Below the pieces are notes generated by a model. It searched no databases and had not been told where the DNA came from. It saw only the letters and a list, made by a program, of their open reading frames with translations. The position numbers were made by a program, and so were the translations under genes. A stretch of DNA of 64,000 nucleotides from an uncultured Methanomassiliicoccales archaeon (GTDB lineage: Archaea; Thermoplasmatota; Thermoplasmata; RBG-16-68-12; JAJISG01): positions 4,685 to 68,684 of the forward strand of contig CAYFYA010000009.1 in the NCBI GenBank assembly GCA_964347325.1, written 5' to 3'. Within the stretch, counting starts at the first letter, position 1. Each line of letters begins with the position of its first letter. Positions 1-64,000 of the stretch are shown here, piece after piece.

Positions 1-41
1 ATGACGCTGGTTTTTTAGCTCCTATCCTGCGAACCCATGAT

Positions 42-608
42 GTGTTCCGTGCCCGCGGCAAGAGCCATGCGAAGTTGAAGATCTGCGCCGTAGGAGAGGA
101 GGCGGTCGGAAAGACGAGTTTGATCCGCCGCTTCGTGGCCGACAAGTTCAGCGAGGAGTACATCAAGACCGTCGGTACCCACTTGAGCAAGAAGACTGTG
201 AGGCTAGAAGACCTTGACGGCGGCCCTATCAAGGTGGACGCCATCATCTGGGACATCATGGGCCAGCGGAGCTTCTCAGACCTTATCCAGGATGCCCATT
301 TTCAGGGGGCAAAGGGCGTCTTTGCGGTGTGTGATATCACCCGTACAGACACCCTTGGGAAGCTTAACGGATGGCTGGTGAAGCTCTTCAGCACGGTCGG
401 ACTCGTCCCGGTGGTTATCATGGCGAACAAGTGGGACCTCAAGACGGCTCGCCAAGTCCGGAAGGAGGACATGATGAGAATGTCGGAGACCTACGGCAGT
501 CCCTACTTCCTGACGAGTGCAAAGACGGGGCAGAACGTTCCTCAAGCCTTCGAGGACCTGATAAGGAGAATTCTCGAGAGGCGGGAGACCAAAACGATCA
601 CTGGTTGA
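42..608 (+). CDS. Ras/Rab-like small GTPase (paralog 1 of 3)
   Basis: G1 P-loop GEEAVGKTS; switch I YIKTVGT; G3 WDIMGQ (non-canonical DxxGQ); G4 NKWD; G5 TSAKTG. GTG start at 42, immediately after the ATG at 40. Confidence 0.85.
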   Translation: MFRARGKSHAKLKICAVGEEAVGKTSLIRRFVADKFSEEYIKTVGTHLSKKTVRLEDLDGGPIKVDAIIWDIMGQRSFSDLIQDAHFQGAKGVFAVCDITRTDTLGKLNGWLVKLFSTVGLVPVVIMANKWDLKTARQVRKEDMMRMSETYGSPYFLTSAKTGQNVPQAFEDLIRRILERRETKTITG

Positions 609-747
609 GCCCTCTGCTGAATGTTCCGCAAATCCTGCTCAGGAAGTGCTCCGGAGGGGATGTCATCCTCATAGGGTTCAATCCCTCGATTAAGCCCTGA
701 CAAACGCATGGAAACGTGTTTCTATAACCGTATCCCTACGGATATGA

Positions 748-909
748 AAGTGGAAACGAGGCCTTGACAAGGAAAAAGTCCGGAATGTCGGGAGCAGCCT
801 CATGGTCGCGATCCCCGCGCAGCTCGCCGCCATGGTGGGGATTGAGGCCGGAGATCACTTGGAGTTTGACCATATCGGGGATGGGACGCTGCGGCTGCGG
901 AAGGTCTAG
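748..909 (+). CDS. AbrB/SpoVT-type (swapped-hairpin) small DNA-binding protein; start unresolved, possible frameshift relative to the ATG at 744
   Basis: Open frame from 748 reads ...VRNVGSSLMVAIPAQLAAMVGIEAGDHLEF..., matching the AbrB/MazE core. There is no in-frame ATG/GTG/TTG upstream of M802. The ATG at 744 (MKVETRP*) is in the +2 frame. TTTCTATA TATA-like box at about 720-727. Confidence 0.45.
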   Translation, partial: KWKRGLDKEKVRNVGSSLMVAIPAQLAAMVGIEAGDHLEFDHIGDGTLRLRKV

Positions 910-1175
910 GTGAGGGCCTTCTTCTCACTCTTGAATCTGGTAGAGGCGAGCAGTGCAATGCCGACGAAGACCAGAATCAAGGCAACGACCCCAGTCGGAG
1001 GAATCCACCACGCCCACGACGTCCACACTGAAGGTCCTGGAGAAGAAATGTAGACCCAGCCAAAAACAATGACCCACAAACCTTGTAGCCCAGCCACAGC
1101 GAAGATGAGAGCTACGATCACGAGGCCTGAGTAAAGGGCAGCGAGTCCCCAACCCCTCCTTGTCATGCGTGTCAT
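906..1175 (-). CDS. small membrane protein (3 predicted TM helices)
   Basis: MTRMTRRGWGLAALYSGLVIVALIFAVAGLQGLWVIVFGWVYI... is a hydrophobic 90-aa ORF. The longer upstream ORF extension was ignored. Confidence 0.5.
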   Translation of the reverse strand: MTRMTRRGWGLAALYSGLVIVALIFAVAGLQGLWVIVFGWVYISSPGPSVWTSWAWWIPPTGVVALILVFVGIALLASTRFKSEKKALT

Positions 1176-1340
1176 GAGAACCCCTCGGTCGGCGATATGC
1201 ATGACACACGTTAACGATTGCGATATGTTAGCACGAGACCCCCTGCTTGCAGCATGCTTGCAGGTTGAGGCAGGAAGATCCTCGTCCAAAGTATGGAAGG
1301 GCGCATCCACGCAAGTGCGGATACTGACCCATTTGTGGAG

Positions 1341-1436
1341 TGCTCCCGAGGGGATTTGAACCCCTGTCAGGGGCTTTCTCTGGCTCCAAGGAGCCGCGAG
1401 AGGCCCCGATGCTTGACCGGACTACACCACGGGAGC
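1341..1436 (-). tRNA. intron-containing archaeal tRNA (anticodon tentatively CUC, Glu)
   Basis: Reverse complement gives acceptor GCTCCCG/CGGGAGC plus discriminator A, T-arm AGGGG-TTCAAAT-CCCCT, anticodon stem GGGGC/GCCCC enclosing a 28-nt loop. That is 21 nt more than canonical and contains a GGCTCC-TT-GGAGCC hairpin, consistent with a bulge-helix-bulge intron after position 37. No CCA is encoded. Confidence 0.7.
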
Positions 1437-1543
1437 GGCCTGCCAGCCTACTCCCGCGCCTCTATTTTGGCTTTTCTGTATCGCGAGTGGAAGCCACCGC
1501 CCCGCCGGTAAGGTTAGATAGGGTCACGGCTGTCTGCTTCGGA

Positions 1544-2596
1544 GTGACCTTAGAGATTCGTCCGTTCCAACCTCGATCGGCCACTGAGCCGGAGTGGGCG
1601 ATGTACCACCGGTTTCGCCGCCTGAGACAAGAAGAGCGAGAGCCAGATGACCCGCTCATGGAGGACAGCGCGATGGAGCAGCTGATGAAGCGGCAGGACC
1701 CCCAATGGGAGCAGCTCTACTTCGCCGCCGTTGAGGGAGACAAGGCACCAGACAAGTGCTTGGGGTGGCTCGAGCTGGGTCTAGCACGGAAGGATTCCCT
1801 TGCCCACGAGACAAATGCACATATGTTATGGGTCGAGATTGAGGTTCTCGCTCCCGAGCGCAGACAGGGCATCGGCACTCGCCTGCTGGCCAAGGCGGCC
1901 GAGCTTGCCAAGGAGAGGAATCGATCCCTCATCATAGGCGGGAGCGACGAGGACGAAGGCAAAGCCTTCATCGAAGCCGTGGGGGCCAAGGTGGCCCAGT
2001 GTTGGCGGGAGAGCAGACTTTACCTTGACAGAGTGGATTGGAATATGATGGAGGAGTGGGTCCGGGACGGGCAACAACGGTCGCCCAAGACCACGTTACT
2101 GTTCTTCACCGACATCCCCAATGATTCCGTAATCGAGGAGTACTGCGAACTCCTTCAGGAGGTGTCCAATCAGGAGCCTCGCGGAGATCTCGATCTCGGT
2201 GATGAATTCCTGACACCGGAGATCCTTAGGCAGCGGGTGGCCAACTTCAACAACGCCGGCGGGACGATCCTAAGGGCAATCACTCAGGAGGGCGAGGGTG
2301 ACCTCAGCGGTCTCACAAACATGGGGTACCTCCCCTCCGAGAGAACGCACATCCGCCAATTCATGACAGGGGTCAAGGACGTTCACCGTGGAAGGGGTCT
2401 GGGAAAATGGCTCAAGGCGGCGATGCTCATCAAGGTTCGAGAGGAGTACCCCCAGGTGAAGGTGGTCCGAACAGGCAACGCCACCTCGAACGAGGCGATG
2501 TTGTCCATTAACGTGAGGCTAGGTTTCAAGCCGTATCGGGAGGGGGTCGAGGCGCAGATACCCCTCAAGGCCTTGGAGGCCTACCTCAACTTCTAG
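1544..2596 (+). CDS. tandem-GNAT N-acetyltransferase
   Basis: Two GNAT motif-A regions (RRQGIGTRLLAKAAELA and HRGRGLGKWLKAAMLI). The ORF-track N-terminus (1340-1543) overlaps the tRNA. GTG 1544 (VTLEIRP...) or ATG 1601 is the likely start. Confidence 0.7.
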   Translation: MTLEIRPFQPRSATEPEWAMYHRFRRLRQEEREPDDPLMEDSAMEQLMKRQDPQWEQLYFAAVEGDKAPDKCLGWLELGLARKDSLAHETNAHMLWVEIEVLAPERRQGIGTRLLAKAAELAKERNRSLIIGGSDEDEGKAFIEAVGAKVAQCWRESRLYLDRVDWNMMEEWVRDGQQRSPKTTLLFFTDIPNDSVIEEYCELLQEVSNQEPRGDLDLGDEFLTPEILRQRVANFNNAGGTILRAITQEGEGDLSGLTNMGYLPSERTHIRQFMTGVKDVHRGRGLGKWLKAAMLIKVREEYPQVKVVRTGNATSNEAMLSINVRLGFKPYREGVEAQIPLKALEAYLNF

Positions 2597-2606
2597 GGCC
2601 GATTCC

Positions 2607-4088
2607 TTAGGGAAGGACGAGTCCAAAGGCCTCCTTCATCGCCTCACCCGTCTCGTCCATGAACAGGTGTTTTAACTCTGTGTACTCGTGCAGCCCGTAG
2701 ATCCCGAGCTCTCTTCCGACGCCTGACTGCTTGTAGCCGCCGTGGGGTGTCGCGCAGCTGAGGATGTGGTGATGGTTGACCCAGACCGTGCCCGCCTTGA
2801 TCTTACGTGCGAACTCCTCTCCACGCTGAAGGTCCCCCGTCCAGACCGAAGCAGCCAGCCCGTAGGAGGTCCCGTTGGCGAGTTCCAGGGCCTCTGATTG
2901 GTCGTCGTAGGTAAGAACAGAAAGCACTGGGCCGAAGATTTCCTCCTGGGCAATCCGCATGTCGTTCTCCACGCCGTCGAAGATCGTCGGTTCCAAGAAG
3001 AAGCCCTTCTCAAATCCCTCTGGCCTCTTTCCCCCCAGGACAAGATGGGCTCCCTCTTCGACGCCACTGGTGATGTAGCCCTCCACCTCCTCCCGCTGTT
3101 TCTCAGAGATCAGAGGCCCCATGTCGGTCTCCCACGAGGCCGGAGTTCCGAGTCGCATGGCCTTGGCCCTATTCACAAGGCCTTCCACGAAGGAGTCATG
3201 GAGGTGTGAGGGGAGGATGAGGCGGGTCCCCGAGAGACATATCTGACCCTGGTGGAGGTACGCCCCGAAGAGGGTCCCCTGGAGGGTCTCCTCAGAGTCC
3301 GCGTCATCCAGCACAACCATAGGGGATTTCCCGCCGAGTTCGAGGGTGACCTTCTTCACTGTCGGTGCGGCCATGGCCATGACCTCTCTCCCGACCTCGG
3401 TGGAGCCGGTGAAGGCGACCCTGTCCACGTCTGGGTGGGTGACCAGCTCCCGACCAACCTCCCTCCCCGCACCCGTTATGATGTTGAGGACTCCTGGAGG
3501 TACTCCCGCATCGAGGGCCATCCTACCGTATTCCAAGGCCGTCAGGGGCGTGTATGAGGCAGGTTTGAGGACCATGCTGTTCCCGGCGGCCAGGGCCGGT
3601 GCGACCTTCCACACGGCCATGAGAAGGGGGAAGTTCCACGGGAGAATTCCTGAACAGACACCGATGGGCTCCCGCACGACTCGGCTCTTGATGCCGATGT
3701 CTGGGAGGTCGACGATCTCGTCCCCCAGTCTCGCTGCCAGGCGGGCGAAGTGCCGGGTATGCTCGATGACCATGGGGATGTCAGCATAGCTAGCTTGACG
3801 GATGGGCTTCCCGCCGTTTAGAGACTCCAGGGATGCGATTTCCTCGGCGTTGGCTTCCACCAATCTGGCCAGCCTCTCCAGGACCTCGCCTCTCTTTGAC
3901 GGATTCATCGTGGGCCACGGGCCCATGTCGAAGGCGTCCCTCGCGGCATCGATGGCTGTCCTGGCGTCCTCCCTGGACGCCTTTGGCACTGTCGCGATGA
4001 CGTCTTCGGTGGACGGGTCGAGGACGTCGTAGGTCTCGCCGGAGGCCGCGTCCACCCACTGATCTCCGATCAACATCTGGTACTGCAT
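2607..4088 (-). CDS. NAD(P)-dependent aldehyde dehydrogenase
   Basis: ALDH signatures VTLELGGKSP and EEIFGPVL plus catalytic Cys region QGQICLSG. Start taken at MQYQMLIGDQW. Confidence 0.9.
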   Translation of the reverse strand: MQYQMLIGDQWVDAASGETYDVLDPSTEDVIATVPKASREDARTAIDAARDAFDMGPWPTMNPSKRGEVLERLARLVEANAEEIASLESLNGGKPIRQASYADIPMVIEHTRHFARLAARLGDEIVDLPDIGIKSRVVREPIGVCSGILPWNFPLLMAVWKVAPALAAGNSMVLKPASYTPLTALEYGRMALDAGVPPGVLNIITGAGREVGRELVTHPDVDRVAFTGSTEVGREVMAMAAPTVKKVTLELGGKSPMVVLDDADSEETLQGTLFGAYLHQGQICLSGTRLILPSHLHDSFVEGLVNRAKAMRLGTPASWETDMGPLISEKQREEVEGYITSGVEEGAHLVLGGKRPEGFEKGFFLEPTIFDGVENDMRIAQEEIFGPVLSVLTYDDQSEALELANGTSYGLAASVWTGDLQRGEEFARKIKAGTVWVNHHHILSCATPHGGYKQSGVGRELGIYGLHEYTELKHLFMDETGEAMKEAFGLVLP

Positions 4089-4152
4089 GGGATTCCCCGC
4101 GGAAAGACGCCACACTTATACTTCTGTTCTTCCATGGAGCCCGGGGAAGCGG

Positions 4153-5199
4153 TTGAGGGCAGTCCAGTACCACGGTCCGGGGAAGCCCCTGACCCTCGAG
4201 AACGTCGAGGACCCGGAACCTGAGTCGCGGGAGATCCTAGTTCGCGTCGAAGCCTGTGGGGCCTGTCACAGCGATCTGCACGCCATGCAGGAGCACTTCG
4301 CACCGTTGGACGAGGGTCACATCCCCGGCCACGAGATCTCAGGCCGTGTAGAGGCCTTCGGCACCGACTGCAGGAACTCCTACGACCTCAGCGGGGGTGA
4401 TCCTGTGATCGTCTCCTGGATCGCCTCTTGTGGCGTTTGCCCCGAGTGCCAGCGAGGCGAGGAGAATTACTGCAGATACTTGGAGCATCCGGGGCTGACT
4501 CCCGACCGTCCCGGTGGTCTAGCCGAGCTGGTCGCCGTCCCGGAGCACGTCGTGATCCCCTTCCCGCCCGAGGTTCCCCTGGAGGATGCGAGCGTGCTGT
4601 CGTGCGCCTACGGGACGGCCTATAACGCTCTCCGGAACCGAGGTCGCCTCCGGGGTGGTGAAACCATGGCCGTCTTCGGCTGTGGCGGGCTGGGGCTAGC
4701 GACCATACAGCTGGGGACCATCTTCGGAGCCTCGACGATCGTTGGGGTGGACATCTTGGAGGAGAAGCTGCCGTTGGCCGGGGAGCTGGGGGCGAGCGTC
4801 CTCATCGACGCCTCGAAGGAGGATAGTGTGGGTCGGATACTGGAGGTCACGAGACAGAGGGGTGTAGACTTGGCCCTGGAGGCCCAGCCCGAGCCAGACC
4901 TCATCAGATCCCTGGAGGTCGTCCGGAGGGGTGGACGAGTCGTTGTCATGGGACTTCACCCCATGGGTTCGGAGATTCCGATGGACATCATGGGGTTCTC
5001 CCTCTACAACCTCTCCCTTGTCGCCTGCTTCGGTTACAGCCCCAGAAGAGATCTCCCCCAGCTCGTGAACCTGGTGGCCGCAGAGCGTCTCGACCCGGGC
5101 AAGATCATCAGTCGCTACTATCCACTGGAGGCCGTTAACGAGGCCTACGCGGACCTGGAGTTGGGGAGGGTAGCCAGGGCGGTCATCAGAGTCCGCTAG
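4153..5199 (+). CDS. zinc-dependent alcohol dehydrogenase (MDR family)
   Basis: CGACHSDLH, GHEISGRVEAFG and GCGGLGLATIQLG Rossmann motif. Likely TTG start at 4153 (MRAVQYHGPGKPL), divergent from the ALDH gene. Confidence 0.85.
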   Translation: MRAVQYHGPGKPLTLENVEDPEPESREILVRVEACGACHSDLHAMQEHFAPLDEGHIPGHEISGRVEAFGTDCRNSYDLSGGDPVIVSWIASCGVCPECQRGEENYCRYLEHPGLTPDRPGGLAELVAVPEHVVIPFPPEVPLEDASVLSCAYGTAYNALRNRGRLRGGETMAVFGCGGLGLATIQLGTIFGASTIVGVDILEEKLPLAGELGASVLIDASKEDSVGRILEVTRQRGVDLALEAQPEPDLIRSLEVVRRGGRVVVMGLHPMGSEIPMDIMGFSLYNLSLVACFGYSPRRDLPQLVNLVAAERLDPGKIISRYYPLEAVNEAYADLELGRVARAVIRVR

Positions 5200-5202
5200 C
5201 TC

Positions 5203-5607
5203 TCAGACGAACTCCGTGGGCACCTCACCTGCGGTCGACACCAGGAGCTTGGCGGCCTTGGTGTACCGCATTACCTTCATCATGCTACCCTTAAGCTTGA
5301 ACTTGCCCGTGAGGAGGCCTCGGATCGGGTCGATCTCCTTGTTGATCAGCTTGATCCAGTTGCCGTAGGGGCCAGCATACGTGAAGGCTGTATCGAGTTC
5401 TTCCCCGGGTTCCAGCATCCGGGCCTCTCGACACTTCCCGTGCCACAGGTTGACGTAGAAGACAGCCTCTTCCTCGAGGCCGCCCTCCGGCTGACATATG
5501 AATAGGAAGTCCCCCTCCCAGTCCCTGGCGGCCTCCGCATACGCCTCGTTGCTGTTGATCCTCTCCATGAAGATTTCAATCCACTCTTGTGAAGGAAAGG
5601 TGGCCAT
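5203..5607 (-). CDS. SCP2 sterol-carrier domain protein
   Basis: C-terminal LLTGKFKLKGSMMKVMRY matches the SCP2 signature. Paralog of the ORF at 59346. Confidence 0.7.
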   Translation of the reverse strand: MATFPSQEWIEIFMERINSNEAYAEAARDWEGDFLFICQPEGGLEEEAVFYVNLWHGKCREARMLEPGEELDTAFTYAGPYGNWIKLINKEIDPIRGLLTGKFKLKGSMMKVMRYTKAAKLLVSTAGEVPTEFV

Positions 5608-5670
5608 GCTTACCGCTGTCTCGGTACGGGAACTCACTATTTAACACACCTCAAGGCGTCCGGGCCCGAT

Positions 5671-7689
5671 CTATCCCCAGGGCGACGGCACGAGGGTCGA
5701 CTCTGACCAGTAGACGTCCACGATGGCCCCCTCCAGCACGACCACGGCTATCGTCACCACCTCCCCACGGAGCCAGGCCGAGACCGCCAGCTCAAGGGTT
5801 CTCCAGGAGGCCTGGGAGTCGCCAGTTACGACGCCAAGCTGGTTCTCCGTGACGACGTGTGTCGTCCCGTTGATCGTGATGATGATCTCGTTCCCCGCTC
5901 CCCCTGGGGCTATCCCGATGAAGGCGTTCTCGATGGTGTGGTTTTGCCAGATGGCCTGAATGTCCGCTGGCTGGCCAAAGGTCTTGGCCCGGTACGAGTC
6001 GACAGCCCTCTCCAGGTTGCTGTCTATGACGGGGGGCGCGGTGTACTCCTCACCGTCGACGATGGCATACTTCTGGATAGTGAAGCCAGCATACAGAGGG
6101 ACCACGTAGGCGTACCTCACGTGACCTCCGACCATCCGGAAGGGGTACAGGTAGGCCTCGTCGATCCTCAGCTGCTGGAACCCGATGGCGCCGCTCGCCA
6201 GGTAGTTGCTGACCTGGAGTATGACGGTATCCAAGTCCACCACGCTCAGGCCCTCGAGGTTGAAGAAAAAGGCCTCCCCCGTCCTCGAGTTGACGTTGAC
6301 GACGCCGCCGAGGACGCGACTAGCTTGCTGGACCAAGGGGACCTGCCAGTACGAGGTCCCTCCGACCACTACGAAGCGGGATGCCACGTCGTCTGGGTTG
6401 TAGAGGTGGAGCTTGTTGACCACGCCGTAAGTCAACCCGAACCTATTGGCGGCCCACCAGGAGGTCCAGTCGTACACGTACTCATCTGGGATAACCACCT
6501 CTAACCAGGAGGGGATGGTCGGGTCGTCGACGTCGTGGACCGTGAACCCACCGGATTGCGCGTCAACGATGACGATCTTCCGGAGGACTCCTCGATCCTG
6601 TAGGTTGAGATTCTCGGCCATGTACAGAATCCAGAAGGGATTGAGGTCGTCGTCGACGTCGAAGCGCACCTGGAAGATGTAGAGCTCGCCCGAGAACTGT
6701 TCATTCACCTTCTTGATCAACCGTCTCTCCCAAGGGATCCGTTCCTCGTGGATTTCAAGGGGCTTCTCCACCACCTGAACGACCTGCGGCTCCTGGCGAG
6801 TCATGTTCTCAGGCAGGTTCTTCAGGAGGACGAAGAAGGGGACGTGGGGGTTTCCAAGCCATTTCAGGGTCTCGTAGGTCGGGGCATTCACCCAGACGAA
6901 GTCGCCCCTTACGATCGTCGGATGGGTGTACTGGAAAAGGAAGTCCGGGTCATCCTCGAAGGCGCTGGCGAAAGGACCGTAAGCCCGCCGGAGATACTGG
7001 GTGGCCAGATCCCACGACACGACACGGATGTGACTCGTGTTTGTGACGAAGAAGCTCGGATTCCCTTCGATGGTGTTTTCCGTGAGCGCCCGGGGTAGTG
7101 GTGTCGTCGTGGCACCCGCCGGAAAAACCGCCAGGCTAATCACTGGTCCCGCGATGATCGAGAGCCCTAGGAGGAAGGCGAGGAGCCGAGGTCGTGTCAC
7201 CCACGGGACGGCGTTGTAGAGCCTGCCAAGGAGCCGCCTGTGACCTGCGATGGCGACTACGATGACGGCCACGACGAGGATGATTACAACCCAGAGCGAC
7301 AGTCCCAGGCCGTCCGCTCCCGCCGGCACCAGGGACGGGGCGAGGGCGTAGAAAGAAACGGCGGATCCTGCGGCCCACGCCCCAAAGCCGTGTAGAAGCA
7401 TGAAGGGCAGCCATCGGTGGTCGAGCATCAGGTCCAAGATGAGACCGCCCAAGAGGGCCATCATACACCATGTCAGAAGAGCGAGAGGGGAGCCGATGTA
7501 GAAGCCGTAGGTCAGCAGTACGGTAGCAGCCACCACCTCGATGAAGATGACCGTCCCAACGAGGCGGCCCCAGGGGAAGCGCCATCCCTTCCTCGTCATC
7601 TTCGGCTCGAAGTACAGGCCCATAAGAGCTGCTGGCAGTAGGGCAAGGAGATAGGTGCTGACGGCCATGAGCCCGAGATACTTATCCAA
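5671..7689 (-). CDS. large polytopic membrane protein with ~450-aa extracytoplasmic C-terminal domain, unknown function
   Basis: 5-6 N-terminal TM helices followed by a soluble domain with N-glycosylation sequons. No recognisable catalytic motif and no WWDYG, so it is not AglB. Confidence 0.6.
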   Translation of the reverse strand: MDKYLGLMAVSTYLLALLPAALMGLYFEPKMTRKGWRFPWGRLVGTVIFIEVVAATVLLTYGFYIGSPLALLTWCMMALLGGLILDLMLDHRWLPFMLLHGFGAWAAGSAVSFYALAPSLVPAGADGLGLSLWVVIILVVAVIVVAIAGHRRLLGRLYNAVPWVTRPRLLAFLLGLSIIAGPVISLAVFPAGATTTPLPRALTENTIEGNPSFFVTNTSHIRVVSWDLATQYLRRAYGPFASAFEDDPDFLFQYTHPTIVRGDFVWVNAPTYETLKWLGNPHVPFFVLLKNLPENMTRQEPQVVQVVEKPLEIHEERIPWERRLIKKVNEQFSGELYIFQVRFDVDDDLNPFWILYMAENLNLQDRGVLRKIVIVDAQSGGFTVHDVDDPTIPSWLEVVIPDEYVYDWTSWWAANRFGLTYGVVNKLHLYNPDDVASRFVVVGGTSYWQVPLVQQASRVLGGVVNVNSRTGEAFFFNLEGLSVVDLDTVILQVSNYLASGAIGFQQLRIDEAYLYPFRMVGGHVRYAYVVPLYAGFTIQKYAIVDGEEYTAPPVIDSNLERAVDSYRAKTFGQPADIQAIWQNHTIENAFIGIAPGGAGNEIIITINGTTHVVTENQLGVVTGDSQASWRTLELAVSAWLRGEVVTIAVVVLEGAIVDVYWSESTLVPSPWG

Positions 7690-7740
7690 GGATTTGGCCT
7701 TTTGCTAACTCCAGCGAACCCAGTCATCCCCTGATGAGTC

Positions 7741-8772
7741 TCAGGGCTGGTCGTAAGCGTAGTAGTAATCGGGCTCCTCCTGGCTGGCCATGATATCTCT
7801 CATCTCGGCCAGGAGGTCTCGCTGCTCCTTGGCGTAGTGGACCATCGAACTCTCCTGTAGGAGCTGTGCCACAAGGACTCGTACGGTTCTGAAGGGGTGC
7901 ACCCCGGTGAGCTGGGCGTGGCTCCTTGCCCTGGCGACCCTAACCTTCCTTGACCCGCCGGCGAAGAGGCCGCCGCCGACCTGTCCCTCCTCGGTGGTTC
8001 CCCCCACCCCGCCGCCCGCGAAGGCCTCATCGGCGCCGGTGCCGATGCCGGAAGCCGTTACGGGGATGATGGTACCGTACCCGAAGATCCTCCCGAGGAC
8101 TCCTTGGGTCGTCGTCAGGTCCGTGACGTTTTCATATCTCACGGTCCTCTCGCGCTTCCGGATAATGCCGGCCTTGAGTATCAATCGAAGGTCGGTCACG
8201 AGGTAAGTATGGCTTCTCCTGTAGAGATCCACCAGCCCCATTCCGAGGACGGCCATGACGGTGGAGTAGACCGGGAGGAAGAAGGCGTTGGCGCCTATGT
8301 CCGGGGCCTGGATCGTGAGGTATAGAGCGAAGGCGATGAAGGCCCCGAAGACCGCCAGGTATGTCCACCTGATGAGGATGACGGACGCGCCGATAGCGAA
8401 GACCGTGAGGGCCAGGGCCCAGATGAGGAAACGGATTGCTGTCACGCCTGCCGAGTACCCGAGGAAGTCCTCGAAGGATACCCATCCAGTGACAGCGTTG
8501 AAGAGATAGGCGAATCCGATGCCCACGCCGAGGAGGTAGATGAAGGGCGTGTGGAGGTCCAGGAAGGAGAGGGGGTGGGGGGTGAGTTCGGCCCTGAGGT
8601 CTTCCCCTCGGAGCAGGTCATATCTGGGCCTCCAAGGCCCAGGGATACGGCGAAAGGCCGCTTTCAGCCGATAGAGTAACCGCGAGCGCACCCCATTCCC
8701 TTGAACCGGCGGATGCAGCCCTGAAGTTAAATATGTTTCGGGAGAGGCTAGCCCTTGGTCGCTCTCCCCCAA
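7741..8772 (-). CDS. membrane protein with bacterial-type PH (bPH_2/DUF304-like) domain
   Basis: TM helices then YLVTDLRLILKAGIIRKRERTVRYENVTDLTTTQGVLGRIFGYGTI (bPH_2 pattern). Gly-rich low-complexity linker. The start is uncertain and overlaps the 3' end of the next gene. Confidence 0.6.
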   Translation of the reverse strand: MGESDQGLASPETYLTSGLHPPVQGNGVRSRLLYRLKAAFRRIPGPWRPRYDLLRGEDLRAELTPHPLSFLDLHTPFIYLLGVGIGFAYLFNAVTGWVSFEDFLGYSAGVTAIRFLIWALALTVFAIGASVILIRWTYLAVFGAFIAFALYLTIQAPDIGANAFFLPVYSTVMAVLGMGLVDLYRRSHTYLVTDLRLILKAGIIRKRERTVRYENVTDLTTTQGVLGRIFGYGTIIPVTASGIGTGADEAFAGGGVGGTTEEGQVGGGLFAGGSRKVRVARARSHAQLTGVHPFRTVRVLVAQLLQESSMVHYAKEQRDLLAEMRDIMASQEEPDYYYAYDQP

Positions 8773-9497
8773 ACCTGTCTCTTGATCTTTTTGAAGCCCA
8801 TCTGCTCGCTCAGGTTGATCGATACATCGTTGTCCTGAAACACGTGACAGACGGGCGTCTTACCAAGCGCGAAGACCCTCTCCAGCAGTGCGGTCGCGGT
8901 GGTCTTCGCATAACCGCGACCTCGATAGGGCTTCCTGACGTGGAGGAAACCCAGCATGATGACGTCGTCGGTCTCTAGATGTGTCATGTCCCAGGCGGCC
9001 AGCTCACCATCGACGTAGATTCCTGCCGTCATTCCAGTCTCGATTCTCGAACGGACGTAGTCTGTTGCCTCACTGTCTAGCCACCTCTGAGCGATCATCT
9101 CGGCGTGTTCTGGCCTCACAGGTTCTGTCTCCATCACGCTGGTCGGGCGGAAGTCCTCATGCTTCATGTCGAAGAGCCACGTCGGTTCCTCGATCTCCAC
9201 CTCCATGACCTCCTCCATGATCGGTATCAGGTCCAGGTCCACGGCCGAGAAGTGGTAGTCCCCCGCTGGAAGCTTTGAGAGGACTTCGCGCAACCGGTCT
9301 GAGTCGGTGGCAGTCAGGCAGAGGCTTCCCTGTTCCAGATCGAAAACAGCGATGGCCTGCAGATCATCCAAATCGTCGAACAGAACTTCAGGACCGGGCT
9401 CGCCATGAAAGATCCGGTGGATGACCCAGGCGTTCCCCGCAGGGTCCTGTTCCAGCCAAGTACGAATCCTGGCTAGCTCACCCTCCGAAAGGTCCAC
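8748..9497 (-). CDS. GNAT family acetyltransferase
   Basis: C-terminal GNAT core VRKPYRGRGYAKTTATALLERV...NLSEQMGFKKI. Confidence 0.65.
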   Translation of the reverse strand: MDLSEGELARIRTWLEQDPAGNAWVIHRIFHGEPGPEVLFDDLDDLQAIAVFDLEQGSLCLTATDSDRLREVLSKLPAGDYHFSAVDLDLIPIMEEVMEVEIEEPTWLFDMKHEDFRPTSVMETEPVRPEHAEMIAQRWLDSEATDYVRSRIETGMTAGIYVDGELAAWDMTHLETDDVIMLGFLHVRKPYRGRGYAKTTATALLERVFALGKTPVCHVFQDNDVSINLSEQMGFKKIKRQVWGRATKG

Positions 9498-9528
9498 GAC
9501 TAGCCAAGGACGACGGGGTATTAAGCCG

Positions 9529-10824
9529 TTAGATGCCCAATTTCTCCCGGTAGGCCTCTATGTCCAGTAGTCCGTGCCCGCTGACGTTGAAGGCGATGGC
9601 TTTGTCCTCCCCGGTCTCCTTGCACCGCAGGGCCTCATCGATGGCTCCTGCGACGCTGTAGGCCGATTCGGGGGCTGGCAGAAAGCCCTCCGTCGTTATG
9701 AAGGTCTGAGCCCTGTCGAAGACGTACCTCTCGTCCGCGGGGTAGGCGATGGTGTCGATATAGCCGAGGTGCCTCAGGAGGCTTATGATGGGGGCGGCGC
9801 CGTGATACCTCAGCCCGTCGGCCCTGATGGGCACCATCTCCTTCTGATGGCCGAGGGTGTACATCTTCAGCATCGGTGTTAGCTCTGCATGGTCAGCGAA
9901 GTCGTACTTGTACTCTCCCTGAAGGTTGGGGGCCGCCTCGCTCTGAGTCGCTATGAACTGGATCTGCCTGCCCTTGAGGGCGTCGGCCACGAAGGGGATC
10001 ACGAAACCGCCGAAGTTGCTCCCGCCTCCGAGACAGGAGATCATGACATCAGGATAGTCGTCGGCCATCTCGAACAGCTTCTTCGCCTCGAGGCCAATGA
10101 CGGTCTGGTGGAGGAGGACATGGTTGAGGACCGACCCCAAGCAGTAGATGGTGTTGGTGTCCCTCCCCGCCTCCTCTAGCCCCTCCGAGACGGCAATTCC
10201 CAAGGACCCGGGATGGTTGGAGTCCTTCTTGAGAAGCTCTCTGCCCACCTCCGTCTCCCCGCTGGGAGAGGCCCTGACAGTCGCGTTGAACAGCTTCATG
10301 AATCCGCGCCGCTCGCGTTTCCACTCGTACACTGCTCGAACCCAGTAGATAACGAGCTCGAGGCCCGCGAGGCTCGCGGCGTAGGCGAGGGCTGTGCCCC
10401 ACTGGCCGGCTCCGGTCTCTGTGGAGAGCTTCTCGTACCCCTCCTCCATCGCGTAGTAGGCCTGGGCTAGGGCCGTGTTGACCTTGTGGCTCCCCGTTGG
10501 GGAGTAGAACTCGGCCTTGTAGTACAGCCTGGCCGGCGTCTTCAGCTTCTCCTCCAGGCGTCGTGCCCTGATGAGGGGTCTGGGTCTGCCGGCCTGCTCG
10601 TAGAATTCCAGGACGCCCTCAGGGATGTCTATCCAACTCGCCTCCGAGTTCTCCTGCTCGAGGCAGTGTCGGAGCAGGACCTCCTTTAGCCGCTTGAGAC
10701 GGACCTTCCCCTCGTCCGGATCGGCCGGTGGAGGCAGCGGCTCTGGGAGGTCTGGAAGGATGTTGTACCAGGTAGTCGGCTTCTCATCTTGTGCTAGTTG
10801 ATACAGCACTCTACCCCGCGACAT
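9529..10824 (-). CDS. trpB: TrpB-like PLP-dependent enzyme (tryptophan synthase beta, TrpB2 type)
   Basis: PLP-lysine motif EFYSPTGSHKVNTALAQA, GGGSNFGG glycine loop, length typical of TrpB2. Confidence 0.85.
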   Translation of the reverse strand: MSRGRVLYQLAQDEKPTTWYNILPDLPEPLPPPADPDEGKVRLKRLKEVLLRHCLEQENSEASWIDIPEGVLEFYEQAGRPRPLIRARRLEEKLKTPARLYYKAEFYSPTGSHKVNTALAQAYYAMEEGYEKLSTETGAGQWGTALAYAASLAGLELVIYWVRAVYEWKRERRGFMKLFNATVRASPSGETEVGRELLKKDSNHPGSLGIAVSEGLEEAGRDTNTIYCLGSVLNHVLLHQTVIGLEAKKLFEMADDYPDVMISCLGGGSNFGGFVIPFVADALKGRQIQFIATQSEAAPNLQGEYKYDFADHAELTPMLKMYTLGHQKEMVPIRADGLRYHGAAPIISLLRHLGYIDTIAYPADERYVFDRAQTFITTEGFLPAPESAYSVAGAIDEALRCKETGEDKAIAFNVSGHGLLDIEAYREKLGI

Positions 10825-10857
10825 TCCATCCCCTCGGGCTCGGAAAGGAGAGACGCC

Positions 10858-11508
10858 TTAAAGGGTTTCCTTCGCCGTACGAACCTCCGCGGCCACCTCT
10901 TGCGCAGCCCCCACGGGATCCTTCGCCGTGGTGATTCGTCGGCCCACAATCAGATAGTCCGCACCCTGCCTGATGGCCTCCACGGGGTCCCCGCCCTGGG
11001 GTCCCACCCCAGGTGAGAGGATTAGCAGCTCGCCCACGATCGTCCTTAGCTTTGCTATGGTGGCAGGGCGAGTGGCCCCCGCCACGATACCAGCGGCCCC
11101 CGCCTCCCTAGCCAGGAGGGCCATCTCCTCCGCTACAGGGAGGAGAAACGTGTTGGCGCCGGGATGGCTCATGGCGGTCACCACATACACAGCCCCCTTG
11201 GCGGCTTCGATGCAGGCCCTGAGGGAGTCCTCTCCCGGGAAGCCGTGGACAATGATGCCTTCGGCCGCATGCTCGAAGGTTAGGCCTACGATGAGGCGAT
11301 CGGTGTCAGGGATGTCCGCCACCTTGAAGTCGCAGAGTACAGGTCCGTAGGCGGAGAGGGTGTCCACAATCCCGAGTCCCGCTGAGAGGACCAGCGGGTA
11401 GTTGACCTTGAAAGCGTCGCAATAGCCTGAGGTTTCCTCTGCGACCCGAACTGCCCTCTGCGGATCTGTCATGTCCAAGGCAATGATCAGCTCGGTTTCC
11501 CGCTTCAT
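10858..11508 (-). CDS. pyrF: orotidine 5'-phosphate decarboxylase
   Basis: LIIALDMTD...DAFKVNYP...DFKVADIPDT, the OMP decarboxylase active-site pattern. Start at MKRETELIIALD. Confidence 0.85.
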   Translation of the reverse strand: MKRETELIIALDMTDPQRAVRVAEETSGYCDAFKVNYPLVLSAGLGIVDTLSAYGPVLCDFKVADIPDTDRLIVGLTFEHAAEGIIVHGFPGEDSLRACIEAAKGAVYVVTAMSHPGANTFLLPVAEEMALLAREAGAAGIVAGATRPATIAKLRTIVGELLILSPGVGPQGGDPVEAIRQGADYLIVGRRITTAKDPVGAAQEVAAEVRTAKETL

Positions 11509-11619
11509 CGGTCCCCCAAACCTCGCTCCCTGCAAAAGGCTTTTGAGGCACATCCAGAAATGAGAACCACCTCACTAGCTTTATGTATCCGGTGACCCAA
11601 GGGAGGAAGCTGGCAGACC

Positions 11620-12195
11620 ATGGTCTCCGAGTATCAGATGAAGAGCAAGGTGTGCCTCGTCGGCGAGGCCGCCGTCGGGAAGACCAGCCTGATTAGCCGC
11701 TTTGTGAAGGACGAATTCGACGATCGCTACGTGACCACCTTGGGCGCAAAGGTCTCAAAGAAGGAGATTCAGGTGGAGGTACCCGAGAATGACCTTATCA
11801 TCCAGATGGACATGGTGATCTGGGACATCATGGGGGAGAAGGGCATCAGGGATCTACTCAAAGAGGCCTTCTTCCACGGGGCTCAGGGTATCCTCGCGGT
11901 CTGCGACCTCACCCGCTACTCGACTCTGAGGGAGCTGGACGATTGGGTGCAGTCGGTCTACAACGTGGTGGGAAACATCTCCGTCGTCTACGCCATCAAC
12001 AAGGTTGACCTGAAGGACGAGGTGATGGTCCTCTTTGACGAGAGGGAGGTTGCCATGGCGACGCAGGCCTTCGACGCCCCCCACTTCTACACCAGCGCGA
12101 AGACGGGGGCCAACGTACAGATAGCATTCCAGAGCCTGGCGGACGATATCGTCAGGAGGAACCTGGCCACGGACATCATCCAGCTGGGGCCCTAG
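11620..12195 (+). CDS. Ras/Rab-like small GTPase (paralog 2 of 3)
   Basis: GEAAVGKTS, YVTTLGAK switch I, WDIMGEK, NKVDL, TSAKTG. Located between pyrF and the ATP synthase operon. Confidence 0.85.
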   Translation: MVSEYQMKSKVCLVGEAAVGKTSLISRFVKDEFDDRYVTTLGAKVSKKEIQVEVPENDLIIQMDMVIWDIMGEKGIRDLLKEAFFHGAQGILAVCDLTRYSTLRELDDWVQSVYNVVGNISVVYAINKVDLKDEVMVLFDEREVAMATQAFDAPHFYTSAKTGANVQIAFQSLADDIVRRNLATDIIQLGP

Positions 12196-12322
12196 GGGTT
12201 CAGGAGTCGCCAGACGATAATGCCGTAGCCCAGGGCCAGAACTACAAGCGATAGAATCCATATCCAGCGGAAGAACCTCGCTCGATTCTCCCCAGATTCG
12301 AGCCAGGCGAAGAACCGCTCGA

Positions 12323-12946
12323 TCATGCCCTCGCCTTGAACCTCTTCAGCCTGAAGATGTTCTCCCTCTCCATCTCCTCGAGCCGCTGACGGATGAAGTT
12401 CTCCGTATCGGCAAGCTCAGGGATGACCCGGTGCTCCAGGGCGTTCACCCTCCGCTTGACCTTCTCAATCTCCTCGATGAGGCGACGCATGGTCGTCTCG
12501 ATCTCGGCGGCCACGATGACGTCCTCGATGAGGCTCTCGTAGGCATCGGCCGCCTCGTCGATTCGAGCAGAGGTTCCGATGATGCCGTACCCCCTCTGAG
12601 GTATGGTCTTGCGGACGCTGCGAGACTCGATCTTCGGGACAACTATTCCCATGACGTTCCTGGTGGTGAGCTCCAGCTGAGGGATGTCTATCAAAGCGTA
12701 GGCGGCGGACTTCACCACCAGCTTTCCCCGTTCCGCCGTCGCTATGTTTATCTTCTCCTCAGCCTCGCGATACCTGTCAACCAGGTTGGATCGGACCTCC
12801 TTGGCGCGGTCGAGGACCTTAAAGAACTCGACAATTAGGGCGTCCCGTTTGAGTTTTAACAGGCGGTGGCCCCGCTCTGCCATGCGACGAATCCGCCGAA
12901 CCTGGAGGAGCTGGGAGCGAGTGGGCTTGTACTCCGCCAGGACCAT
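12323..12946 (-). CDS. atpD: A-type ATP synthase subunit D
   Basis: Coiled-coil subunit D sequence. Last gene of the atpHIKECFABD operon. Confidence 0.9.
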   Translation of the reverse strand: MVLAEYKPTRSQLLQVRRIRRMAERGHRLLKLKRDALIVEFFKVLDRAKEVRSNLVDRYREAEEKINIATAERGKLVVKSAAYALIDIPQLELTTRNVMGIVVPKIESRSVRKTIPQRGYGIIGTSARIDEAADAYESLIEDVIVAAEIETTMRRLIEEIEKVKRRVNALEHRVIPELADTENFIRQRLEEMERENIFRLKRFKARA

Positions 12947-14329
12947 CTAGGCGGCCTTCCGGTGGGCTGGGTGGTATTGCTCCATGGTCTTCCGGTCTAT
13001 CTTCGTCAACCAGGCCTCGTCGAGGCTCGCCAGGAGTTCCCATCCTATCTCGAGGGTCGACTCGATTTCCCTATCCTCCTCGGACCCCTGCCGTATGAAC
13101 TCGTTTTCGAACCTGTCCGCGAAGTCCAGCAGTCTCCGGTCGCGGTCCGAGAGGGCCTCCTTCCCGACGATGGCCACGAGGCCCCGAGCGTCCTTCCCTT
13201 CGGCGTAGGCGGCATAGAGCTGGTCGGATACCTGCTTGTGGTCCTCCCGGGTTCTCCCCGGACCTATCCCTGCGTCCATGAGGCGGGAGAGTGATGGAAG
13301 TGGGTCGATGGGCGGATAGATGCCCTTTCTGTGAAGCTCCCTGGCGACACCGATCTGGCCCTCGGTGATGTAGCCGGTAAGGTCTGCAATCGGATGGGTC
13401 CAGTCATCATCCGGAATGGCCATGATGGGGATCTGGGTGATGCTCCCCTTCTTCCCCTTGATCCTGCCGGCCCGCTCGTAATTGGTCGCCAGGTCCGTGT
13501 AGGTGTATCCGGGATAACCGCGACGTCCCGGGACCTCCTCCCTAGCGGCGCCGATCTGGCGGAGAGCCTCGGCGTAATTCGTCATGTCGGTCAGGATGAC
13601 CAGGACGTGCATGTCAAGGTCGAAGGCCAGGAACTCGGCTGCGGTCAGCGCCATACGGGGGGTGATGAGCCTCTCGACGGCTGGGTCGTCGGCAAGGTTC
13701 AGGAATAGGACAGCCCGCTTCAGGGCTCCGGTCCTTTCGAAGTCGTTCATGAAGAGCCGGGCCTCTTCGTTGGTGATGCCCATAGCAGCGAAGACAACGG
13801 CGAAGGGCTCCACGGCGCCCGGCACCTTGGCTTGGCGAGCAATCTGAAGGGCCACCTCATTGTGGGGCAACCCGGCCCCGGAAAAGAGGGGGAGCTTCTG
13901 CCCCCGGACCAGGGTGTTCAGGCCGTCTATCGTGGAGATGCCCGTCTGGATGAACTCGCTGGGGTGGGCACGGGAGTAGGGGTTCATGGCCGAGCCAACG
14001 ACCTCGCGACGGTCCTCGGGCAGAATCTTCGGTCCTCCATCGATAGGCTCGCCGCTTCCCGATAGCACGCGGCCCAGCATGTCCTGGGAGACACTTAGAC
14101 GGATGGTCTCGCCGAGGAACTTCACGCTCGAGGAGCGATCGATGCCTCTGGTGCCCTCGAAGATCTGTACCACGACCATGTCGTGGGAGGTGTCTAGGAC
14201 CTGACCTCGTCTTTTCTCCCCGTCGGGCAGGCTGACCTCAACGAGTTCGGCATACCCGACCGGATCAGTCTTCTCCACGAAGACGAGGGGCCCTGAGATC
14301 TCGGTGATCGTGCGGTACTCCTTCACCAT
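12947..14329 (-). CDS. atpB: A-type ATP synthase subunit B
   Basis: Non-catalytic B-subunit sequence. ATGA overlap with the atpA stop. Confidence 0.95.
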
Positions 14330-16098
14330 CAGCTAGCCTCCAGCTTCCTGAACTCCTCCTCCATCTGGCCCATCGTCTCCTTCATCTCCTCCTCCAGGTT
14401 CTCCTCGTACTTCACCCGCGATAGACGGGCCCGAGAGGGGAGGTTGGCGATCTCCGATATCGGAATCTCCAGATTCAGGGCGCGCCGCCCCAGCTCATCG
14501 TACCTTTTGATCGCCTCAATAAGGTGGAACTGGTTCTCCAGGGTGCAGTAGGTGTCCACAGGATGGAAGGCGTTCTGCTGGAGGAAGTACTCCCTGATCA
14601 TCCGGGCCGTCTCCAGGGTGAGCTGCTGGTCCTCAGGCAGAGCGTCGGCACCGACGAGACGGACGATCTCCTCCAGCTCTGACTCCTCCTGAAGGATGCG
14701 CTGCGCCCACTCTCGAAGCGAAGGCCAGTTCTCGTGAACCTTCTTCTGGAACCACTCCTTGAGGGTGGGAGAGTAGAGGCTGTAGGACGTGAGCCAGTTG
14801 ATGGCCGGGAAGTGGCGTCTCTCCCGTAGCTTCGTGTCCAGGGCCCAGAAAACCTTGGCGATGCGAAGGGTGCCCTGAGTTACGGGTTCCGAGAAGTCGC
14901 CACCCGAGGGTGAAACGGCGCCGACCACGGAGACGCTTCCCTCCGCGCCGTTGAGGGTCGTGGCGCGCCCCGCTCGTTCGTAGAATTCAGAGAGACGAGC
15001 GGCTAGGTAGGCTGGGAAGCCCTCTTCTCCGGGCATCTCCTCCAATCGAGAGCTGATCTCCCTCATGGCCTCCGCCCAGCGGCTCGTGCTGTCCGCGGTG
15101 AGGTAGACGTGATACCCCATGTCTCTGTAGTACTCTGCCATGGTCATCCCGGTGTAGACGGACGCCTCCCGGGCGGCCACGGGCATGTTACTGGTGTTGG
15201 CGACCATGATCGTCCTGTCCATGAGGGGCTCCCCCGTCTTGGGATCCACTGTCTCAGGCAGCATGGTCAGCATCTCGGTCATCTCGTTCCCCCGCTCGCC
15301 GCATCCGATGTAGATGACGATCTGGGCGTCGCACCACTTGGTGAGCTGATGCCCGCTCACCGTCTTTCCCGTTCCGAAACCACCTGGGATGGCGGCCGTG
15401 CCACCCTTGGCAAGCGGGAATAGGAAGTCGAACACCCGCTGCCCCGTCAGCAGTGGCACCGAGGGCATCAGACGCTCCTTCACTGGTCGCGGGAGTCGGA
15501 CGGGCCAAGTCTGCATCGCGGTCTGGGTCGTGCCGTCCTGCATTGTCAGGACGGTGTCTTCCACGCTTACCTGGCCCTCGCGGACGTCCTTGACGGTCCC
15601 TTTCAGCCTCGGCGGCGCAAGAACCCGGTGCTCGACGTGCTTCGCCTCCTGGACCAGGCCGATGATTTCCCCACCGTTCAGTTCGTCGCCTGGCTTCACT
15701 CGCGGCTTGAACTCCCACCTCGCGCCCCGATCCAAGGCGTTGGCACGAACGCCTCGAAGGATGTAGTCTCCCATCCGATCCTTAAGCACCGGCAATGGCC
15801 TCTGGACTCCGTCCAATATGCTTCCCAAGAGACCGGGGCCTAGCTCCACCAGAAGCGGCTGTCCAGTGTCAATGACCCTCTCGCCAGGACGAAGGCCGCT
15901 GGAGTCCTCGTAGACCTGTATGACGGTCCGATCACCTGCGAGGCCAATGACCTCGCCCATGAGCTCCTCCTCGCCAACCAGGACGACATCGTACATCCGA
16001 GGCATGATGCCCGTGGCGGTAATGACTGGTCCCGCTACGCGATAGATCTCGCCCGTCTTGCCCTCGGGGGCATCCTTCGATTTCACGGCTGTTGCCAT
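14329..16098 (-). CDS. atpA: A-type ATP synthase catalytic subunit A
   Basis: Walker [11 protein letters not shown], 589 aa with the non-homologous region typical of A/V-type A subunits. Confidence 0.95.
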
Positions 16099-16106
16099 TC
16101 ACTCAC

Positions 16107-16409
16107 CTAGTCAGTCTTGAAGAGATCAACACCAATGGCCCGCTTCACCTTCTCACGGAGGTCTTCCTCCTCCTCGCCGCCGACGGCGACCACGACGGGC
16201 CTGGGAAGGCTCCGGAGCCTCCTTCGCATGCCGAGGGAGAGGTTGGACATCTCGTCGTTCTTCAGCACCAGGATGCCTACCTCCTCGTCCTCGATGGTTT
16301 CCTCAACGATCCTCTCCATCTCCTCAGGAAGGGTCGAGCGAATCTTCCGGACCCCCGCCAGCCGGAAACCGATGACAAACTCATCACTCCCTACAACAGC
16401 TATCTCCAC
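16107..16409 (-). CDS. atpF: A-type ATP synthase subunit F
   Basis: 100 aa, MEIAVVGSDEFVIGFRLAGV..., typical V/A-type F subunit. Confidence 0.8.
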   Translation of the reverse strand: MEIAVVGSDEFVIGFRLAGVRKIRSTLPEEMERIVEETIEDEEVGILVLKNDEMSNLSLGMRRRLRSLPRPVVVAVGGEEEEDLREKVKRAIGVDLFKTD

Positions 16410-17492
16410 TCAGATCACCAGCATCTCGCGAATTGTATCCTCATCCAGGCCGCTTGCCTTGCCCCTGGAGATGATTCTGACATTCCCCACCTCGTTGGTT
16501 TTCCGTACCAAGTAGTCGAGGACCGGCAGGACGGAGAGGGGGTGAAGGTTGCCTCCCGTGGCAGCCTGTTTCAGGTGCCATTTCTCCATCGCCCGGATCC
16601 CGTCCGCAATCCGGGGCTTCTCCACCGTGAGATAAGGGGAGAGAACCTCGTGGAAGGGCGTCTCCCGGAGCCTCTCAACTAGGGCCGGAAGTTCAATCCC
16701 CATCATTCCCGACAGACTCTCCTTGGAAAGGTTCAACCCGCCGTTAATGAAGATCTGCCTCGCCTCGACCCCCTCGATGCCTCGAACTCGTAGAAGGGTC
16801 TGAAGGTTGACAAGGTCGATCTCTCTCCTGATGAAGTTGTGGAACAGCCGGCTGGGTTCCGGCGTTGGCGGAACGGTCTCCAGCAGGTGCTCGTAGAATA
16901 CCTTGTCCAGAAGGTCCTCGTAGGCGGCCAGGCTCGTTAGCTCAGAAGCCGTGGGCGGAAGGCCCATGAGGACCGGGCCGTAAATGGTGGGCTCGAGGGC
17001 CTCAACAACCTCGTCCAGGGTCTCCAAGGCGATCAGGCTCCTGAGGGAATCCAGGGGGAAGCTCCCTGCGGGTATCATGTCCTCCAGGATTTCCTCGTCC
17101 GTGGCGCCGTAGAATCGCCCTCGCAGGACCGTCTTGATGTTCCAGACATCCCAGCGATCTAGGAAGGCAGCGATCATCTCCTTCAGCGGACCTTCGGAGA
17201 ACTCGATGATTTCATGGAAGACCTTTGCCAGGTTGTTTCGCGTCGCCATTTCCACTAGGTCGACACCGGAGTAGCGGGTGGCGAGCTCCCTGATTTCCTC
17301 GTTGTACTGGCCCTCGCCTAGGACCCTTGCGATTTCGGGGATCGACATCTTCAGAAACCTGTCGTATGTGGTCTTGGTGAGGAGGAGGGCTTTCTTGGCT
17401 TTCACCCGGGCGGTGACGTATGGGTAGTTACCCAGATCAATCGGAAGACGATCCCTGATTCTCTTGGCCAGAGATGCCCTCCGTACCGCCAC
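16410..17492 (-). CDS. atpC: A-type ATP synthase subunit C (V0-d homolog)
   Basis: 360-aa helical protein in the conserved operon position. Confidence 0.85.
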   Translation of the reverse strand: MAVRRASLAKRIRDRLPIDLGNYPYVTARVKAKKALLLTKTTYDRFLKMSIPEIARVLGEGQYNEEIRELATRYSGVDLVEMATRNNLAKVFHEIIEFSEGPLKEMIAAFLDRWDVWNIKTVLRGRFYGATDEEILEDMIPAGSFPLDSLRSLIALETLDEVVEALEPTIYGPVLMGLPPTASELTSLAAYEDLLDKVFYEHLLETVPPTPEPSRLFHNFIRREIDLVNLQTLLRVRGIEGVEARQIFINGGLNLSKESLSGMMGIELPALVERLRETPFHEVLSPYLTVEKPRIADGIRAMEKWHLKQAATGGNLHPLSVLPVLDYLVRKTNEVGNVRIISRGKASGLDEDTIREMLVI

Positions 17493-17493
17493 G

Positions 17494-18051
17494 TTAGTCC
17501 CCCTCCCACAGTAGTTCCGCGACCTCCTTGATGATGTCCTCCCAAAGGTCTTCGAGGAAGGTCTCGTAGGTGAGGTCGATGCGGCGACTCCCGTCCCTGC
17601 TCTCGATAACGAATCCGCCGATGCAGTCGAGATCGCCTATGACTTCGGTCTTCACTAGTCGTCCAAGGACCTCCGCGTCGCGCTCGTTGCTTCGGACGAA
17701 ACCTTCGGAGATATCCTCCTGGTGTCTCTGAACCAGGGCCACCAGGAGGGCTTTGTCGGGACCCTGCTTCCGGAGCCGTTCCCGAGCACTCCTCAGGATA
17801 CCATCCAGGACCTCCTTTTGAGCCTGGAGCGCGACTCTCCGGGCCTCCAATTCAGCCCTTGAGGTCTCCCTCTGTTGTCGCCTTGATGCTTCTGTCTCGG
17901 CCTGAGATTTCCTCTCCTGGGTCAGCTCCTCACCCTCGGCTCGCACCTCGGCAAGCATCCGCTCGCGCTCCTCGTCCGCGGATGCCAGTATCGCATCCGC
18001 TTCGCGCCTCCCGCGGTCGAGGATCTCCTCGACCACCTTATCCAATGACAT
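17494..18051 (-). CDS. atpE: A-type ATP synthase subunit E
   Basis: Charged coiled-coil N-terminus plus globular C-terminus, in the conserved position. Confidence 0.8.
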   Translation of the reverse strand: MSLDKVVEEILDRGRREADAILASADEERERMLAEVRAEGEELTQERKSQAETEASRRQQRETSRAELEARRVALQAQKEVLDGILRSARERLRKQGPDKALLVALVQRHQEDISEGFVRSNERDAEVLGRLVKTEVIGDLDCIGGFVIESRDGSRRIDLTYETFLEDLWEDIIKEVAELLWEGD

Positions 18052-18064
18052 CTCGTTCTGGCGC

Positions 18065-18301
18065 CTAGCCCGCGACGGTCGGAATCAGCCCCACCATGAT
18101 GATCGCCACGACGAGGCCGAAGATGATGATCGTCTCGGGGATGACCATCAGTACCAGTCCCCGAACAAATAGCTCCGGTTTTTCAGCCATGGCACCCACG
18201 GCAGCGCCTCCAATCACCTTCTCTGCCCACGCGGTCGCGAATGCTGCGCCCACGATGGTCAGGGCCGCGCACAACGCCAGCATCTCTACTTCGAACACCA
18301 T
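18065..18301 (-). CDS. atpK: A-type ATP synthase proteolipid subunit K (c)
   Basis: 78-aa two-helix proteolipid with a conserved carboxylate (PETIIIFGL). Confidence 0.85.
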   Translation of the reverse strand: MVFEVEMLALCAALTIVGAAFATAWAEKVIGGAAVGAMAEKPELFVRGLVLMVIPETIIIFGLVVAIIMVGLIPTVAG

Positions 18302-18317
18302 TCTTTTTCACCTCTTT

Positions 18318-20297
18318 TCAAACCGTTTGTGTAGCTTGAGCCCCGAAGGGCTTGAAGGGCATTCCATTACCCTTGAAGAACTTCATGAAGAACTCTACAT
18401 AGTTAAGCCTGAGCGCCTGAATTCCCGAACTCAGTCCGCCCAATAGGAGGACGATCATCTGAGCTCCAACCAAGAGGAAGATCCCGAAGGCGACCAGAAG
18501 TATTCCTTGGTCGAATATCAATCCGTTGAAGATTGCGACGTTGAGGGACTCCGCGATATGTGCCTTCGCGACGGCCAGTCCCGCCAACCTGGTGTAGGAA
18601 ATCATGTTGGCCAGCAGGCCTGCCACTTCAAGGATAGCGACGGGGTTCCCGATGGTCACTAACTCCATGACCGCCATGATGACGGCTCCGCCCAGGAGGA
18701 AGCCAAAGGCGACCCAGGGAATGGTGAAGCCGAAGATCTCTAGGCCGCCGGCTGGAACCCACAAGAACACGTTGTCCCAGACCCAGCCACCGATACGATT
18801 CCATTGGACTCGGAAGATAATAATCATGAATAACCCTAGCAGGACGAAGAACCATGCAGCCTTTGCGGCTGCATGACGTCTGTCATGCTGAAGTTCATTA
18901 TAGAATCCTATGATGAAGCCGAGCCCTAGGTGGAGAAAGGCAGCGACGATGGAGAGGATCAGCAGATCCATTACGTCAACGAGTTTGCGGAGAACGGGCT
19001 CGATAGGGATATCCACTCCCATGAGCATCTCCCAACTGACCTCCACTGGAGCTCCGGGCTCATGGTGGACCTCTGGGGCGTGGAACGGGATTCCAAAGGC
19101 GTCGGCATAGATGAAGGTCCCGAAGAATGCGGTCACGATCCCCGCGACTAAGATAATGGCAAGGAACCGCCTCAAGTCTACACTGCGCTTGACCTTGCTC
19201 AGGCCGATGATTCCGATGACGGCCAGGACGATACCATACCCAAGGTCGCCGACCATCATGCCGAAGAAGACGGGGAGGATGACGAAAAGGGCCAGCGTCG
19301 GATCCACTTCCTTTGGGTGCGGGGTCGAGAACAGCTGCGTGAGGAGTTCGAAGGACCTGACCGGTTCTGGGTTGTCCAGGAGGACCGGAGACTCTTCCAC
19401 CTCGCTCTCCAGCTGATCCACGTAGAGGCTGCCCAGATTCTGCAGCCGACTGCTGACCTCCTCCCAGCGCTCCTTCGGAATCCAACCCTCCGCCACGAAG
19501 GAGTGCTCGCTGGCGGCGAACCTCAGCGGGGCCTCCGCCTTCTCTACCTCCTGCGTGAAGAAGTCCTCCGCAGAGACAACGAAGGAGGCGAACCGCTGAC
19601 GGAGGATTGTGAGGCGACCGCGCACCTCCTCCAACGTCGACTCCAGCTTCCTCTTCTCTTCCAGAAGGTCCCCAAGCATGACCCTCGGGTCACCCTCACT
19701 CCCCGGGACCTCCAGCGGGACGAAGCCGAGTCGTGAGAGGAGCTCTCTGACCTCGGACTCATGCCCCTTCTCAACGAACAGAGCCAGCACGGCACCAGTC
19801 CGGAGGACCTCATACCTCTCCGTAATCTCGTCCAGGCCCACTAGATCCCTGGGCAGTGTTCCCACAAAGACCGCAAGGTTCTCATAGCCGGAGTACTCGG
19901 ACAGTTCGAGGCCAAGGTCAGCGAAAGGTGCAATGGCCTCAATGCGCGGGTTCAGGTCGGCCAGCAGCTCCTCGATGCCCGTCCTAGTCTCGTCCTCCTC
20001 CCGGATGTTGAGTTCGAGGGTCAGGAGTTTCTGCTGGGCATCGGGGCCCACCTCCTCTCGCTCGATGATCTTCAATGTCTGCAGCTCGAGGACGCCGGCA
20101 ATAGACCTCAGCTTCAGAAGGGTCTCGGAGACCTCGGAGGCGGTCTCGAGCGGCTGCCCCATCTCGAAGGTCTCGTCCGCGTCCTCGAAGTCCACGATGT
20201 GAAGGGCCTGGAGGCCATAGAGTGCATCTATGGTCTGGGGTAGCAGGTCGCGAGGCCCGACGATGAGGGCCCGGACCATCTCCTTAGGTCTCAGCAT
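18318..20297 (-). CDS. atpI: A-type ATP synthase subunit I (a)
   Basis: Cytoplasmic N-domain plus C-terminal multi-TM domain with the conserved Arg region. Start taken at MLRPKEMVRALIVGP, overlapping the atpH stop. Confidence 0.85.
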   Translation of the reverse strand: MLRPKEMVRALIVGPRDLLPQTIDALYGLQALHIVDFEDADETFEMGQPLETASEVSETLLKLRSIAGVLELQTLKIIEREEVGPDAQQKLLTLELNIREEDETRTGIEELLADLNPRIEAIAPFADLGLELSEYSGYENLAVFVGTLPRDLVGLDEITERYEVLRTGAVLALFVEKGHESEVRELLSRLGFVPLEVPGSEGDPRVMLGDLLEEKRKLESTLEEVRGRLTILRQRFASFVVSAEDFFTQEVEKAEAPLRFAASEHSFVAEGWIPKERWEEVSSRLQNLGSLYVDQLESEVEESPVLLDNPEPVRSFELLTQLFSTPHPKEVDPTLALFVILPVFFGMMVGDLGYGIVLAVIGIIGLSKVKRSVDLRRFLAIILVAGIVTAFFGTFIYADAFGIPFHAPEVHHEPGAPVEVSWEMLMGVDIPIEPVLRKLVDVMDLLILSIVAAFLHLGLGFIIGFYNELQHDRRHAAAKAAWFFVLLGLFMIIIFRVQWNRIGGWVWDNVFLWVPAGGLEIFGFTIPWVAFGFLLGGAVIMAVMELVTIGNPVAILEVAGLLANMISYTRLAGLAVAKAHIAESLNVAIFNGLIFDQGILLVAFGIFLLVGAQMIVLLLGGLSSGIQALRLNYVEFFMKFFKGNGMPFKPFGAQATQTV

Positions 20298-20619
20298 GAA
20301 CTGCCTCCTCGAACCTCTTGAGGAGAAGCTCAATGGCCCGGTCGACCTTACCCGATGCAACTGCCCTTATTCTCTGGGCTTCTTCGTTTCCCCTTTCGAG
20401 TATTTCCTTGAGCTCAGCTTGCATGGCCGCCGCGGCAGCCTCAAGGACTTCCTGATACCGCCTCTCTGCCTGCTGTCGGAGATCGGCCTCGAGGTTCAAG
20501 GACTCCCCCTTAGCCTTCCGGAGCCGACGATCCTTTTCCTCCTCAGACCTGGCTTTGAGGTCCCGGACTTGTCGCTCCGCTTCCCTTACCTTCTCGAGGG
20601 CTTCCAGCCGCTGAGCCAT
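20284..20619 (-). CDS. atpH: A-type ATP synthase subunit H
   Basis: 111-aa charged coiled-coil (MAQRLEALEKVREAERQ...), first gene of the operon. The longer ORF-track extension was rejected. Confidence 0.7.
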   Translation of the reverse strand: MAQRLEALEKVREAERQVRDLKARSEEEKDRRLRKAKGESLNLEADLRQQAERRYQEVLEAAAAAMQAELKEILERGNEEAQRIRAVASGKVDRAIELLLKRFEEAVHAET

Positions 20620-20687
20620 GGGCGGCTGCACAAACTTTGGGGCCGACTTAAACCTTACGTGGACGACCTCGTCGAGGATACCTAGCC

Positions 20688-21875
20688 ATGCGGAAAGGGC
20701 TAAAGCGGGCGAGGCATGAGTATGGTATGGGGGATGAGGACGGACCCGAGTTTCGATTCGACGAGTCCAGGCAGCAGTTGGCCAAGGCTCATCGACGGGA
20801 GGTAACCCTTCTCGGCTCTCTTGGACTAGTACTCTTCCCGCTGGTTCTCTACCTCTCGATGTTGACGGGGATCTCCCTTCGACTAGAGGCCTGGACCATG
20901 ACATTGAGTGAGAATCCATGGATAGGCGTGGCTCTGTACCTGGGGGTCGGGTACCTCATCCTGAATCTCGTCGCTCTTCCCCTCCGAATCATGGGTAGGC
21001 TGACACAGCGTAGATATCAGCTGACCAAACAGTCGTGGGCCTCGTGGGGGATGGACCTGATAAAGTCGATGTCCCTCGGCCTCCTCCTAGCCCTACTTTC
21101 CGTTGAGGCCCTGTACTGGACGATCCGCAACTTCGAACTGTTCTGGTGGCTGGTCACGTGGGTCCTAGCCCTGGCCTTCACGGTCGTAGCTGGCTACCTG
21201 GCTCCCGTCGTGATTCTACCGCTCTTCTACAAGGTCCGAAGGCTGGACGATGCTGAGCTGAGAGAGAGGCTCTCGGAGCTTGCGAGAAGGGCCAATGTCC
21301 CCGTAATGGGGGTCTACGAGTTCCGATCGAGTCCGAAGACCGAGAGAGGCACCGCTGCAGTAGCCGGTCTTGGGAGCACCAGAAGGGTGCTGTTGAGCGA
21401 TCACATCACCAGGGACTACTCGGCAGACGAAGTGGAGGGGATTCTGGCCCACGAGCTGGCTCATCACGTTCAGGGGGATTCACGGATTTCCCTTCTCATT
21501 TCGGCTGTTTCCTCACTTCTGGCCCTCTATCTGGCAGACCTCTTCGTGAGATCCACTATGACGCTATTGGGAGTGTCTGAGCTGGCCCAGGTAGCCAACC
21601 TCCCTCTCTTCGTCCTCTTCGGGTCTGTCTATTCCATGGCCCTCGGCCCGCTAACCCGTGGCATCTCAAGGTGGAGGGAGGCCAAGGCCGACCGGCTGGG
21701 GGCGTCGCTCTGCGGGAGGCCCCGGGCCCTGGCGAGTGCCCTCGTCAAGCTGCACGACCAGAACCTCTCCGACGCCAGCCCGCCGCGACCCGTGGAGGTC
21801 CTCTTTTACACCCATCCAGCGGGCAAGAAGAGAGTGACCACCCTCCTCGCCCTCAGTGCTGGGCAGGACGGTTAG
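20688..21875 (+). CDS. M48 family zinc metalloprotease (HtpX/Ste24-like), membrane-bound
   Basis: HELAHH zinc motif, FYTHP motif, multiple N-terminal TM helices. Divergent from the atp operon. Confidence 0.8.
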   Translation: MRKGLKRARHEYGMGDEDGPEFRFDESRQQLAKAHRREVTLLGSLGLVLFPLVLYLSMLTGISLRLEAWTMTLSENPWIGVALYLGVGYLILNLVALPLRIMGRLTQRRYQLTKQSWASWGMDLIKSMSLGLLLALLSVEALYWTIRNFELFWWLVTWVLALAFTVVAGYLAPVVILPLFYKVRRLDDAELRERLSELARRANVPVMGVYEFRSSPKTERGTAAVAGLGSTRRVLLSDHITRDYSADEVEGILAHELAHHVQGDSRISLLISAVSSLLALYLADLFVRSTMTLLGVSELAQVANLPLFVLFGSVYSMALGPLTRGISRWREAKADRLGASLCGRPRALASALVKLHDQNLSDASPPRPVEVLFYTHPAGKKRVTTLLALSAGQDG

Positions 21876-22285
21876 AGGGGAGCCACATCGAGCTTCTCCA
21901 CGTAGGGCGTCGACTCTATGGTGTGAAAGGCGTGTCTCAACTCCCGGGCATCGCCCTTGAAGGCCACCACGTCGCAGCACTTCTGCCGGTCTTCACCGAA
22001 GTCGAGGTGAAGGAACGACTTGAACATCTGAGGGTTATCGTGAAGCGCGCTGTGGACCTCCTTCTCGGCCTCGTGGGAGTAGATTACCATGGCCACCCCC
22101 TCGACCGGACCTTTGAGTTGATGGAGGCCTTGGTGCTTGTCGAGGAAGACCCGAAGAGCGTCCCTAATGACCTCGGAGCGGTTCTGGTAACCGATCTCCT
22201 CCATTACCTCGTCGATCTCGAGGGCCAGCTCCTCGGGGAGACTGAAGGAGAGAACATCGACCCGCCGGCCCTTCTGTCTCGTCAT
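21872..22285 (-). CDS. nikR: NikR-family metal-responsive transcriptional regulator (ribbon-helix-helix plus C-terminal metal-binding domain)
   Basis: N-terminal RHH (RVDVLSFSLPEELALEIDEVMEEIGYQNRSEVIRDALRVFL). C-terminal His/Cys ligands (HEAEKEVH...H...CC...H) arranged as in NikR. Last gene of the metal ABC transporter operon. Confidence 0.8.
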   Translation of the reverse strand: MTRQKGRRVDVLSFSLPEELALEIDEVMEEIGYQNRSEVIRDALRVFLDKHQGLHQLKGPVEGVAMVIYSHEAEKEVHSALHDNPQMFKSFLHLDFGEDRQKCCDVVAFKGDARELRHAFHTIESTPYVEKLDVAPL

Positions 22286-23145
22286 CTTAGCCTCCCGTAG
22301 ACGGCACTCCAGGCGAAGAGACCTACGGCCGTGAAGACAATGATGCCGCTCGGGGCCACATCGTAGGCGGCCGAGACCAGTGTCCCCACGACTACGCTGA
22401 TGATCCCAAAGGCCACCGCCAAGGTCGTAGTACCCCTGAAGGAGCGATTGAACTGGAGGGCGGTGAGTCCAGGGAGAACGACGAGGGCACCAACGAGGAT
22501 GACCCCGATCACCTTTATGGCGAGCACGATGGTCACGCCGACCAGGACGTTGAAGGCGACTTCCAGTCGACTGACGGGTATCCCCCTCAGCCTGGCGGCC
22601 TCCTCATCGAAGGTGATCGCCATCAGCTCCTTGAAGAAGAGACCAATGAAGGTGAAGGCCGCGATTGCCAGGATGGAGATGGTGACGAGGTCTGTTGAGC
22701 TGATGGTGAAGATCGACCCGAAGAGGAGAGTGAGGATTTCCACATTGAAGCCCCCTGCGAGGCTGATGACTATGAGACCGACCGAGAAGCCCAGGGCAAC
22801 CATGACGGCAAGGGCCGCGTCGGTCTTAGCGAAGCCTCGCCTTCGCATGAAGGAGATTGCCAGGATGGAAAGGATCGAGATGACCAGGGCAGCGAGGGTG
22901 GGCGAGACGCCGATGAGCAGTCCAACGGCAATGCCGCCGAAGGCGATGTGACCGACGGCGTGCCCGGTCATTGCCTCCTTCCTGAGGAGAAGGAAGAGGC
23001 CGACGAGGGCGCTAGCCACGGCCGCCACCGTCCCGCCCAGGAGCGCATACTGGAAGAACTGGAGGCCCATAAGGCGGGAGAAGTCGAGGAAGGTGAAGTC
23101 AGCCGCTCTCATCACCCCCCTGGGGGCTCTCTCCGTGGAAGACAA
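22282..23145 (-). CDS. znuB: metal (Zn/Mn) ABC transporter permease (ZnuB/TroCD family)
   Basis: 8-9 TM helices with the typical cluster-9 ABC permease sequence. Confidence 0.85.
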   Translation of the reverse strand: MSSTERAPRGVMRAADFTFLDFSRLMGLQFFQYALLGGTVAAVASALVGLFLLLRKEAMTGHAVGHIAFGGIAVGLLIGVSPTLAALVISILSILAISFMRRRGFAKTDAALAVMVALGFSVGLIVISLAGGFNVEILTLLFGSIFTISSTDLVTISILAIAAFTFIGLFFKELMAITFDEEAARLRGIPVSRLEVAFNVLVGVTIVLAIKVIGVILVGALVVLPGLTALQFNRSFRGTTTLAVAFGIISVVVGTLVSAAYDVAPSGIIVFTAVGLFAWSAVYGRLR

Positions 23146-23932
23146 AGCGGAAGTGCTCTCCGTAGGCCTGCCGCAGAATCTTCTCGATCTCTAGGTCGTC
23201 GGAGATGGGGGCTATGTTCACGGTTCGGTTGACGCACATGATCTCCGACATGCGGTAGAAGACGGCCGTCAAGTCGTGAGAAGCGATCAGGATGGTGATT
23301 CCCTTTCGCCGATTTAGGAGGCCCAGTCGGTGGTAGAAAGCCTCTTGGGCGTTGGCATCGATTCCGGCCACCGGCTCATCCAGCAGGAGCATCTTGGGTT
23401 CGCCGACCAAGGCCTTGGCGACGAACATCCGCTGCATCTGACCTCCCGACAATTCTCCTATCCGCTTTTCCGCCATTTCCGTGAGTCCCATGAACTGGAG
23501 GGCCTCGTCTACACTTTCCCAGTCCTTTCTGCTCAAGCGGCGCCCTAGGTTGCCGCCGCCCGCTCTCCCGAGCCCGACGAGTTCCCGAACCGCCAGGGGA
23601 AACTGAACGTCGAAGTTGATGGCATCCTGGGACACGTAGGCGAGGTCCTCCCACTCGGAGAAGGAGTTTATGTCCGTGCCGAAGAGGCGGACCGACCCAG
23701 AGTGGTGCGGCAGGATGCCTAGGATCGCCAGCATCAGGGTCGTCTTCCCGCCGCCGTTGGGGCCGACGATGCCGACGTAGTCGCCCTCGTGGATGGTGAA
23801 GGTGACGTCCTCAAGGACCTGCGCACCTGCGCGGAATACGTTGAGGTTCTCCACCTCCAAGACGGGAGGACCGTGAGACGAGACGGACTGAGCGCCCGCC
23901 TCTTTTACTGCCGTCATGTCCTGGCTAGGCAT
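23099..23932 (-). CDS. znuC: metal ABC transporter ATP-binding protein (ZnuC family)
   Basis: Walker A GPNGGGKTT, LSGGQMQR signature, Walker B LLLDEP. Confidence 0.85.
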   Translation of the reverse strand: MPSQDMTAVKEAGAQSVSSHGPPVLEVENLNVFRAGAQVLEDVTFTIHEGDYVGIVGPNGGGKTTLMLAILGILPHHSGSVRLFGTDINSFSEWEDLAYVSQDAINFDVQFPLAVRELVGLGRAGGGNLGRRLSRKDWESVDEALQFMGLTEMAEKRIGELSGGQMQRMFVAKALVGEPKMLLLDEPVAGIDANAQEAFYHRLGLLNRRKGITILIASHDLTAVFYRMSEIMCVNRTVNIAPISDDLEIEKILRQAYGEHFRFVFHGESPQGGDESG

Positions 23933-24875
23933 CTAGACCCACCTTAAGACTCTCCAGGTTTGCCTCCATCTGTTCGAGGTAGTTCCTCCCCTCATCGGGA
24001 CCAGTCAGGAGGTAAAGGCTCAGGATCGCAACCACGACTCCGGCATCCCGCTCCAAGGTGCTCTTCAACGCCTGGACGTACGCGTCCGAGTATACAGGCG
24101 TGACGTAGAGGGTGTAGATCCCCTCTTCCTGCATTCTGTCCACGATCTCAAGAAGATGGATTGGACTCGGGTGCTCTTCCGCGGTGAGTCCTATGATCCC
24201 GATGACCTCGAAACCATACCTGCGGCCGAGGTAGCTGAAGGCGTCGTGGGCCACTATGATGGCCCCGAGGGAACGGTTCGACAACTCGGAGTCGTAAGAC
24301 GCATGAATGGTCTGAAGCGAGGTGAGGAGCGCTTCCGCACGCGCCTGGTAGGACTCGGAGTTCGCTGGATCCACGCCCTGGAACGCCTCCAGTATAGCTT
24401 GGGCCTCTAGCCTAGCTATGAAGGGGTCGATCCAGGTGTGCGGGTCGAACTCACCCCCGAGATCGTGGTCATCCCCCTCGTGTGGCGGTATGAGGTAGTC
24501 CTCTGCAAGGCGCGTGGCCTCGACTACAAGGGTTTGCCCGACGTCCAATGCTGGCAAGATGTCCTCCTCGACCCAGGGCTCGAGGCCCGCCCCGTTGTAG
24601 ATGAACAAGTCCGCCTCCCGCACGGCCGCGATGTCGCCGGGTGATAGGTCGATGGCGTGGAGTTCGACGCTAGAGGGAATGAGGGTCCGTACCCGCGCGT
24701 CCTCTCCTCCGATTCGCTCTGCGAAGTACCCCAGCGGATAGAAAGTCGCCACTACTTGGAGGCGCTCATCGCTCGTAGGAGGACCAGAAGCCATCGAGTA
24801 GACTAGACCTCCTCCGACCGTTGTAACGAGGACGATGACCGTACCGATGAGGAAGCTCCTCTGTTTGGTGTTCAC
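23925..24875 (-). CDS. znuA: metal ABC transporter substrate-binding protein (ZnuA/TroA cluster-9) with His/acid-rich loop
   Basis: Signal/TM anchor, cluster-9 solute-binding fold, HEGDDHDLGGEFDPH His-rich loop typical of ZnuA. GTG start. Confidence 0.85.
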   Translation of the reverse strand: MNTKQRSFLIGTVIVLVTTVGGGLVYSMASGPPTSDERLQVVATFYPLGYFAERIGGEDARVRTLIPSSVELHAIDLSPGDIAAVREADLFIYNGAGLEPWVEEDILPALDVGQTLVVEATRLAEDYLIPPHEGDDHDLGGEFDPHTWIDPFIARLEAQAILEAFQGVDPANSESYQARAEALLTSLQTIHASYDSELSNRSLGAIIVAHDAFSYLGRRYGFEVIGIIGLTAEEHPSPIHLLEIVDRMQEEGIYTLYVTPVYSDAYVQALKSTLERDAGVVVAILSLYLLTGPDEGRNYLEQMEANLESLKVGLDA

Positions 24876-24930
24876 TTGCCATGCATATGCACCATCGTGT
24901 TAATAGCCCTTACTACTATGTTAATAACAT

Positions 24931-25572
24931 GTGCATCGCTTAAATCAGGATGAGGGCTTCATGCCGACAGTGGCGCCGAAAGAAGCCAAGGCTCTGTTGA
25001 CGGAAGCTCAGCGGGCCCTCGAGGCGGGCCAATTCGAAGATGCGAAGCGGGTCATCGAGGATGCCTACGCTCAGCATCCGCACGATGAGAAGGTTCTCGA
25101 GCTGTACCAGCAGATTCTCCTGGCGGACGGTGTCCGCCTCTCCCGGAGGGCCCGCGATCTGCGACGAGACGGCATCAAAGCCTTGGACAAGCGCGATAGG
25201 GCTTCCTTCAGCGATGGCGAGGATGTTAGGGCGGCCTTCGAGAGGTCCATCGAGAGTTTTGACAAGATCCTAGCGGCCAACCCTGAGAACTCTAAGGCCC
25301 TGATGCTGAAGGCTGGTGCCTTGGACAGGATGGACAGAGAGGGCATGGGGGAGGAGGTGTCGGCGCTGTTCGAGAGGGCTCTGGAACTCCATCCGGATAA
25401 CGAGGAGATCCTCTACGCGAGAAGCAGAATAATGGGGGCGTGTCAGCATTGCGGAGGTTCTGGATTCTGCGGTGAATGCAAAGGTTCGGGGGAGGTCTCA
25501 GCCGTCTTCATGCGAGGTGCATGCCCAGCCTGTAAGGGGTCGGGCGTATGCACTCACTGCGGTCTCTTCTGA
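24931..25572 (+). CDS. TPR-like helical protein with C-terminal DnaJ-type CxxCxGxG zinc-finger repeats
   Basis: Four repeats: CQHCGGSG, CGECKGSG, CPACKGSG, CTHCG. The helical N-domain is TPR-like. The alternative start M at 24961 is more likely. Confidence 0.65.
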   Translation: MHRLNQDEGFMPTVAPKEAKALLTEAQRALEAGQFEDAKRVIEDAYAQHPHDEKVLELYQQILLADGVRLSRRARDLRRDGIKALDKRDRASFSDGEDVRAAFERSIESFDKILAANPENSKALMLKAGALDRMDREGMGEEVSALFERALELHPDNEEILYARSRIMGACQHCGGSGFCGECKGSGEVSAVFMRGACPACKGSGVCTHCGLF

Positions 25573-26039
25573 GGGGACAACTCGATATCCGCTACCGCAG
25601 GAGGATCGACCAAGTCAGTTGTTGCGGCCCGTGGACTAGCCGGGGGTCTAGGATCGACCCTGAGGATTCCGGCTTCTTCCGCTAGGTCGTGGGAGAATTC
25701 CATACACTGGTAGGTATGCTGGCCAAGGATGTTGGCCGGGATCGTGACGTTGAAGACCGTGCTCCTCGCAGGGACCACAAGGCCGAATATACCGAAGTTT
25801 GGCAGTGCGAATGTGTGTTGCACGTCCCCCGAGCTGATGTTGAGGATGATCACGTCTCCGAGCGTCACGTTGATTTCGTCAGGGTCAATGCCTGAGAGGG
25901 ACATCTCCATTTTGATGTACACTTTCGGAGCGTCGGGGATATGTACGGGCTCCGTGGGTCTGTAGAGCAAAGCGAAGATTATCGTGACAAGCAGGAAGAT
26001 GATGAAGAGGACCATAGCACTCCTCATCCAGGGCTGCAT
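25554..26039 (-). CDS. membrane-anchored cupredoxin-like protein
   Basis: N-terminal TM helix, then a beta-rich domain with candidate copper ligands HTFALP...YQCMEFSH. Confidence 0.55.
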   Translation of the reverse strand: MQPWMRSAMVLFIIFLLVTIIFALLYRPTEPVHIPDAPKVYIKMEMSLSGIDPDEINVTLGDVIILNISSGDVQHTFALPNFGIFGLVVPARSTVFNVTIPANILGQHTYQCMEFSHDLAEEAGILRVDPRPPASPRAATTDLVDPPAVADIELSPQKRPQ

Positions 26040-26252
26040 GTTGGCTACATAACTATCTAGGCTTTAATATTATTGCCTCTCGATAATCAATCCTGGCACC
26101 GTGACGTCTCTTCGTCTGGGCGGGGTGGACCGGAGGCGCCGGGAGGAAATTGCGGGACGACAAGTCCCGGAATATGGGATAGCCAGGAACCCCCTAACGT
26201 ATTTATACGCCAGCATCCTACGCCGACCGGGCGTGGGAGCACTGGAGGGTTG

Positions 26253-26900
26253 ATGGTGGCGAAGGGAGACCACAAAACAACTTCCACCGGGCTTGCGCTC
26301 GTTGGACTTCTGGTCTTTCTCACGACCCTTACAGGGATCCCGGTGCCGGTGGCGGCGGGACCCGTGACCGTGACCTACGTCATTGAGCTCACGGACGCTC
26401 TTACCTTCGAACTAGATCAGATCATCACGGCGCCGGGGGCAAACGTCACACTTCACTTGAGAAACGTCGGACAGGCGCGACACACATTCACACTTTATAG
26501 TGATGTGAACGTCTCACTCCCGCTGGACACCGAACAGGCCCTGTTCGCCTACTACCAAGACCAGCTAACGGCCTTGATTCTGGATGAGACTCTGGAGGGT
26601 GGGGAGGAGCGAACGGTCAACTTCACGGCCCCTGAGACTGTAGGGATCTACGCCATTGCCTGCATGATCCCCGGCCACGCAAGGGGGGGCATGGTGGGCT
26701 CGATGGTGGTTGGGGCGGTCGGGGGACTTCCGGCGGAGGAACCTGAAGCCGAGCAGGGCATTCCCCTCAGGGCTTACTGGATCGGACTCATTGGTATCTT
26801 CGCCATGATTGCCGTGATTGGAGTGGCCTATTTCGCCATCAAGTCTGAGAGTCGCCACCACACCGACCAGAGGGAGCACAGGAGGCGAGGACTGCCTTGA
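26253..26900 (+). CDS. halocyanin/plastocyanin-like blue copper protein with C-terminal membrane anchor
   Basis: Signal peptide. Type-1 Cu ligands H(TFTL)...C-M-I-P-G-H-A-R-G-G-M (canonical CxxPGHxxxGM). C-terminal TM helix. Start taken at M 26253. Confidence 0.8.
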   Translation: MVAKGDHKTTSTGLALVGLLVFLTTLTGIPVPVAAGPVTVTYVIELTDALTFELDQIITAPGANVTLHLRNVGQARHTFTLYSDVNVSLPLDTEQALFAYYQDQLTALILDETLEGGEERTVNFTAPETVGIYAIACMIPGHARGGMVGSMVVGAVGGLPAEEPEAEQGIPLRAYWIGLIGIFAMIAVIGVAYFAIKSESRHHTDQREHRRRGLP

Positions 26901-27172
26901 GCGAGCTCATCCGGTCGGAGCCACCCACAGAGTCGCTTGGAGCCCTGGTGATGATCTACATCCTGACATTCATGCTGATCTTCTTTGGAATCCTGGTGGT
27001 CTTGGGACTATTCTACGGATGGAACGTTGTTTGGCTCTCGCTCTGGCTCGGGGCGATCTTCATCGTGGCCGCTGTCATTACAGACCTCTATCGGAAGCAC
27101 TTTTTGCCCGACGAGATGGTTGTCAAAACTAGGATGCCGAAGATCATCCCACGAAGGGAGTTGAGGAAGTAG
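26897..27172 (+). CDS. small two-TM membrane protein
   Basis: 91-aa hydrophobic ORF translationally coupled between the halocyanin and Rieske genes. Confidence 0.5.
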   Translation: MSELIRSEPPTESLGALVMIYILTFMLIFFGILVVLGLFYGWNVVWLSLWLGAIFIVAAVITDLYRKHFLPDEMVVKTRMPKIIPRRELRK

Positions 27173-27922
27173 ATGCCTCGAAGAGGAATTCCAGAGGATG
27201 GGATTACTCGCCGGACCTTCCTTAAAGGAGCGTCAATCGCCGGTGGTGCGGCTCTTGCGGGCGTTGGCGTGTACGGAACAGTTCGGTCGCTCGTATCCCC
27301 GCCGGTAACTGTCCAAGGAACCGTTCAGGATACCTTCATCTACGTGCGACCAGAGGGGGCGCTCCTCCCGATCTGGTACGACGGCCTATTCGGCGAGGAG
27401 GCTCGTCTCAGCCACTTCGACGTCGAGCGTGGTGCCAATGTCCTATGGAAGGTCGTCATCGATGGTGACGGACAGATTGTACCTTTCACCGGCTTCCCCG
27501 GTCTCATCCTCAGGATGGAGGAGGACGTCCTCGAGTTTCCCGAAGGCTTCCCGCGGGACGATTATGTGCTGAACGGCCTCTACGCTATCTTCAATTGCTG
27601 TCCGCACGCCTGCTGCCGTCCCGGGTTCCAGTTAATACCCAGGACTTCCTACTTGATCGATCCAGGCTACGAGACCGTGTACTGCCCCTGCCACGACTCT
27701 CAGTACAACCCTCGGCGCCTCGAAAAGTCGGCTCACCCCCCGCCCCCGGATGCCAGCGGAGCTGAGTATGTCGGTATCTACAAGGAACCCGGTCTTGGCC
27801 CTGCCGACCGAGGAATGCCACTGATTCCCCTGGAGCTCGAGGGGGACAAGCTCGTAGGCGTTGCAAAGAACGAGTCTTGGTACCAGTACCTGGACTTCAA
27901 GCGGCGCGTCATTCCGGAGTGA
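27173..27922 (+). CDS. petA: Rieske [2Fe-2S] iron-sulfur protein with Tat signal
   Basis: Twin-arginine signal RRTFLKGASIAGGAALAG. Rieske boxes CCPHACC (CxH) and CPCHDS (CxCH). Confidence 0.85.
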   Translation: MPRRGIPEDGITRRTFLKGASIAGGAALAGVGVYGTVRSLVSPPVTVQGTVQDTFIYVRPEGALLPIWYDGLFGEEARLSHFDVERGANVLWKVVIDGDGQIVPFTGFPGLILRMEEDVLEFPEGFPRDDYVLNGLYAIFNCCPHACCRPGFQLIPRTSYLIDPGYETVYCPCHDSQYNPRRLEKSAHPPPPDASGAEYVGIYKEPGLGPADRGMPLIPLELEGDKLVGVAKNESWYQYLDFKRRVIPE

Positions 27923-28689
27923 GACACTTGGCTAGGAAGCCCTTTGGCGGACTGAGGAAGTACATCTTCGACTGGTTCGCCGAGCGCTTCCCTGTTACAC
28001 CGTGGGCCGAGGCTACCAGGAAGGCCTTCCTCTCAATCCATCGTCAGATGCCCAGGAGCCACGCTGAGAAGTATGAGCTCAAGACCATCTGGTACTGGTA
28101 CCCTCTGTACTGCCTAGGCGGCCTGGCGTTCATTAGTTTCATAATCCTGACGATTACGGGGATAGTCCTGGGGTTCTACTACGTTCCAGACGGCAACATC
28201 CGCATCCTCTCCGATGGGAGCACCACGTCCGGGGCCTATGAGAGCCTCGTGTTCATCATGGGTGAGGTGCCCTTGGGTTACGTCTGGCGCGGCGTCCACC
28301 ACTGGGCTGCACACATCTTCGTAGCGGCCGTCTTCCTCCACATGGCGCGGGTCTACTTCACCGGCGCTTACAAGAAGCCACGGGAGCTCAACTGGATCTT
28401 CGGGATCCTTCTCCTCCTGATCTCCCTCGGGTTTGGCTACACCGGCTACCTGCTCCCGTGGAACAGCCTGGCTTTCGCTGCTGCGACCATTGGCATCAAC
28501 ATGGCCAAGTCGATTCCGATCATAGGGGATCTAACGGCCGAAATCATGTTTGGGGGCCTATCCCTCGGGGCGAACACTGTCCTCAGGATGTACTGGCTTC
28601 ACATATTCGTCCTCCCGCTGATCGGGATTGGACTGATGCTCCTCCACATGACCATCGTCTGGGTTCAAGGAGTGGCCGAACCTCACTGA
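27919..28689 (+). CDS. petB: cytochrome b (b6-like N-terminal heme-binding half)
   Basis: YFTGAYKKPRELNWIFGILLLLISLGFGYTGYLLPW and conserved His in TM helices. GTG start overlapping the Rieske stop. Confidence 0.85.
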   Translation: MRHLARKPFGGLRKYIFDWFAERFPVTPWAEATRKAFLSIHRQMPRSHAEKYELKTIWYWYPLYCLGGLAFISFIILTITGIVLGFYYVPDGNIRILSDGSTTSGAYESLVFIMGEVPLGYVWRGVHHWAAHIFVAAVFLHMARVYFTGAYKKPRELNWIFGILLLLISLGFGYTGYLLPWNSLAFAAATIGINMAKSIPIIGDLTAEIMFGGLSLGANTVLRMYWLHIFVLPLIGIGLMLLHMTIVWVQGVAEPH

Positions 28690-28698
28690 GGTGGAGCA

Positions 28699-30057
28699 GT
28701 GCAGAGTAGAGCGGTGGAGAGCGTCGTCACAGAAAGGCGGGTCGGGTTTCCAACCCAATACGGGCCAACTAGGACCGACAAGAAGCCCGGACATGTCCTC
28801 GTGCCCCACGAGGCCTACAGGGACCTAGTCTTGATTCTAGTCATGACAGGGGCGATGTTCATCCTGACGGCCGTTGCCACGCCCGCTCTCGGCAAGTCCG
28901 CCAATCCAAACGTGGTGGCCGAGGTCGAGCTCCCCGATTGGTACCTCCTCTGGTCATGGGGCCTGCTGAAGATCTCAGAGCTCTTCCCCCAGTTCTCCAT
29001 CTTTGGTTTCACCATCACTACCCTGACCTGGGGTGCTGTTCTCTCCGGCGTCCCCTTCATCATTGTACTACTGCTCCCCTTCATAGACAAGGGGTTTGAG
29101 AGAAGGCCTGCCAAGTCTCCCATCCGGGCTGCCTTCGGCGTGGCCGGTATCGTCTGGGTCTTCGCCGCTTCGGTCTACTCCGTCAACGTCCTGATTCTGC
29201 CCCGCTTCACCACAGCTGAGGGGCTCTCCATCGTTACCGACGATACCCTGAAGTGGATGTTCATCGTCCAGCCAGTCCTATCGGGCATGGTCACCTACAT
29301 CGCCATGAGGCGGCTCGCCTTCAAGCCCATGAGGAGATACAACACCGCTTTCAACGCCTTTGCCCTCTCCATCGTCCTCCTGATCACAATTCTCCTCCTG
29401 GGTTCTGGGCTCGCGGCAGGGGGAAGCTTCGCATCCCACCTGACAGGCCAGAACGTCTACCTGACGTTCTACGTCAGCATCGCAGTCCTAACCACCCTCG
29501 TCGCCCTCTTCATTGTGTTCTTCCAGGACGAACAGCGGGGTAGGCGGACGCTGTTCCTGTGGATCGGCCTGGCGTTTCTACTCCTGGTCCCCCTCACTTG
29601 GTACCTGATGGCCTTCGACCAGCAATCCTTCGACTACGTCCAAGTCTACATCATGACAAACGCCCACATCTTCATCGCCTTCCCCGTCTTCTCAGTTCTG
29701 GTGGCCTACTTCGGCCAGCGGACGCCCTACAGCGACTACGAGTACAAGCTAAACGAGTGTTACCAGTGCGGTCGGTGCCACCTAGTCTGTCCCATCACTA
29801 AGGTGGAGGCCGATGCCCTCGGGGGGCTCAACCTGGTCTACAACGTCTACAAGCGCCAGCACGACGGCGTCCCGATGTGGTCCTGCCTCACCTGCGACGC
29901 CTGCAGTGCTGTCTGTCCCCTAGACATAAACTACTCCGCGTACGTGTTGACGGAGCGGGCGAAGGTCATGAAGGCGAAGCAGCGAATTCCGACGGAGAGG
30001 CCGACCATGGTTTCCGGCCTTACGGTGGCCGACGGCGGTACGGAGGTGAGGCCCTGA
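28699..30057 (+). CDS. cytochrome b C-terminal/subunit-IV-like domain fused to extra TM helices and a 2x[4Fe-4S] ferredoxin domain
   Basis: PDWYLLW (PEWY-type Qo motif) in a multi-TM region. C-terminal CYQCGRCHLVCP and CLTCDACSAVCP (two CxxCxxCxxxCP motifs). Confidence 0.75.
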   Translation: MQSRAVESVVTERRVGFPTQYGPTRTDKKPGHVLVPHEAYRDLVLILVMTGAMFILTAVATPALGKSANPNVVAEVELPDWYLLWSWGLLKISELFPQFSIFGFTITTLTWGAVLSGVPFIIVLLLPFIDKGFERRPAKSPIRAAFGVAGIVWVFAASVYSVNVLILPRFTTAEGLSIVTDDTLKWMFIVQPVLSGMVTYIAMRRLAFKPMRRYNTAFNAFALSIVLLITILLLGSGLAAGGSFASHLTGQNVYLTFYVSIAVLTTLVALFIVFFQDEQRGRRTLFLWIGLAFLLLVPLTWYLMAFDQQSFDYVQVYIMTNAHIFIAFPVFSVLVAYFGQRTPYSDYEYKLNECYQCGRCHLVCPITKVEADALGGLNLVYNVYKRQHDGVPMWSCLTCDACSAVCPLDINYSAYVLTERAKVMKAKQRIPTERPTMVSGLTVADGGTEVRP

Positions 30058-30068
30058 GGCCGGAGGAG

Positions 30069-31061
30069 ATGGGATTCCCCATGAGAGATCTGACGGCAGG
30101 GGAGCGCACCGTCCCTCACCCGATCATGTTCGCCGCCCTCGACAAGGAGGCGGAGTGGGAGGACATCCCCGACGTCGAGATTACGCAGAAGAGTGACTAC
30201 GCCTACTATCCGGGCTGCGTCGACTACTACGACTACGAGATGCAGTTCAGCAGGAACAACTTCGGGGATACGGACCACGGCATCATCTTTGACTCCTCAA
30301 TCAAGCTCCTGAAGGCCATCGGCATTGCCCCCGTTGTCCTGGATCGCTCCTTCATGAAGTGCTGTGGCCACGACCAGCTCTGGCAGGGGAAGGTGGACGT
30401 CTGGACAAAGCTGCGGGAGTACAACGAGAGACTCATGAAGCGCATCTTCGAAGAGGCCGGAGTCAAGACGCTAGTCGTCAGCTGCGCAGAGGGCTATCGC
30501 ACCTTCAAGCTCGATTACGACCTCGGAGAGGTGGAGGTAAAGCACATCACTCAGGTGCTCTACGACCAGGGCATCGAGTTCCGCACTCGCAGGAAGGAAC
30601 TTATCACCTACCAGGATCCCTGCCGGATGTGCCGCCAGATGCCCATAGATCCCGTCTACGAGGAGCCGCGGGAGCTCATCCGCCAGACCGGGGCTGACCT
30701 TGCGGAGATGGAGCACTTCCGGGCGGACGCGACCTGTTGCGGCGTCGCGGGGATGATGTACTGCAACGAGAAGACCAAGGGGATCACGAACGACCGCATG
30801 ATGGAGGCGAAGGAGAGGGATGTGGACTACCTCCTCACAGCGTGTCCGAAGTGTCTGACCCATTTCGGTTGCCAGCAGCACGAAAACTTGTACAGAGAGG
30901 ACCGGGAGGCCTTTCGGTTCCAGGTCATCGACATCACCCAGTACCTGGCCGAATGTCTCGACGAGACCTCCGCTGAAGCCCTGGCGGGTGAGAGGGACGA
31001 GGTGGATAAGCCCCTCCCGAGCCCTGTGGCCAAAGGTGGAGGGTCGGAGGCCTCGCCTTGA
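30069..31061 (+). CDS. CCG-domain protein (HdrB/GlpC/HdrD-like), two cysteine-rich CCG domains
   Basis: YYPGC...CCGHD...C and DPCRMC...TCCGVAGMM...CPKC form two Cx(n)CCGx(n)CxxC modules. Confidence 0.8.
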   Translation: MGFPMRDLTAGERTVPHPIMFAALDKEAEWEDIPDVEITQKSDYAYYPGCVDYYDYEMQFSRNNFGDTDHGIIFDSSIKLLKAIGIAPVVLDRSFMKCCGHDQLWQGKVDVWTKLREYNERLMKRIFEEAGVKTLVVSCAEGYRTFKLDYDLGEVEVKHITQVLYDQGIEFRTRRKELITYQDPCRMCRQMPIDPVYEEPRELIRQTGADLAEMEHFRADATCCGVAGMMYCNEKTKGITNDRMMEAKERDVDYLLTACPKCLTHFGCQQHENLYREDREAFRFQVIDITQYLAECLDETSAEALAGERDEVDKPLPSPVAKGGGSEASP

Positions 31062-31468
31062 CGGAGACACAGGCCGTGCACGAGCCGAGACTGGCGCGTC
31101 ACCGCTCCCGTCAGACGGCGAAGAAGAGCTTCGACGAGATGCGGCGCAACTTCGTCATCAAGTATCCGCGCGGGAAGGGCGTGGTGGCCTACGTCTACGA
31201 GGATATCTGCATGGGCTGCATCCACTGCGCAGACAACTGTCCTGAGAACGTTAGGCCCGATCACGAGGATGCCATCGTCTTCACGGACAAGACATCCTAC
31301 TTGCCCGACCTCAGCTTCGAGACGAGAAAGTCCCTAATCGTGGATGAGAACTGCATCGGGTGCGCCAAGTGCGCGGTCATATGTCCGGTGGAGGCCATTG
31401 TCATGGTCCCACGACCAGGCTGGGAGGTCGTGGACGGTCAACCGGTTGAGATGAAGTCGGAGGCGTGA
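31058..31468 (+). CDS. 2x[4Fe-4S] ferredoxin (NuoI-like)
   Basis: CMGCIHCADNCP and CIGCAKCAVICP. The N-terminal FVIKYPRGKG resembles the NuoI TxxYPxEKG region. Confidence 0.7.
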   Translation: MTETQAVHEPRLARHRSRQTAKKSFDEMRRNFVIKYPRGKGVVAYVYEDICMGCIHCADNCPENVRPDHEDAIVFTDKTSYLPDLSFETRKSLIVDENCIGCAKCAVICPVEAIVMVPRPGWEVVDGQPVEMKSEA

Positions 31469-31794
31469 CCTTGGGTGAAGCTGACGAGGTTCATGAGAGG
31501 CCCCGCTGGCCCCGTAAGATGACCCGGAAGGCGGAGATGAGGCTCATCAAGCAGCTCCCGGGTCTCCAGAAGATCATCCTCATCACCAAGGTCTCTGCCG
31601 TCATCCTCTTCGCAATCGGCCTGGAGGGGCTCTTCATAGGGAACTGGTGGATGGCTGGCATCTTCCTCACCCTGGGCCTAATCTTCACGATTTGGCCCAT
31701 CAAGATGGATGTCCCCAACTTGTGTCCCAAGTGTGGGCAGGCGGCCAAGAAGAATCAGACCGTCTGCCACAACTGCGGAGTCGCCCTCATGTAG
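31465..31794 (+). CDS. small membrane protein with C-terminal zinc ribbon
   Basis: Two TM helices then CPKCG...CHNCG. Last gene of the operon. Confidence 0.5.
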   Translation: MTLGEADEVHERPRWPRKMTRKAEMRLIKQLPGLQKIILITKVSAVILFAIGLEGLFIGNWWMAGIFLTLGLIFTIWPIKMDVPNLCPKCGQAAKKNQTVCHNCGVALM

Positions 31795-31801
31795 ACCCTA
31801 A

Positions 31802-33211
31802 TCAGCCCCTGGGGACCCATAGCAGCCTCGAGGGGTTGATAACGAGAGGTAGATCCACCCTAGCTTTGATCTGACGGACTAGGCCGAAACGCCTCTCAGC
31901 ATCGGCGTCAGGATCCAGGAGATGGATGAGCTGGCTGCTCCGCAGCCTGCACGGGTGTTTCCCGGCAATCTCCAACAGCTCCACGGCGCGGTCGAATCGC
32001 TCACCTCGTCCCGCTCGTTCGGTGACGAAGGGAATTAGGCTGACCGTACCCCCTTCGTGGAGGGAGCCAGCCAGACCAACGGCCGGTCCGCGGACCTCCT
32101 GCCAGCTTGCCAGATCCGCCAGGAGCGGTGGAAGGTCCGCCGTGGAGAGTCGGATTTCTGCCAGGGGGGTCATCCGCGGCTCCCTCGTGACTCCCGATGT
32201 CTGGCCGTAGACGCCGTCCTCTCTCAGAAAACCTTCGCCGAAGGCGGTATCGACGGCCCTTACCTGGGCTCCAAAGGTTTCCTCTGTTCCGTGGAGGAAC
32301 ACAGTCACGTTTTCGCCCTTCCTTTCCGGAGCGTCCCTCGAGGAGGTCGTGTCGCCGAAGAAGACCGCTAAGGGGTGGACTCCAACCCCGGGGATTTTCT
32401 GGAGGGTAGTTCCCACCTCCTCCCAGTCCTTTAGGATGTACGTAAGGGATCTGAGGTCTTCTGCTGAAGGCATCAGCGAGAAGGTCACGGAAAGCGGTAT
32501 GGTAAGACTGCCTCCAGCCAACAGTAGCAACGAGTTCAGGTCGTAGCCAGTCGCGTTGTTGGGTACTTCGTCGAAGCCGCTTTCGCCGTACCCCCCGTCG
32601 GATCCGACGAAGTCCACGTTCCTGATGCAAGTCTCGGGACCTCCTCTGTAAGAGGACAGGATTGTCTCGCCGCGGACGATGTCGCCCATGAAGGAGTCCA
32701 TGGGCAAGGTAGCAAAGAGGGGCAGAAACCAGCCCGCCGCCCTCGCAGCGTCACAGGCGTCGCTCCACCTGGCGCCCACACCGGCTCTAAGGATGCCGTT
32801 CTCCTTGTCGACGTCCACATCGTCGAAGGATGAGAGGTCCAGCAGGAAGCCATCCAACTGTGGGAGGACTTCGCCATCGAAGGGGTCGACCCGTGGAGTC
32901 CAGTCCACGGTGACTTCGCGGTCCCTCATCATCTCTAAGCTCCGGCGGACGTAGTGGAGGGTGTCGCCTTTGAGACCGAGGCTTACAGACGCCACCTCTC
33001 CAGTCGCGACACCGATGGCACTGGAGACGTCGTCCGCCTCTTCCATCGGCAACGTGACAACACTGACGCCATCGAAGAGTCGCTTCAGCTCCTCCGGAAG
33101 TACGCGCCTGTCTCTGAGGTAGAGGGCCTTTGCCTGCTCCGTACTTCGGAGGGTTCTCAATCCAGGCAGGCCAGAGACCATGTCCCTGAAGTCAGCGTAA
33201 GGGATGGGCAA
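31802..33211 (-). CDS. FAD-binding oxidoreductase (divergent GlcE-like subunit)
   Basis: PCMH-type FAD-binding N-domain pattern. Translationally coupled to the upstream GlcD-like gene. Confidence 0.6.
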   Translation of the reverse strand: MPIPYADFRDMVSGLPGLRTLRSTEQAKALYLRDRRVLPEELKRLFDGVSVVTLPMEEADDVSSAIGVATGEVASVSLGLKGDTLHYVRRSLEMMRDREVTVDWTPRVDPFDGEVLPQLDGFLLDLSSFDDVDVDKENGILRAGVGARWSDACDAARAAGWFLPLFATLPMDSFMGDIVRGETILSSYRGGPETCIRNVDFVGSDGGYGESGFDEVPNNATGYDLNSLLLLAGGSLTIPLSVTFSLMPSAEDLRSLTYILKDWEEVGTTLQKIPGVGVHPLAVFFGDTTSSRDAPERKGENVTVFLHGTEETFGAQVRAVDTAFGEGFLREDGVYGQTSGVTREPRMTPLAEIRLSTADLPPLLADLASWQEVRGPAVGLAGSLHEGGTVSLIPFVTERAGRGERFDRAVELLEIAGKHPCRLRSSQLIHLLDPDADAERRFGLVRQIKARVDLPLVINPSRLLWVPRG

Positions 33212-33212
33212 T

Positions 33213-34733
33213 CTACCTCCTCCTTCTGGTCTTGGTCACGTACTTCTCCGAGGGCATCAGCCACCGGAGACGCCCAAGGGCCCTCAAGCCGAACCTCATC
33301 AGGCCGGGGGGTATCTCCGGTGGCACGAGCGGGGGCTTCCTTCCCATGGTCCCCACCAGCTTCCCCCGGTTGACCACGGCCTCGGGGTCGACGGCTTCCT
33401 TGATGGCCCTGAACATCCCACTCACGTTTCCGAACATGGTCTCCAGGTTGTAAGTCATCAGGAGCCCCAGCCCCAGAGGATGGCCCCCCGTATCTGTGAG
33501 AATCCTGTGAAACTTCTCCACGAACGTAATAGCGAGCTGTCCCCGAAGGAGCCTCTCGTTCGTAAGCATGTAGGGGGCCAGGTAGGCCGAACCGCGGTCG
33601 ACGAGGAACCCGTGGAAGGCCACCTCGCCTTTGGACTTCCTTCCGGCCTTCTGAGTGGCCTCCATAACGTGACCCAAGGCGCTCAGGGGCACTAGTCCCT
33701 CCCCGACGACGAGCCCGCCAGAGATTCGCCGCGCATTGTAGGGCTCGTGCCGTCCCTCCCAGAGAGCCGTCGCCACCTCACTGCCCTCCTTCACGCCACC
33801 CGCAGCGGACAGTACCGTTCCAGCGTAGACATCCTCCTCAGCGATGCTCTCCTTGTCCCCTTGGTAGGCCAGGTAGGCCATGGCAGGTCGCTCCGGAAGG
33901 GACTTCCCGATCCCTGCCTGGAGGGTGAGATGAGCACCGTCGACGAACCCGACGTGGTAGGGGGTAATGCAGATTCTGGAGAGTTGACGGAGGGCGCTAA
34001 CGATACTCTGAAGTGACTCGAAGCTGTAGGCGGAGACGCTCGTGGCCTTGGGCCTGGGAATGAGCTGTAAGGTTGCCTTCGTAATCACGCCAAGCGTCCC
34101 CTCAGCGCCCAAGAAGAGGTTCGTCGAGTTGTGGTTTCCCAGACCCAACCCGAAAGTCCGCACACCCGTCTCCAGAATCTCCCCTCCTGGGAGTACGACC
34201 TCGAGGCTCCTGACCCAACGGGAGGGGGGACCGTACATGTATGAGCCTATTCCGACTCCACCGTCGCTGAGGAATCCGCCCACGGTGGAGGACCTGTGAA
34301 GGATTGGGACTACTGGGAGGGCGAGGTCCTGCTCGCCCAATGCCTCGGAGGCCTGATGCCACGTTGCACCCGCTTGGACGGTAACGCACGACCGAATCTC
34401 ATCTGGGTCGTCCACTCTCTTCATCAGGCTGGTGACCATCAGAATGCCCCCGACATTTGGCACTGAACCCCCGTGGAGGGAGGTGCCCCCGCCGCGGGGG
34501 ACGACCGGAATCTCCAGCTCCTCCCCCAGCTGTAGGATCCGAACGACCTCTTGGGTGGACTTGGGCAGTGCAATGATGTCTGGCTTCATGTTGAACTGCA
34601 GGCCAGCCTGCTTCGGGATCGGAGCCAAATCGTGGCCATAGACGAGCTTCTCCGTCTCAGAGGTCGAGACCCGCTCCTCTCCGAGGGTGTCTACGAGCCG
34701 TTTATAAGCGTAGCTAAGGTCGCTGTAAACCAT
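33213..34733 (-). CDS. FAD-linked oxidase (GlcD / D-lactate dehydrogenase family)
   Basis: VVPRGGGTSLHGGSVP FAD-binding motif and the GlcD-like C-terminal domain. Confidence 0.8.
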   Translation of the reverse strand: MVYSDLSYAYKRLVDTLGEERVSTSETEKLVYGHDLAPIPKQAGLQFNMKPDIIALPKSTQEVVRILQLGEELEIPVVPRGGGTSLHGGSVPNVGGILMVTSLMKRVDDPDEIRSCVTVQAGATWHQASEALGEQDLALPVVPILHRSSTVGGFLSDGGVGIGSYMYGPPSRWVRSLEVVLPGGEILETGVRTFGLGLGNHNSTNLFLGAEGTLGVITKATLQLIPRPKATSVSAYSFESLQSIVSALRQLSRICITPYHVGFVDGAHLTLQAGIGKSLPERPAMAYLAYQGDKESIAEEDVYAGTVLSAAGGVKEGSEVATALWEGRHEPYNARRISGGLVVGEGLVPLSALGHVMEATQKAGRKSKGEVAFHGFLVDRGSAYLAPYMLTNERLLRGQLAITFVEKFHRILTDTGGHPLGLGLLMTYNLETMFGNVSGMFRAIKEAVDPEAVVNRGKLVGTMGRKPPLVPPEIPPGLMRFGLRALGRLRWLMPSEKYVTKTRRRR

Positions 34734-34788
34734 AGCCTAGACCACCGGGCGGTCGAAGGGACTCGCCGATATTAACCTTAGGGAAGGG

Positions 34789-35238
34789 CTAGATTCCCAG
34801 GGCCTCTGAGATGCTATCCTTCAGCTGGTCAGCGTCCAGGCCCTCATAATCCAAGTCCAGGGCGCGAGCGACGGCCTTGAGCTTGGACTTGGTGACCTTC
34901 TCTAGGGAGGCGATGATGGCCCGCTTCAGGTCCCGCTCCTTACGGCCCAGAACCTCGATGTCAAGCTCCTGCGCGGCCTCCACGACTCGGGGACTTATCT
35001 CAACCACTGTCTGTATTGGCCTCTCAGATCTGGCCTCGGCAAGCTCCTCCTGTATCTCTCTCTCCACCCTGGCCCTTCCCCGTCGAAACTCCCCCAAGGC
35101 CCGTCCAATACCACGAGCTAGCTCGGGAATCTTCTTCGGCCCAAGCAGGAGCAGGACGGCGATTATGACCAGAATGATGATGGGCTCGAATCCCGACAAT
35201 CCAAACTGCGCGACGATATCGGGGAGCGAGGGCAACAC
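34789..35238 (-). CDS. tatA: twin-arginine translocase subunit TatA/E with extended charged C-terminus
   Basis: FGLSGFEPIIILVIIAVLLLLGPKKIPELARGIGRALGEFRRG. The exact start (TTG or GTG) is uncertain. Confidence 0.75.
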   Translation of the reverse strand: MLPSLPDIVAQFGLSGFEPIIILVIIAVLLLLGPKKIPELARGIGRALGEFRRGRARVEREIQEELAEARSERPIQTVVEISPRVVEAAQELDIEVLGRKERDLKRAIIASLEKVTKSKLKAVARALDLDYEGLDADQLKDSISEALGI

Positions 35239-35328
35239 CAAGAGTACACCTACCAAAGAGTAGTAGCTTCAGAGGCATATATCTTTTTGCAGCCTGGATA
35301 GCTTCAGGCACGGCCCAGAGGACAGCTC

Positions 35329-37041
35329 TCAGCTCTCAGATAGGACCGTGAAGATGGCCCCGAACCTGAGGTCGACGTAGAATGTGAAGGTGAACTCTGA
35401 GGCAAAGTCCCCGCTAACCCAGGAGGTGAGGCCTTCGGCGTGGGTCCAGGATGAGGATCTCGTCATGAAGAGGTGGATGCCGTAGGCGTCCAAGGTCTCA
35501 TCCTCCACACCCGCTGCAAAGGTGTACGTCTGGTTGGGGTCAAGCAGTTCGGACGCCGTCGCCTCAAGCCTCCAGTCTGGGCTTGTTGAGGAGAAGATAC
35601 CGCTCCTCAGCTTCATCAGCTGCCCCGGGTCGGGGGGTCGGATACCCGACTCGCTCAGCTCTACCGAATCCGTTGATCCGGGCGACGCACTGTAGCTTAC
35701 CACGTACGACTCCCCCTGGACCGCCTCCCCCGGATCGAGGAGTGAGTTTCGGTTCGCATCGGAGAACTCCTTTCGGAGAAGAAGGCTGTAGCCGAGATTG
35801 AGACCTAGCATGTAGACCAGAGAGTCCCCATTCGATGCCGAAAGGACCAGTTCATCGTTATCGGGGGATTCCCATAGAGCCGGGAGGAGGGTCAGTTCAT
35901 CGGGCGCGCTGACGTGCAGGGCACTACTCGCTGGTTCCTCGGCTTCGAAGGTGACCTCCAGTCCCTCGTCCGAGGTTCCTGACCAGAGGAGGATGACCGG
36001 CGTCTCGTTACTGGCCTCCAGGACACTCCCCGTTCGGACGCCCGGGGCAAAAGGGCTGGCTGAGTAAAGCACAAACCCCGGAACTTGCAGGGTCACGTTT
36101 CCGGTGGTCAGGAGGGTATCCGCCCTCGCAAGGGGTGGTGCCAGAAGGCCCTGGTTGAAGTAGAGAAAGCCCCCAACGCTGGCCACCACGACGACTGCGA
36201 CCACGGACCAGACAGCGACGGCCGACCTACCGCCCCTTTCCGGGGGTTCTTGCCCTTCGCGTCTGCTCCAGGCCCTCCTCGACATGAGGTAGCCTCCAAC
36301 GTAGAGGAGGGACATGGGGACCGCCACAAGGAACATGGTGATCCCGCTTCCATCGGGCGTGATGAAGGCTCCGAAGAGAAAGAAGGCGATAGTCGCATAC
36401 CGCCAGTTCCGCTTCCAGAAGTCGGGACCGATTATTCCCAACGCTCCAAGCCCCCACATGATCACAGGGGTCTGGAAGGCCAATCCCATTCCGACGAAGA
36501 AGAGGAGGACAATATCGAAGAACTGTTCCGGCCCCACCAAGGGAGCCAGCCCCATGTTAACCCCAATGCCGTAGAGAAAGTCGAAGGCGAAGGGGAGAAT
36601 CACGAGCTGGGCGACCAGGACCCCGCCCACAAACAGCAGCGTTCCTGGCACCGTTATCTTGAGGATGATTCTCTTCTCCCTCTCGTAGAGCCCCGGCGCC
36701 ACGAACTTGGCCAACTGGTAAACAATCCATGGCATCGCCGTAAGCACGGCCAGGAACAGGGAGACCTTGAACTGGGTGACGATGGCCTCCCAGGGGTTCA
36801 ACTGCACCCGCTCGACGAAAACGGGCAGCAGGCTGTCCATGAAGCCCCGGATCACCATGACGGAGATGGAGTTGTAAAACTCTGGCCAGGGATAGGGCCA
36901 AGGTACGCCGAGGTATGGCTGTACGCGAATGGTGAAGCTCATGTAGAACACGAAGAGTGGCATCACCACCCACAGAATCTTGAAGACCCTCTGGCGCAGC
37001 TCCTCCAGGTGCTGGAGGATACTCATCGGCCGGTCTCCCAT
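35329..37041 (-). CDS. tatC: TatC with ~300-aa C-terminal extracytoplasmic extension
   Basis: N-terminal TatC signature (SILQHLEELRQRVFKILWV..., 6 TM). An extra TM helix and a Ser/Thr-rich domain follow the TatC core. Confidence 0.8.
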   Translation of the reverse strand: MGDRPMSILQHLEELRQRVFKILWVVMPLFVFYMSFTIRVQPYLGVPWPYPWPEFYNSISVMVIRGFMDSLLPVFVERVQLNPWEAIVTQFKVSLFLAVLTAMPWIVYQLAKFVAPGLYEREKRIILKITVPGTLLFVGGVLVAQLVILPFAFDFLYGIGVNMGLAPLVGPEQFFDIVLLFFVGMGLAFQTPVIMWGLGALGIIGPDFWKRNWRYATIAFFLFGAFITPDGSGITMFLVAVPMSLLYVGGYLMSRRAWSRREGQEPPERGGRSAVAVWSVVAVVVVASVGGFLYFNQGLLAPPLARADTLLTTGNVTLQVPGFVLYSASPFAPGVRTGSVLEASNETPVILLWSGTSDEGLEVTFEAEEPASSALHVSAPDELTLLPALWESPDNDELVLSASNGDSLVYMLGLNLGYSLLLRKEFSDANRNSLLDPGEAVQGESYVVSYSASPGSTDSVELSESGIRPPDPGQLMKLRSGIFSSTSPDWRLEATASELLDPNQTYTFAAGVEDETLDAYGIHLFMTRSSSWTHAEGLTSWVSGDFASEFTFTFYVDLRFGAIFTVLSES

Positions 37042-37519
37042 TGTTGCGAATAATCGGGCGACGTCTTATAAATCCGCGCTGGTCGAGGTTGCACGCTCGC
37101 TGGGAGGCCAAACCAAGGGTCACCGTGAACCATTCTCATGGATGATAATATAGATTGATAATAATAAATGGACCAACATTAATATAGATTGAGTCCCTCC
37201 CCTTAACTGGGCGACATTCTCAGGCCCGTGTAGAGGAGGGAGACCCTGCAGGAAAATGTAAGGATAGTAGATCTCTCGGCGAGCCGAGGCGTGAGGTTTC
37301 CAGGGTGGATGGTTCGCAGGTCCGCGGAGATCTTGGTGAACAATGCTGACCAGCTCTCAACGGGAGAGCTCAGGTCGATAGCCGATGTCCTTCTAAAAGA
37401 GGCCGCAAACCGGTAGGCACCCCTCGGCAGACACGATCGGCGGCTTCCAGTCGGGCATCCATCAGGCCGCTCACCCCTCGTGACAAAGGTTTAATAAATG
37501 GGAACTATAGTCGGCGCGG
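37042..37519. promoter_or_regulatory. 478-bp divergent intergenic region between tatC and nuoA, with TATA-like boxes and a 13-bp direct repeat
   Basis: TTTATAA (minus-strand sense) about 25 nt upstream of tatC. TTTAATAAAT about 25 nt upstream of nuoA. TAATATAGATTGA at 37146-37158 and 37180-37192. About 300 nt of GC-rich sequence with no ORF of 60 aa or more. Confidence 0.4.
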
Positions 37520-37879
37520 ATGGCCCTTGAGCTCTACTATCCAGTCGCAGTTTTCGTGGTCATCGCAATCGCGTTTCCGTTCGTCACCTACTTGGCCACC
37601 AGGCTCCTTCGGAGGGATAGTCCGACACCCCTGAAGCTAACCACCTATGAGTGCGGCGAGGTACCAGAGGGGGAGGCGAATGTCCAGTTCAACTTCCAGT
37701 ACTACCTCTTCGCCATAATGTTCATTGTCTTCGATGCCGCGGCCATCTTCATCATCTTGTTCGGTCTCATCTACGGTGGCCTGTCGGTGCAGGCTCAGAT
37801 TCTCATGGCTCTGTTCATACTGATCATCACAGCGGCCACTCTGTACTCCCTCAAGAAGGAGGAGGTCTACACAGTTTGA
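37520..37879 (+). CDS. nuoA: NADH-quinone oxidoreductase subunit A
   Basis: 119 aa, 3 TM helices, typical NuoA sequence (TYECGEVPEG). Confidence 0.9.
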   Translation: MALELYYPVAVFVVIAIAFPFVTYLATRLLRRDSPTPLKLTTYECGEVPEGEANVQFNFQYYLFAIMFIVFDAAAIFIILFGLIYGGLSVQAQILMALFILIITAATLYSLKKEEVYTV

Positions 37880-37929
37880 GGAGAAGCATGGCGGTTGCTG
37901 GACTGGGCTGTGCACCTGCGGCCTAGGGT

Positions 37930-38388
37930 TTGGGCAGGGATAAAGTGGCCTTTGAGGATGACCTCGTAAAGGACTTGAAGAAGCGGTTCCCCGACGACGT
38001 CAAGGAGGCAACGGTCTCAAGACCTGGCCGGGTGAAGGCCTCGGTGACCCGAGACGGGTTGCGCCAGGTCTGCTTCTTTCTCAGGGAGGAGAAGGGGTTC
38101 GAGCACATCTCGTGCATTTCGGGTGTCGACTGGGTGGATCGCCTGGAGAACATCTACCACATCCTCTCGTACGAGAACGAGTGCATCATTCAGGTCAGCG
38201 TCGAAATTCCCGCAGACGACCCTTCAGTGCCAACAGTCTCGGAGATATGGAAGGGGGCCCTCTTCCACGAGCGAGAGGCCTATGATATGTTGGGGATCGA
38301 CTTTCAGGGCCATCCAGACCTTCGGCGAATCCTGCTGCCGAACGACTTCAAGTTCCATCCGCTGCGGAAGGACTACACGGGGGAGTGA
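37930..38388 (+). CDS. nuoC: NADH-quinone oxidoreductase subunit C (30 kDa)
   Basis: EREAYDMLGIDFQGHPDLRRILLP motif. Follows nuoA directly with no nuoB between them. TTG start. Confidence 0.85.
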   Translation: MGRDKVAFEDDLVKDLKKRFPDDVKEATVSRPGRVKASVTRDGLRQVCFFLREEKGFEHISCISGVDWVDRLENIYHILSYENECIIQVSVEIPADDPSVPTVSEIWKGALFHEREAYDMLGIDFQGHPDLRRILLPNDFKFHPLRKDYTGE

Positions 38389-39473
38389 TCGTGGCTGAGA
38401 CGATGTGGATAAACATGGGTCCACAACACCCCATGACCCATGGCCTGTGGAACCTCCGCATCAAGGTCGATGGTGACACCATCGTCGACGCCGACCCGGA
38501 GATGGGCTACCTCCACAGAGGAGTGGAGAAGATCTGTGAGGCCCGGGATTATCTAAAGCCCATCGTCCTCATGGATCGCCTCTGCTACGTCTCCTCTCTA
38601 ACGTGGGCCCACGTGTACTGCGTCGCTGTGGAGGACCTAATGGGGATCGAACCCCCACCCAGGGCCAAGTACCTGAGGGTCATCGGCTGTGAGCTCCAAA
38701 GGATGTCCTCCCATCTCATGTGGCTCGCCGCCTTTCTTGCGGACCTCGGCCTCCTCACGGGGTTCCTTTACAGCCTGAGGGAGAGGGAGCTCGTCCTCGA
38801 CCTCCTGCAGATGATGACGGGTCAGCGGATGAACCAGAACTACCCCAGGCCAGGCGGTGTCCACAACGACATCCCCCCGAACTTCCGCGATGAGATCAGG
38901 AAGGCCTTCAGGTATCTCCGTCCGAAGTTCAAGGAGTATGAGGACTTCCTTGACAAGAGTCCGACCTTCCTGCTGAGGACGCGAGATGTCGGGATTCTGA
39001 AACCGCAGGATGGCGTCAACTACGGGGTCACGGGACCCAACCTTCGAGGAAGTGGTGTCAGGGTGGACGTCCGGGAGATGCACCCCTATGACGCCTACGA
39101 CGAGCTGGATTTTGAACCAGTGATCTACGAGGGCGGTGATGCCTACGCCCGATATAAGGTGAGGATGGGAGAACTTATGGAAAGCATGAAGCTTATCGAT
39201 CAGGCCCTGGACCGGCTCCCGGATGGTCCCTTCCGTGTCAAGGCGCCGAAGAGGGCGGAGGGGGAGGGGTATGCCATCACAGAGGACGCCCGCGGCGAGG
39301 CCCTCATCTACATCATAGGCGACTCGAGCGATCGGCCGTATCGCGTGAAAATCAGATCTCCCATTTTCGTGACCCTCTCGGCGCTCCCGCTGATGCTCCG
39401 CGGCTATACAGTGGCAGATGTGGTCTCCATCACGGGAAGCATCGATGTCTGCGTGGGGGAGATTGACAAATGA
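38385..39473 (+). CDS. nuoD: NADH-quinone oxidoreductase subunit D (49 kDa)
   Basis: NMGPQHPMTHG N-terminus and typical NuoD length. Confidence 0.9.
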   Translation: MIVAETMWINMGPQHPMTHGLWNLRIKVDGDTIVDADPEMGYLHRGVEKICEARDYLKPIVLMDRLCYVSSLTWAHVYCVAVEDLMGIEPPPRAKYLRVIGCELQRMSSHLMWLAAFLADLGLLTGFLYSLRERELVLDLLQMMTGQRMNQNYPRPGGVHNDIPPNFRDEIRKAFRYLRPKFKEYEDFLDKSPTFLLRTRDVGILKPQDGVNYGVTGPNLRGSGVRVDVREMHPYDAYDELDFEPVIYEGGDAYARYKVRMGELMESMKLIDQALDRLPDGPFRVKAPKRAEGEGYAITEDARGEALIYIIGDSSDRPYRVKIRSPIFVTLSALPLMLRGYTVADVVSITGSIDVCVGEIDK

Positions 39474-40651
39474 GTTTTCCGCTGGTGAACCTCTTCGATG
39501 TGAGCTTCGCCATCACAGACTTCTTGGTGTGGCTCGCAACGGTGATTCTGCGAGCCATCGCCTCCGTCCCTCTGCTAGGATTCATCGGCTACATTGCTGA
39601 CTTCCTCAACTGGGAACCCGTCTTCTCCTTCCTCACTTGGGCCGTGGCAGCCACTCTGATTCTTCTTTGGGCGGCAATTCTCCACCTCTTGATCTTTATC
39701 TGGGTGGAGAGGAAGGTAGCCGCCCGCCTTCAGGACCGCCGCGGACCCATGCTGTCTCAACCCCTCCGGAGGAACTGGTGGAAGGGCACGGGCTTCTTCC
39801 AGGCCATTGCTGACGCGCTGAAGCTGCTCCAGAAGGAGAACATCACCCCCGCCGATGCAGACAAGCGCATGTTCCACCTGGCTCCCGCCCTCCTCATAGC
39901 CTCCACCCTGGTGATCCTCGTGGCCTTGCCCTTCAGTGAGACCTTCGTGATCGCCAACGTCCCGGCCGGGATCCTCCTCATCCTCGCCGCCTTCTCCCTG
40001 ACGCCCATGGCCATCCTCCTGGCGTCCTGGGCTCAGAACAACAAGTACGCCCTCCTCGGCGGAATGAGGGCCGCGGCCATGATGATGTCCTACGAGATTC
40101 CGATGATCCTGGCGACCATCGGCGTCATCATCATGGCGGGCACCCTCAACCCCATCGAGATCGTCCAGGCGCAGCAGACATCTTCGGTCATCGACGTCCT
40201 GGCCAACATAGGAATTCCGAACTGGTTCATCATTCCTCAGTTCCTAGGCTTCTTCATCTTCCTCCTTGCCATAATCGCTGAGACGGAGCGAGTCCCCTTC
40301 GACCTCCCGGAGGCTGAGGAGGAGCTGGTGCACGGTTGGCTCATCGAGTACGGGGGGATGAGGTACGGGATGGTCTTCGGCTTCAAGTGGCTCAGGACCT
40401 TCGTGGGAGCGGCCCTTGTAGCACTCCTATTCCTGGGCGGATGGGACGGCCCCTTCCTCCCCCAGGAGTTCTGGTTCGTGCTGAAGATCTACTTGGTCTT
40501 CTTCGTCTTTATCTGGATCAGCTGGTCGATTCCCCGCATCCGGATTGATCAGATGATGAACCTCGGCTGGAGAAAGCTCATCCCGCTGGCGCTCTTCAAC
40601 ATACTCTTGGCTGTCCTGGTGGCCCTCGCGAATTCCGAGGGGTGGATCTGA
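39470..40651 (+). CDS. nuoH: NADH-quinone oxidoreductase subunit H
   Basis: 8 TM helices with NuoH/ND1 conserved regions. Confidence 0.9.
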   Translation: MSFPLVNLFDVSFAITDFLVWLATVILRAIASVPLLGFIGYIADFLNWEPVFSFLTWAVAATLILLWAAILHLLIFIWVERKVAARLQDRRGPMLSQPLRRNWWKGTGFFQAIADALKLLQKENITPADADKRMFHLAPALLIASTLVILVALPFSETFVIANVPAGILLILAAFSLTPMAILLASWAQNNKYALLGGMRAAAMMMSYEIPMILATIGVIIMAGTLNPIEIVQAQQTSSVIDVLANIGIPNWFIIPQFLGFFIFLLAIIAETERVPFDLPEAEEELVHGWLIEYGGMRYGMVFGFKWLRTFVGAALVALLFLGGWDGPFLPQEFWFVLKIYLVFFVFIWISWSIPRIRIDQMMNLGWRKLIPLALFNILLAVLVALANSEGWI

Positions 40652-40675
40652 TGGTATCGAGGAGGAGGCTGTGAA

Positions 40676-40939
40676 GTGGTCGATGGCCTACTGATTGTCT
40701 TCGTCATTGTCTCCGCCATGGAGGTGATTGCGAGCCTAGCTGTGGTCACCGCAAAGAAGCTCATGTGGGCCGCTTTCTGGCTTGCCATAGCCCTCGTCAC
40801 TATGGCGGGCATATTCTTTCTATTCGAGTCTGAGTACGTGGCTCTGATCCAGATCATCGTATACGCCGGCGCAGTCCCGGTGTTGTTCCTCTTCGGCATC
40901 ATGCTGACCAGGTCGAGGGTCATGGAGGAGGTGCCATGA
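40676..40939 (+). CDS. nuoJ: NADH-quinone oxidoreductase subunit J, N-terminal half (split gene)
   Basis: NuoJ/ND6-like TM helices. Followed by a separate overlapping ORF for the C-terminal half. Confidence 0.7.
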   Translation: MVDGLLIVFVIVSAMEVIASLAVVTAKKLMWAAFWLAIALVTMAGIFFLFESEYVALIQIIVYAGAVPVLFLFGIMLTRSRVMEEVP

Positions 40940-41163
40940 AAGAGAGGATCCTCGTCTTCGTCGGCCTCGTCCTTCTCACGGCCCTGATGGTGCTCTCCTT
41001 CGGTGGTCTGCCCTGGAATCCCGGGGCCCAGACGGTGTCGAACGAGAGCGTCGCAGAGTCGCTCTTTTCGGACTTCGGCCTCGCAATGATCGTTATGGCC
41101 CTGCTCTTGGCCGTGGCCATGGTCGGAGGAGTGTTCCTGGCCAGGAGGGAGCGGGAGCCATGA
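40936..41163 (+). CDS. nuoJ: NADH-quinone oxidoreductase subunit J, C-terminal half (split gene)
   Basis: TM - soluble loop - TM, typical of the NuoJ C-terminus. ATGA overlaps at both ends. Confidence 0.65.
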   Translation: MKERILVFVGLVLLTALMVLSFGGLPWNPGAQTVSNESVAESLFSDFGLAMIVMALLLAVAMVGGVFLARREREP

Positions 41164-41462
41164 TACCCCTCGAATGGGAGCTCTCTCTATCAGCCATCCT
41201 GTTCGCCATAGGCCTCTACGGGGTCCTGGTGCGGAGAAACGGCATCATCGTCCTGATGTCCGTGGAGATCATGCTGGCGGCAGCCATCATGAACTTCGTC
41301 GCCTTCTCAGCCTATATTAACGACCCTTCGGGACAGATACTCGCCCTGCTGTCCATAGCCCTGGCGGCGGGGGAAGCAGCCATCGGACTAGCCATCTTCC
41401 TGGTGCTCTACCGCGTCCACGGCACTGTCGACCTGGATAAGGTGAGAATCCTCAGGTGGTAG
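41160..41462 (+). CDS. nuoK: NADH-quinone oxidoreductase subunit K
   Basis: 100 aa, 3 TM helices, conserved Glu positions (MSVEIMLAA). Confidence 0.9.
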   Translation: MIPLEWELSLSAILFAIGLYGVLVRRNGIIVLMSVEIMLAAAIMNFVAFSAYINDPSGQILALLSIALAAGEAAIGLAIFLVLYRVHGTVDLDKVRILRW

Positions 41463-41463
41463 G

Positions 41464-43539
41464 TTGTCAGCCCTGGCATGGATTGTTGACATCTCGTGGC
41501 TCATCGTGGCCTCACCCCTTCTGGCCTTCGCCGTCGTCCTAATCTCAGGGAAGAGGCAGTGGCAGGGTGGAGCCCTTTGGACCATCGGGTCCATCGGACT
41601 CTCCTTTGTGCTGTCGATGATCCTTCTAATCCACGCCCTCCTCAACGGCGCCCTGGGAGGACACTTCGAGCCTGTGGAAACGGTCTGGTATCGCTGGATC
41701 GGCCCCGAGGGCTCCGGCTTCGCTATTCACCTCGGCATGCTCATCGACAACCTCAGCGTCCTCATGCTGGCCGTCGTCTCCTTCCTCTCCCTTCTCATCG
41801 CGATCTACTCCCTCGGATACATGGGCCGCGAAAAGGACAAGGCCCGCTACTACTCCCAGATCGCCCTCTTCGTCACGGGAATGCTGGGGACGGTCTCTGC
41901 CAACAACTTCCTCCAGCTCCTCATCTTTTGGGAGATAATGGGGCTCTGCTCCTACCTGCTGATCGGCTACTGGTATCATAAACCCGAGGCGGCCAGCGCG
42001 GCGAAGAAGGCCTTCATTGTCACCCGAGTGGGCGACATCATGTTTCTGGCGGGCGTCATCGCGGTCTTCATCATCTTCGGCACCTTCAACATCCTGGAGG
42101 TGTCGAGACTAGCACAGGGGGTTCCGGTACATCTCATCCTCATCGTCCCCGTCCTGTTCTTCGGAGGCGCGATGGGCAAGAGCGCCCAGTTTCCTCTCCA
42201 CGCGTGGCTGCCGGATGCCATGGAAGGCCCCACAACGGTGAGCGCCCTCATCCATGCGGCTACCATGGTGAAAGCCGGCGTCTACCTCACGGGCCGGGCT
42301 CTCCCGCTGGTGGCGAACTCCCTCGACGCCAGCCTCCTGGTGGCCTTCATCGGAGGCTTCACAGCCTTCTTTGCCGCCACCATGGCCCTGGCCAACTACG
42401 ACATCAAACGTGTCCTCGCCTTCTCCACCATCAGCCAGCTGGGCTACATGTTCCTCGCCCTGGGTACCGCGGCCTATGCCATACAGGTCGGCTTGGAGGG
42501 CTCGGGAGAGGCCTATGGAGCGGCCTTCTTCCATCTGACAAACCACGCCTTCTTCAAGGCCCTCCTCTTCCTCGGTGCTGGGAGCGTCATCCATGCCGTG
42601 GGCACCAACGACATGAGGAAGATGGGGGGGCTCCATGCGAAGATGCGCATCACCTCCCTCACCATGCTCATAGGGGCCATTTCCATCAGCGGCATCTTCC
42701 CCTTCAGCGGTTTCTGGAGCAAGGACGAGGTCCTGGCCACGGCCTTTGGTGCCTCGGGGGTGGAACAGACCTTCCTCTTCCTCTGGATCCTGGGGGTCCT
42801 CACCGCCTTCATGACCGCCTTCTACATGTTCCGCCTCTGGTACATGACCTTCCGGGGGTCCCCCCGCTGGGAGACGGAGCCCCACGAGTCGCCCAAGGTC
42901 ATGACCACGCCGCTGATGATACTCTCCCTCTTCGCCGTCGGCTCAGGTCTTGTGATATTCGCGATGGGAGGTTTCAGCAACTTCATCTTTCCGGGGGTAG
43001 AGGGAGCCCATCCAGAGTTCTCGAACCCAGTCGACATTTTACTGAAGACCTTCACTGGTGCCGGGAGCTTCTCGACGTACGTCTCTCTTCTCCTGGCCCT
43101 CGCTGGCCTCGGCCTCGCCAGGACCATCTACCTGCGGAATCGCCCGTCGCCTGACGTCTTCACAGCCACACGCTCCCGGGCCTCCCTACACACGATGCTT
43201 GAGCGGAGGTATTGGATCGACGACCTCTACGATTACATCGGAGCCAAGGTGGTCTACGGCCTGGCGAGGTTGAGCGATTTCATCGACCGCTACATCATAG
43301 ACGGCTTCGTCAACCTGGTGGCCAGGGGAACCGTCTTCACGGGTCGAGGAACCGACATCTTCGATCGGAAGGGTGTCGATGGCGTGGTGAACGGCATCAG
43401 CCTGAGGACCATCAGGGGAGGGTGGACACTACGGCGAGGCGAGACGGGTCAGGTTCAGACCTACGCTGCGATCATCATCCTCGGAGCGGCCTTCGTTCTC
43501 TTCCTGATCCAGGTTGTCTTTCCACTTCTGGGGGTGTGA
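41464..43539 (+). CDS. nuoL: NADH-quinone oxidoreductase subunit L
   Basis: 691-aa antiporter-like subunit with the long C-terminal helix region. Confidence 0.9.
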   Translation: MSALAWIVDISWLIVASPLLAFAVVLISGKRQWQGGALWTIGSIGLSFVLSMILLIHALLNGALGGHFEPVETVWYRWIGPEGSGFAIHLGMLIDNLSVLMLAVVSFLSLLIAIYSLGYMGREKDKARYYSQIALFVTGMLGTVSANNFLQLLIFWEIMGLCSYLLIGYWYHKPEAASAAKKAFIVTRVGDIMFLAGVIAVFIIFGTFNILEVSRLAQGVPVHLILIVPVLFFGGAMGKSAQFPLHAWLPDAMEGPTTVSALIHAATMVKAGVYLTGRALPLVANSLDASLLVAFIGGFTAFFAATMALANYDIKRVLAFSTISQLGYMFLALGTAAYAIQVGLEGSGEAYGAAFFHLTNHAFFKALLFLGAGSVIHAVGTNDMRKMGGLHAKMRITSLTMLIGAISISGIFPFSGFWSKDEVLATAFGASGVEQTFLFLWILGVLTAFMTAFYMFRLWYMTFRGSPRWETEPHESPKVMTTPLMILSLFAVGSGLVIFAMGGFSNFIFPGVEGAHPEFSNPVDILLKTFTGAGSFSTYVSLLLALAGLGLARTIYLRNRPSPDVFTATRSRASLHTMLERRYWIDDLYDYIGAKVVYGLARLSDFIDRYIIDGFVNLVARGTVFTGRGTDIFDRKGVDGVVNGISLRTIRGGWTLRRGETGQVQTYAAIIILGAAFVLFLIQVVFPLLGV

Positions 43540-43542
43540 CGA

Positions 43543-45063
43543 GTGGCTCTCCCCTACATCTCCGCGATGATCGCGCTCCCCGCCCTCGCAGCCCTAGTCT
43601 CGCTCTTGGGACCCTGGAGCCGGACACAGGCTAGGTGGATTGCCATCGGGTCGGCTCTAATCACCTTCCTAATCTCACTGGCCGTTCTCCTATCCGTCAT
43701 TACGCCCTTCCTGGACCTCGGCCTCCAGCCCGACCCGACGGGAACTTTCGTCGCCTACGAGGAATACCTCTGGTTCCGCATAGGGGACCTGCCGGTCTTC
43801 TTCAGAGTTGGCGTCGATGGGCTCTCCCTCCCCCTTGTCTTCCTCACCGGCCTCCTGTTCCTGGTGGCCGTCATCTTCCCTATGGAGGAGGCGTACAAGC
43901 CGAAAGAGTACTACGCCCTCCTGCAGGTCATCAGCCTGGCCCTCATCGGGGTGTTCATTTCCCTGGACTTCCTGCAGTTCTTCGTCTTCTGGGAGCTCGT
44001 CCTGATACCGATGTACTTCCTCATCAACATCTGGGGAGGTCCGAACAAGCACTACGCCGCCATCAAGTTCCTGATATTCACCCACGTGGGCGGTGTCATC
44101 ATGCTCGTCGGGATCTTCTTCCTGGTCTCATCGACGGGGACACTGAACATGATCGAGATCATCCAGCGAGCCCCGCTACTTCCTCTTTCTCTGCAGGTGA
44201 GCGCCTTCGTGGCCTTCCTCATAGGCTTCGGCGTCAAGCTTCCCATGGTTCCACTGCATACCTGGCTACCGGACGCTCACGTGGAGGCCCCTACAGCCGG
44301 TTCGGTCATTCTGGCCGGCGTCCTGCTAAAGATGGGAGGGTACGGCATCTTCCGCGTAGCTTACTCCATGCTCCCTGGCGCAGCGGTGGAACTGTGGTGG
44401 CTGGTGGCCATCCTGGGCGTTGTGAGCATGATATATGCATCTTTGGTCTGCCTCGCCCAGGTCGACTTGAAGAGGCTCATAGCCTACTCAAGCATCGGCC
44501 ACATGGGGTTCGTCCTTCTCGGAGCTTCGACCATTACCGCTGTCGGCGTCGCCGGAGCGATCTTCCAGCTCTTCAACCACGGCCTCGTGACGGCCGTACT
44601 GTTCATGCTTGCGGGGGCGGTGAAGCACGCAACGGGAAGCCGTCTGATTCCCCACCTCAGGGGCCTGGGATCCAAGATGCCCATCTTTGCCTTCATCCTC
44701 ATCCTTAGCTTCCTGGCCTCCCTCGGGCTGCCAGGCCTCAACACCTTTGTCAGCGAATTCATGGTCTTCGTCGGCACTTATGCAGGACTCCCCGAGGGCC
44801 AGAAGATCCTAGTGATCATTCCGCTCCTCGCAGTAGTCCTCGCCGGCGCATACTACCTCTGGACCATGCAGCGAGTCCTCATGGGTAGCTTCAACGTCCG
44901 GTTAGGAGCCGCCAGGGATCTGCACCTCGACGAGTACCTCCCGATGGTGCTGGTGGCTGTTCTCATAGTCCTGACGGGTCTCTTCCCCGCCATCTGGATC
45001 GACCAGATCTACCCATTTAGCCAGGTCATCGAGGGGTCCGTAGCTCTGGCAGGAGGTGGATGA
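43543..45063 (+). CDS. nuoM: NADH-quinone oxidoreductase subunit M (copy 1)
   Basis: PMVPLHTWLPDAHVEAPTAGSVILAGVLLKMGGYG antiporter signature. Confidence 0.9.
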   Translation: MALPYISAMIALPALAALVSLLGPWSRTQARWIAIGSALITFLISLAVLLSVITPFLDLGLQPDPTGTFVAYEEYLWFRIGDLPVFFRVGVDGLSLPLVFLTGLLFLVAVIFPMEEAYKPKEYYALLQVISLALIGVFISLDFLQFFVFWELVLIPMYFLINIWGGPNKHYAAIKFLIFTHVGGVIMLVGIFFLVSSTGTLNMIEIIQRAPLLPLSLQVSAFVAFLIGFGVKLPMVPLHTWLPDAHVEAPTAGSVILAGVLLKMGGYGIFRVAYSMLPGAAVELWWLVAILGVVSMIYASLVCLAQVDLKRLIAYSSIGHMGFVLLGASTITAVGVAGAIFQLFNHGLVTAVLFMLAGAVKHATGSRLIPHLRGLGSKMPIFAFILILSFLASLGLPGLNTFVSEFMVFVGTYAGLPEGQKILVIIPLLAVVLAGAYYLWTMQRVLMGSFNVRLGAARDLHLDEYLPMVLVAVLIVLTGLFPAIWIDQIYPFSQVIEGSVALAGGG

Positions 45064-46614
45064 GTGGTGGAGATACCAATTCTAACCATCATGCTCTTCG
45101 CCCCCCTGTTCGGGGTTCTCCTGACCTACGCCCTGGGCGAGCGGAGAGGTGCGGTTAGGGTCGCCTCGGTTGTCGTCTCACTTGTTCCCCTGGCGCTCTC
45201 AATCTATCTCCTCTTTGGCTTCCTTCGACCCGACCTGTTTTCACTGGCCACCGACCCCCTGACGGGCCGATATCGCGCCTACGAGGAGGCCCTTTGGATA
45301 CCCCACATCAACGTCTTCTACCGCCTCGGCGTGGACGAGCTCTCCTTCTCTCTTGTCCTGCTAACGGCGATCCTGGTCCCCCTGGCGGTGATATTCTCCT
45401 GGGACGAGGAGCACCGCGTGCGGGAGTTCCACGCAATGCTTCTCCTGATGGAAACCACTATCCTCGGAGTCTTCATGGCTCTGGACTTTTTCCTGTTCTT
45501 CATCTTCTGGGAGCTGCAGCTCGTCCCGATGTACTTCCTGATAGCGATTTGGGGTGGTCCCAGGAGGAGGTACGCGGCGATCAAGTTCTTCCTTTACACG
45601 CAGGCGGCGAGCTTACTGGTTCTCGTCGGTGTCTTCGCGTTCTACTTCTACATGGGAGGCGGAGTCGACGCCTTCAACATGATTGCCATCATCGAAACCT
45701 CCCCCGTTCCGGTCGGCACTATCCAGACGGTCCTCTTCGTCGTTCTCCTGATAGGCTTCGGGACGAAGCTCCCGATGGTGCCGCTGCACACTTGGCTGCC
45801 GGATGCCCATGTGGAGGCTCCGACGGCGGGCTCGGTCATCCTGGCCGGCGTCCTCCTAAAGATGGGAGGCTATGGCCTGATCCGCGCCAACGTCCAGATG
45901 CTACCCCAGGCCTCCGTGGAACTCTTCTGGCTCTTCACCATCATCGGAACGATCAGCATCCTCTACGGCGCCTTGGTCTGCTTGGCGCAGGACGACCTCA
46001 AGCGTCTCATTGCCAACTCGAGCATTAGCCACATGGGGATCGTCATGTTGGGAATCGGGGCCTCCCTCTTCGCCTTCGACCAAGGCGCCGGGGGCTCCCT
46101 CAGCGGCCTCATGGGGATGAGCGGCGCCATCTTCCAGATGTTCGCCCACGGGCTGATTAGCGCTGCCCTCTTCATGCTCGCAGGCTCCGTCCTCCATCGA
46201 CTCGGCACTAGGAACATCTCGGAGCTCGGGGGAATCGCGAACCGAGTCCCAGTGCTGTCTGCGTTCATCTTGACCGCCTTCCTGGCCTCCCTCGGCCTCC
46301 CTGGCCTCGTCGGATTCGTGGCCGAGTTCACCGTCTTCCTGGGCACCTACGAGGCCTTCGGCCTCTGGGTCCTTCTCCCCATATTGACCGTGGTCCTGAC
46401 GGCCGCCTATTACCTCTACGCCGTCCAGCGAGCCGTCCATGGACCCTTTAACGAGAGGCTTGGCTCGATCAAGGACATCTCGCTCTATGAGTTCCTCCCT
46501 CTGGGCGCACTGGCGGCCCTCTTCGCCCTCTTCGGCATCTTCCCGACGCCGCTAATGGATCTCTTCAGTGACTGGACCAGGGTGCTCTTCGAGACAATCG
46601 GGGGGATGATCTAG
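45064..46614 (+). CDS. nuoM: NADH-quinone oxidoreductase subunit M (tandem paralog, copy 2)
   Basis: Same PMVPLHTWLPDAHVEAPTAGSVILAGVLLKMGGYG motif. The flanks have diverged from copy 1. Confidence 0.85.
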   Translation: MVEIPILTIMLFAPLFGVLLTYALGERRGAVRVASVVVSLVPLALSIYLLFGFLRPDLFSLATDPLTGRYRAYEEALWIPHINVFYRLGVDELSFSLVLLTAILVPLAVIFSWDEEHRVREFHAMLLLMETTILGVFMALDFFLFFIFWELQLVPMYFLIAIWGGPRRRYAAIKFFLYTQAASLLVLVGVFAFYFYMGGGVDAFNMIAIIETSPVPVGTIQTVLFVVLLIGFGTKLPMVPLHTWLPDAHVEAPTAGSVILAGVLLKMGGYGLIRANVQMLPQASVELFWLFTIIGTISILYGALVCLAQDDLKRLIANSSISHMGIVMLGIGASLFAFDQGAGGSLSGLMGMSGAIFQMFAHGLISAALFMLAGSVLHRLGTRNISELGGIANRVPVLSAFILTAFLASLGLPGLVGFVAEFTVFLGTYEAFGLWVLLPILTVVLTAAYYLYAVQRAVHGPFNERLGSIKDISLYEFLPLGALAALFALFGIFPTPLMDLFSDWTRVLFETIGGMI

Positions 46615-48165
46615 GTGGCCTTCCCCGATTGGTTCGTCCTGCTACCGGTCATCGTCCTGACGGTCTTCGGGTTCCTCCTCATAGGCCTCACGTTCGTAGT
46701 CAAGCGGAAGGAGAGGCTGGCGGATGTCGCTCTCGTTGGGCTAGTAATCGCCTTCCTTCTGACCATCGACATGGCGGGAGCTGACTTCCTGAGGAGGCTG
46801 GGCCTGGACCTATGGACCGTCCCCGTTGAGGTCAGGCTGCCGGACCTTATGCTGGAGGTCAACGCCTTCGTCCTGTTCTTCTTCCTGGCCATGACCCTCA
46901 CGGGTATCCTGGTGGTCCTGGCTTCCAGGGCGTTCCTGAGGAGGGATGACAGGAATCAGGGAGAGTACTACGGGCTCCTCCTCATCGCCATCGTCGGGAT
47001 GATGCTGGTCTCGGCCTCCACGGACATCTTCGTGCTCTACCTCTCCTTCGAGTTGGCGAGTATTGCCACCTTCGCGCTGGCGGCCTTCAGGAAGAGGGAC
47101 AAGGGGTCTTCCGAGGCGGCCATGAAGTTCTTCATCATAGGCGTCGTCAGCTCCGCTCTCATCCTCTTCGGCATCTCCCTTCTGTACGGTGTAAGCGGTC
47201 ACGTGGGGACCGGTCAAGGCATGTCTGGTCCCTTCACCGACTTGGGCGTCCTTCGGACCACCATCGCCGGCGGCCTCCTTGTCTTCGAGCCAGTCATAGT
47301 GCTGGCGCTCGTCCTCGTTATCGCGGGGTTCGGGTTCAAGGTGGCAACGGTGCCCTTCCACATGTGGGTGCCGGACGTCTACGAAGGCGCGCCGACGACA
47401 ATCACCACCCTCCTGAGTACGGCCTCGAAGATCATGGGCTTCGCAGCCCTCTTCAGGGTCTTCCTCATAGCCCTCGTAGGGGCAGCAGCCCACTGGACCC
47501 TCGCCCTGGGAATCCTCGCCATCGCCACCATGACCTTAGGGAACGTTGCCGCCCTTCCGCAGAAGAGCATCAAGAGGATGCTGGCCTACTCCAGCATCGC
47601 CCACGCCGGCTATGTCCTCATCGCGGTCATCGTGGGCAGCCATCCCGATGGCAGCGTCGCCACCTCCGCCATGACGGGAGGCCTCTACCACCTCCTCGTC
47701 TACGTCTTCATGAAGGGAGGCGCCTTCATCATCGTCGCTATCACCGGGACGCTCCTAATCGGGGAGAGGCTCGACGACTACAGCGGCCTGGCGAAGAGGA
47801 TGCCCCTCATAGCCTTCGGGATGATGATCCTGCTACTCTCTTTGGCGGGTGTCCCACCTCTAGGCGGCTTTGTCAGCAAGTTCGTGCTCTTCCTGTCGAC
47901 GATTCAAGCTTCGACGGTCCCAGGCACCGAGTGGATGGTCGCCCTGGGTATCGCAGGCGTTCTGAACAGCGCCCTTTCCCTGTACTACTACGCCCGAGTA
48001 ATCAAGCACATGTACTTCCTCGAGGGGCCTGGCGGGGTCGTCACAGCTCCGGCGCCCTACAGCTTCGCCATAATGATCGCTACAATCGGGACCGTCGCCA
48101 CTGGAGTTCTTGCCCTGCCCTTCATGGAGTTTGTCAGCCAGGCGGCGTCCTCTCTTTTCGCGTAA
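46615..48165 (+). CDS. nuoN: NADH-quinone oxidoreductase subunit N
   Basis: VPFHMWVPDVYEGAPTTITTLLSTASK NuoN signature. Confidence 0.9.
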   Translation: MAFPDWFVLLPVIVLTVFGFLLIGLTFVVKRKERLADVALVGLVIAFLLTIDMAGADFLRRLGLDLWTVPVEVRLPDLMLEVNAFVLFFFLAMTLTGILVVLASRAFLRRDDRNQGEYYGLLLIAIVGMMLVSASTDIFVLYLSFELASIATFALAAFRKRDKGSSEAAMKFFIIGVVSSALILFGISLLYGVSGHVGTGQGMSGPFTDLGVLRTTIAGGLLVFEPVIVLALVLVIAGFGFKVATVPFHMWVPDVYEGAPTTITTLLSTASKIMGFAALFRVFLIALVGAAAHWTLALGILAIATMTLGNVAALPQKSIKRMLAYSSIAHAGYVLIAVIVGSHPDGSVATSAMTGGLYHLLVYVFMKGGAFIIVAITGTLLIGERLDDYSGLAKRMPLIAFGMMILLLSLAGVPPLGGFVSKFVLFLSTIQASTVPGTEWMVALGIAGVLNSALSLYYYARVIKHMYFLEGPGGVVTAPAPYSFAIMIATIGTVATGVLALPFMEFVSQAASSLFA

Positions 48166-48217
48166 CCCGCCGGTCCTCCTCCAAACCTTGATAAGAGCCC
48201 CGCTTGGTAGTTCGGGT

Positions 48218-49966
48218 ATGGGGACGCACACCGACATTCGCTGGCTTCCCTGGGGCAAGGAGGCCTTCGAGGAGGCGCGGAGGGATAAGAAGCCAATTCT
48301 CCTCGACCTCTCGGCGGTTTGGTGTCACTGGTGCCACGTGATGGATGAGACCAGCTACTCCGATGACGAGGTCATCGGGCTCATCAACGACAACTTCGTC
48401 GCCATCCGCGTGGACATCGACAAGCGCCCCGACATCAGGGAGCGCTACAACTTCGGCGGGTATCCGACCACCGCCTTTCTCGATGCCGACGGCCAGGTGA
48501 TTGCTGGTGGGACCTACATTCCACCCGACCAGCTCAAGCGTACCCTCATGCAGGTGAAGAGCTACTATGATTCCTCTGGCGGCAAGACCCGGGAGACCAA
48601 GGTTATTCCTGAAACCGTGATACGGCCTTCCGAAGTTGGTCTCAGCCACGACATTATGGAGGAGGTCCTGGGATACCTGCTGGAGCAGTACGACGAGCTT
48701 TACGGTGGGTTTGGAAGCGCACCGAAGTTTCCTCAGCCAGAGGCCCTGGATCTCGCTCTCTATAAGTACAAGATTTCGGGCAACAGCTACTTCCTGAAGG
48801 TGATCGAGAAGAGCCTGAGAGCCATGGCAGACGGCGGAATGTACGACCCCGCGGAAGGAGGCTTCTTCCGGTACTCCGTTACGAAGGATTGGTCGGAACC
48901 CCACTATGAGAAGATGCTCGATGTCAACGTGGGTCTCCTTCGGAACTACCTGAACGCCTATTCGCTCCTGGATGACGCGAAGTACAGAGAGGTCGCGAAG
49001 GACATCCTGAGATACATGGAGACCGTACTTCGGGACCCTGCCGGAGGCTTCTACGGCAGCCAGGATGCCGACGAGGAGTACTACAAGAAGTCCTTGGAGG
49101 AGAGGGGCAAGGTTGATCCGCCCTACACAGACGAGACCCTCTATGCCGACCTCAATGGCCAGGCAGTCTCCACGTACCTACGGGCCTCGGCCGTCCTGGA
49201 TGAGCCGAAGTACCAGGAGGCAGCCCTGTCCACGCTTGGCGTCCTTGAGCAGAGAATCTTGACGGGAGACGGCCGCCTCATCCACTACTGGGACGGAGAG
49301 CCAGGGATCGACGCGTTGCTTTCGGATCACGTTCATGTGGCAAAGGCCTACTTGGATGCCTTTGAACACGTCGGGGAGAGTAGGTACCTAGACAGGGCAG
49401 TCGCCATCGCCCAGGAAATGCTGAAGACCTTTCGGGATGACGATGGTCTCTTGAAAGATCGGCAGGCCGAGGATGGCGACATAGGCCTGCTGCGGGTTCC
49501 TCAGAAGCCGCTGGTCGACAATTCTCACGCAGCTATACTTCTGCTCAAGCTCCATGAGATCACACACGATGAGCGGCTACGGGAGGCTGCCAAAGTCATC
49601 CTCGAGGGGTTCACGGGCCAGTACCCACGCTACTCCCTCTTCGCATCCACGTACGCGATGGCCGTCACGACGTTCCTGAAGGGGCCTCTCAGAGTGGTAT
49701 TGGTGGGGGATGATGGCGAGGCGACAGGGACGCTGCAGAGGGAGATTCTCGCTGCCTACCAACCACGGCGTGTGCTGCATCTCATGCATCCCGGGACGAA
49801 GGACTTGATAGAGGCCGGCTTTCCTGAAGATCCCCTCCCTGCTATCTACGCCTGTGTGGGGACTCAGTGCTCGAATCCTCTTACTGGCGCAGACGCCTTC
49901 AAGGAGGCCGAGGCGTTTCTAGTAAGCGTCGACGCTCAGGATGACACAATGAAAACCGGTTCATGA
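48218..49966 (+). CDS. thioredoxin-domain protein of the YyaL/DUF255 family (thioredoxin-like N-domain plus six-hairpin glycosidase-like domain)
   Basis: N-terminal WCHWCH thioredoxin-like motif followed by an alpha/alpha toroid-like domain. Start taken at MGTHTDIRWLPWGKE. Confidence 0.8.
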   Translation: MGTHTDIRWLPWGKEAFEEARRDKKPILLDLSAVWCHWCHVMDETSYSDDEVIGLINDNFVAIRVDIDKRPDIRERYNFGGYPTTAFLDADGQVIAGGTYIPPDQLKRTLMQVKSYYDSSGGKTRETKVIPETVIRPSEVGLSHDIMEEVLGYLLEQYDELYGGFGSAPKFPQPEALDLALYKYKISGNSYFLKVIEKSLRAMADGGMYDPAEGGFFRYSVTKDWSEPHYEKMLDVNVGLLRNYLNAYSLLDDAKYREVAKDILRYMETVLRDPAGGFYGSQDADEEYYKKSLEERGKVDPPYTDETLYADLNGQAVSTYLRASAVLDEPKYQEAALSTLGVLEQRILTGDGRLIHYWDGEPGIDALLSDHVHVAKAYLDAFEHVGESRYLDRAVAIAQEMLKTFRDDDGLLKDRQAEDGDIGLLRVPQKPLVDNSHAAILLLKLHEITHDERLREAAKVILEGFTGQYPRYSLFASTYAMAVTTFLKGPLRVVLVGDDGEATGTLQREILAAYQPRRVLHLMHPGTKDLIEAGFPEDPLPAIYACVGTQCSNPLTGADAFKEAEAFLVSVDAQDDTMKTGS

Positions 49967-49978
49967 CACTTCGGGGCC

Positions 49979-52690
49979 TTAGTCCCAACCGCCGTCGACG
50001 CTCGTCTCGATCTCGCCATCGTCGATTGCTGGAGCGCCTCGCAGCCTGTCAAGGACTTTGAGTACCGCGTTGCGGAAGCGTTCCCAAGCCGCACGGATGC
50101 TCCCCTTCATTGTGTCCGACTCCCTCGCGAGCGGTTGATCATCGGGACCGTCAGAACCCAAGCCCCAAAGTGTTGGGAGCAGGTCCCGGACTCCTCGAAC
50201 TTCATCCATGTCCCCTGACCAGACCTCCAACACCTGACCAAACTCATCATCTATGCGCCTAGACAGCCTCGAGAGCCGAGCTGACAGGGTCCCGTCGTCT
50301 TCACCTCGATACACGAGGGCCACGTGATGGTTCATACCCCGCTCGATCAGGACTTTAGAGTCTCCGAATGTGAGACTCCTGACCGGTGTGTCCTCCCGAC
50401 TCGAGAAGGCTTCGCGAATGAAGTCTTGAACGGCCTTAAACATCGCCACTAGTATGTCCCGGTCCTTATCGGGTGTCAAGGTCTTCGACCGGTGTGCCAG
50501 GAGAATACCGTCGCTGTGAATGACGAAGACCTCTTCGATACTGAATCTCTTTGCACGCATCCACCTCCACGCCACGAAGAGGCCGCCGGCGAGCAGCAGG
50601 GGCGCGATGAGTGCCCACACCACCAGGTCCAATGTGCTTGGACCAACCGGAATCGGTTCGATGAACACCGTGTTGCTGCTGACAGTTTCGGGTTGGCTAC
50701 CCTTTCCATCGGAGTAGACCAGTTTGACCTGGATAGAGGTCGGGCCTACATCCGCCAGAAGCCGCAAGCGGATCCCAAGATCGACACCACTCTCAGGGCC
50801 GAGACTCGTGACCCTCCAGGATATAAGATCGTCGTGGACCGTCGCTGCATACAGGGAGTTGTCTGTGCCCAGGTACTCGAAGCCTGACGGCATTGTTAGG
50901 TTGAGCCAACCCGTCGCCGCGGCTTTTCCCACGTTGCTAAGGGTGACGTTTAGGACGAGGATCCTCCCAACCTCCAACTTTGTGGCTGAGGTCTCAATCT
51001 CTAGGACAGGGTTTGGGGCGTCCAGTGTGACCGGAGCCTGTAGGATTACAGTGGGCTGGGCGTTGCCGTTGCCGTCCGTTGCCTCCCAAGTGACCAGGAT
51101 CCCCATGTCCTGTCCATCCGACATCCCCCCAAGGGTCTGTAACCTCACCGCGAGAAAATGGGGGCCGACGCCGACGTCTGCGAGCATCACGTCGATCCCG
51201 TCCGATGACTGAGTGTAGGGTAGGCTAGGTGTGAGCTCAAGGACCTCGTAGTTTCCTCCCAGGCTCCAGTTCATCCAAGCTTCAGGCGCTGGGACGGATC
51301 CGGTGTTGTTGTAGTACACGGTCGCCACTACCTCGTCTCCCCGTTCGACGGTGTCAACATCGGCTTGCAGGAAGGGCGCAAAGGAAGGGGCCACTACTGT
51401 CGACTCGGCTGAAGTTTGCACTGGTGGGAAGTCGGTTCCCGATGAGTCCGTGTATGATGCTTGGACATCACATGCCACCACTGTCCCATCTGGCGCGTCC
51501 TTATCGACCTCGAGCATCCAACTGATGGTGGTCGAGGAGGCAGGACCTATTGTCGGGAACGACCAGGTGAGAGTGTGGGCGATGTCATCGTATGAGCCTG
51601 TCGGTGTTGAAGATAGATACGAGACATCGGAGTCCAGCTGGGCGTTAACAAGCACTCCTAATGCACTACCGTTGCCGAGGTTTTCGATGGTTAGATCCAT
51701 CTGTATGATGTCCCCGGGATCGGGCAGGAGGGTACTGGGGGAGAGGGTGGCATCGAGATACCCGCTGAAGATGGTAAGGGAGACCTGCTCACTCTGAGTC
51801 GGCGGCCGATAGTCGACGTGGTCCACGGATTCAAAGGAGAAGTTTACGACCGCCAGCGTCCCGTCGGGAACCCCGCCCTTCACTTCGAAGGTAAGGTTGA
51901 AGGAATAGAGCCCCGGAGTCACGTTGGTGAACTCGTAATTCTGGCAACAGCTTCTCACGCCGCCGATGCTGCCTGCGTCATCGCCGACATAGGTAAGCTC
52001 ATCAGGAAGGGTTACGTTGACCCACAGGTAATCGGCATCACCAGGCCCTGAGTTGTTGAACTCTATTCGGAGCTCTTCGACGTCACCCGGCTCCAGAGCT
52101 GAAACCGACGGGACGACGTCATAGCTCATGTTTGGTCGGTAGAAGCCGTACACCTGGAATGTGTAGTCCTTGTCCCTAGGAAACCACGTCGAACCATCCG
52201 AAGAATTCACGCCCGTCCCGTTGGGATACGCTGAGTCTCCGGGCGAGTGGTACCAATCATAGCCCTGTTGGGTGTTGCTTCTTGCTACCACCCAGTAAGT
52301 GGTGTTGTCCCTTAGGTCCACCCAGTCATCGAAGGAAACGTTTACCCAACTCTGCGAAGAGAGGCCGTCCCCAATACCGGAGGTTATGTCAATGGGCGTG
52401 GGAGATGGCGTGGGAGATGCCGGATCATCGTCCCGGAGAGACGCTATCACCCGGGAGGCTCCACTGTTGGCCTCCGCGAGGATGGCGACGCGAGTTATTG
52501 TGAATGCCTCCTCGGCGACGAAGGATTGAGCTATCCAGCTCTTGTCACTCAACTCGTCAGTACCCCCATTGTCGTCTGCGTTCTCGATTTGCATGTGGTA
52601 GGGATCAGCCGCCGCACGAGGGATGAGACCCGGAGCTGCCAGCATAATCACTAGGCACAGGCCGATGGCTATCAGAGGTCCACCGCGCAC
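49979..52690 (-). CDS. single-pass surface receptor: signal peptide, ~640-aa glycosylated ectodomain of CARDB/DUF11-like repeats, TM helix, and cytoplasmic Roadblock/LC7 (MglB-like) domain
   Basis: Signal peptide MRGGPLIAIGLCLVIMLAAPGLIPRAAA. At least 13 NxS/T sequons. Repeats such as PGDVEELRIEFNNSGPGDADYLWVNVTLPDELTYV. TM helix LDLVVWALIAPLLLAGGLFVAWRW. Cytoplasmic tail VFVIHSDGILLAHRSKT...DILVAMFKAVQDFIREAFS...RSLTFGDSKVLIERGMNHHVALVYRGEDDG aligns block-for-block with Roadblock/MglB (strand - helix - strand - strand). Confidence 0.75.
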   Translation of the reverse strand: MRGGPLIAIGLCLVIMLAAPGLIPRAAADPYHMQIENADDNGGTDELSDKSWIAQSFVAEEAFTITRVAILAEANSGASRVIASLRDDDPASPTPSPTPIDITSGIGDGLSSQSWVNVSFDDWVDLRDNTTYWVVARSNTQQGYDWYHSPGDSAYPNGTGVNSSDGSTWFPRDKDYTFQVYGFYRPNMSYDVVPSVSALEPGDVEELRIEFNNSGPGDADYLWVNVTLPDELTYVGDDAGSIGGVRSCCQNYEFTNVTPGLYSFNLTFEVKGGVPDGTLAVVNFSFESVDHVDYRPPTQSEQVSLTIFSGYLDATLSPSTLLPDPGDIIQMDLTIENLGNGSALGVLVNAQLDSDVSYLSSTPTGSYDDIAHTLTWSFPTIGPASSTTISWMLEVDKDAPDGTVVACDVQASYTDSSGTDFPPVQTSAESTVVAPSFAPFLQADVDTVERGDEVVATVYYNNTGSVPAPEAWMNWSLGGNYEVLELTPSLPYTQSSDGIDVMLADVGVGPHFLAVRLQTLGGMSDGQDMGILVTWEATDGNGNAQPTVILQAPVTLDAPNPVLEIETSATKLEVGRILVLNVTLSNVGKAAATGWLNLTMPSGFEYLGTDNSLYAATVHDDLISWRVTSLGPESGVDLGIRLRLLADVGPTSIQVKLVYSDGKGSQPETVSSNTVFIEPIPVGPSTLDLVVWALIAPLLLAGGLFVAWRWMRAKRFSIEEVFVIHSDGILLAHRSKTLTPDKDRDILVAMFKAVQDFIREAFSSREDTPVRSLTFGDSKVLIERGMNHHVALVYRGEDDGTLSARLSRLSRRIDDEFGQVLEVWSGDMDEVRGVRDLLPTLWGLGSDGPDDQPLARESDTMKGSIRAAWERFRNAVLKVLDRLRGAPAIDDGEIETSVDGGWD

Positions 52691-52848
52691 AATCCTATTC
52701 CCGGGACTGTTGCCAAATACCTTTCTTCATCGTTATCATGAAGGGGGGAGGTGTAGAGTGTGGCTCACCCCCCCCGGAGCCGTTGAACGCGCCCTCGATA
52801 ACCATCTCGTTAGGTTTATAGTGAGGTATTCGGACGTCCAGACGTCCC

Positions 52849-53085
52849 ATGGGACCTTCATCGAGCCTGTTTGACCTCCAGATCCACTCTGCAGAGGAAG
52901 CCGAACGATGGATTCTCGTCCTAGTCCAGGCCCTGCGACAGAAGCGGAAGGAGTGGAGGCTCACGATCGCGCATCTGAACGGGGAGGTCCTGTGCTTTGA
53001 GTGTGAGCCCGCGCTAACGAACGATGAGGTCTCGGAGGCCCTGCTCACGCGGCTCGTCCCGGAGCAGAAGCCGGAGGTACCCTGA
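52849..53085 (+). CDS. small hypothetical protein (78 aa) between the receptor and GTPase genes
   Basis: ORF in the divergent intergenic region with no recognisable domain. Possibly a co-transcribed partner of the GTPase. Confidence 0.35.
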   Translation: MGPSSSLFDLQIHSAEEAERWILVLVQALRQKRKEWRLTIAHLNGEVLCFECEPALTNDEVSEALLTRLVPEQKPEVP

Positions 53086-53152
53086 GCAATGTCTCCGATT
53101 CGATAATCAACGGGAAAACTACAATAATGGCACCTGGAAACCAGATCTCGGG

Positions 53153-53734
53153 ATGGTGGCGTCGACGCTAGCGACACTGGAAGAGCCTCGAATGAAGCTC
53201 AAGATATGCATGGTTGGCGAGGCCGCCGTTGGAAAGACATCTCTCATCCGTCGCTACGTCCACGATCACTTCAATAGTGACTACGTGGCGACTCTGGGTA
53301 CTAAGGTTACGAAAAGGGAACTCGAGGTTGAGGTTCCCGGAACCGATCGCACAGAACGTGTCGCCTTGATGATCTGGGACATTATGGGCCAGAAGAAGGT
53401 CCTGGATCTGATGCGTGAGGGGTACTTCCACGGTGCGCAGGGGTTGCTGATGGTTAGCGATCTGAATCGTCCGAAGACTCTGGAGGAGCTCGAGGGCTGG
53501 CGCACCATGATGGTAGATACAACGGGTGAGATTCCGTCCTACCTCTTGGCCAACAAGGTGGATCTGGTGGAGAAGGAGCCCACGACGGACGACCTCGACG
53601 CAGCGAAGAAGCGGTGGGGCTGCTCCTACGTGCTGACCAGTGCCAAAACGGGGGAAGGAGTGGAGCAAGCTTTCTATGATCTTGCTGTCTTGATTCTCAG
53701 GAAGCTCCGAGAGCGGAAAGCCAAAAGGGCCTAG
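53153..53734 (+). CDS. Ras/Rab-like small GTPase (paralog 3 of 3)
   Basis: MKLKICMVGEAAVGKTSLIRRYV, YVATLGTKV switch I, WDIMGQK, NKVDL, TSAKTG. Start at ATG 53153 or 53192; the ORF-track extension to 53024 was rejected. Confidence 0.85.
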   Translation: MVASTLATLEEPRMKLKICMVGEAAVGKTSLIRRYVHDHFNSDYVATLGTKVTKRELEVEVPGTDRTERVALMIWDIMGQKKVLDLMREGYFHGAQGLLMVSDLNRPKTLEELEGWRTMMVDTTGEIPSYLLANKVDLVEKEPTTDDLDAAKKRWGCSYVLTSAKTGEGVEQAFYDLAVLILRKLRERKAKRA

Positions 53735-53739
53735 GCTCC

Positions 53740-54468
53740 GTGGAGGCCTGCCCCGCTCGCCTGGAGGCGTTTCCAAAGGTTTATCTTGACACAGGGCCTG
53801 GCACCGCACCGATGCCCAACGGCGACATCCTCTTCCCGGTGATGTTCGCTGGCATGCTGATCGCCGGCACCCTTATCATCCTTCTCTCGCCTCTCATCTT
53901 CAAACTCACCGTAGACATCAAAACCTGGAAGCTCTACGCCCTGATCGCTCTCGTCATAGGGGTGATGGGAGTCTCTCTCTACGTTGTCTTCCTGGCTCTC
54001 TCCAACTTCCTCTACTTCCTGCCCTTTGTGGTGTTAGTATTGGCCCTCAGGGGAGTCGCCCCCACCTTCCTGTATCGAGGCCTAAGAGAACGCTTCGAGT
54101 TGCGCAAGTTCTGGCCCATCATAAAGGTCCTGATGGCCGTAGGCTTCCTCGCCTACGCCGGTTACCTGACCTACACGATCCTTTTGCTGGCCTTCGAGCA
54201 GCTCCTCGGCACCTCCAGCCCGAACGTTGACATCTCGGAACTCCTCATCATGGCCGTGGGGGGTGCCTTCGTTATCATCCGACTCCTGGCGCGTATTCTA
54301 CCTGAGTCCATCAAAGAGAGGCCCACCGTGTGGATCACAGCCATTCTGCTTTCGGTCGCCTTTGCTGTCATCGCACCCTTCGCCTTCCCCGAATACGACC
54401 TGTACTACAGACTGGCTGGTCTCGGCGGCTGGGTCCTTGGATTCGTCGTGATCTGGAGATTCTCCTGA
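53740..54468 (+). CDS. 6-TM membrane protein (paralog A), unknown function
   Basis: Polytopic. C-terminal ...APFAFPEYDLYYRLAGLGGWVLGFVVIWRFS is shared with the next ORF. An internal M at 53812 is a possible start. Confidence 0.6.
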   Translation: MEACPARLEAFPKVYLDTGPGTAPMPNGDILFPVMFAGMLIAGTLIILLSPLIFKLTVDIKTWKLYALIALVIGVMGVSLYVVFLALSNFLYFLPFVVLVLALRGVAPTFLYRGLRERFELRKFWPIIKVLMAVGFLAYAGYLTYTILLLAFEQLLGTSSPNVDISELLIMAVGGAFVIIRLLARILPESIKERPTVWITAILLSVAFAVIAPFAFPEYDLYYRLAGLGGWVLGFVVIWRFS

Positions 54469-54527
54469 AGTGTGACGCTCTCCCCCGTGATATTCAGCCC
54501 GAATACTGAGAGACAAACCCTTTTCAG

Positions 54528-55205
54528 ATGTCTCCAGCCATCTTCGACCTCGACAGAGGACTGGAGATGGCGGCGGAGAACCTCGTCTCCATATTCGCTA
54601 TACTGCTAGTGCTAGGCTCAGTCCTCTTCCTCTTCGGCCCCTTGTTCTTTCGCCTGCTGAAGCGGGGAATGTGGGCCATGAGTGTCATTGCAGTCATCCC
54701 AGCCTTCGTCGTGGCCTCCATGGGACTCTCCTTCGTGGAGCTCAGCTTCAGTAATCCAGCGATTCTCGCGCCCATAGTGGCCTTCGTATTCGTTGCCAGA
54801 GTCGTTTCTCCCACCCTCGCCCTCCACAACGTGAGAGAGAAGCTGGCATCCAGAGGTCTCTGGGGGAGCACAAGGGCCTTCGCCTTCTTGGGATTCCTGG
54901 GTTTTGGCCTATACGTTGGATACCAGACCTTCGTATCACCGGAGGGGGCGGCCGCCGATCCGGTGCTTGCCACCGAGAGGATTGTGATGGCTGTCGGGAC
55001 CTCGTTCATTTTCCTCAGACTGTACTACAAGGCCATGCCCCGGGAGTCCAGCAGTCTCATGATGGTGTGGCTTGCTGCCATCTTCTTCTCCCTGGCCTTC
55101 TCGGTCGTGGCCCCTTACGCCTTCCCCGACTACCACGTCCTCTACTCCATCTCAGGGGTCATGGGGTGGCTCATAGGTGCGGCGGTGATCGCCAAGTCGC
55201 CCTAG
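54528..55205 (+). CDS. 6-TM membrane protein (paralog B), unknown function
   Basis: Same topology and C-terminal motif (APYAFPDYHVLYSISGVMGWLIGAAVIAKSP) as paralog A. Confidence 0.6.
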   Translation: MSPAIFDLDRGLEMAAENLVSIFAILLVLGSVLFLFGPLFFRLLKRGMWAMSVIAVIPAFVVASMGLSFVELSFSNPAILAPIVAFVFVARVVSPTLALHNVREKLASRGLWGSTRAFAFLGFLGFGLYVGYQTFVSPEGAAADPVLATERIVMAVGTSFIFLRLYYKAMPRESSSLMMVWLAAIFFSLAFSVVAPYAFPDYHVLYSISGVMGWLIGAAVIAKSP

Positions 55206-55281
55206 GCCCTCGCTCGAAGGCCGTTCAGCGACGAAAGACCCTTATCTTGCGCACGACTAGCCTGGTATCGAGGGCGGACGG

Positions 55282-56730
55282 GTGGATAGGGAAGCGCTGA
55301 TAGCCGAGTTGGTGAAGATTCTCGGCCGCGAGAAGGTCATCAGCGACTACGAGGAGCTTCTTGTCTACGAGTGTGACGGCCTGACCATAAACAAGTCCCT
55401 TCCAGAGGTCGTGGTCCTCCCTGAGACTACGGCTGAAGTCCAGGCTGTGGTCCGCCTGGCCAGCCGGATAGGTGTACCCTTCGTGGCGAGGGGCGCGGGA
55501 ACCGGCCTTAGCGGTGGTGCCCTGGCTCTGGAGGGAGGAATCCTAATCTCTCTCGTGCGAATGGACCGCGTCCTGGAGGTGGACCAGGCAAACATGCGGG
55601 CGGTGGTCCAAGCGGGGGTCGTGAATCAGGATCTCAACGACGAGGTCCTACCCATGGGCCTCCATTTCGCCCCAGATCCTTCCAGTCAGCAGTCGTGTAC
55701 AGTCGGAGGAAACGTTGCGGAAAACGCAGGGGGCCCTCACACCCTCAAGTACGGGGTAACCACCAACCATGTCCTGGGTCTGGAGGTGGTCCTCCCAGAC
55801 GGGAACGTGGTGAACATCGGCGGCATGGCGGAGGCGTCGCCAGGATACGACCTCGTCAGCCTAATGGTCGGCTCTGAGGGAACCCTGGGAATAGTCACGA
55901 AGATCACCGCAAGGCTCACGAAGTTGCCTGAGGCCGTGGAGACCCTTATGGCCGTTTTCGACTCCCCTGGGAACGCCAGTACCGCAGTCTCCGCAATCAT
56001 CTCCAGGGGCATCGTTCCCGCAACCGTCGAGCTGATGGATCGTGTCACCCTGGGGGCTGTGGAGGACTACATCCACGCTGGCTATCCCAAGAACGCTGAG
56101 GCGGTCCTTCTCATTGAGGTAGACGGCTTCCGCGAGGAGGTCGAGGAGGACATCAAGGCAGTCGCAAAGGTGTGCATGGAGAACGGCGCCCGCGAGGTTA
56201 GGAGGGCCCAGAACGAGGAGGAGAGGACATTGCTGTGGCAGGGACGCAAGAGGGCCTTCGGAGCCTTCGGACGCATTAGCCACAGCTACTACACCCTGGA
56301 CGGCGTCATACCCAGGAGCAAGCTCCCAGAGGTGCTTCCCAAGATCTACGAGATAGGTGCGAAACATGGAATCACGGTTGCCAACGTCTTTCACGCGGGG
56401 GATGGTAACCTGCACCCCATCATACTCTTCGACGAGCGTAGGGGAGAGGAACTCCAAAAGGCCCTAGCGATGTCGAGGGAGATTCTGGAAGTCTGCGTGG
56501 AGGCTGGTGGGACCCTCAGCGGCGAACACGGGATCGGGGTGGAGAAGCTGGATGTCATGGGTCTCGTCTGCTCGTCTTCTGACCTCGAGGTGATGCAGAA
56601 GGTGAAGGAGACCTTCGACCCTAAGGGCCTCTGCAATCCCGGAAAGCTACTCCCCCGTGGTGAGGGGGTGGAGATGCCCCTCCTCAGAATCCCAGCCAGC
56701 CTGGATGAGGTGTCGAGACGACCGGCATGA
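55282..56730 (+). CDS. glcD: glycolate oxidase/FAD-linked 2-hydroxyacid dehydrogenase subunit GlcD
   Basis: FVARGAGTGLSGGA FAD motif and GlcD C-terminal domain. GTG start. Confidence 0.85.
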   Translation: MDREALIAELVKILGREKVISDYEELLVYECDGLTINKSLPEVVVLPETTAEVQAVVRLASRIGVPFVARGAGTGLSGGALALEGGILISLVRMDRVLEVDQANMRAVVQAGVVNQDLNDEVLPMGLHFAPDPSSQQSCTVGGNVAENAGGPHTLKYGVTTNHVLGLEVVLPDGNVVNIGGMAEASPGYDLVSLMVGSEGTLGIVTKITARLTKLPEAVETLMAVFDSPGNASTAVSAIISRGIVPATVELMDRVTLGAVEDYIHAGYPKNAEAVLLIEVDGFREEVEEDIKAVAKVCMENGAREVRRAQNEEERTLLWQGRKRAFGAFGRISHSYYTLDGVIPRSKLPEVLPKIYEIGAKHGITVANVFHAGDGNLHPIILFDERRGEELQKALAMSREILEVCVEAGGTLSGEHGIGVEKLDVMGLVCSSSDLEVMQKVKETFDPKGLCNPGKLLPRGEGVEMPLLRIPASLDEVSRRPA

Positions 56731-58034
56731 AGCAAAGGCCGGACTGGGCCACCACTCTGGCTTCATCCTTGGAGAACCCCGGCATCCTGGTCGAACCGCA
56801 GGTAATGGTAGACGGAATCGAACCTGCGGCAATGGCCATTCCCGAGACCGTCGACGAGGTGTCCCTCATACTGGCTCACGCACAAGAGCATGGGCTATCC
56901 GTGGTCCCAATGGGTGGGGGAACAGCCCTTCACCTGGGCAATCGGCCCAGAGGAGTGGACCTGCTCCTATCGCTTCGAGGGCTGCGCGATGGGTTCGATC
57001 ACTCCGCATCAGACCTCGTCGCGACCCTCCCGGCTGGCATTACCGTCGGGGAGGCCAACGCCCGGCTGGAGAGCAACGGACAGTACCTGCCCCTAGATCC
57101 CCCAATGGTCGACGATGCAACTGTGGGTGGTGCTCTCGCAGCAAACTCCATAGGTCCCAGGGTCCAGTGTAATGGAATGCCCCGGGGGTGGGTCCTGGGC
57201 ATGACGGTCGTCCATTCCGATGGCTCGGTCACCAAACCAGGAGGCAAGGTCGTCAAGAATGTGACGGGCTACGATCTCGGCAGGGTATATGTCGGGTCTC
57301 TGGGAACGCTCGGGATAATCGTCGACGCAACCCTGAAGATCCAGCCCCTGCCACAAACCGTCACCACGCTCGGCTTTGCGTTGCCCAATATGGACGGGGT
57401 GATGAGAACAGCGGAGGGGATCCTGGAGGCGGGCCTGAATCCTCTTGCGATTTCGGCCCTCAACATGCAGGCTGTCGCTGGCCTCGGTCTGGAGCTCACG
57501 CCATCGTGTCTCCTTGTTGAATTTGGCGGTGGTGAGGCGGCCGTGAGCCGCAGGGTGAGTGAGGCAAGAAAGATCGCAGGGAAGAGAGGAGCTGATCGAG
57601 GGGTCTCACTGAGGGGCAAGAGGGGGAGAGACGCGTGGAGGCGAGTGGCAGATCTCCCAGGTGAGTGGGACATCGTCTTCAGGGCCTCACTGCCCCCCGC
57701 CTCGGTGGGTCCCTACGTCGACGCCCTGGCGGAGGCTCTCGCCCGCGTGGGGGTCGGCGGATCGGTACTCGCGTACGTGGGTCGAGGCATGGTCTACGCT
57801 GGTACGGAAGCTACGACGACCAGGGAGACCCTCGTGGGCTTATTCGAGGAGCTGGTTGGACTGGGCACGTCGATGGGGGGGCACACCATCCTCTGGAAGG
57901 CATTGCCAGACCTCAAGGAAGGTCTCGATGTGTGGGGCCCCAAGCCCGACTCCTTCGACATCATGAGACGACTCAAGCACGAGTTCGACAGGAGTGGGAC
58001 CCTGAATCCCGGCAGGTTTGTCGGAGGCCTGTGA
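56727..58034 (+). CDS. glcE: glycolate oxidase FAD-binding subunit GlcE
   Basis: PCMH FAD-binding domain (VVPMGGGTALHLGN). Overlaps glcD and glcF. Confidence 0.8.
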   Translation: MKQRPDWATTLASSLENPGILVEPQVMVDGIEPAAMAIPETVDEVSLILAHAQEHGLSVVPMGGGTALHLGNRPRGVDLLLSLRGLRDGFDHSASDLVATLPAGITVGEANARLESNGQYLPLDPPMVDDATVGGALAANSIGPRVQCNGMPRGWVLGMTVVHSDGSVTKPGGKVVKNVTGYDLGRVYVGSLGTLGIIVDATLKIQPLPQTVTTLGFALPNMDGVMRTAEGILEAGLNPLAISALNMQAVAGLGLELTPSCLLVEFGGGEAAVSRRVSEARKIAGKRGADRGVSLRGKRGRDAWRRVADLPGEWDIVFRASLPPASVGPYVDALAEALARVGVGGSVLAYVGRGMVYAGTEATTTRETLVGLFEELVGLGTSMGGHTILWKALPDLKEGLDVWGPKPDSFDIMRRLKHEFDRSGTLNPGRFVGGL

Positions 58035-59314
58035 TGACATCCAACTCCCCCACGACATATGAGAAGCTGATGGAGTGCACCCACTGCGGCCTCTGCCTCC
58101 CCTTCTGCCCGACCTACCGCGAGCTGAAGGTGGAGATGGACTCCCCACGGGGTCGCATATACTTGATCAGAGCCCTAGAAGACGGGAGAGTCGGTACGAC
58201 GACTACGCTGGCCAAGCACCTCGACCTCTGCGTCGGTTGTCTCGCGTGTGAGACCGCCTGCCCCTCCGATGTCGCCTTCGGCCATGTCCTTGAAAGGGGA
58301 CGGTCCGTGTTGGGGGAGGCGTCAGAATCGTCGAGCATTCTCCTGGATCTTCTGTATCGCTCCATCCTACCGAAGAAGAACCGCATCGTCGCGTTGGGTC
58401 GGCTCCTGAGGGTGTACCAGAGTTCCCGCTGGGGGTTCCAGGGGCTACCGCTTGTACGGAATAGTAGTGCCTCAAAGACCCTGGGACGCCTCCTAGAAGT
58501 CTTAGGAGCCTTCCCGTCGAAACCCAAGCCAGTCTTCGATCAGGTCTACGAATCCAGGGCATCCAACGGCAAGAGGGTAGGACTGCTAGTTTGCTGCATG
58601 ATGAGGGTTCTCCTTACTAATGTCAACGACGCCACAATCCGTGTCTTGAATCGTAGTGGCTTCGACGTTGAGGTTCCGCCGAGCCAGGAGTGCTGTGGGG
58701 CTCTTCATGCCCACGTCGGTCGCCTTGACGAAGCTCGGCGTCTGGCAAAGTTGAACATAGAGGCCTTCGGTAGATCTGGTGAGCATGCGATTCTGACGAA
58801 CTCCGCCGGGTGCGGCGCTCACATGAAGCACTACTCTCGCCTATTCGAGGGAGATCCAGAGTGGGAGGGAAGGGCAAAGCGCTTCAGCCAAAGGGTCCGG
58901 GATGTCTCCGAGTTCCTGGCCTCCGACGCCTCCCTCGAGGAACTGGGTAGCCTACCCTATCGAGTGGCCTATGATGATCCATGTCACCTGCTCCATGGAC
59001 AGCGTGTGGGGGAGCAACCTAGGAAACTTCTTCAACAGATTCCAGGCCTCGAACTCGTGGACCTTCGAGAACCGGATTGGTGCTGCGGCAGTGCAGGGAC
59101 CTATATGATCACCCAGCGGGAGATGGCCCTCAAACTTCTCGAAAGGAAGCTCGAGGACATCAGGGCCTCCGGGGCAGATGTAGTGGCTTCTGGGAATCCA
59201 GGATGCCTGCTCTGGATCGGATGGGGGCTTCAGCGCGAAAATTCACCAGTGAGGTGTCTTCACCCCGTCGAGCTGCTGGACATGGCACACGGGCCGACCG
59301 CAATGTCTCTATAG
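58034..59314 (+). CDS. glcF: glycolate oxidase iron-sulfur subunit GlcF (2x[4Fe-4S] plus two CCG domains)
   Basis: CTHCGLCLPFCP and CVGCLACETACP, followed by CCG-type cysteine clusters (CCGALHAH, CCGSAG). ATG 58034 overlaps the glcE stop; the upstream ORF-track extension was rejected. Confidence 0.85.
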   Translation: MTSNSPTTYEKLMECTHCGLCLPFCPTYRELKVEMDSPRGRIYLIRALEDGRVGTTTTLAKHLDLCVGCLACETACPSDVAFGHVLERGRSVLGEASESSSILLDLLYRSILPKKNRIVALGRLLRVYQSSRWGFQGLPLVRNSSASKTLGRLLEVLGAFPSKPKPVFDQVYESRASNGKRVGLLVCCMMRVLLTNVNDATIRVLNRSGFDVEVPPSQECCGALHAHVGRLDEARRLAKLNIEAFGRSGEHAILTNSAGCGAHMKHYSRLFEGDPEWEGRAKRFSQRVRDVSEFLASDASLEELGSLPYRVAYDDPCHLLHGQRVGEQPRKLLQQIPGLELVDLREPDWCCGSAGTYMITQREMALKLLERKLEDIRASGADVVASGNPGCLLWIGWGLQRENSPVRCLHPVELLDMAHGPTAMSL

Positions 59315-59345
59315 TAGGGGGAGTTCGGAGAATCGGAGGCCTGGA

Positions 59346-59723
59346 ATGGTACAGTTTTTCACCAAGGAGTTCTTCGACGAGTTGGCCGACAAGCTCAATG
59401 ACGACGAAGAGTGGAACAAGAAGTCCGGGAGTCTGAACACCAAGATAATCGCCACCTGCACCGACAGGGACATCTCCGTGATGCTTGACATCGAGAACGG
59501 GAAGGTCACGCCCGAGGATGCGGCTCCTGAGGACCCCAGCGACTTCAAGTTCGAGGGAGATTATGCGGCGTGGGAGAAGACTGGGAAGGGCGAGGCCGAC
59601 CTGCAGACCCTCGTGATGACGGGGAAGATGAAGTTCAAGGGATCCATGTCGAAGATTCTGTCCATGATGGGACAGCTTAATCGCATGGTGGCCGTCATCA
59701 GGGAGATGCCGAAGGAGTTCTGA
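59346..59723 (+). CDS. SCP2 sterol-carrier domain protein
   Basis: LVMTGKMKFKGSMSKILSMM SCP2 signature. Confidence 0.7.
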   Translation: MVQFFTKEFFDELADKLNDDEEWNKKSGSLNTKIIATCTDRDISVMLDIENGKVTPEDAAPEDPSDFKFEGDYAAWEKTGKGEADLQTLVMTGKMKFKGSMSKILSMMGQLNRMVAVIREMPKEF

Positions 59724-59844
59724 GCAGGCCTCAGTAATAGGATACTGCACCCGTTGGCACGCAGGCGTCATCGGTAATAGGTTTCAGCGGCTACCGAAAC
59801 CTTTTCTATACAGGCAACGTTCGTCGGGCCGCAGGAGGCCCGAC

Positions 59845-60996
59845 ATGATCGATTTTTCCCTCTCTGAAGAGCAGAAACTCATGCAGCAGACGGCTCACGA
59901 GTTCGCCGAGAAGGAGATGAGGCCCGTCTCTGAGGAGTGTGATCGTGAAGCCAGGATGCCTTGGGATGTGGTGGAAAAGGCCCATAAGATCGGACTGACC
60001 ACAGCCTTCATCCCAGAGAAGTACGGCGGGGGAGGCATGACGAGTACTCTGACCTGGTCCATGGTCATGGAGGAGCTCAACTGGGGCTGCGCGGGTATTG
60101 CAACGGGACTCATAGGAGGAGGCCTTGCGATCCTTCCGATCCTCTACATGGGCACGGAGGAGCAGAAGAAGCGGTTCCTGCCCGTCTTCACGGACACGAA
60201 GCCTCGACTGGGGGCCCTATGTCTCACGGAGCCGGAGGCCGGGTCCGATGTCAAGGCCCTGACTACGAAGGCCGAGAAGGACGGCGATGAGTGGGTGCTC
60301 AACGGGGTTAAGAGATTCATTACCAACGGTGGGATTTCCGATATCCATGTCGTCTTTGCCACGATAGACCCGTCCCTGGGCTACTTCGGCATCCGGGCCT
60401 TCGTCGTGGAGAAGGGCAACGACGGCCTCAAGCAGGGGAAGGTGGAGGACAAGATGGGCGTCCGCGCCTCTCACACCTCGGAGGTGATTCTTGAGGACTG
60501 CAGGGTACCTGAAGAGAACCAGCTGGGAGGAGAGAAAGTCTCTTGGATCGGAGCCATGAAGACGCTGGAGATGTCCAGGCCAGTCGTATCCGCAGGGGCC
60601 ATAGGAGTCGCTCGCGCTGCCTACGAGTTCGCCCTCGACTTCTCGAGAACCCGCAAGGCGTTCGGCAAGCCCATCGCCATGCACCAGGGAATCGCCTTCA
60701 TGCTGGCCGACATGAAGACATCCATCGATGCCGCAAGGCTCCTCGTGTGGAGAGCGGCTTGGGACGCCGATCACGACTTGCCGGCAAACAAGGACGCGGC
60801 CATGGCGAAGCTCTTCTCCGCAGACATGGCGATGAAGGTCACCACCGACGCCGTGCAAATCGTTGGCGGTTCGGGCTACATGAAGGACTACCCCGTGGAG
60901 AAGTACATGCGGGACGCGAAGGTGTTCCAGATATGGGAGGGCACCTCGCAGATACAGAGGCTGGTCATCTCTCGGGAGGAAGTGGGGGAACTCTGA
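59845..60996 (+). CDS. acyl-CoA dehydrogenase
   Basis: ACAD fold with its N-terminal helical, beta and C-terminal helical domains, and catalytic Glu near the C-terminus (YEGTSQIQRLVI). Confidence 0.9.
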   Translation: MIDFSLSEEQKLMQQTAHEFAEKEMRPVSEECDREARMPWDVVEKAHKIGLTTAFIPEKYGGGGMTSTLTWSMVMEELNWGCAGIATGLIGGGLAILPILYMGTEEQKKRFLPVFTDTKPRLGALCLTEPEAGSDVKALTTKAEKDGDEWVLNGVKRFITNGGISDIHVVFATIDPSLGYFGIRAFVVEKGNDGLKQGKVEDKMGVRASHTSEVILEDCRVPEENQLGGEKVSWIGAMKTLEMSRPVVSAGAIGVARAAYEFALDFSRTRKAFGKPIAMHQGIAFMLADMKTSIDAARLLVWRAAWDADHDLPANKDAAMAKLFSADMAMKVTTDAVQIVGGSGYMKDYPVEKYMRDAKVFQIWEGTSQIQRLVISREEVGEL

Positions 60997-61321
60997 CCGG
61001 CTGCCCACGGATTTCCCGGTACACCAGGATGAGGAGGATTCCCGAGATTACTCCACCGCCCGGGATGGATAGGACACCCAGCGTGAGAGACGGCCACGCG
61101 GCGCGAGAACCCAACTCGCGCCTGATCGGCGCGTACACCAGGATGAAAGTCAGGGGCGCAAGAGCAACGCTAAGCGCGTAGTAGAGGGCGATTGGAATGA
61201 GCGATGGGTTCTCTGAGGCCGGCTGGCTTATAGGTCGGAATAGTACAGTGGTCAGGAATAACGCGTAGACTATCTGGACGCCGAGAGCTATCTTCGTTCT
61301 CTCCAGCACTCGTTGGTCCAA
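60965..61321 (-). CDS. small hydrophobic membrane protein (uncertain)
   Basis: Three predicted TM helices. Convergently overlaps the ACAD 3' end by about 30 nt, which lowers confidence. Confidence 0.4.
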   Translation of the reverse strand: MDQRVLERTKIALGVQIVYALFLTTVLFRPISQPASENPSLIPIALYYALSVALAPLTFILVYAPIRRELGSRAAWPSLTLGVLSIPGGGVISGILLILVYREIRGQPVRVPPLPPER

Positions 61322-61346
61322 TCCTCTTCCCCTGGACGGGTGGATT

Positions 61347-62498
61347 CTAGGCTGCGACCTCCCTCTCCACTATCGTGGCAATTCCCTGACCGAAGCCTAT
61401 GCAGAGGGTTGCCAGGCCCCACCTCACATCCCGCCTCTCCATCTCGTACAGCAGAGTGGTTAGGATGCGAGCCCCACTTGCACCGAGGGGATGGCCTAAG
61501 GCGATGGCACCGCCGTTAGGGTTCATCTTCTCGTGGTCAATCTCCAGGTCCCTGGAGCAAGCAACAGCAACGGATGCAAAGGCCTCGTTGAGTTCCACCA
61601 GGTCGATGTCGTCCATGGTCAGGCCGGCCTTCTTCAGTGCCTTCCGGCTGGCGGGAATCGGGCCTGTCAGCATGATAACTGGATCCACTCCCGCAACGGC
61701 CATGGTCCTGACCGTTGCGATGGGCTCGAGGTTCAGTTCCCGGGCCTTCTCCTTCGTGGTAAGCATGACGGCGGCGGCGCCGTCGTTGATACCCGACGAG
61801 TTGCCGGCGGTGACCACTCCTTCAGGCTTAAAGGCGGGAGGCAGGCTGGCCAGCTTCTCCAACGAGGTGTTGCGCCTCGGATGCTCGTCCACCTCGAACA
61901 GCGTCTCTTTGCCATCGTCGTCCTTTACAGGCACAGGGACGATCTCATCCTTGAAGCGGCCTGCGTCGATGGCGGCGACGGCCCTCCGGTGACTCATCAG
62001 TGAGTACTCATCGAGCTCTTCACGGCTGAGACCCCACTTTTCGGCAATGAGTTCGGCAGAGATCCCCTGGGGGACTAGATCGTACCTTGCCAGGAGCCTT
62101 TCATTGAAGACGCCGGCGTCGGAGCCCATAGGGACCCTTGTCATACTCTCCACGCCGCCCCCAATCACGATGTCAGATTGCCCAGTGGCCACGGCCATGG
62201 CAGCGATGTTACACGCCTGGAGTGATGAGCCGCATTGACGGTTGACGGACGTTCCAGCAACGGTGTCGGGCAGGCCGGCCGTCAGGACCGCAATGCGGGC
62301 GACGTTCAGGCCCTGTTCCTCGATCTGTGTGTTGCATCCGAACACCACATCCTCTACCGCCCCAGGCTCGACGCCGGTTCGGTCCACTACCTCATTGATG
62401 ACCTGAGCTGCGAGGTATTCCGCTCGCACGTCCTTCAGGGAGCCGTTCTTCCTGCCAACTGGGGTCCGCACAGCTCCGACGATCACACTTTCCAGCAT
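61347..62498 (-). CDS. acetyl-CoA C-acetyltransferase (thiolase)
   Basis: Thiolase N-terminal VGAVRTPVG and active-site Cys regions, 383 aa. Confidence 0.9.
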   Translation of the reverse strand: MLESVIVGAVRTPVGRKNGSLKDVRAEYLAAQVINEVVDRTGVEPGAVEDVVFGCNTQIEEQGLNVARIAVLTAGLPDTVAGTSVNRQCGSSLQACNIAAMAVATGQSDIVIGGGVESMTRVPMGSDAGVFNERLLARYDLVPQGISAELIAEKWGLSREELDEYSLMSHRRAVAAIDAGRFKDEIVPVPVKDDDGKETLFEVDEHPRRNTSLEKLASLPPAFKPEGVVTAGNSSGINDGAAAVMLTTKEKARELNLEPIATVRTMAVAGVDPVIMLTGPIPASRKALKKAGLTMDDIDLVELNEAFASVAVACSRDLEIDHEKMNPNGGAIALGHPLGASGARILTTLLYEMERRDVRWGLATLCIGFGQGIATIVEREVAA

Positions 62499-62606
62499 GT
62501 TCAGCTACCCCTTCTCGTATTGAGCCCTCGTCTTATTAACCCTTTTAGAGTCGCCGAAGAGGTCACTGAGGACGACCCAGACGTTTGTCGACAGCTGTGC
62601 GTCAGG

Positions 62607-64000
62607 CTACTTGCCCTTGAACTCTGGTTCCTTCTTGCTGAGGAAGGCCCCGAGCCCCTCGAAGATGTCCTCTGTGGATGTCACGACGCTGAACGCCAGG
62701 GCCTCCATGTCGAGACCAGCCTCCCCCAGCCCCTGGGCGCTGTAATTGAGGAGCCTCTTAGCGAGTCGGTAGGCGATGGGCGGGCCCTTTGCGAGCTTCA
62801 TGGAGAGCTCATCTACTGCCTCACGGAACTCATCATCCTCCACGGCACGGTTCACCAGCCCGATGGCCTCCGCCTCGGTACCGTCTAGCCGTTTCGCCAG
62901 GAAGACCAGTTCCTTCGCCCTCCCCAGGCCGACGAGCTTAGCAAGCCTCTGGGTCCCCCCTGCCCCTGGCATGAGGCCCAGGGAGGTTTCGGTAGCTCCG
63001 AGGCGAGAGCCGACCGTGGCTATCCTGAAGTCACAGGCGATAGCCATCTCGAGCCCCCCGCCGAAGGTGTACCCCCGAATGGCGGCCACAGTGGGCTTAG
63101 GGAAGTCCTCCAACTGCTTGAACACATCGTTGGTCCTCTTTGTGAAGCCCCACGCCTTGTGAGCCTTGTCGACGCCCGTAAACGCCGTGACGTCCGCGCC
63201 AGAACAGAAGGCCTTCTCGCCGGCTCCCTGGAGGACGAGACAGCGGACCTCAGAGTCTTCCTCAAGGCTCCTGAGAGTGGAGGATATCTCCTCCACCATG
63301 TCCGGCGTGATGGCGTTGTGAACCTCTGGCCTATTGAGGGTCAGGGTGGCCCTCATCGACTCCGGATCCTTCTCCACGATGATGGTCTTGAACTCCGCCA
63401 CCTCCTTTGCTTCATGGCGGTAGAATCCTTGTTTGGCTTTCTCACCCAGCTTTCCCTCCTCAACCATCCTCAGGAGTATGCCTGCAGGCTCATGCCTCTT
63501 GGAGGCTGTGAGTTCGGTCACCACCTTGTCGATGCCGATGGAGTCCGCCAGGGCGAGGGGGCCCTTGGGGAAGGCCGTCCCTAGACGCATGGCAAGGTCG
63601 ATCTCCTCCGGCGGGGCGATCTCCATTTCCACCAGCGAGGCGGCCTCATTCATGATAGGCGCGAGAATCCGGATGGGTTCGAACTCCTCGCCCTGCTCTG
63701 GCTTGATGACAGGTTTCGCGTCGCCCCTGTAGTCGTAGAATCCCTCTCCACTCTTCTTCCCCATCTTACCCGCTTCCACCCTTTCCTTGAAAGGGGGTGG
63801 GACGGGGATCTTCTGCTTCTCCTGGGCGAAGACGAGCAGGTCTATCCCGACCTGATCCGCCAGCTCAAAGGGCCCCATGGGAAAACCTATCTTGAATTTC
63901 ATGGCGGAGTCGATGGCCTCCTTGGCAACCTTCTCCTCGTGGTGGATCCAAGCTGCCTCGTTCATGTAGTGGAAGATAATCCGCGTCGTGATGAATCCTG
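62607..64000 (-). CDS. fused 3-hydroxyacyl-CoA dehydrogenase / enoyl-CoA hydratase; N-terminus lies beyond the window
   Basis: The 3-hydroxyacyl-CoA dehydrogenase C-terminal dimerisation domain is followed by a crotonase fold (CSGADV, FGGGLEMAIACD). The reading frame stays open upstream of M63965 to the window edge. Confidence 0.85.
   Translation of the reverse strand, partial: GFITTRIIFHYMNEAAWIHHEEKVAKEAIDSAMKFKIGFPMGPFELADQVGIDLLVFAQEKQKIPVPPPFKERVEAGKMGKKSGEGFYDYRGDAKPVIKPEQGEEFEPIRILAPIMNEAASLVEMEIAPPEEIDLAMRLGTAFPKGPLALADSIGIDKVVTELTASKRHEPAGILLRMVEEGKLGEKAKQGFYRHEAKEVAEFKTIIVEKDPESMRATLTLNRPEVHNAITPDMVEEISSTLRSLEEDSEVRCLVLQGAGEKAFCSGADVTAFTGVDKAHKAWGFTKRTNDVFKQLEDFPKPTVAAIRGYTFGGGLEMAIACDFRIATVGSRLGATETSLGLMPGAGGTQRLAKLVGLGRAKELVFLAKRLDGTEAEAIGLVNRAVEDDEFREAVDELSMKLAKGPPIAYRLAKRLLNYSAQGLGEAGLDMEALAFSVVTSTEDIFEGLGAFLSKKEPEFKGK

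Follow-up and report, generated by a model that had tools for sequence, protein, structure and literature searches.

A four-antiporter '2M' complex I operon without nuoB and nuoI in a Thermoplasmata archaeon, and a stand-alone nuoB-nuoI pair in its relatives

Chadwick and colleagues reportedly described a '2M' complex I, in which the antiporter-like subunits number four, in 2018 (ISME J 12:2668). The NDH-1 complex of cyanobacteria and chloroplasts is a ferredoxin:plastoquinone oxidoreductase that has an 11-subunit core and no NuoEFG. The genes for this core lie at separate loci (ndhC-K-J, ndhA-I-G-E, and ndhH), and thus a split gene organization is compatible with one enzyme. NDH-1 also has the oxygenic-specific subunits NdhL-S, and its respiratory form has no second NuoM. 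Diamond et al. 2022 (PMC9038741) describe a complex I in Candidatus Angelarchaeales that has an extra M subunit and no E, F, or G and suggest ferredoxin as its possible donor. The '2M' form is given there for Ca. Angelarchaeales and ammonia-oxidizing Nitrososphaerales, such that the tandem nuoM is no novelty in this order. They also describe a complex III locus, found together with those of complex I and the V/A-ATPase, that includes genes resembling hdrD and rnfB. For Fpo-like complexes without FpoF, electrons are proposed to come from ferredoxin (Welte and Deppenmeier 2011, as cited in the same paper).

The window considered here, a 64-kb stretch of DNA, comes from a soil-type member of the Thermoplasmata that belongs to the order Ca. 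Angelarchaeales (GTDB RBG-16-68-12) or stands next to it. The genome RBG_16_68_12 is the one that gave the order its name. Pfam and NCBIfam profiles assign every open reading frame between positions 37520 and 48165, in the order nuoA-C-D-H-J(N)-J(C)-K-L-M-M-N (Table 1), and the membrane subunits NuoA, H, J, K, L, M, and N are all detected. Outside the nuoA/C and nuoH/J gaps, junctions run from −4 to +3 nt, with ATGA overlaps coupling J1/J2 and J2/K. Profiles and coordinates thus agree with the gene order, both gaps, the tandem nuoM, and the two-ORF nuoJ given in the first-pass annotation of this DNA. The TATA-like box in front of nuoA would fit a leaderless or near-leaderless transcript.

Table 1. 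Features of the nuo operon and its flanking signal in the window.
Feature	Position	Strand	Basis or remark
TATA-like box TTTAATAAAT (putative archaeal promoter)	37490..37499	+	~21 nt 5' of nuoA ATG; sequence reading
nuoA, 119 aa	37520..37879	+	PF00507, 78 bits
nuoA/nuoC spacer, 50 nt	37880..37929	+	nuoB site in canonical relatives
nuoC, 152 aa	37930..38388	+	PF00329, 142 bits; TIGR01961, 127.9 vs cutoff 122
nuoD, 362 aa	38385..39473	+	NF004739, 419.8 bits vs cutoff 360
nuoH, 393 aa	39470..40651	+	PF00146, 348 bits; NF004741, 327.5 vs cutoff 305
nuoH/nuoJ spacer, 24 nt	40652..40675	+	nuoI site in canonical relatives
nuoJ N-terminal half, 87 aa	40676..40939	+	PF00499, profile positions 2-63
nuoJ C-terminal half, 75-76 aa	40936..41163	+	PF00499, profile positions 78-146
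nuoK, 100 aa	41160..41462	+	PF00420, 98 bits
nuoL, 691 aa, lengthened lateral helix HL	41464..43539	+	NF005141, 596 bits vs cutoff 556
HL insertion, 26 residues (NuoL aa 618-643)	43315..43392	+	alignment
nuoM copy 1, 506 aa	43543..45063	+	TIGR01972, 470 bits vs cutoff 264
nuoM copy 2, 516 aa	45064..46614	+	TIGR01972, 508 bits vs cutoff 264
nuoN, 516 aa	46615..48165	+	TIGR01770, 346 bits vs cutoff 333

The earlier statement that the operon lacks nuoB and nuoI, and that NuoB 'must be encoded elsewhere or replaced', is borne out, and the whole 64 kb proves to be without either gene. A Thermoplasmata NuoB query gave no tblastn match in the window at E<10, CCxxE and GCPP motifs occur there in non-coding frames only, and NuoI queries found generic ferredoxin-level similarity only. 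The absence of nuoEFG, also claimed earlier, extends to the ~60 window ORFs scanned with Pfam and NCBIfam, among which neither nuoEFG-like nor FpoF-like genes were found. Several other identities were rejected. The Fpo and Fpo-like complexes of Methanosarcinales and Methanomassiliicoccales have a core homologous to that of the window. For an F420H2 dehydrogenase Fpo, however, all Fpo-specific NCBIfam models fall below cutoff (FpoD 383/600, FpoC 117/220, FpoH 271/475, FpoK 130/145, and FpoL 543/1050), and neither fpoF nor fpoO was found in the window. A group 4 membrane-bound [NiFe] hydrogenase (Mbh/Ech) would carry N- and C-terminal CxxC Ni-Fe ligands, and CxxC was not found anywhere in the window NuoD, whose C terminus reads DVCVGEIDK. 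An Mrp antiporter was set aside given the presence of NuoC, D, and H and unmatched MrpE/F/G profiles.

No fewer than 10 species-level MAGs of Thermoplasmata show the A-C-D-H-J1-J2-K-L-M-M-N order, with NuoD identities reaching as low as 62%. In the same MAGs, the upstream neighborhood is likewise conserved, with cytochrome b, a 452-aa FeS protein, a CCG protein, a ferredoxin, a Zn-ribbon protein, two GlcD-like proteins, TatA, and TatC. The closest canonical relatives have the order A-B-C-D-H-I-J1-J2-K-L(-M-N), in which a NuoB of 176-215 aa fills the nuoA/nuoC position (loci L019, L020, and L030) and a NuoI of 245 aa fills the nuoH/nuoJ position (L019 and L030). Because these relatives keep both genes in the operon, the window arrangement reads as a clean excision of nuoB and nuoI. 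Orthologues in the canonical 11-subunit Nuo/Fpo-like operons of Thermoplasmata (L019, L020, and L030) are 50-57% identical over A, C, D, H, J, and K, and the canonical operon L030/L031 is as near to the window operon as the most distant loci lacking nuoB and nuoI. The two operon types share the absence of NuoEFG and FpoF, whereas the canonical type has a single NuoM, no HL insertion, and nuoB and nuoI inside the operon. They also share the split nuoJ, which had been flagged as an anomaly calling for read mapping. In the window, an ATGA overlap joins the two halves, and L019 and L030 show the same split (87 + 76 aa), which is thus an ordinary feature common to canonical relatives.

The missing genes are found in close relatives. 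MAG K_3_bin.4 (GCA_046758325.1, WGS JBHHZZ01), whose NuoD is 83% identical to that of the window, carries an identical 2M operon lacking nuoB and nuoI on contig 2 (locus L012) and, on contig 7, nuoB (224 aa) and nuoI (270 aa) with a 41-nt overlap (locus L029). In MAG GCA_035488635.1, nuoA-nuoC-nuoD lie on one contig, with nuoA adjoining nuoC, and nuoB-nuoI on another; the stand-alone pair is also present in RBG_16_68_12 and GCA_975963595.1. Contigs could in principle be mis-assigned by MAG binning, although the four assemblies agree. The relocated NuoB scores above curated thresholds (NF005012, 195.6 vs 116; TIGR01957, 179.5 vs 142.7) and retains all four N2 cysteines in its CCxxE, GECxxCGG, and PGCP motifs. 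NuoI is also above its threshold (TIGR01971, 135.7 and 145.4 vs 113) and, like the canonical Thermoplasmata NuoI, is of an extended form with four CxxCxxCxxxCP motifs. In the relatives, the pair has a divergent TrmB-family regulator beside it; downstream of the pair lie genes for Fe-S assembly (FeS_assembly_P, and in one genome SufCBDS-NifU) and for an HdrD/TfrB-like protein. Because the relatives carry both genes as a separate two-gene unit, nuoB and nuoI appear to have been moved, not lost, and we infer from these relatives that the genome of the window has such a pair as well. The first-pass annotation had counted intact nuoB and nuoI elsewhere, together with a conventional partner module, against its view of the locus; close relatives have the intact genes but no conventional NuoEFG module. 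The relocation is apparently unreported so far: as far as its text is accessible, PMC9038741 names neither nuoB nor nuoI in the main part, and neither these genes nor their KEGG numbers K00331 and K00338 in the supplementary part.

Could the arrangement be an artefact, with nuoB and nuoI dropped by mis-assembly and nuoJ split by sequencing error? The window does come from a MAG, and a frameshifted nuoL or nuoM is seen in some relatives (L002, L008, and L001). However, the A-C and H-J junctions, at which assembly errors would have counted against the first-pass annotation, are shared by >10 independent assemblies produced in different studies, the ATGA overlaps at J1/J2 and J2/K speak for tight coupling, and canonical operons split nuoJ too. 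Reproduction in independent assemblies indicates that the architecture is real, and junction conservation effectively refutes an artefact, to which we give almost no credence. It is extremely improbable that the scaffold needs no redox module and acts as a cation/proton antiporter like Mrp or as another transporter independent of redox reactions, even though its antiporter-like subunits are homologous to MrpA/D and no Fe-S subunit is co-transcribed. Such a transporter is hard to reconcile with encoded NuoC, D, and H, with the lack of MrpE/F/G, and with relatives that retain an intact nuoB-nuoI with all cluster ligands. In addition, the alignment with canonical relatives shows the NuoD quinone-site motifs GPQHPMTHG and DRLCY, which we take to map to Thermus thermophilus Nqo4 His38/Tyr87, to be unchanged; invariant GPQHPxxHG and RLCY indicate selection for a redox-active Q site.

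Very improbable, too, is a complex truly without NuoB and NuoI, in which an RnfB-like ferredoxin (31058-31468) and an HdrD-like CCG protein would be candidate Fe-S substitutes in the Q module. What recommends it is the 64 kb without nuoB or nuoI and the conservation of ferredoxin and CCG protein ~6 kb upstream in all relatives. This ferredoxin had been proposed as the displaced NuoI, but it scores only 25.7 bits against TIGR01971 (cutoff 113.05), with RnfB-type and generic Fer4 models as its best matches, and K_3_bin.4 has its orthologue plus a genuine NuoI elsewhere. The ferredoxin gene runs tightly and co-directionally with cytochrome b genes and belongs to the conserved complex III-like locus, with four opposite-strand genes between this run and nuo. 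Moreover, relatives with the ferredoxin orthologue have a bona fide nuoB-nuoI elsewhere, and the window holds no NuoB-like fold candidate. The remaining alternative is that the cell takes its NuoB and NuoI from a second, canonical nuo operon, instead of or beside a dedicated pair; we consider it improbable. A canonical A-B-C-D-H-I-J1-J2-K-L operon, with subunits 55-57% identical to those of the operons lacking nuoB and nuoI and branching beside them, does co-occur with locus L001 in assembly GCA_012974945.1. However, this assembly is a metagenome of >44,000 contigs, such that co-occurrence is uninformative on one genome, whereas two MAGs with the operon lacking nuoB and nuoI directly show a dedicated stand-alone pair, and the stand-alone NuoB (212-225 aa) is a family of its own.

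Our preferred reading, which we hold with a probability of about 0.85, is that the genes of the locus specify the Fe-S-free portion of a 2M complex I of archaeal type, with four antiporter-like subunits and no NuoEFG, and that the nuoB-nuoI pair is encoded elsewhere in the genome. The defining features of a 2M complex I are all seen here: a second NuoM, the HL insertion, and channel residues in both M copies. The NuoM copies are 47-50% identical to each other, and orthologues of each are conserved throughout the clade. Both keep the TM5 Glu, TM7 Lys, TM8 Lys, and TM12 Glu, presumably equivalent to Escherichia coli NuoM E144/K234/K265/E407, along with the motifs FWE, GxKLP..H.WLPDAH, LLKMGGYG, and F(V/I)(S/A)EF. 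The insertion in HL is a tandem duplication of a D(F/I)(I/F)DRxx(I/V)DGxVN segment, found in the alignment in five of five 2M NuoL sequences and missing from the one-NuoM relative L019; at ~1.5 Å per residue, its 26 residues would span ~39 Å, enough to reach across one additional subunit. The best match of the window NuoL is NdhF1 of 6hum. NDH-1 itself belongs to a different lineage, and, unlike with its dispersed genes, the partition here falls exactly between the Fe-S subunits and all others. The locus resembles the published 2M complex I in having two NuoM-type genes in one cassette, no NuoEFG, and a lengthened NuoL HL. It also matches PMC9038741 in host order and in the neighboring complex III-like and V/A-ATPase loci, the co-location described there agreeing with the window from 12 to 48 kb. 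It differs from the description of the 2M complex in that nuoB and nuoI lie outside the cassette, as a separate bicistronic unit.

We predict a scaffold of NuoA, C, D, H, J1, J2, and K and the antiporter-like L, M1, M2, and N, from which the only two cluster-bearing core subunits would have been moved out, to an overlapping nuoB-nuoI pair elsewhere in the genome, with the products of both loci assembling into one complex. NuoB carries cluster N2, and NuoI carries N6a/N6b and an extra C-terminal 2x[4Fe-4S] domain. Electrons, probably from reduced ferredoxin or another low-potential carrier, would enter through the NuoI/NuoB cluster chain and pass to a membrane quinone, which would be reduced at the site shared by NuoD, NuoH, and NuoB. 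This reaction would drive four antiporter-like subunits, tied by the NuoL lateral helix with its 26 additional residues, and may translocate ~5 H+ per 2 e- instead of 4.

It is conceivable, if unlikely, that the separation of pair and scaffold is functional and not accidental, with the pair acting as an independently regulated redox 'cartridge'. If so, the cell could tune the pair to iron or oxygen status, the pair could be shared between two membrane scaffolds (2M and canonical), and coupling to the HdrD-like partner could provide an alternative electron input or output.

If a complex I lacked NuoB altogether, the accepted coupling mechanism would have to be given up, but the window locus is not such a case. 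Tools that judge pathway completeness from the operon alone will miscall Thermoplasmata like Ca. Angelarchaeales as lacking NuoB and NuoI, despite the separate pair. Overall, one archaeal lineage has gained a fourth pump subunit, duplicated 26 residues of the NuoL tether helix, and excised exactly the two Fe-S subunit genes from the operon. It is a natural example of complex I modularity that could be used to ask whether the Fe-S module is regulated apart from its membrane scaffold.

The operon reads nuoA-C-D-H-J1-J2-K-L-M-M-N, with J1 and J2 the halves of a split nuoJ, and ORF calling with profile searches reproduces exactly the gene list of the first-pass annotation (see the table). The A/C and H/J spacers measure 50 and 24 nt, and the remaining nuo junctions all fall between −4 and +3 nt; a TATA-like TTTAATAAAT box lies ~21 nt 5′ of the nuoA ATG. 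A Thermoplasmata NuoB query gave no tblastn match in the whole 64 kb (E < 10), the NuoB motifs CCxxE and GCPP occur there in non-coding frames only, and motif and tblastn searches of the window found no hidden or fused NuoB, the extended N terminus of NuoH and the spacers included. NuoI queries matched only generic 2×[4Fe-4S] ferredoxin domains in the window. Because the gene list is confirmed and these searches were negative, the description of this operon as lacking nuoB and nuoI is correct. Identities as a [NiFe]-hydrogenase, Fpo, or Mrp were each ruled out on defining features.

Assembly errors at the A-C or H-J junctions had been named as a possible refutation, but the same order, together with the same upstream neighborhood, recurs in 10 or more species-level MAGs that come from separate studies, found by a one-genome-per-species scan and by context look-ups. 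The NuoD proteins of these relatives are 92% down to 62% identical to that of the window, and the gene order is real rather than an assembly artifact. A database NuoD entry is 100% identical to the window's, and its relatives are, by name, Thermoplasmata or "Methanomassiliicoccales" MAGs. In several relatives (L001, L002, and L008) a pair of ORFs takes the place of a whole nuoM2 or nuoL, probably because of frameshift errors during assembly; nuoL and both nuoM genes of the window, unlike these counterparts, are intact.

The nearest canonical relatives have the order A-B-C-D-H-I-J1-J2-K-L-M-N, with NuoD identities of 59% (L019), 69% (L020), and 62% (L030). It follows from this order that nuoB and nuoI were cleanly lost from an ancestral canonical operon and that the second nuoM is the derived feature. 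The split nuoJ, flagged earlier for checking by read mapping, does consist of two overlapping ORFs (87 and ~76 aa, with ATGA overlaps at the joins), but the same split in canonical relatives shows it to be an ordinary lineage trait and not a frameshift. The subunits of two canonical loci, L030 and L031, are 55–57% identical to those of the operons lacking nuoB and nuoI, as close to the window's operon as the most distant of these, and branch next to or inside their clade. A neighbor-joining tree of NuoD nests a canonical lineage within that clade, and a concatenated seven-subunit neighbor-joining tree makes the loci without nuoB and nuoI monophyletic with only 50% bootstrap. L030/L031 could represent either the operon of a sister lineage or a second complex I of the same organisms. 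GCA_012974945.1 was rejected as a single MAG linking L001 and L031, as its contig numbers above 44,000 indicate a metagenome assembly; co-occurrence in a whole-metagenome record is uninformative.

Both tandem, full-length nuoM copies were confirmed. Identity between the copies is 47–50%, and identity to the one NuoM that a canonical relative has is ~47%. The duplication is old, since M1 and M2 orthologues are both maintained throughout the clade. Neither copy has lost the TM5 Glu, TM7 Lys, TM8 Lys, or TM12 Glu, the equivalents of residues in E. coli NuoM. In all five NuoL sequences from loci with a second NuoM (2M), the lateral helix (HL) is longer than in a single-NuoM relative by a 26-residue insertion, a tandem duplication of a D(F/I)(I/F)DRxx(I/V)DGxVN segment. 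At ~1.5 Å per residue, it would add roughly 39 Å, about the width of one antiporter subunit. Chadwick et al. 2018 reportedly took such an insertion as the signature of an extra subunit built into the complex.

Where, then, are the two missing subunits? The RnfB-like ferredoxin of the window does contain FVIKYPRGKG, from which a displaced NuoI had been proposed, but it scores only 25.7 bits against a NuoI cutoff of 113 and fits RnfB-type ferredoxins at least as well. It belongs to a co-directional, tightly spaced gene run with cytochrome b and HdrD-like genes, and no relative departs from this placement; one of these relatives, K_3_bin.4, encodes a true NuoI elsewhere. Profile score and conserved context thus rule it out as the displaced NuoI.

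A NuoB search started from a canonical relative led to a 90% cluster with a member from "Euryarchaeota archaeon RBG_16_68_12," the genome that names the order and the source of a stand-alone nuoB-nuoI pair. Its nuoB (218 aa) overlaps the gene for a 274-aa four-cluster ferredoxin; TFIIB, TrmB, and MetE-like genes are neighbors, and no further nuo genes lie within 10 kb on each side. With this NuoB as seed, a second search yielded a NuoB family of 212–225 aa. In MAG GCA_035488635.1, contig 323 carries TatC, a Mo-oxidoreductase, and nuoA-nuoC-nuoD, and contig 050 carries nuoB-nuoI. MAG K_3_bin.4 (GCA_046758325.1), whose NuoD is 83% identical to the window's, has a complete 2M operon without nuoB and nuoI on contig 2 (L012); on its contig 7 (L029), TFIIB and a divergent TrmB gene are followed by nuoB (224 aa) and nuoI (270 aa), which overlap by 41 nt. 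GCA_975963595.1 has the same pair, then FeS_assembly_P, rubrerythrin-like, HdrD/TfrB-like, and sufCBDS-nifU genes. The relocated NuoB keeps all four N2 cysteines and scores 195.6 bits with NF005012 (cutoff 116) and 179.5 bits with TIGR01957 (cutoff 142.7); relocated NuoI scores 135.7 and 145.4 bits with TIGR01971 (cutoff 113.05). Of the two earlier alternatives, encoded elsewhere or replaced, the first therefore holds for nuoB and nuoI in these four relatives, and we infer by extension that the window's genome, too, carries them as a conserved, relocated bicistronic unit. The window NuoD retains the quinone-site motifs GPQHPxxHG and RLCY unchanged relative to canonical relatives, an argument for its continued function with a partner that bears N2.

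The neighborhood of the pair is partly conserved. In L021 (RBG_16_68_12) and L029 the pair is preceded by genes for TFIIB and for a TrmB-family regulator in divergent orientation; 3′ of it in L021, L022 (GCA_975963595.1), and L029 are FeS_assembly_P, a rubrerythrin-like gene, and a gene for a 381–386-aa Fer4+CCG (HdrD/TfrB-like) protein. An F420-dependent LLM oxidoreductase is inserted immediately after nuoI in L029, and sufC-B-D-S-nifU comes further 3′ in L022. NuoI of these Thermoplasmata, in-operon and relocated, has 245–300 aa and four CxxCxxCxxxCP motifs: the two canonical cluster motifs and an extra pair, a whole 2×[4Fe-4S] domain, at the C terminus. This extra domain may be where an electron donor docks or enters.

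Coordinates of features, in the window unless a relative's locus is named (nuo genes of the window by ORF calling and profile search)
Feature	Locus	Positions	Strand	Remark
Ras/Roc-family small GTPases (three)		42–608, 11620–12195, 53024–53734	+	PF00071, 100–118 bits
V/A-type ATPase operon		12323–20360	−	
Complex III-like locus		26073–31794	+	kept in all relatives
Cupredoxin-like (blue-copper-like) membrane protein		26073–26900	+	
TAT-signal Rieske-like protein		27173–27922	+	
Cytochrome b6-like protein		27877–28689	+	
Subunit-IV-like/ferredoxin fusion		28699–30057	+	452 aa
HdrD-like CCG protein		~30072–31061	+	
RnfB-like ferredoxin		31058–31468	+	
Zn-ribbon membrane protein		31465–31794	+	
GlcD-like FAD-linked oxidases (two)		31802–34733	−	
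TatA		34789–35256	−	155 aa
TatC		35329–37041	−	570 aa; TatC domain at residues 10–242 only
nuoA		37520–37879	+	
nuoC		37930–38388	+	
nuoD		38385–39473	+	
nuoH		39470–40651	+	
nuoJ N-half		40676–40939	+	
nuoJ C-half		40936–41163	+	
nuoK		41160–41462	+	
nuoL		41464–43539	+	
HL insertion		43315–43392	+	NuoL aa 618–643
nuoM copy 1		43543–45063	+	
nuoM copy 2		45064–46614	+	
nuoN		46615–48165	+	
DUF255/thioredoxin-like protein		48110–49966	+	618 aa
GlcD-like and GlcF/HdrD-like Fer4+CCG genes		55282–59314	+	
Canonical nuoA-B-C-D-H-I-J1-J2-K-L	L030	222–6448		
Canonical nuoA-B-C-D-H-I-J1-J2-K-L	L031	36–4831		
Broken nuoM2 or nuoL	L001	16687–18187		
Broken nuoM2 or nuoL	L002	7469–9522		
Broken nuoM2 or nuoL	L008	6836–8898		
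Four-motif NuoI	L019	12162–12899		in-operon
Four-motif NuoI	L021	10632–11456		relocated
Four-motif NuoI	L029	10635–11447		relocated
nuoB-nuoI neighborhood	L021	7887–16886		
nuoB-nuoI neighborhood	L022	718–9741		
nuoB-nuoI neighborhood	L029	7547–15165		

Around the operon, TatA and TatC lie directly 5′ of nuo in divergent orientation, a position kept in relatives; the C-terminal half of TatC has no family assignment. The two GlcD-like genes separate TatA from the complex III-like locus, and the other GlcD-like gene and the GlcF/HdrD-like gene, further downstream, adjoin β-oxidation genes (acyl-CoA dehydrogenase, thiolase, and enoyl-CoA hydratase/3-hydroxyacyl-CoA dehydrogenase). The DUF255 protein, encoded after nuoN on the same strand and at the same position in relatives, has a weak epimerase/glycosyl-hydrolase-like C-terminal region; its true start is probably later, as the longest ORF shares 56 nt with nuoN. 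The complex III-like locus is unusual in its cytoplasmic Fe-S tail; in it, the 452-aa protein combines a cytochrome b subunit IV-like N terminus (PDWY), extra TM helices, and a C-terminal 2×[4Fe-4S] domain.

According to Diamond et al. 2022 (PMC9038741), complex I of Ca. Angelarchaeales (GTDB order RBG-16-68-12) has an extra M subunit and lacks E/F/G, and ferredoxin was suggested as a possible donor. The complex III locus described there includes "hdrD-like" and "rnfB-like" genes and is often found together with those for complex I and the V/A-ATPase. The window shows the same arrangement of all three, and its nuo operon adds a further example to the 2M complex I already described for Thermoplasmata of the Ca. 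Angelarchaeales type. The main text and searchable supplementary text of that paper (one file in part) mention neither nuoB nor nuoI, and in what was available of it we found no description of the subunit-IV/ferredoxin fusion. The finding is real and largely ordinary: the 2M complex I is already known, and for the nuoB-nuoI relocation we found no report in the texts searched, one of them in part.

Thirteen polypeptides from two loci would then assemble into one quinone reductase without NuoEFG. The donor is presumably ferredoxin, in line with published proposals that PMC9038741 cites; its electrons would reach N2 in NuoB by way of the four-cluster NuoI, and quinone would be reduced at the NuoD/NuoH/NuoB pocket. 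A wave of conformational and electrostatic change would power the E-channel together with N, M, M, and L, and the output may be ~5 H+ per 2 e−.

Follow-up and report, generated by a model that had tools for sequence, protein, structure and literature searches.

The window, which is the whole 64,000-nucleotide stretch of DNA that was analysed, contains the gene for a predicted surface receptor and, diverging from it, a short operon encoding a small protein (small78) and a Rab-like GTPase (Table 1). The receptor reading frame is identical to the gene call made on an independent assembly. Its hydropathy agrees with the original prediction of a 903-aa protein with a signal peptide and one TM helix; the signal peptide was assigned from hydropathy and not by a dedicated signal-peptide predictor. 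The ectodomain had been described as sequon-rich and CARDB/DUF11-like, which is borne out by three stretches of DUF11 (Pfam E 1.3e-16) and by 15 N-x-S/T sequons, every one of them in the ectodomain, compared to a shuffle expectation of 5.4 +/- 2.1 (2000 shuffles). The N-terminal part also matches a choice-of-anchor R domain (NCBIfam choice_anch_R, 6e-9). A basic segment (RWMRAKR) directly after the TM helix fits the positive-inside rule. The cytoplasmic tail is 192 aa, against the ~190 aa expected. An alignment of orthologues places the first strand of the tail domain only ~7 residues after the TM helix, and the C-terminal extension beyond the domain is poorly conserved among the aligned orthologous tails. 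These sequence features suggest a type-I surface glycoprotein, for which it is proposed that a longin-fold domain is held at the inner face of the membrane.

Table 1. Positions of the receptor gene, its predicted domains and associated genes in the window.
Feature	Position	Strand	Description or basis
Receptor gene	49979..52690	-	903 aa, single-pass: signal peptide, DUF11/CARDB ectodomain, TM helix, longin-fold tail
Signal peptide / N-terminal hydrophobic segment, residues 1-28	52607..52690	-	Hydropathy peak; AAADP-type end
Ectodomain, residues 29-686, beta-sandwich repeats	50633..52606	-	Pfam, NCBIfam, sequon count
TM helix, ~residues 687-711, sole internal one	50558..50632	-	Hydropathy
Cytoplasmic longin-fold domain, residues 714-843 (130 aa)	50162..50551	-	AF2 model topology, structural matches
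C-terminal extension, residues 844-903	49982..50161	-	Acidic, one amphipathic stretch; alignment of orthologous tails
Divergent intergenic region, 158 bp, receptor gene to small78	52691..52848	.	Sequence read directly
small78, 78 aa, first gene of GTPase operon	52849..53085	+	ORF; also called by independent gene caller
Rab/Ras-like small GTPase, 193 aa	53153..53734	+	Pfam Ras 1.4e-31
Multi-pass membrane protein, ~6-7 TM	53740..54468	+	Gene caller start 53812; paralogue of 54528..55205
Second multi-pass membrane paralogue	54528..55205	+	Paralogue of 53740..54468
GTPase2, paralogous Rab-like GTPase	11620..12195	+	Orthologue comparison
Third Rab-like GTPase paralogue, window edge	42..608	+	Paralogue

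The original prediction placed a divergent gap of ~160 bp between the receptor and GTPase genes. The real gap is 462 bp and holds small78; the 158 bp are the distance from the receptor gene to small78. A TTTATA element at 52815-52820, which is 29-34 bp upstream of the small78 ATG, makes this region a candidate promoter. The small78 protein has 25 homologous protein clusters, and all of those with a source name come from Thermoplasmata/Thermoplasmatota. Its predicted fold is beta-alpha-beta-beta-alpha (AF2 pLDDT 79.9). The stop codon of small78 overlaps the GTPase start in three related loci (L015, L017, L018). As read from the gene arrangement, small78 is translationally coupled to and co-transcribed with the GTPase in Thermoplasmata.

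The GTPase adjacent to small78 is, as judged from sequence, a Rab-like member of the Ras superfamily (the 'Rup' type in PMC4316618) and not MglA-like. All of its motifs are intact, including G1 (GEAAVGKT), G3 (DIMGQ, the Ras-type DxxGQ), G4 (NKVD) and G5 (SAK). A PDB sequence search returned a Thorarchaeota Rab as the best match (2.6e-26), followed by Rab23, Sec4 and Rab8. The cysteine prenylation motif of eukaryotic Rabs was not found in this protein, which has a polybasic end free of Cys (...RKLRERKAKRA). The start codon is conserved in the relative L003. Rab-like GTPases were noted in Thermoplasmatales in 2016 (PMC4915359). The count of three GTPases in the window was also correct, the other two being paralogues. 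An orthologue of GTPase2 lies within the cluster in 8 of the 10 related loci; in the window it is 40 kb off. The two paralogous multi-TM proteins reported downstream of the GTPase are present, and L003 and L005, the nearest relatives, are the only loci in which these genes are conserved in that position. No Pfam or NCBIfam family match was found for the first. A Yip1-like or SCAMP-like identity was rejected since the sole match, SCAMP at E 0.003 in the second paralogue, is below the cutoff. An ArvA/ArvB/ArvC identity was likewise rejected. The downstream genes encode multi-TM proteins with no Pfam match, not DUF2073 or DUF2072, and with the ArvB and ArvC partners missing the locus is not an ArvA system.

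The first ~90 residues of the tail had been assigned to a Roadblock/LC7 domain. The folded domain is actually 130 aa long (residues ~714-843) and its predicted topology is that of a longin. Roadblock domains have an alpha-beta-beta-alpha-beta-beta-beta topology with an N-terminal helix packed on the sheet. The tail model opens with strand 1 right after the TM helix, closes with two helices and is without the N-terminal Roadblock helix. DSSP assignment of the AF2 model (E4-12, E17-22, H31-48, E57-62, E65-71, E75-82, H88-109, H115-128) gives a five-stranded sheet in the order beta-beta-alpha-beta-beta-beta-alpha-alpha, which is the longin arrangement (PMC10933270). The top structural matches are solved longin domains, namely Sec22b, Ykt6, VAMP7 and AP sigma subunits. 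The model also superposes on solved Roadblock proteins, but with lower scores than on longins and over a shorter alignment (~95 residues, compared to 115-120 for the longins). Foldseek ranks LAMTOR2 first by E-value and Sec22b best by TM-score.

Profile searches with the tail gave weak matches. Robl_LC7 is the only Pfam family touched by the window tail (14.0-15.1 bits, E 0.02-0.04), and the score does not reach the PF03259 gathering score of 23 bits. Weak PF03259 matches occur in 9 of 32 members of the tail family (best E 0.0014), and among the curated longin families Fuz_longin_1 and Intu_longin_1 are each matched weakly in two of the 32 (E 0.023 and E 0.074, respectively). In a profile search the tail matched CvnB5, which is a Roadblock protein (E 0.09), and in a PDB profile search it matched BET5 (E 0.78); a direct sequence search against the PDB returned noise only. 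Going by the predicted model, the tail domain is a longin-fold domain and not a classical Roadblock domain. This label applies at the level of the fold. Since the matches to curated longin profiles are weak, common descent with longins is not claimed.

The tail domain is one member of a large archaeal family, which comprises thousands of clusters and has no Pfam or NCBIfam entry. The family was gathered by an exhaustive HMMER scan, and related loci were gathered with narrower tail alignments; a word-indexed search gave one match with the tail and three with the tail alignment. Hundreds of different surface proteins end in this domain, a single genome encodes several paralogues, and giant soluble proteins bear two or three copies. 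The family merits a curated profile even if there is no physical coupling to a GTPase.

The synteny of receptor and GTPase was compared in relatives. A divergent TM-anchored longin protein adjoins the small78-GTPase operon in 10 of the 10 Thermoplasmata loci examined, all of which have this operon, and small78 is the true divergent partner. The ectodomain of these proteins ranges from none (in a 211-aa protein) to >1,100 aa. The flanking genes vary by locus and include DsbH with an FAD oxidase; ERCC4, Nre and DUF6159; and translin with GARS. The linkage is conserved, holding up where the flanking genes have been exchanged and where the ectodomain has been lost. A second lineage has two to four TM-longin genes followed 4-41 bp on by a Rab-like GTPase (L076, L099, L101), and further arrangements of the two gene types occur in L071, L075 and L036. 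The short TM-longin proteins from both lineages form one clade. In 609 kb, 6 of 8 GTPases have a tail-domain ORF no more than 1.5 kb away, a 5-fold enrichment (p ~0.03). With three in 64 kb, this genome is rich in Rab-like GTPases and some chance adjacency is to be expected, and inherited gene order could be the source of part of the Thermoplasmata synteny. Across the wider family, most members lack a neighbouring GTPase. None was found at the 14 metagenome loci with 2 kb or more on each side of the tail-domain gene, within 7-10 kb of the tail-domain paralogues in L010 and L013, or next to the giant soluble proteins.

The gene neighbourhood suggests that the tethered longin domain may serve the Rab-like GTPase as a platform for membrane docking and regulation, an interpretation to which we give an even chance. 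The receptor and the short 'TM + longin' clade belong to a subset of the family whose genes are found in conserved clusters together with either one or two Rab-like GTPases. By analogy with eukaryotic longin and Roadblock platforms, the tethered domain is probably a homodimer or a heterodimer with another TM-longin protein. It may act on the GTPase as a recruiter, GEF or GAP, with small78 as a possible cofactor, and the variable ectodomain may provide an extracellular input or spatial cue. Such a role would have counterparts in Mon1-Ccz1/Rab7, TRAPP/Rab1, SRX/SR-beta, Ragulator/Rag and MglB/MglA. The analysis shows the protein architecture, the predicted fold, intact motifs in the GTPase and a conserved linkage of the genes; physical binding between longin and GTPase, the way in which regulation runs and its downstream effect are inferred. 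Longin domains also occur in SNAREs and in the sigma subunits of adaptors, where their roles do not involve a GTPase.

The longin tail could instead be a general cytoplasmic module that oligomerises or anchors archaeal surface proteins and is functionally unconnected to the GTPase, with the neighbourhood being the inherited order of one lineage. The tail might then cluster adhesins or S-layer-like glycoproteins, or bind them to a cytoplasmic scaffold. The occurrence of the domain at the end of hundreds of surface proteins, several of them paralogues in the same genome, its duplication or triplication in soluble giant proteins and the distance of most family members from any GTPase are all consistent with this, as is the dimerisation typical of longin and Roadblock domains (PMC10933270). 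However, the linkage to the small78-GTPase operon outlives the swap of flanking genes and ectodomain loss, it recurs with other gene orders in a second lineage, and GTPases are enriched beside tail-domain ORFs. A general module is considered rather unlikely.

It is less likely still that the locus encodes a membrane-remodelling or cargo-sorting system and not a signalling receptor. In such a system the longin tail would be a cargo mark or coat nucleator and the GTPase would drive extracellular-vesicle budding or the formation of surface domains. The small GTPase ArvA drives vesicle formation in other Euryarchaeota (PMC10927574), the tail matches Sec22b, Ykt6, VAMP7 and AP sigma subunits best by structure, and multi-pass membrane proteins are encoded downstream of the GTPase. 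However, there is no SNARE motif past the longin domain, which is C-terminal to the TM helix, the reverse of longin SNAREs. The Arv partners are missing, and the multi-TM genes are kept in the closest relatives only. The least probable explanation is a true Roadblock/LC7 (MglB-type) tail that would serve an MglA-like GTPase as its GAP. The Robl_LC7 and CvnB5 matches point in this direction, but the Pfam score is under the gathering cutoff, the model ends in two helices and is without the N-terminal Roadblock one, longins align better and over a greater length, and the neighbouring GTPase has the Ras-type DxxGQ of Rab-like and not MglA-like proteins (PMC4316618).

The docking-platform interpretation may extend beyond this locus. 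A widespread transmembrane system in Thermoplasmata, and probably in other non-Asgard archaea, may use paired longins (a short TM-longin and a receptor-longin) to dock and switch Rab-like GTPases, with a longin domain close to the membrane in many surface proteins, although this broader proposal is doubtful at present. Longin and Roadblock platforms, paired with Rab, Rag or Arf GTPases, have a central role in the membrane identity of eukaryotes and are among the markers of 'eukaryote-like' complexity in Asgard archaea. If the paired-longin proposal is true, the longin-Rab logic of membrane identity, usually counted as an Asgard or eukaryotic signature, would also occur in other Archaea, in the form of a receptor-coupled module. 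The locus points to a very large archaeal family of longin-fold domains tethered by their own TM helix and often fused to predicted glycosylated ectodomains. In Thermoplasmata, a conserved subset of this family shows genomic coupling to Rab-like GTPases. Should this coupling be physical, the receptor, platform and GTPase would form a simple and experimentally tractable module with the receptor and platform on one polypeptide; longin-GTPase systems would be phylogenetically broader than Asgard archaea; and a function could be assigned to the Rab-like GTPases of Thermoplasmatales (PMC4915359). The original claim that this fusion was undescribed in archaea is consistent with the literature searched, which covered open-access papers only.

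Longin and Roadblock GTPase platforms include Mon1-Ccz1/Rab7, TRAPP Bet5-Trs23/Rab1, SR-alpha SRX/SR-beta, FLCN-FNIP, NPRL2/3, Ragulator/Rag and MglB/MglA. The eukaryotic and Asgard longin platforms, including a Lokiarchaeota Roadblock-Longin protein (PDB 8yqg), are among the closest known systems. Compared to these, the window domain sits C-terminal to a TM helix and predicted glycosylated ectodomain in a single fusion protein, and no Pfam longin family matches its sequence significantly. The system is in Thermoplasmata, has a lineage-specific 78-aa protein among its partners and is known at the level of genes. Like ArvA/ArvB/ArvC of Haloferax (PMC10927574), it pairs a euryarchaeal small GTPase with small, conserved proteins from the same operon and is proposed to act at the membrane; however, the window GTPase is Rab-like by sequence and its partner is a TM-anchored longin protein, without DUF2073 or DUF2072. 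The MglB/MglA system and the actinobacterial conservons (CvnA-D) couple a Roadblock protein and small GTPase to a membrane sensor. In the window protein, sensor and platform share one polypeptide and the helices are arranged as in longins; the GTPase has the Ras/Rab-type DxxGQ and there is no histidine kinase. As in Ragulator-Rag, a platform superfold is proposed to be held at the membrane for GTPase docking. The window topology is longin and its GTPases are without the C-terminal Roadblock domains of Rags. The LAMTOR2/3 Roadblock dimers of Ragulator are tethered to the lysosome by the lipidated adaptor LAMTOR1, whereas the window protein is tethered by its own TM helix.

The receptor has the architecture that the original prediction gave it, as hydropathy, Pfam and NCBIfam domains and sequon counts all agree. 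It begins with a hydrophobic segment (residues 1-28) and also has an N-terminal choice-of-anchor R domain (NCBIfam), three DUF11 stretches (Pfam, E 1.3e-16) with weak CARDB similarity, and one internal TM helix (~687-711) followed by RWMRAKR. All N-x-S/T sequons (15/15) are located in the ectodomain; shuffles expect 5.4 +/- 2.1. The window is archaeal, has a G+C content of ~60% and contains A-type ATPase and Nuo/Fpo-like genes. The gene convergent to the receptor gene, 12 bp away and also its neighbour in the related locus L003, encodes a thioredoxin-like DsbH/DUF255 protein that ends in an epimerase-like alpha/alpha-toroid region. The gene caller picks a later start for this protein (582 aa vs the 618-aa ORF).

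Coordinates of the receptor gene, its neighbours and the GTPase paralogues in the window
Feature	Position	Strand	Remarks
Receptor ORF	49979..52690	-	903 aa; identical gene called on an independent public assembly
small78 ORF	52849..53085	+	78 aa; between receptor and GTPase; also called by an independent gene caller
Ras-family GTPase (GTPase3)	53153..53734	+	Pfam 1.4e-31
Rab-like paralogue GTPase2	11620..12195
Third Rab-like paralogue	42..608
TTTATA hexamer	52815..52820		29-34 bp before the small78 ATG
Multi-pass proteins	53740..54468, 54528..55205		paralogous, ~6-7 TM; directly behind GTPase3
DsbH/DUF255 protein	48110..49966

GTPase3 has intact G1 (GEAAVGKT), G3 (DIMGQ), G4 (NKVD) and G5 (SAK) motifs and is apparently active. 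Its polybasic C-terminus lacks cysteine. Its closest solved relative is a Thorarchaeota Rab (2.6e-26), followed by Rab23, Sec4 and Rab8, and the two paralogues, 42-46% identical to it, bring the number of Rab-like GTPases to three in 64 kb. A divergent region of ~160 bp was originally placed between receptor and GTPase. The gap of 158 bp is real, but it runs from the receptor to small78, a gene that had been overlooked. Homologues of small78 form 25 clusters, and all those with a source name are from Thermoplasmata or Thermoplasmatota. The predicted fold is a confident beta-alpha-beta-beta-alpha (pLDDT 79.9). The stop codon of small78 overlaps the GTPase start in L015, L017 and L018; therefore, the two genes are probably co-translated. 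The hexamer upstream of small78 would fit an archaeal TATA box and a transcript with a short leader or none. The two multi-pass proteins have no family match, apart from one sub-threshold match to SCAMP (E 0.003), and the pair is kept downstream of the GTPase only in the two closest relatives.

The isolated tail matches only Robl_LC7 in Pfam, with an E of 0.043 and 14 bits vs a cutoff of 23. A direct sequence search of the PDB returned noise, and a word-indexed protein search found one homologue. When 1.84 billion cluster representatives were scanned exhaustively with HMMER, 3,124 proteins matched the tail domain at E <= 1e-3, 921 of them at E <= 1e-10. The matched region is ~130 residues (714-843) rather than the ~90 first proposed. 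The receptor domain comes from a large family still outside the curated profile libraries, with no model in Pfam or NCBIfam. An alignment of 32 diverse members has the ordered signature D-x-D, MLTAVQxFVxDSF, FG, G, G, W-x-G-[DN], in which W111 and G113 are invariant. These members match Robl_LC7 (9/32), Fuz_longin_1 (2/32) and Intu_longin_1 (2/32) weakly, as the family profile does the Roadblock protein CvnB5 (E 0.09) and TRAPP BET5 (E 0.78).

Architecture was surveyed in the best 151 proteins (150 listed in the HMMER scan and the homologue found earlier). In most cases the domain forms the very C-terminal end of a large DUF11/CARDB/PKD surface protein, right behind a TM helix. Other members are soluble proteins of 1,200-2,400 aa with 2-3 copies ~505 aa apart, or ~570-aa proteins that combine four TM helices with a tandem pair of copies. 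The soluble type (P0002, P0006, P0013, P0014 and others) lacks a TM helix and has a CARDB-like module before each longin-fold copy. Its genomic context is seen in L103:6001-12516, where Alba, ribosomal S15 and tRNA-intron endonuclease nearby indicate an archaeal contig. The four helices of the ~570-aa type (P0025, P0035, P0045, P0051) are N-terminal, and the tandem pair resembles an internal heterodimer in one chain. In the relative P0001 (L001:33-668) the stretch behind the longin domain is unlike that in the window and contains a helix-rich segment, LRAWCLQLGLDDSGSVANLRERLL, which may resemble a SAP-type motif.

AlphaFold2 on the 32-member alignment gave a confident model (pLDDT 87.8, pTM 0.83) with the elements E4-12, E17-22, H31-48, E57-62, E65-71, E75-82, H88-109 and H115-128. 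Relative to Roadblock, longins are described as missing the N-terminal helix and having an additional C-terminal one (PMC10933270); the model topology, beta-beta-alpha-beta-beta-beta-alpha-alpha, is therefore the longin arrangement. Structural matches, with scores, are Sec22b (13.6), Ykt6 (12.4), VAMP7 longin (12.0), AP-3 sigma (11.9), sedlin (11.9), synbindin (11.3), Lokiarchaeota longin 8yqg (11.0), SR-alpha SRX (10.9), Ccz1/Mon1 (10.4), LAMTOR3 (9.8), MglB (9.7) and Asgard Roadblock (9.7). Alignments cover 115-124 residues vs longins and ~95-98 vs Roadblocks. Foldseek intermixed LAMTOR2, sigma-adaptin and MglB, with the best TM-score for Sec22b (0.70). The model thus places the tail in the Roadblock/longin superfold as the longin version; the original assignment to Roadblock/LC7 had the right neighbourhood but the wrong family.

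A GTDB genome scan with close tail sequences gave 12 loci. All belong to MAGs of Methanomassiliicoccales or Thermoplasmata, which have several paralogues per genome. Loci found through small78 homologues were added, and every locus was searched with HMMs for the tail, GTPases and small78. A tail-domain TM protein is divergently adjacent in 10/10 independent loci carrying small78-GTPase3 (the window, L003, L004, L005, L011, L012, L015/16, L017, L018 and L019/20). The predicted receptor-GTPase pairing is therefore kept in relatives, and the linkage survives rearrangement, as the flanks vary (DsbH-like and FAD-oxidase; ERCC4, Nre and DUF6159; translin and GARS). Ectodomains range from none to >1,100 aa, and in the proteins without one (211-213 aa) a short stub at the N-terminus precedes the single TM helix and the longin domain. 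A GTPase2 orthologue is inside the cluster in 8/10 loci, either convergently behind GTPase3 or as the next gene downstream of the receptor; in the window it is 40 kb away. The tail-domain tree sets the clades of GTPase-adjacent receptors apart from one clade of non-adjacent paralogues and another of short TM-longin proteins.

With more distant members as queries, a metagenome scan gave 80 loci (609 kb in total), of which only 7 contain a Ras-like GTPase. Six of the 8 GTPases lie <=1.5 kb from a tail-domain ORF, a 5-fold higher density (binomial p ~0.03). Tandem TM-longin genes precede a GTPase by 4-41 bp in L076, L099 and L101; other arrangements are divergent (L075), GTPase upstream (L071) and convergent (L036). 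The short TM-longin proteins encoded here group with the Thermoplasmata short clade. The arrays L076:650-8703, L099:8870-13530 and L101:1-1997 consist of 2-4 consecutive same-strand TM-longin genes with a Rab-like GTPase at the end, and a small78 homologue is absent from them. No GTPase is within 2 kb in the 14 metagenome loci having >=2 kb on both sides, and none is near the tail-domain paralogues in L010, L013, L021, L102 and L103. These GTPase-free loci indicate that the domain is general and that only a conserved subset is linked to GTPases in cis. In L021, a PKD/FG-GAP surface protein of 1,568 aa with a longin-fold tail has a canonical Robl_LC7 gene (L021:5935-6393) 1.6 kb upstream and no called GTPase within 8 kb.

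The longin domain is ~7 residues from the membrane, and the chances are about even that it is a platform on which the Rab-like GTPase docks and is regulated. The platform would probably be dimeric, possibly a heterodimer of a short form and a receptor form, with small78 as a putative cofactor and the ectodomain supplying input or localisation. It is less probable, though still to be taken seriously, that the tail is a general oligomerisation or anchoring module and that the synteny is no more than inherited gene order. A cargo-sorting or vesiculation role for the cluster seems unlikely. The original reading of the tail as an MglB-type Roadblock GAP is disfavoured and is the least probable, since the tail topology, the Pfam score below cutoff and the Ras-type G3 motif of the GTPase all argue against it. 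The original observation is accordingly confirmed in part, and its interpretation supported in part. With neither the DUF2073 nor the DUF2072 partner present, the locus is not an ArvA system.

Roadblock domains are common in prokaryotes (PMC12962969), and their coupling to GTPases there has long been known (PMC4316618). Asgard longin and Roadblock domains are well studied, including GTPase fusions (PMC10933270; bioRxiv 2020.10.19.343400), and Rab-like GTPases of Thermoplasmatales have been noted without partners (PMC4915359). Neither a TM-anchored longin family nor this cluster was found described for archaea outside Asgard in the open-access literature, although such absence is not proof. Next to these systems, the locus is proposed to be a longin-GTPase platform in the form of a single-pass receptor.
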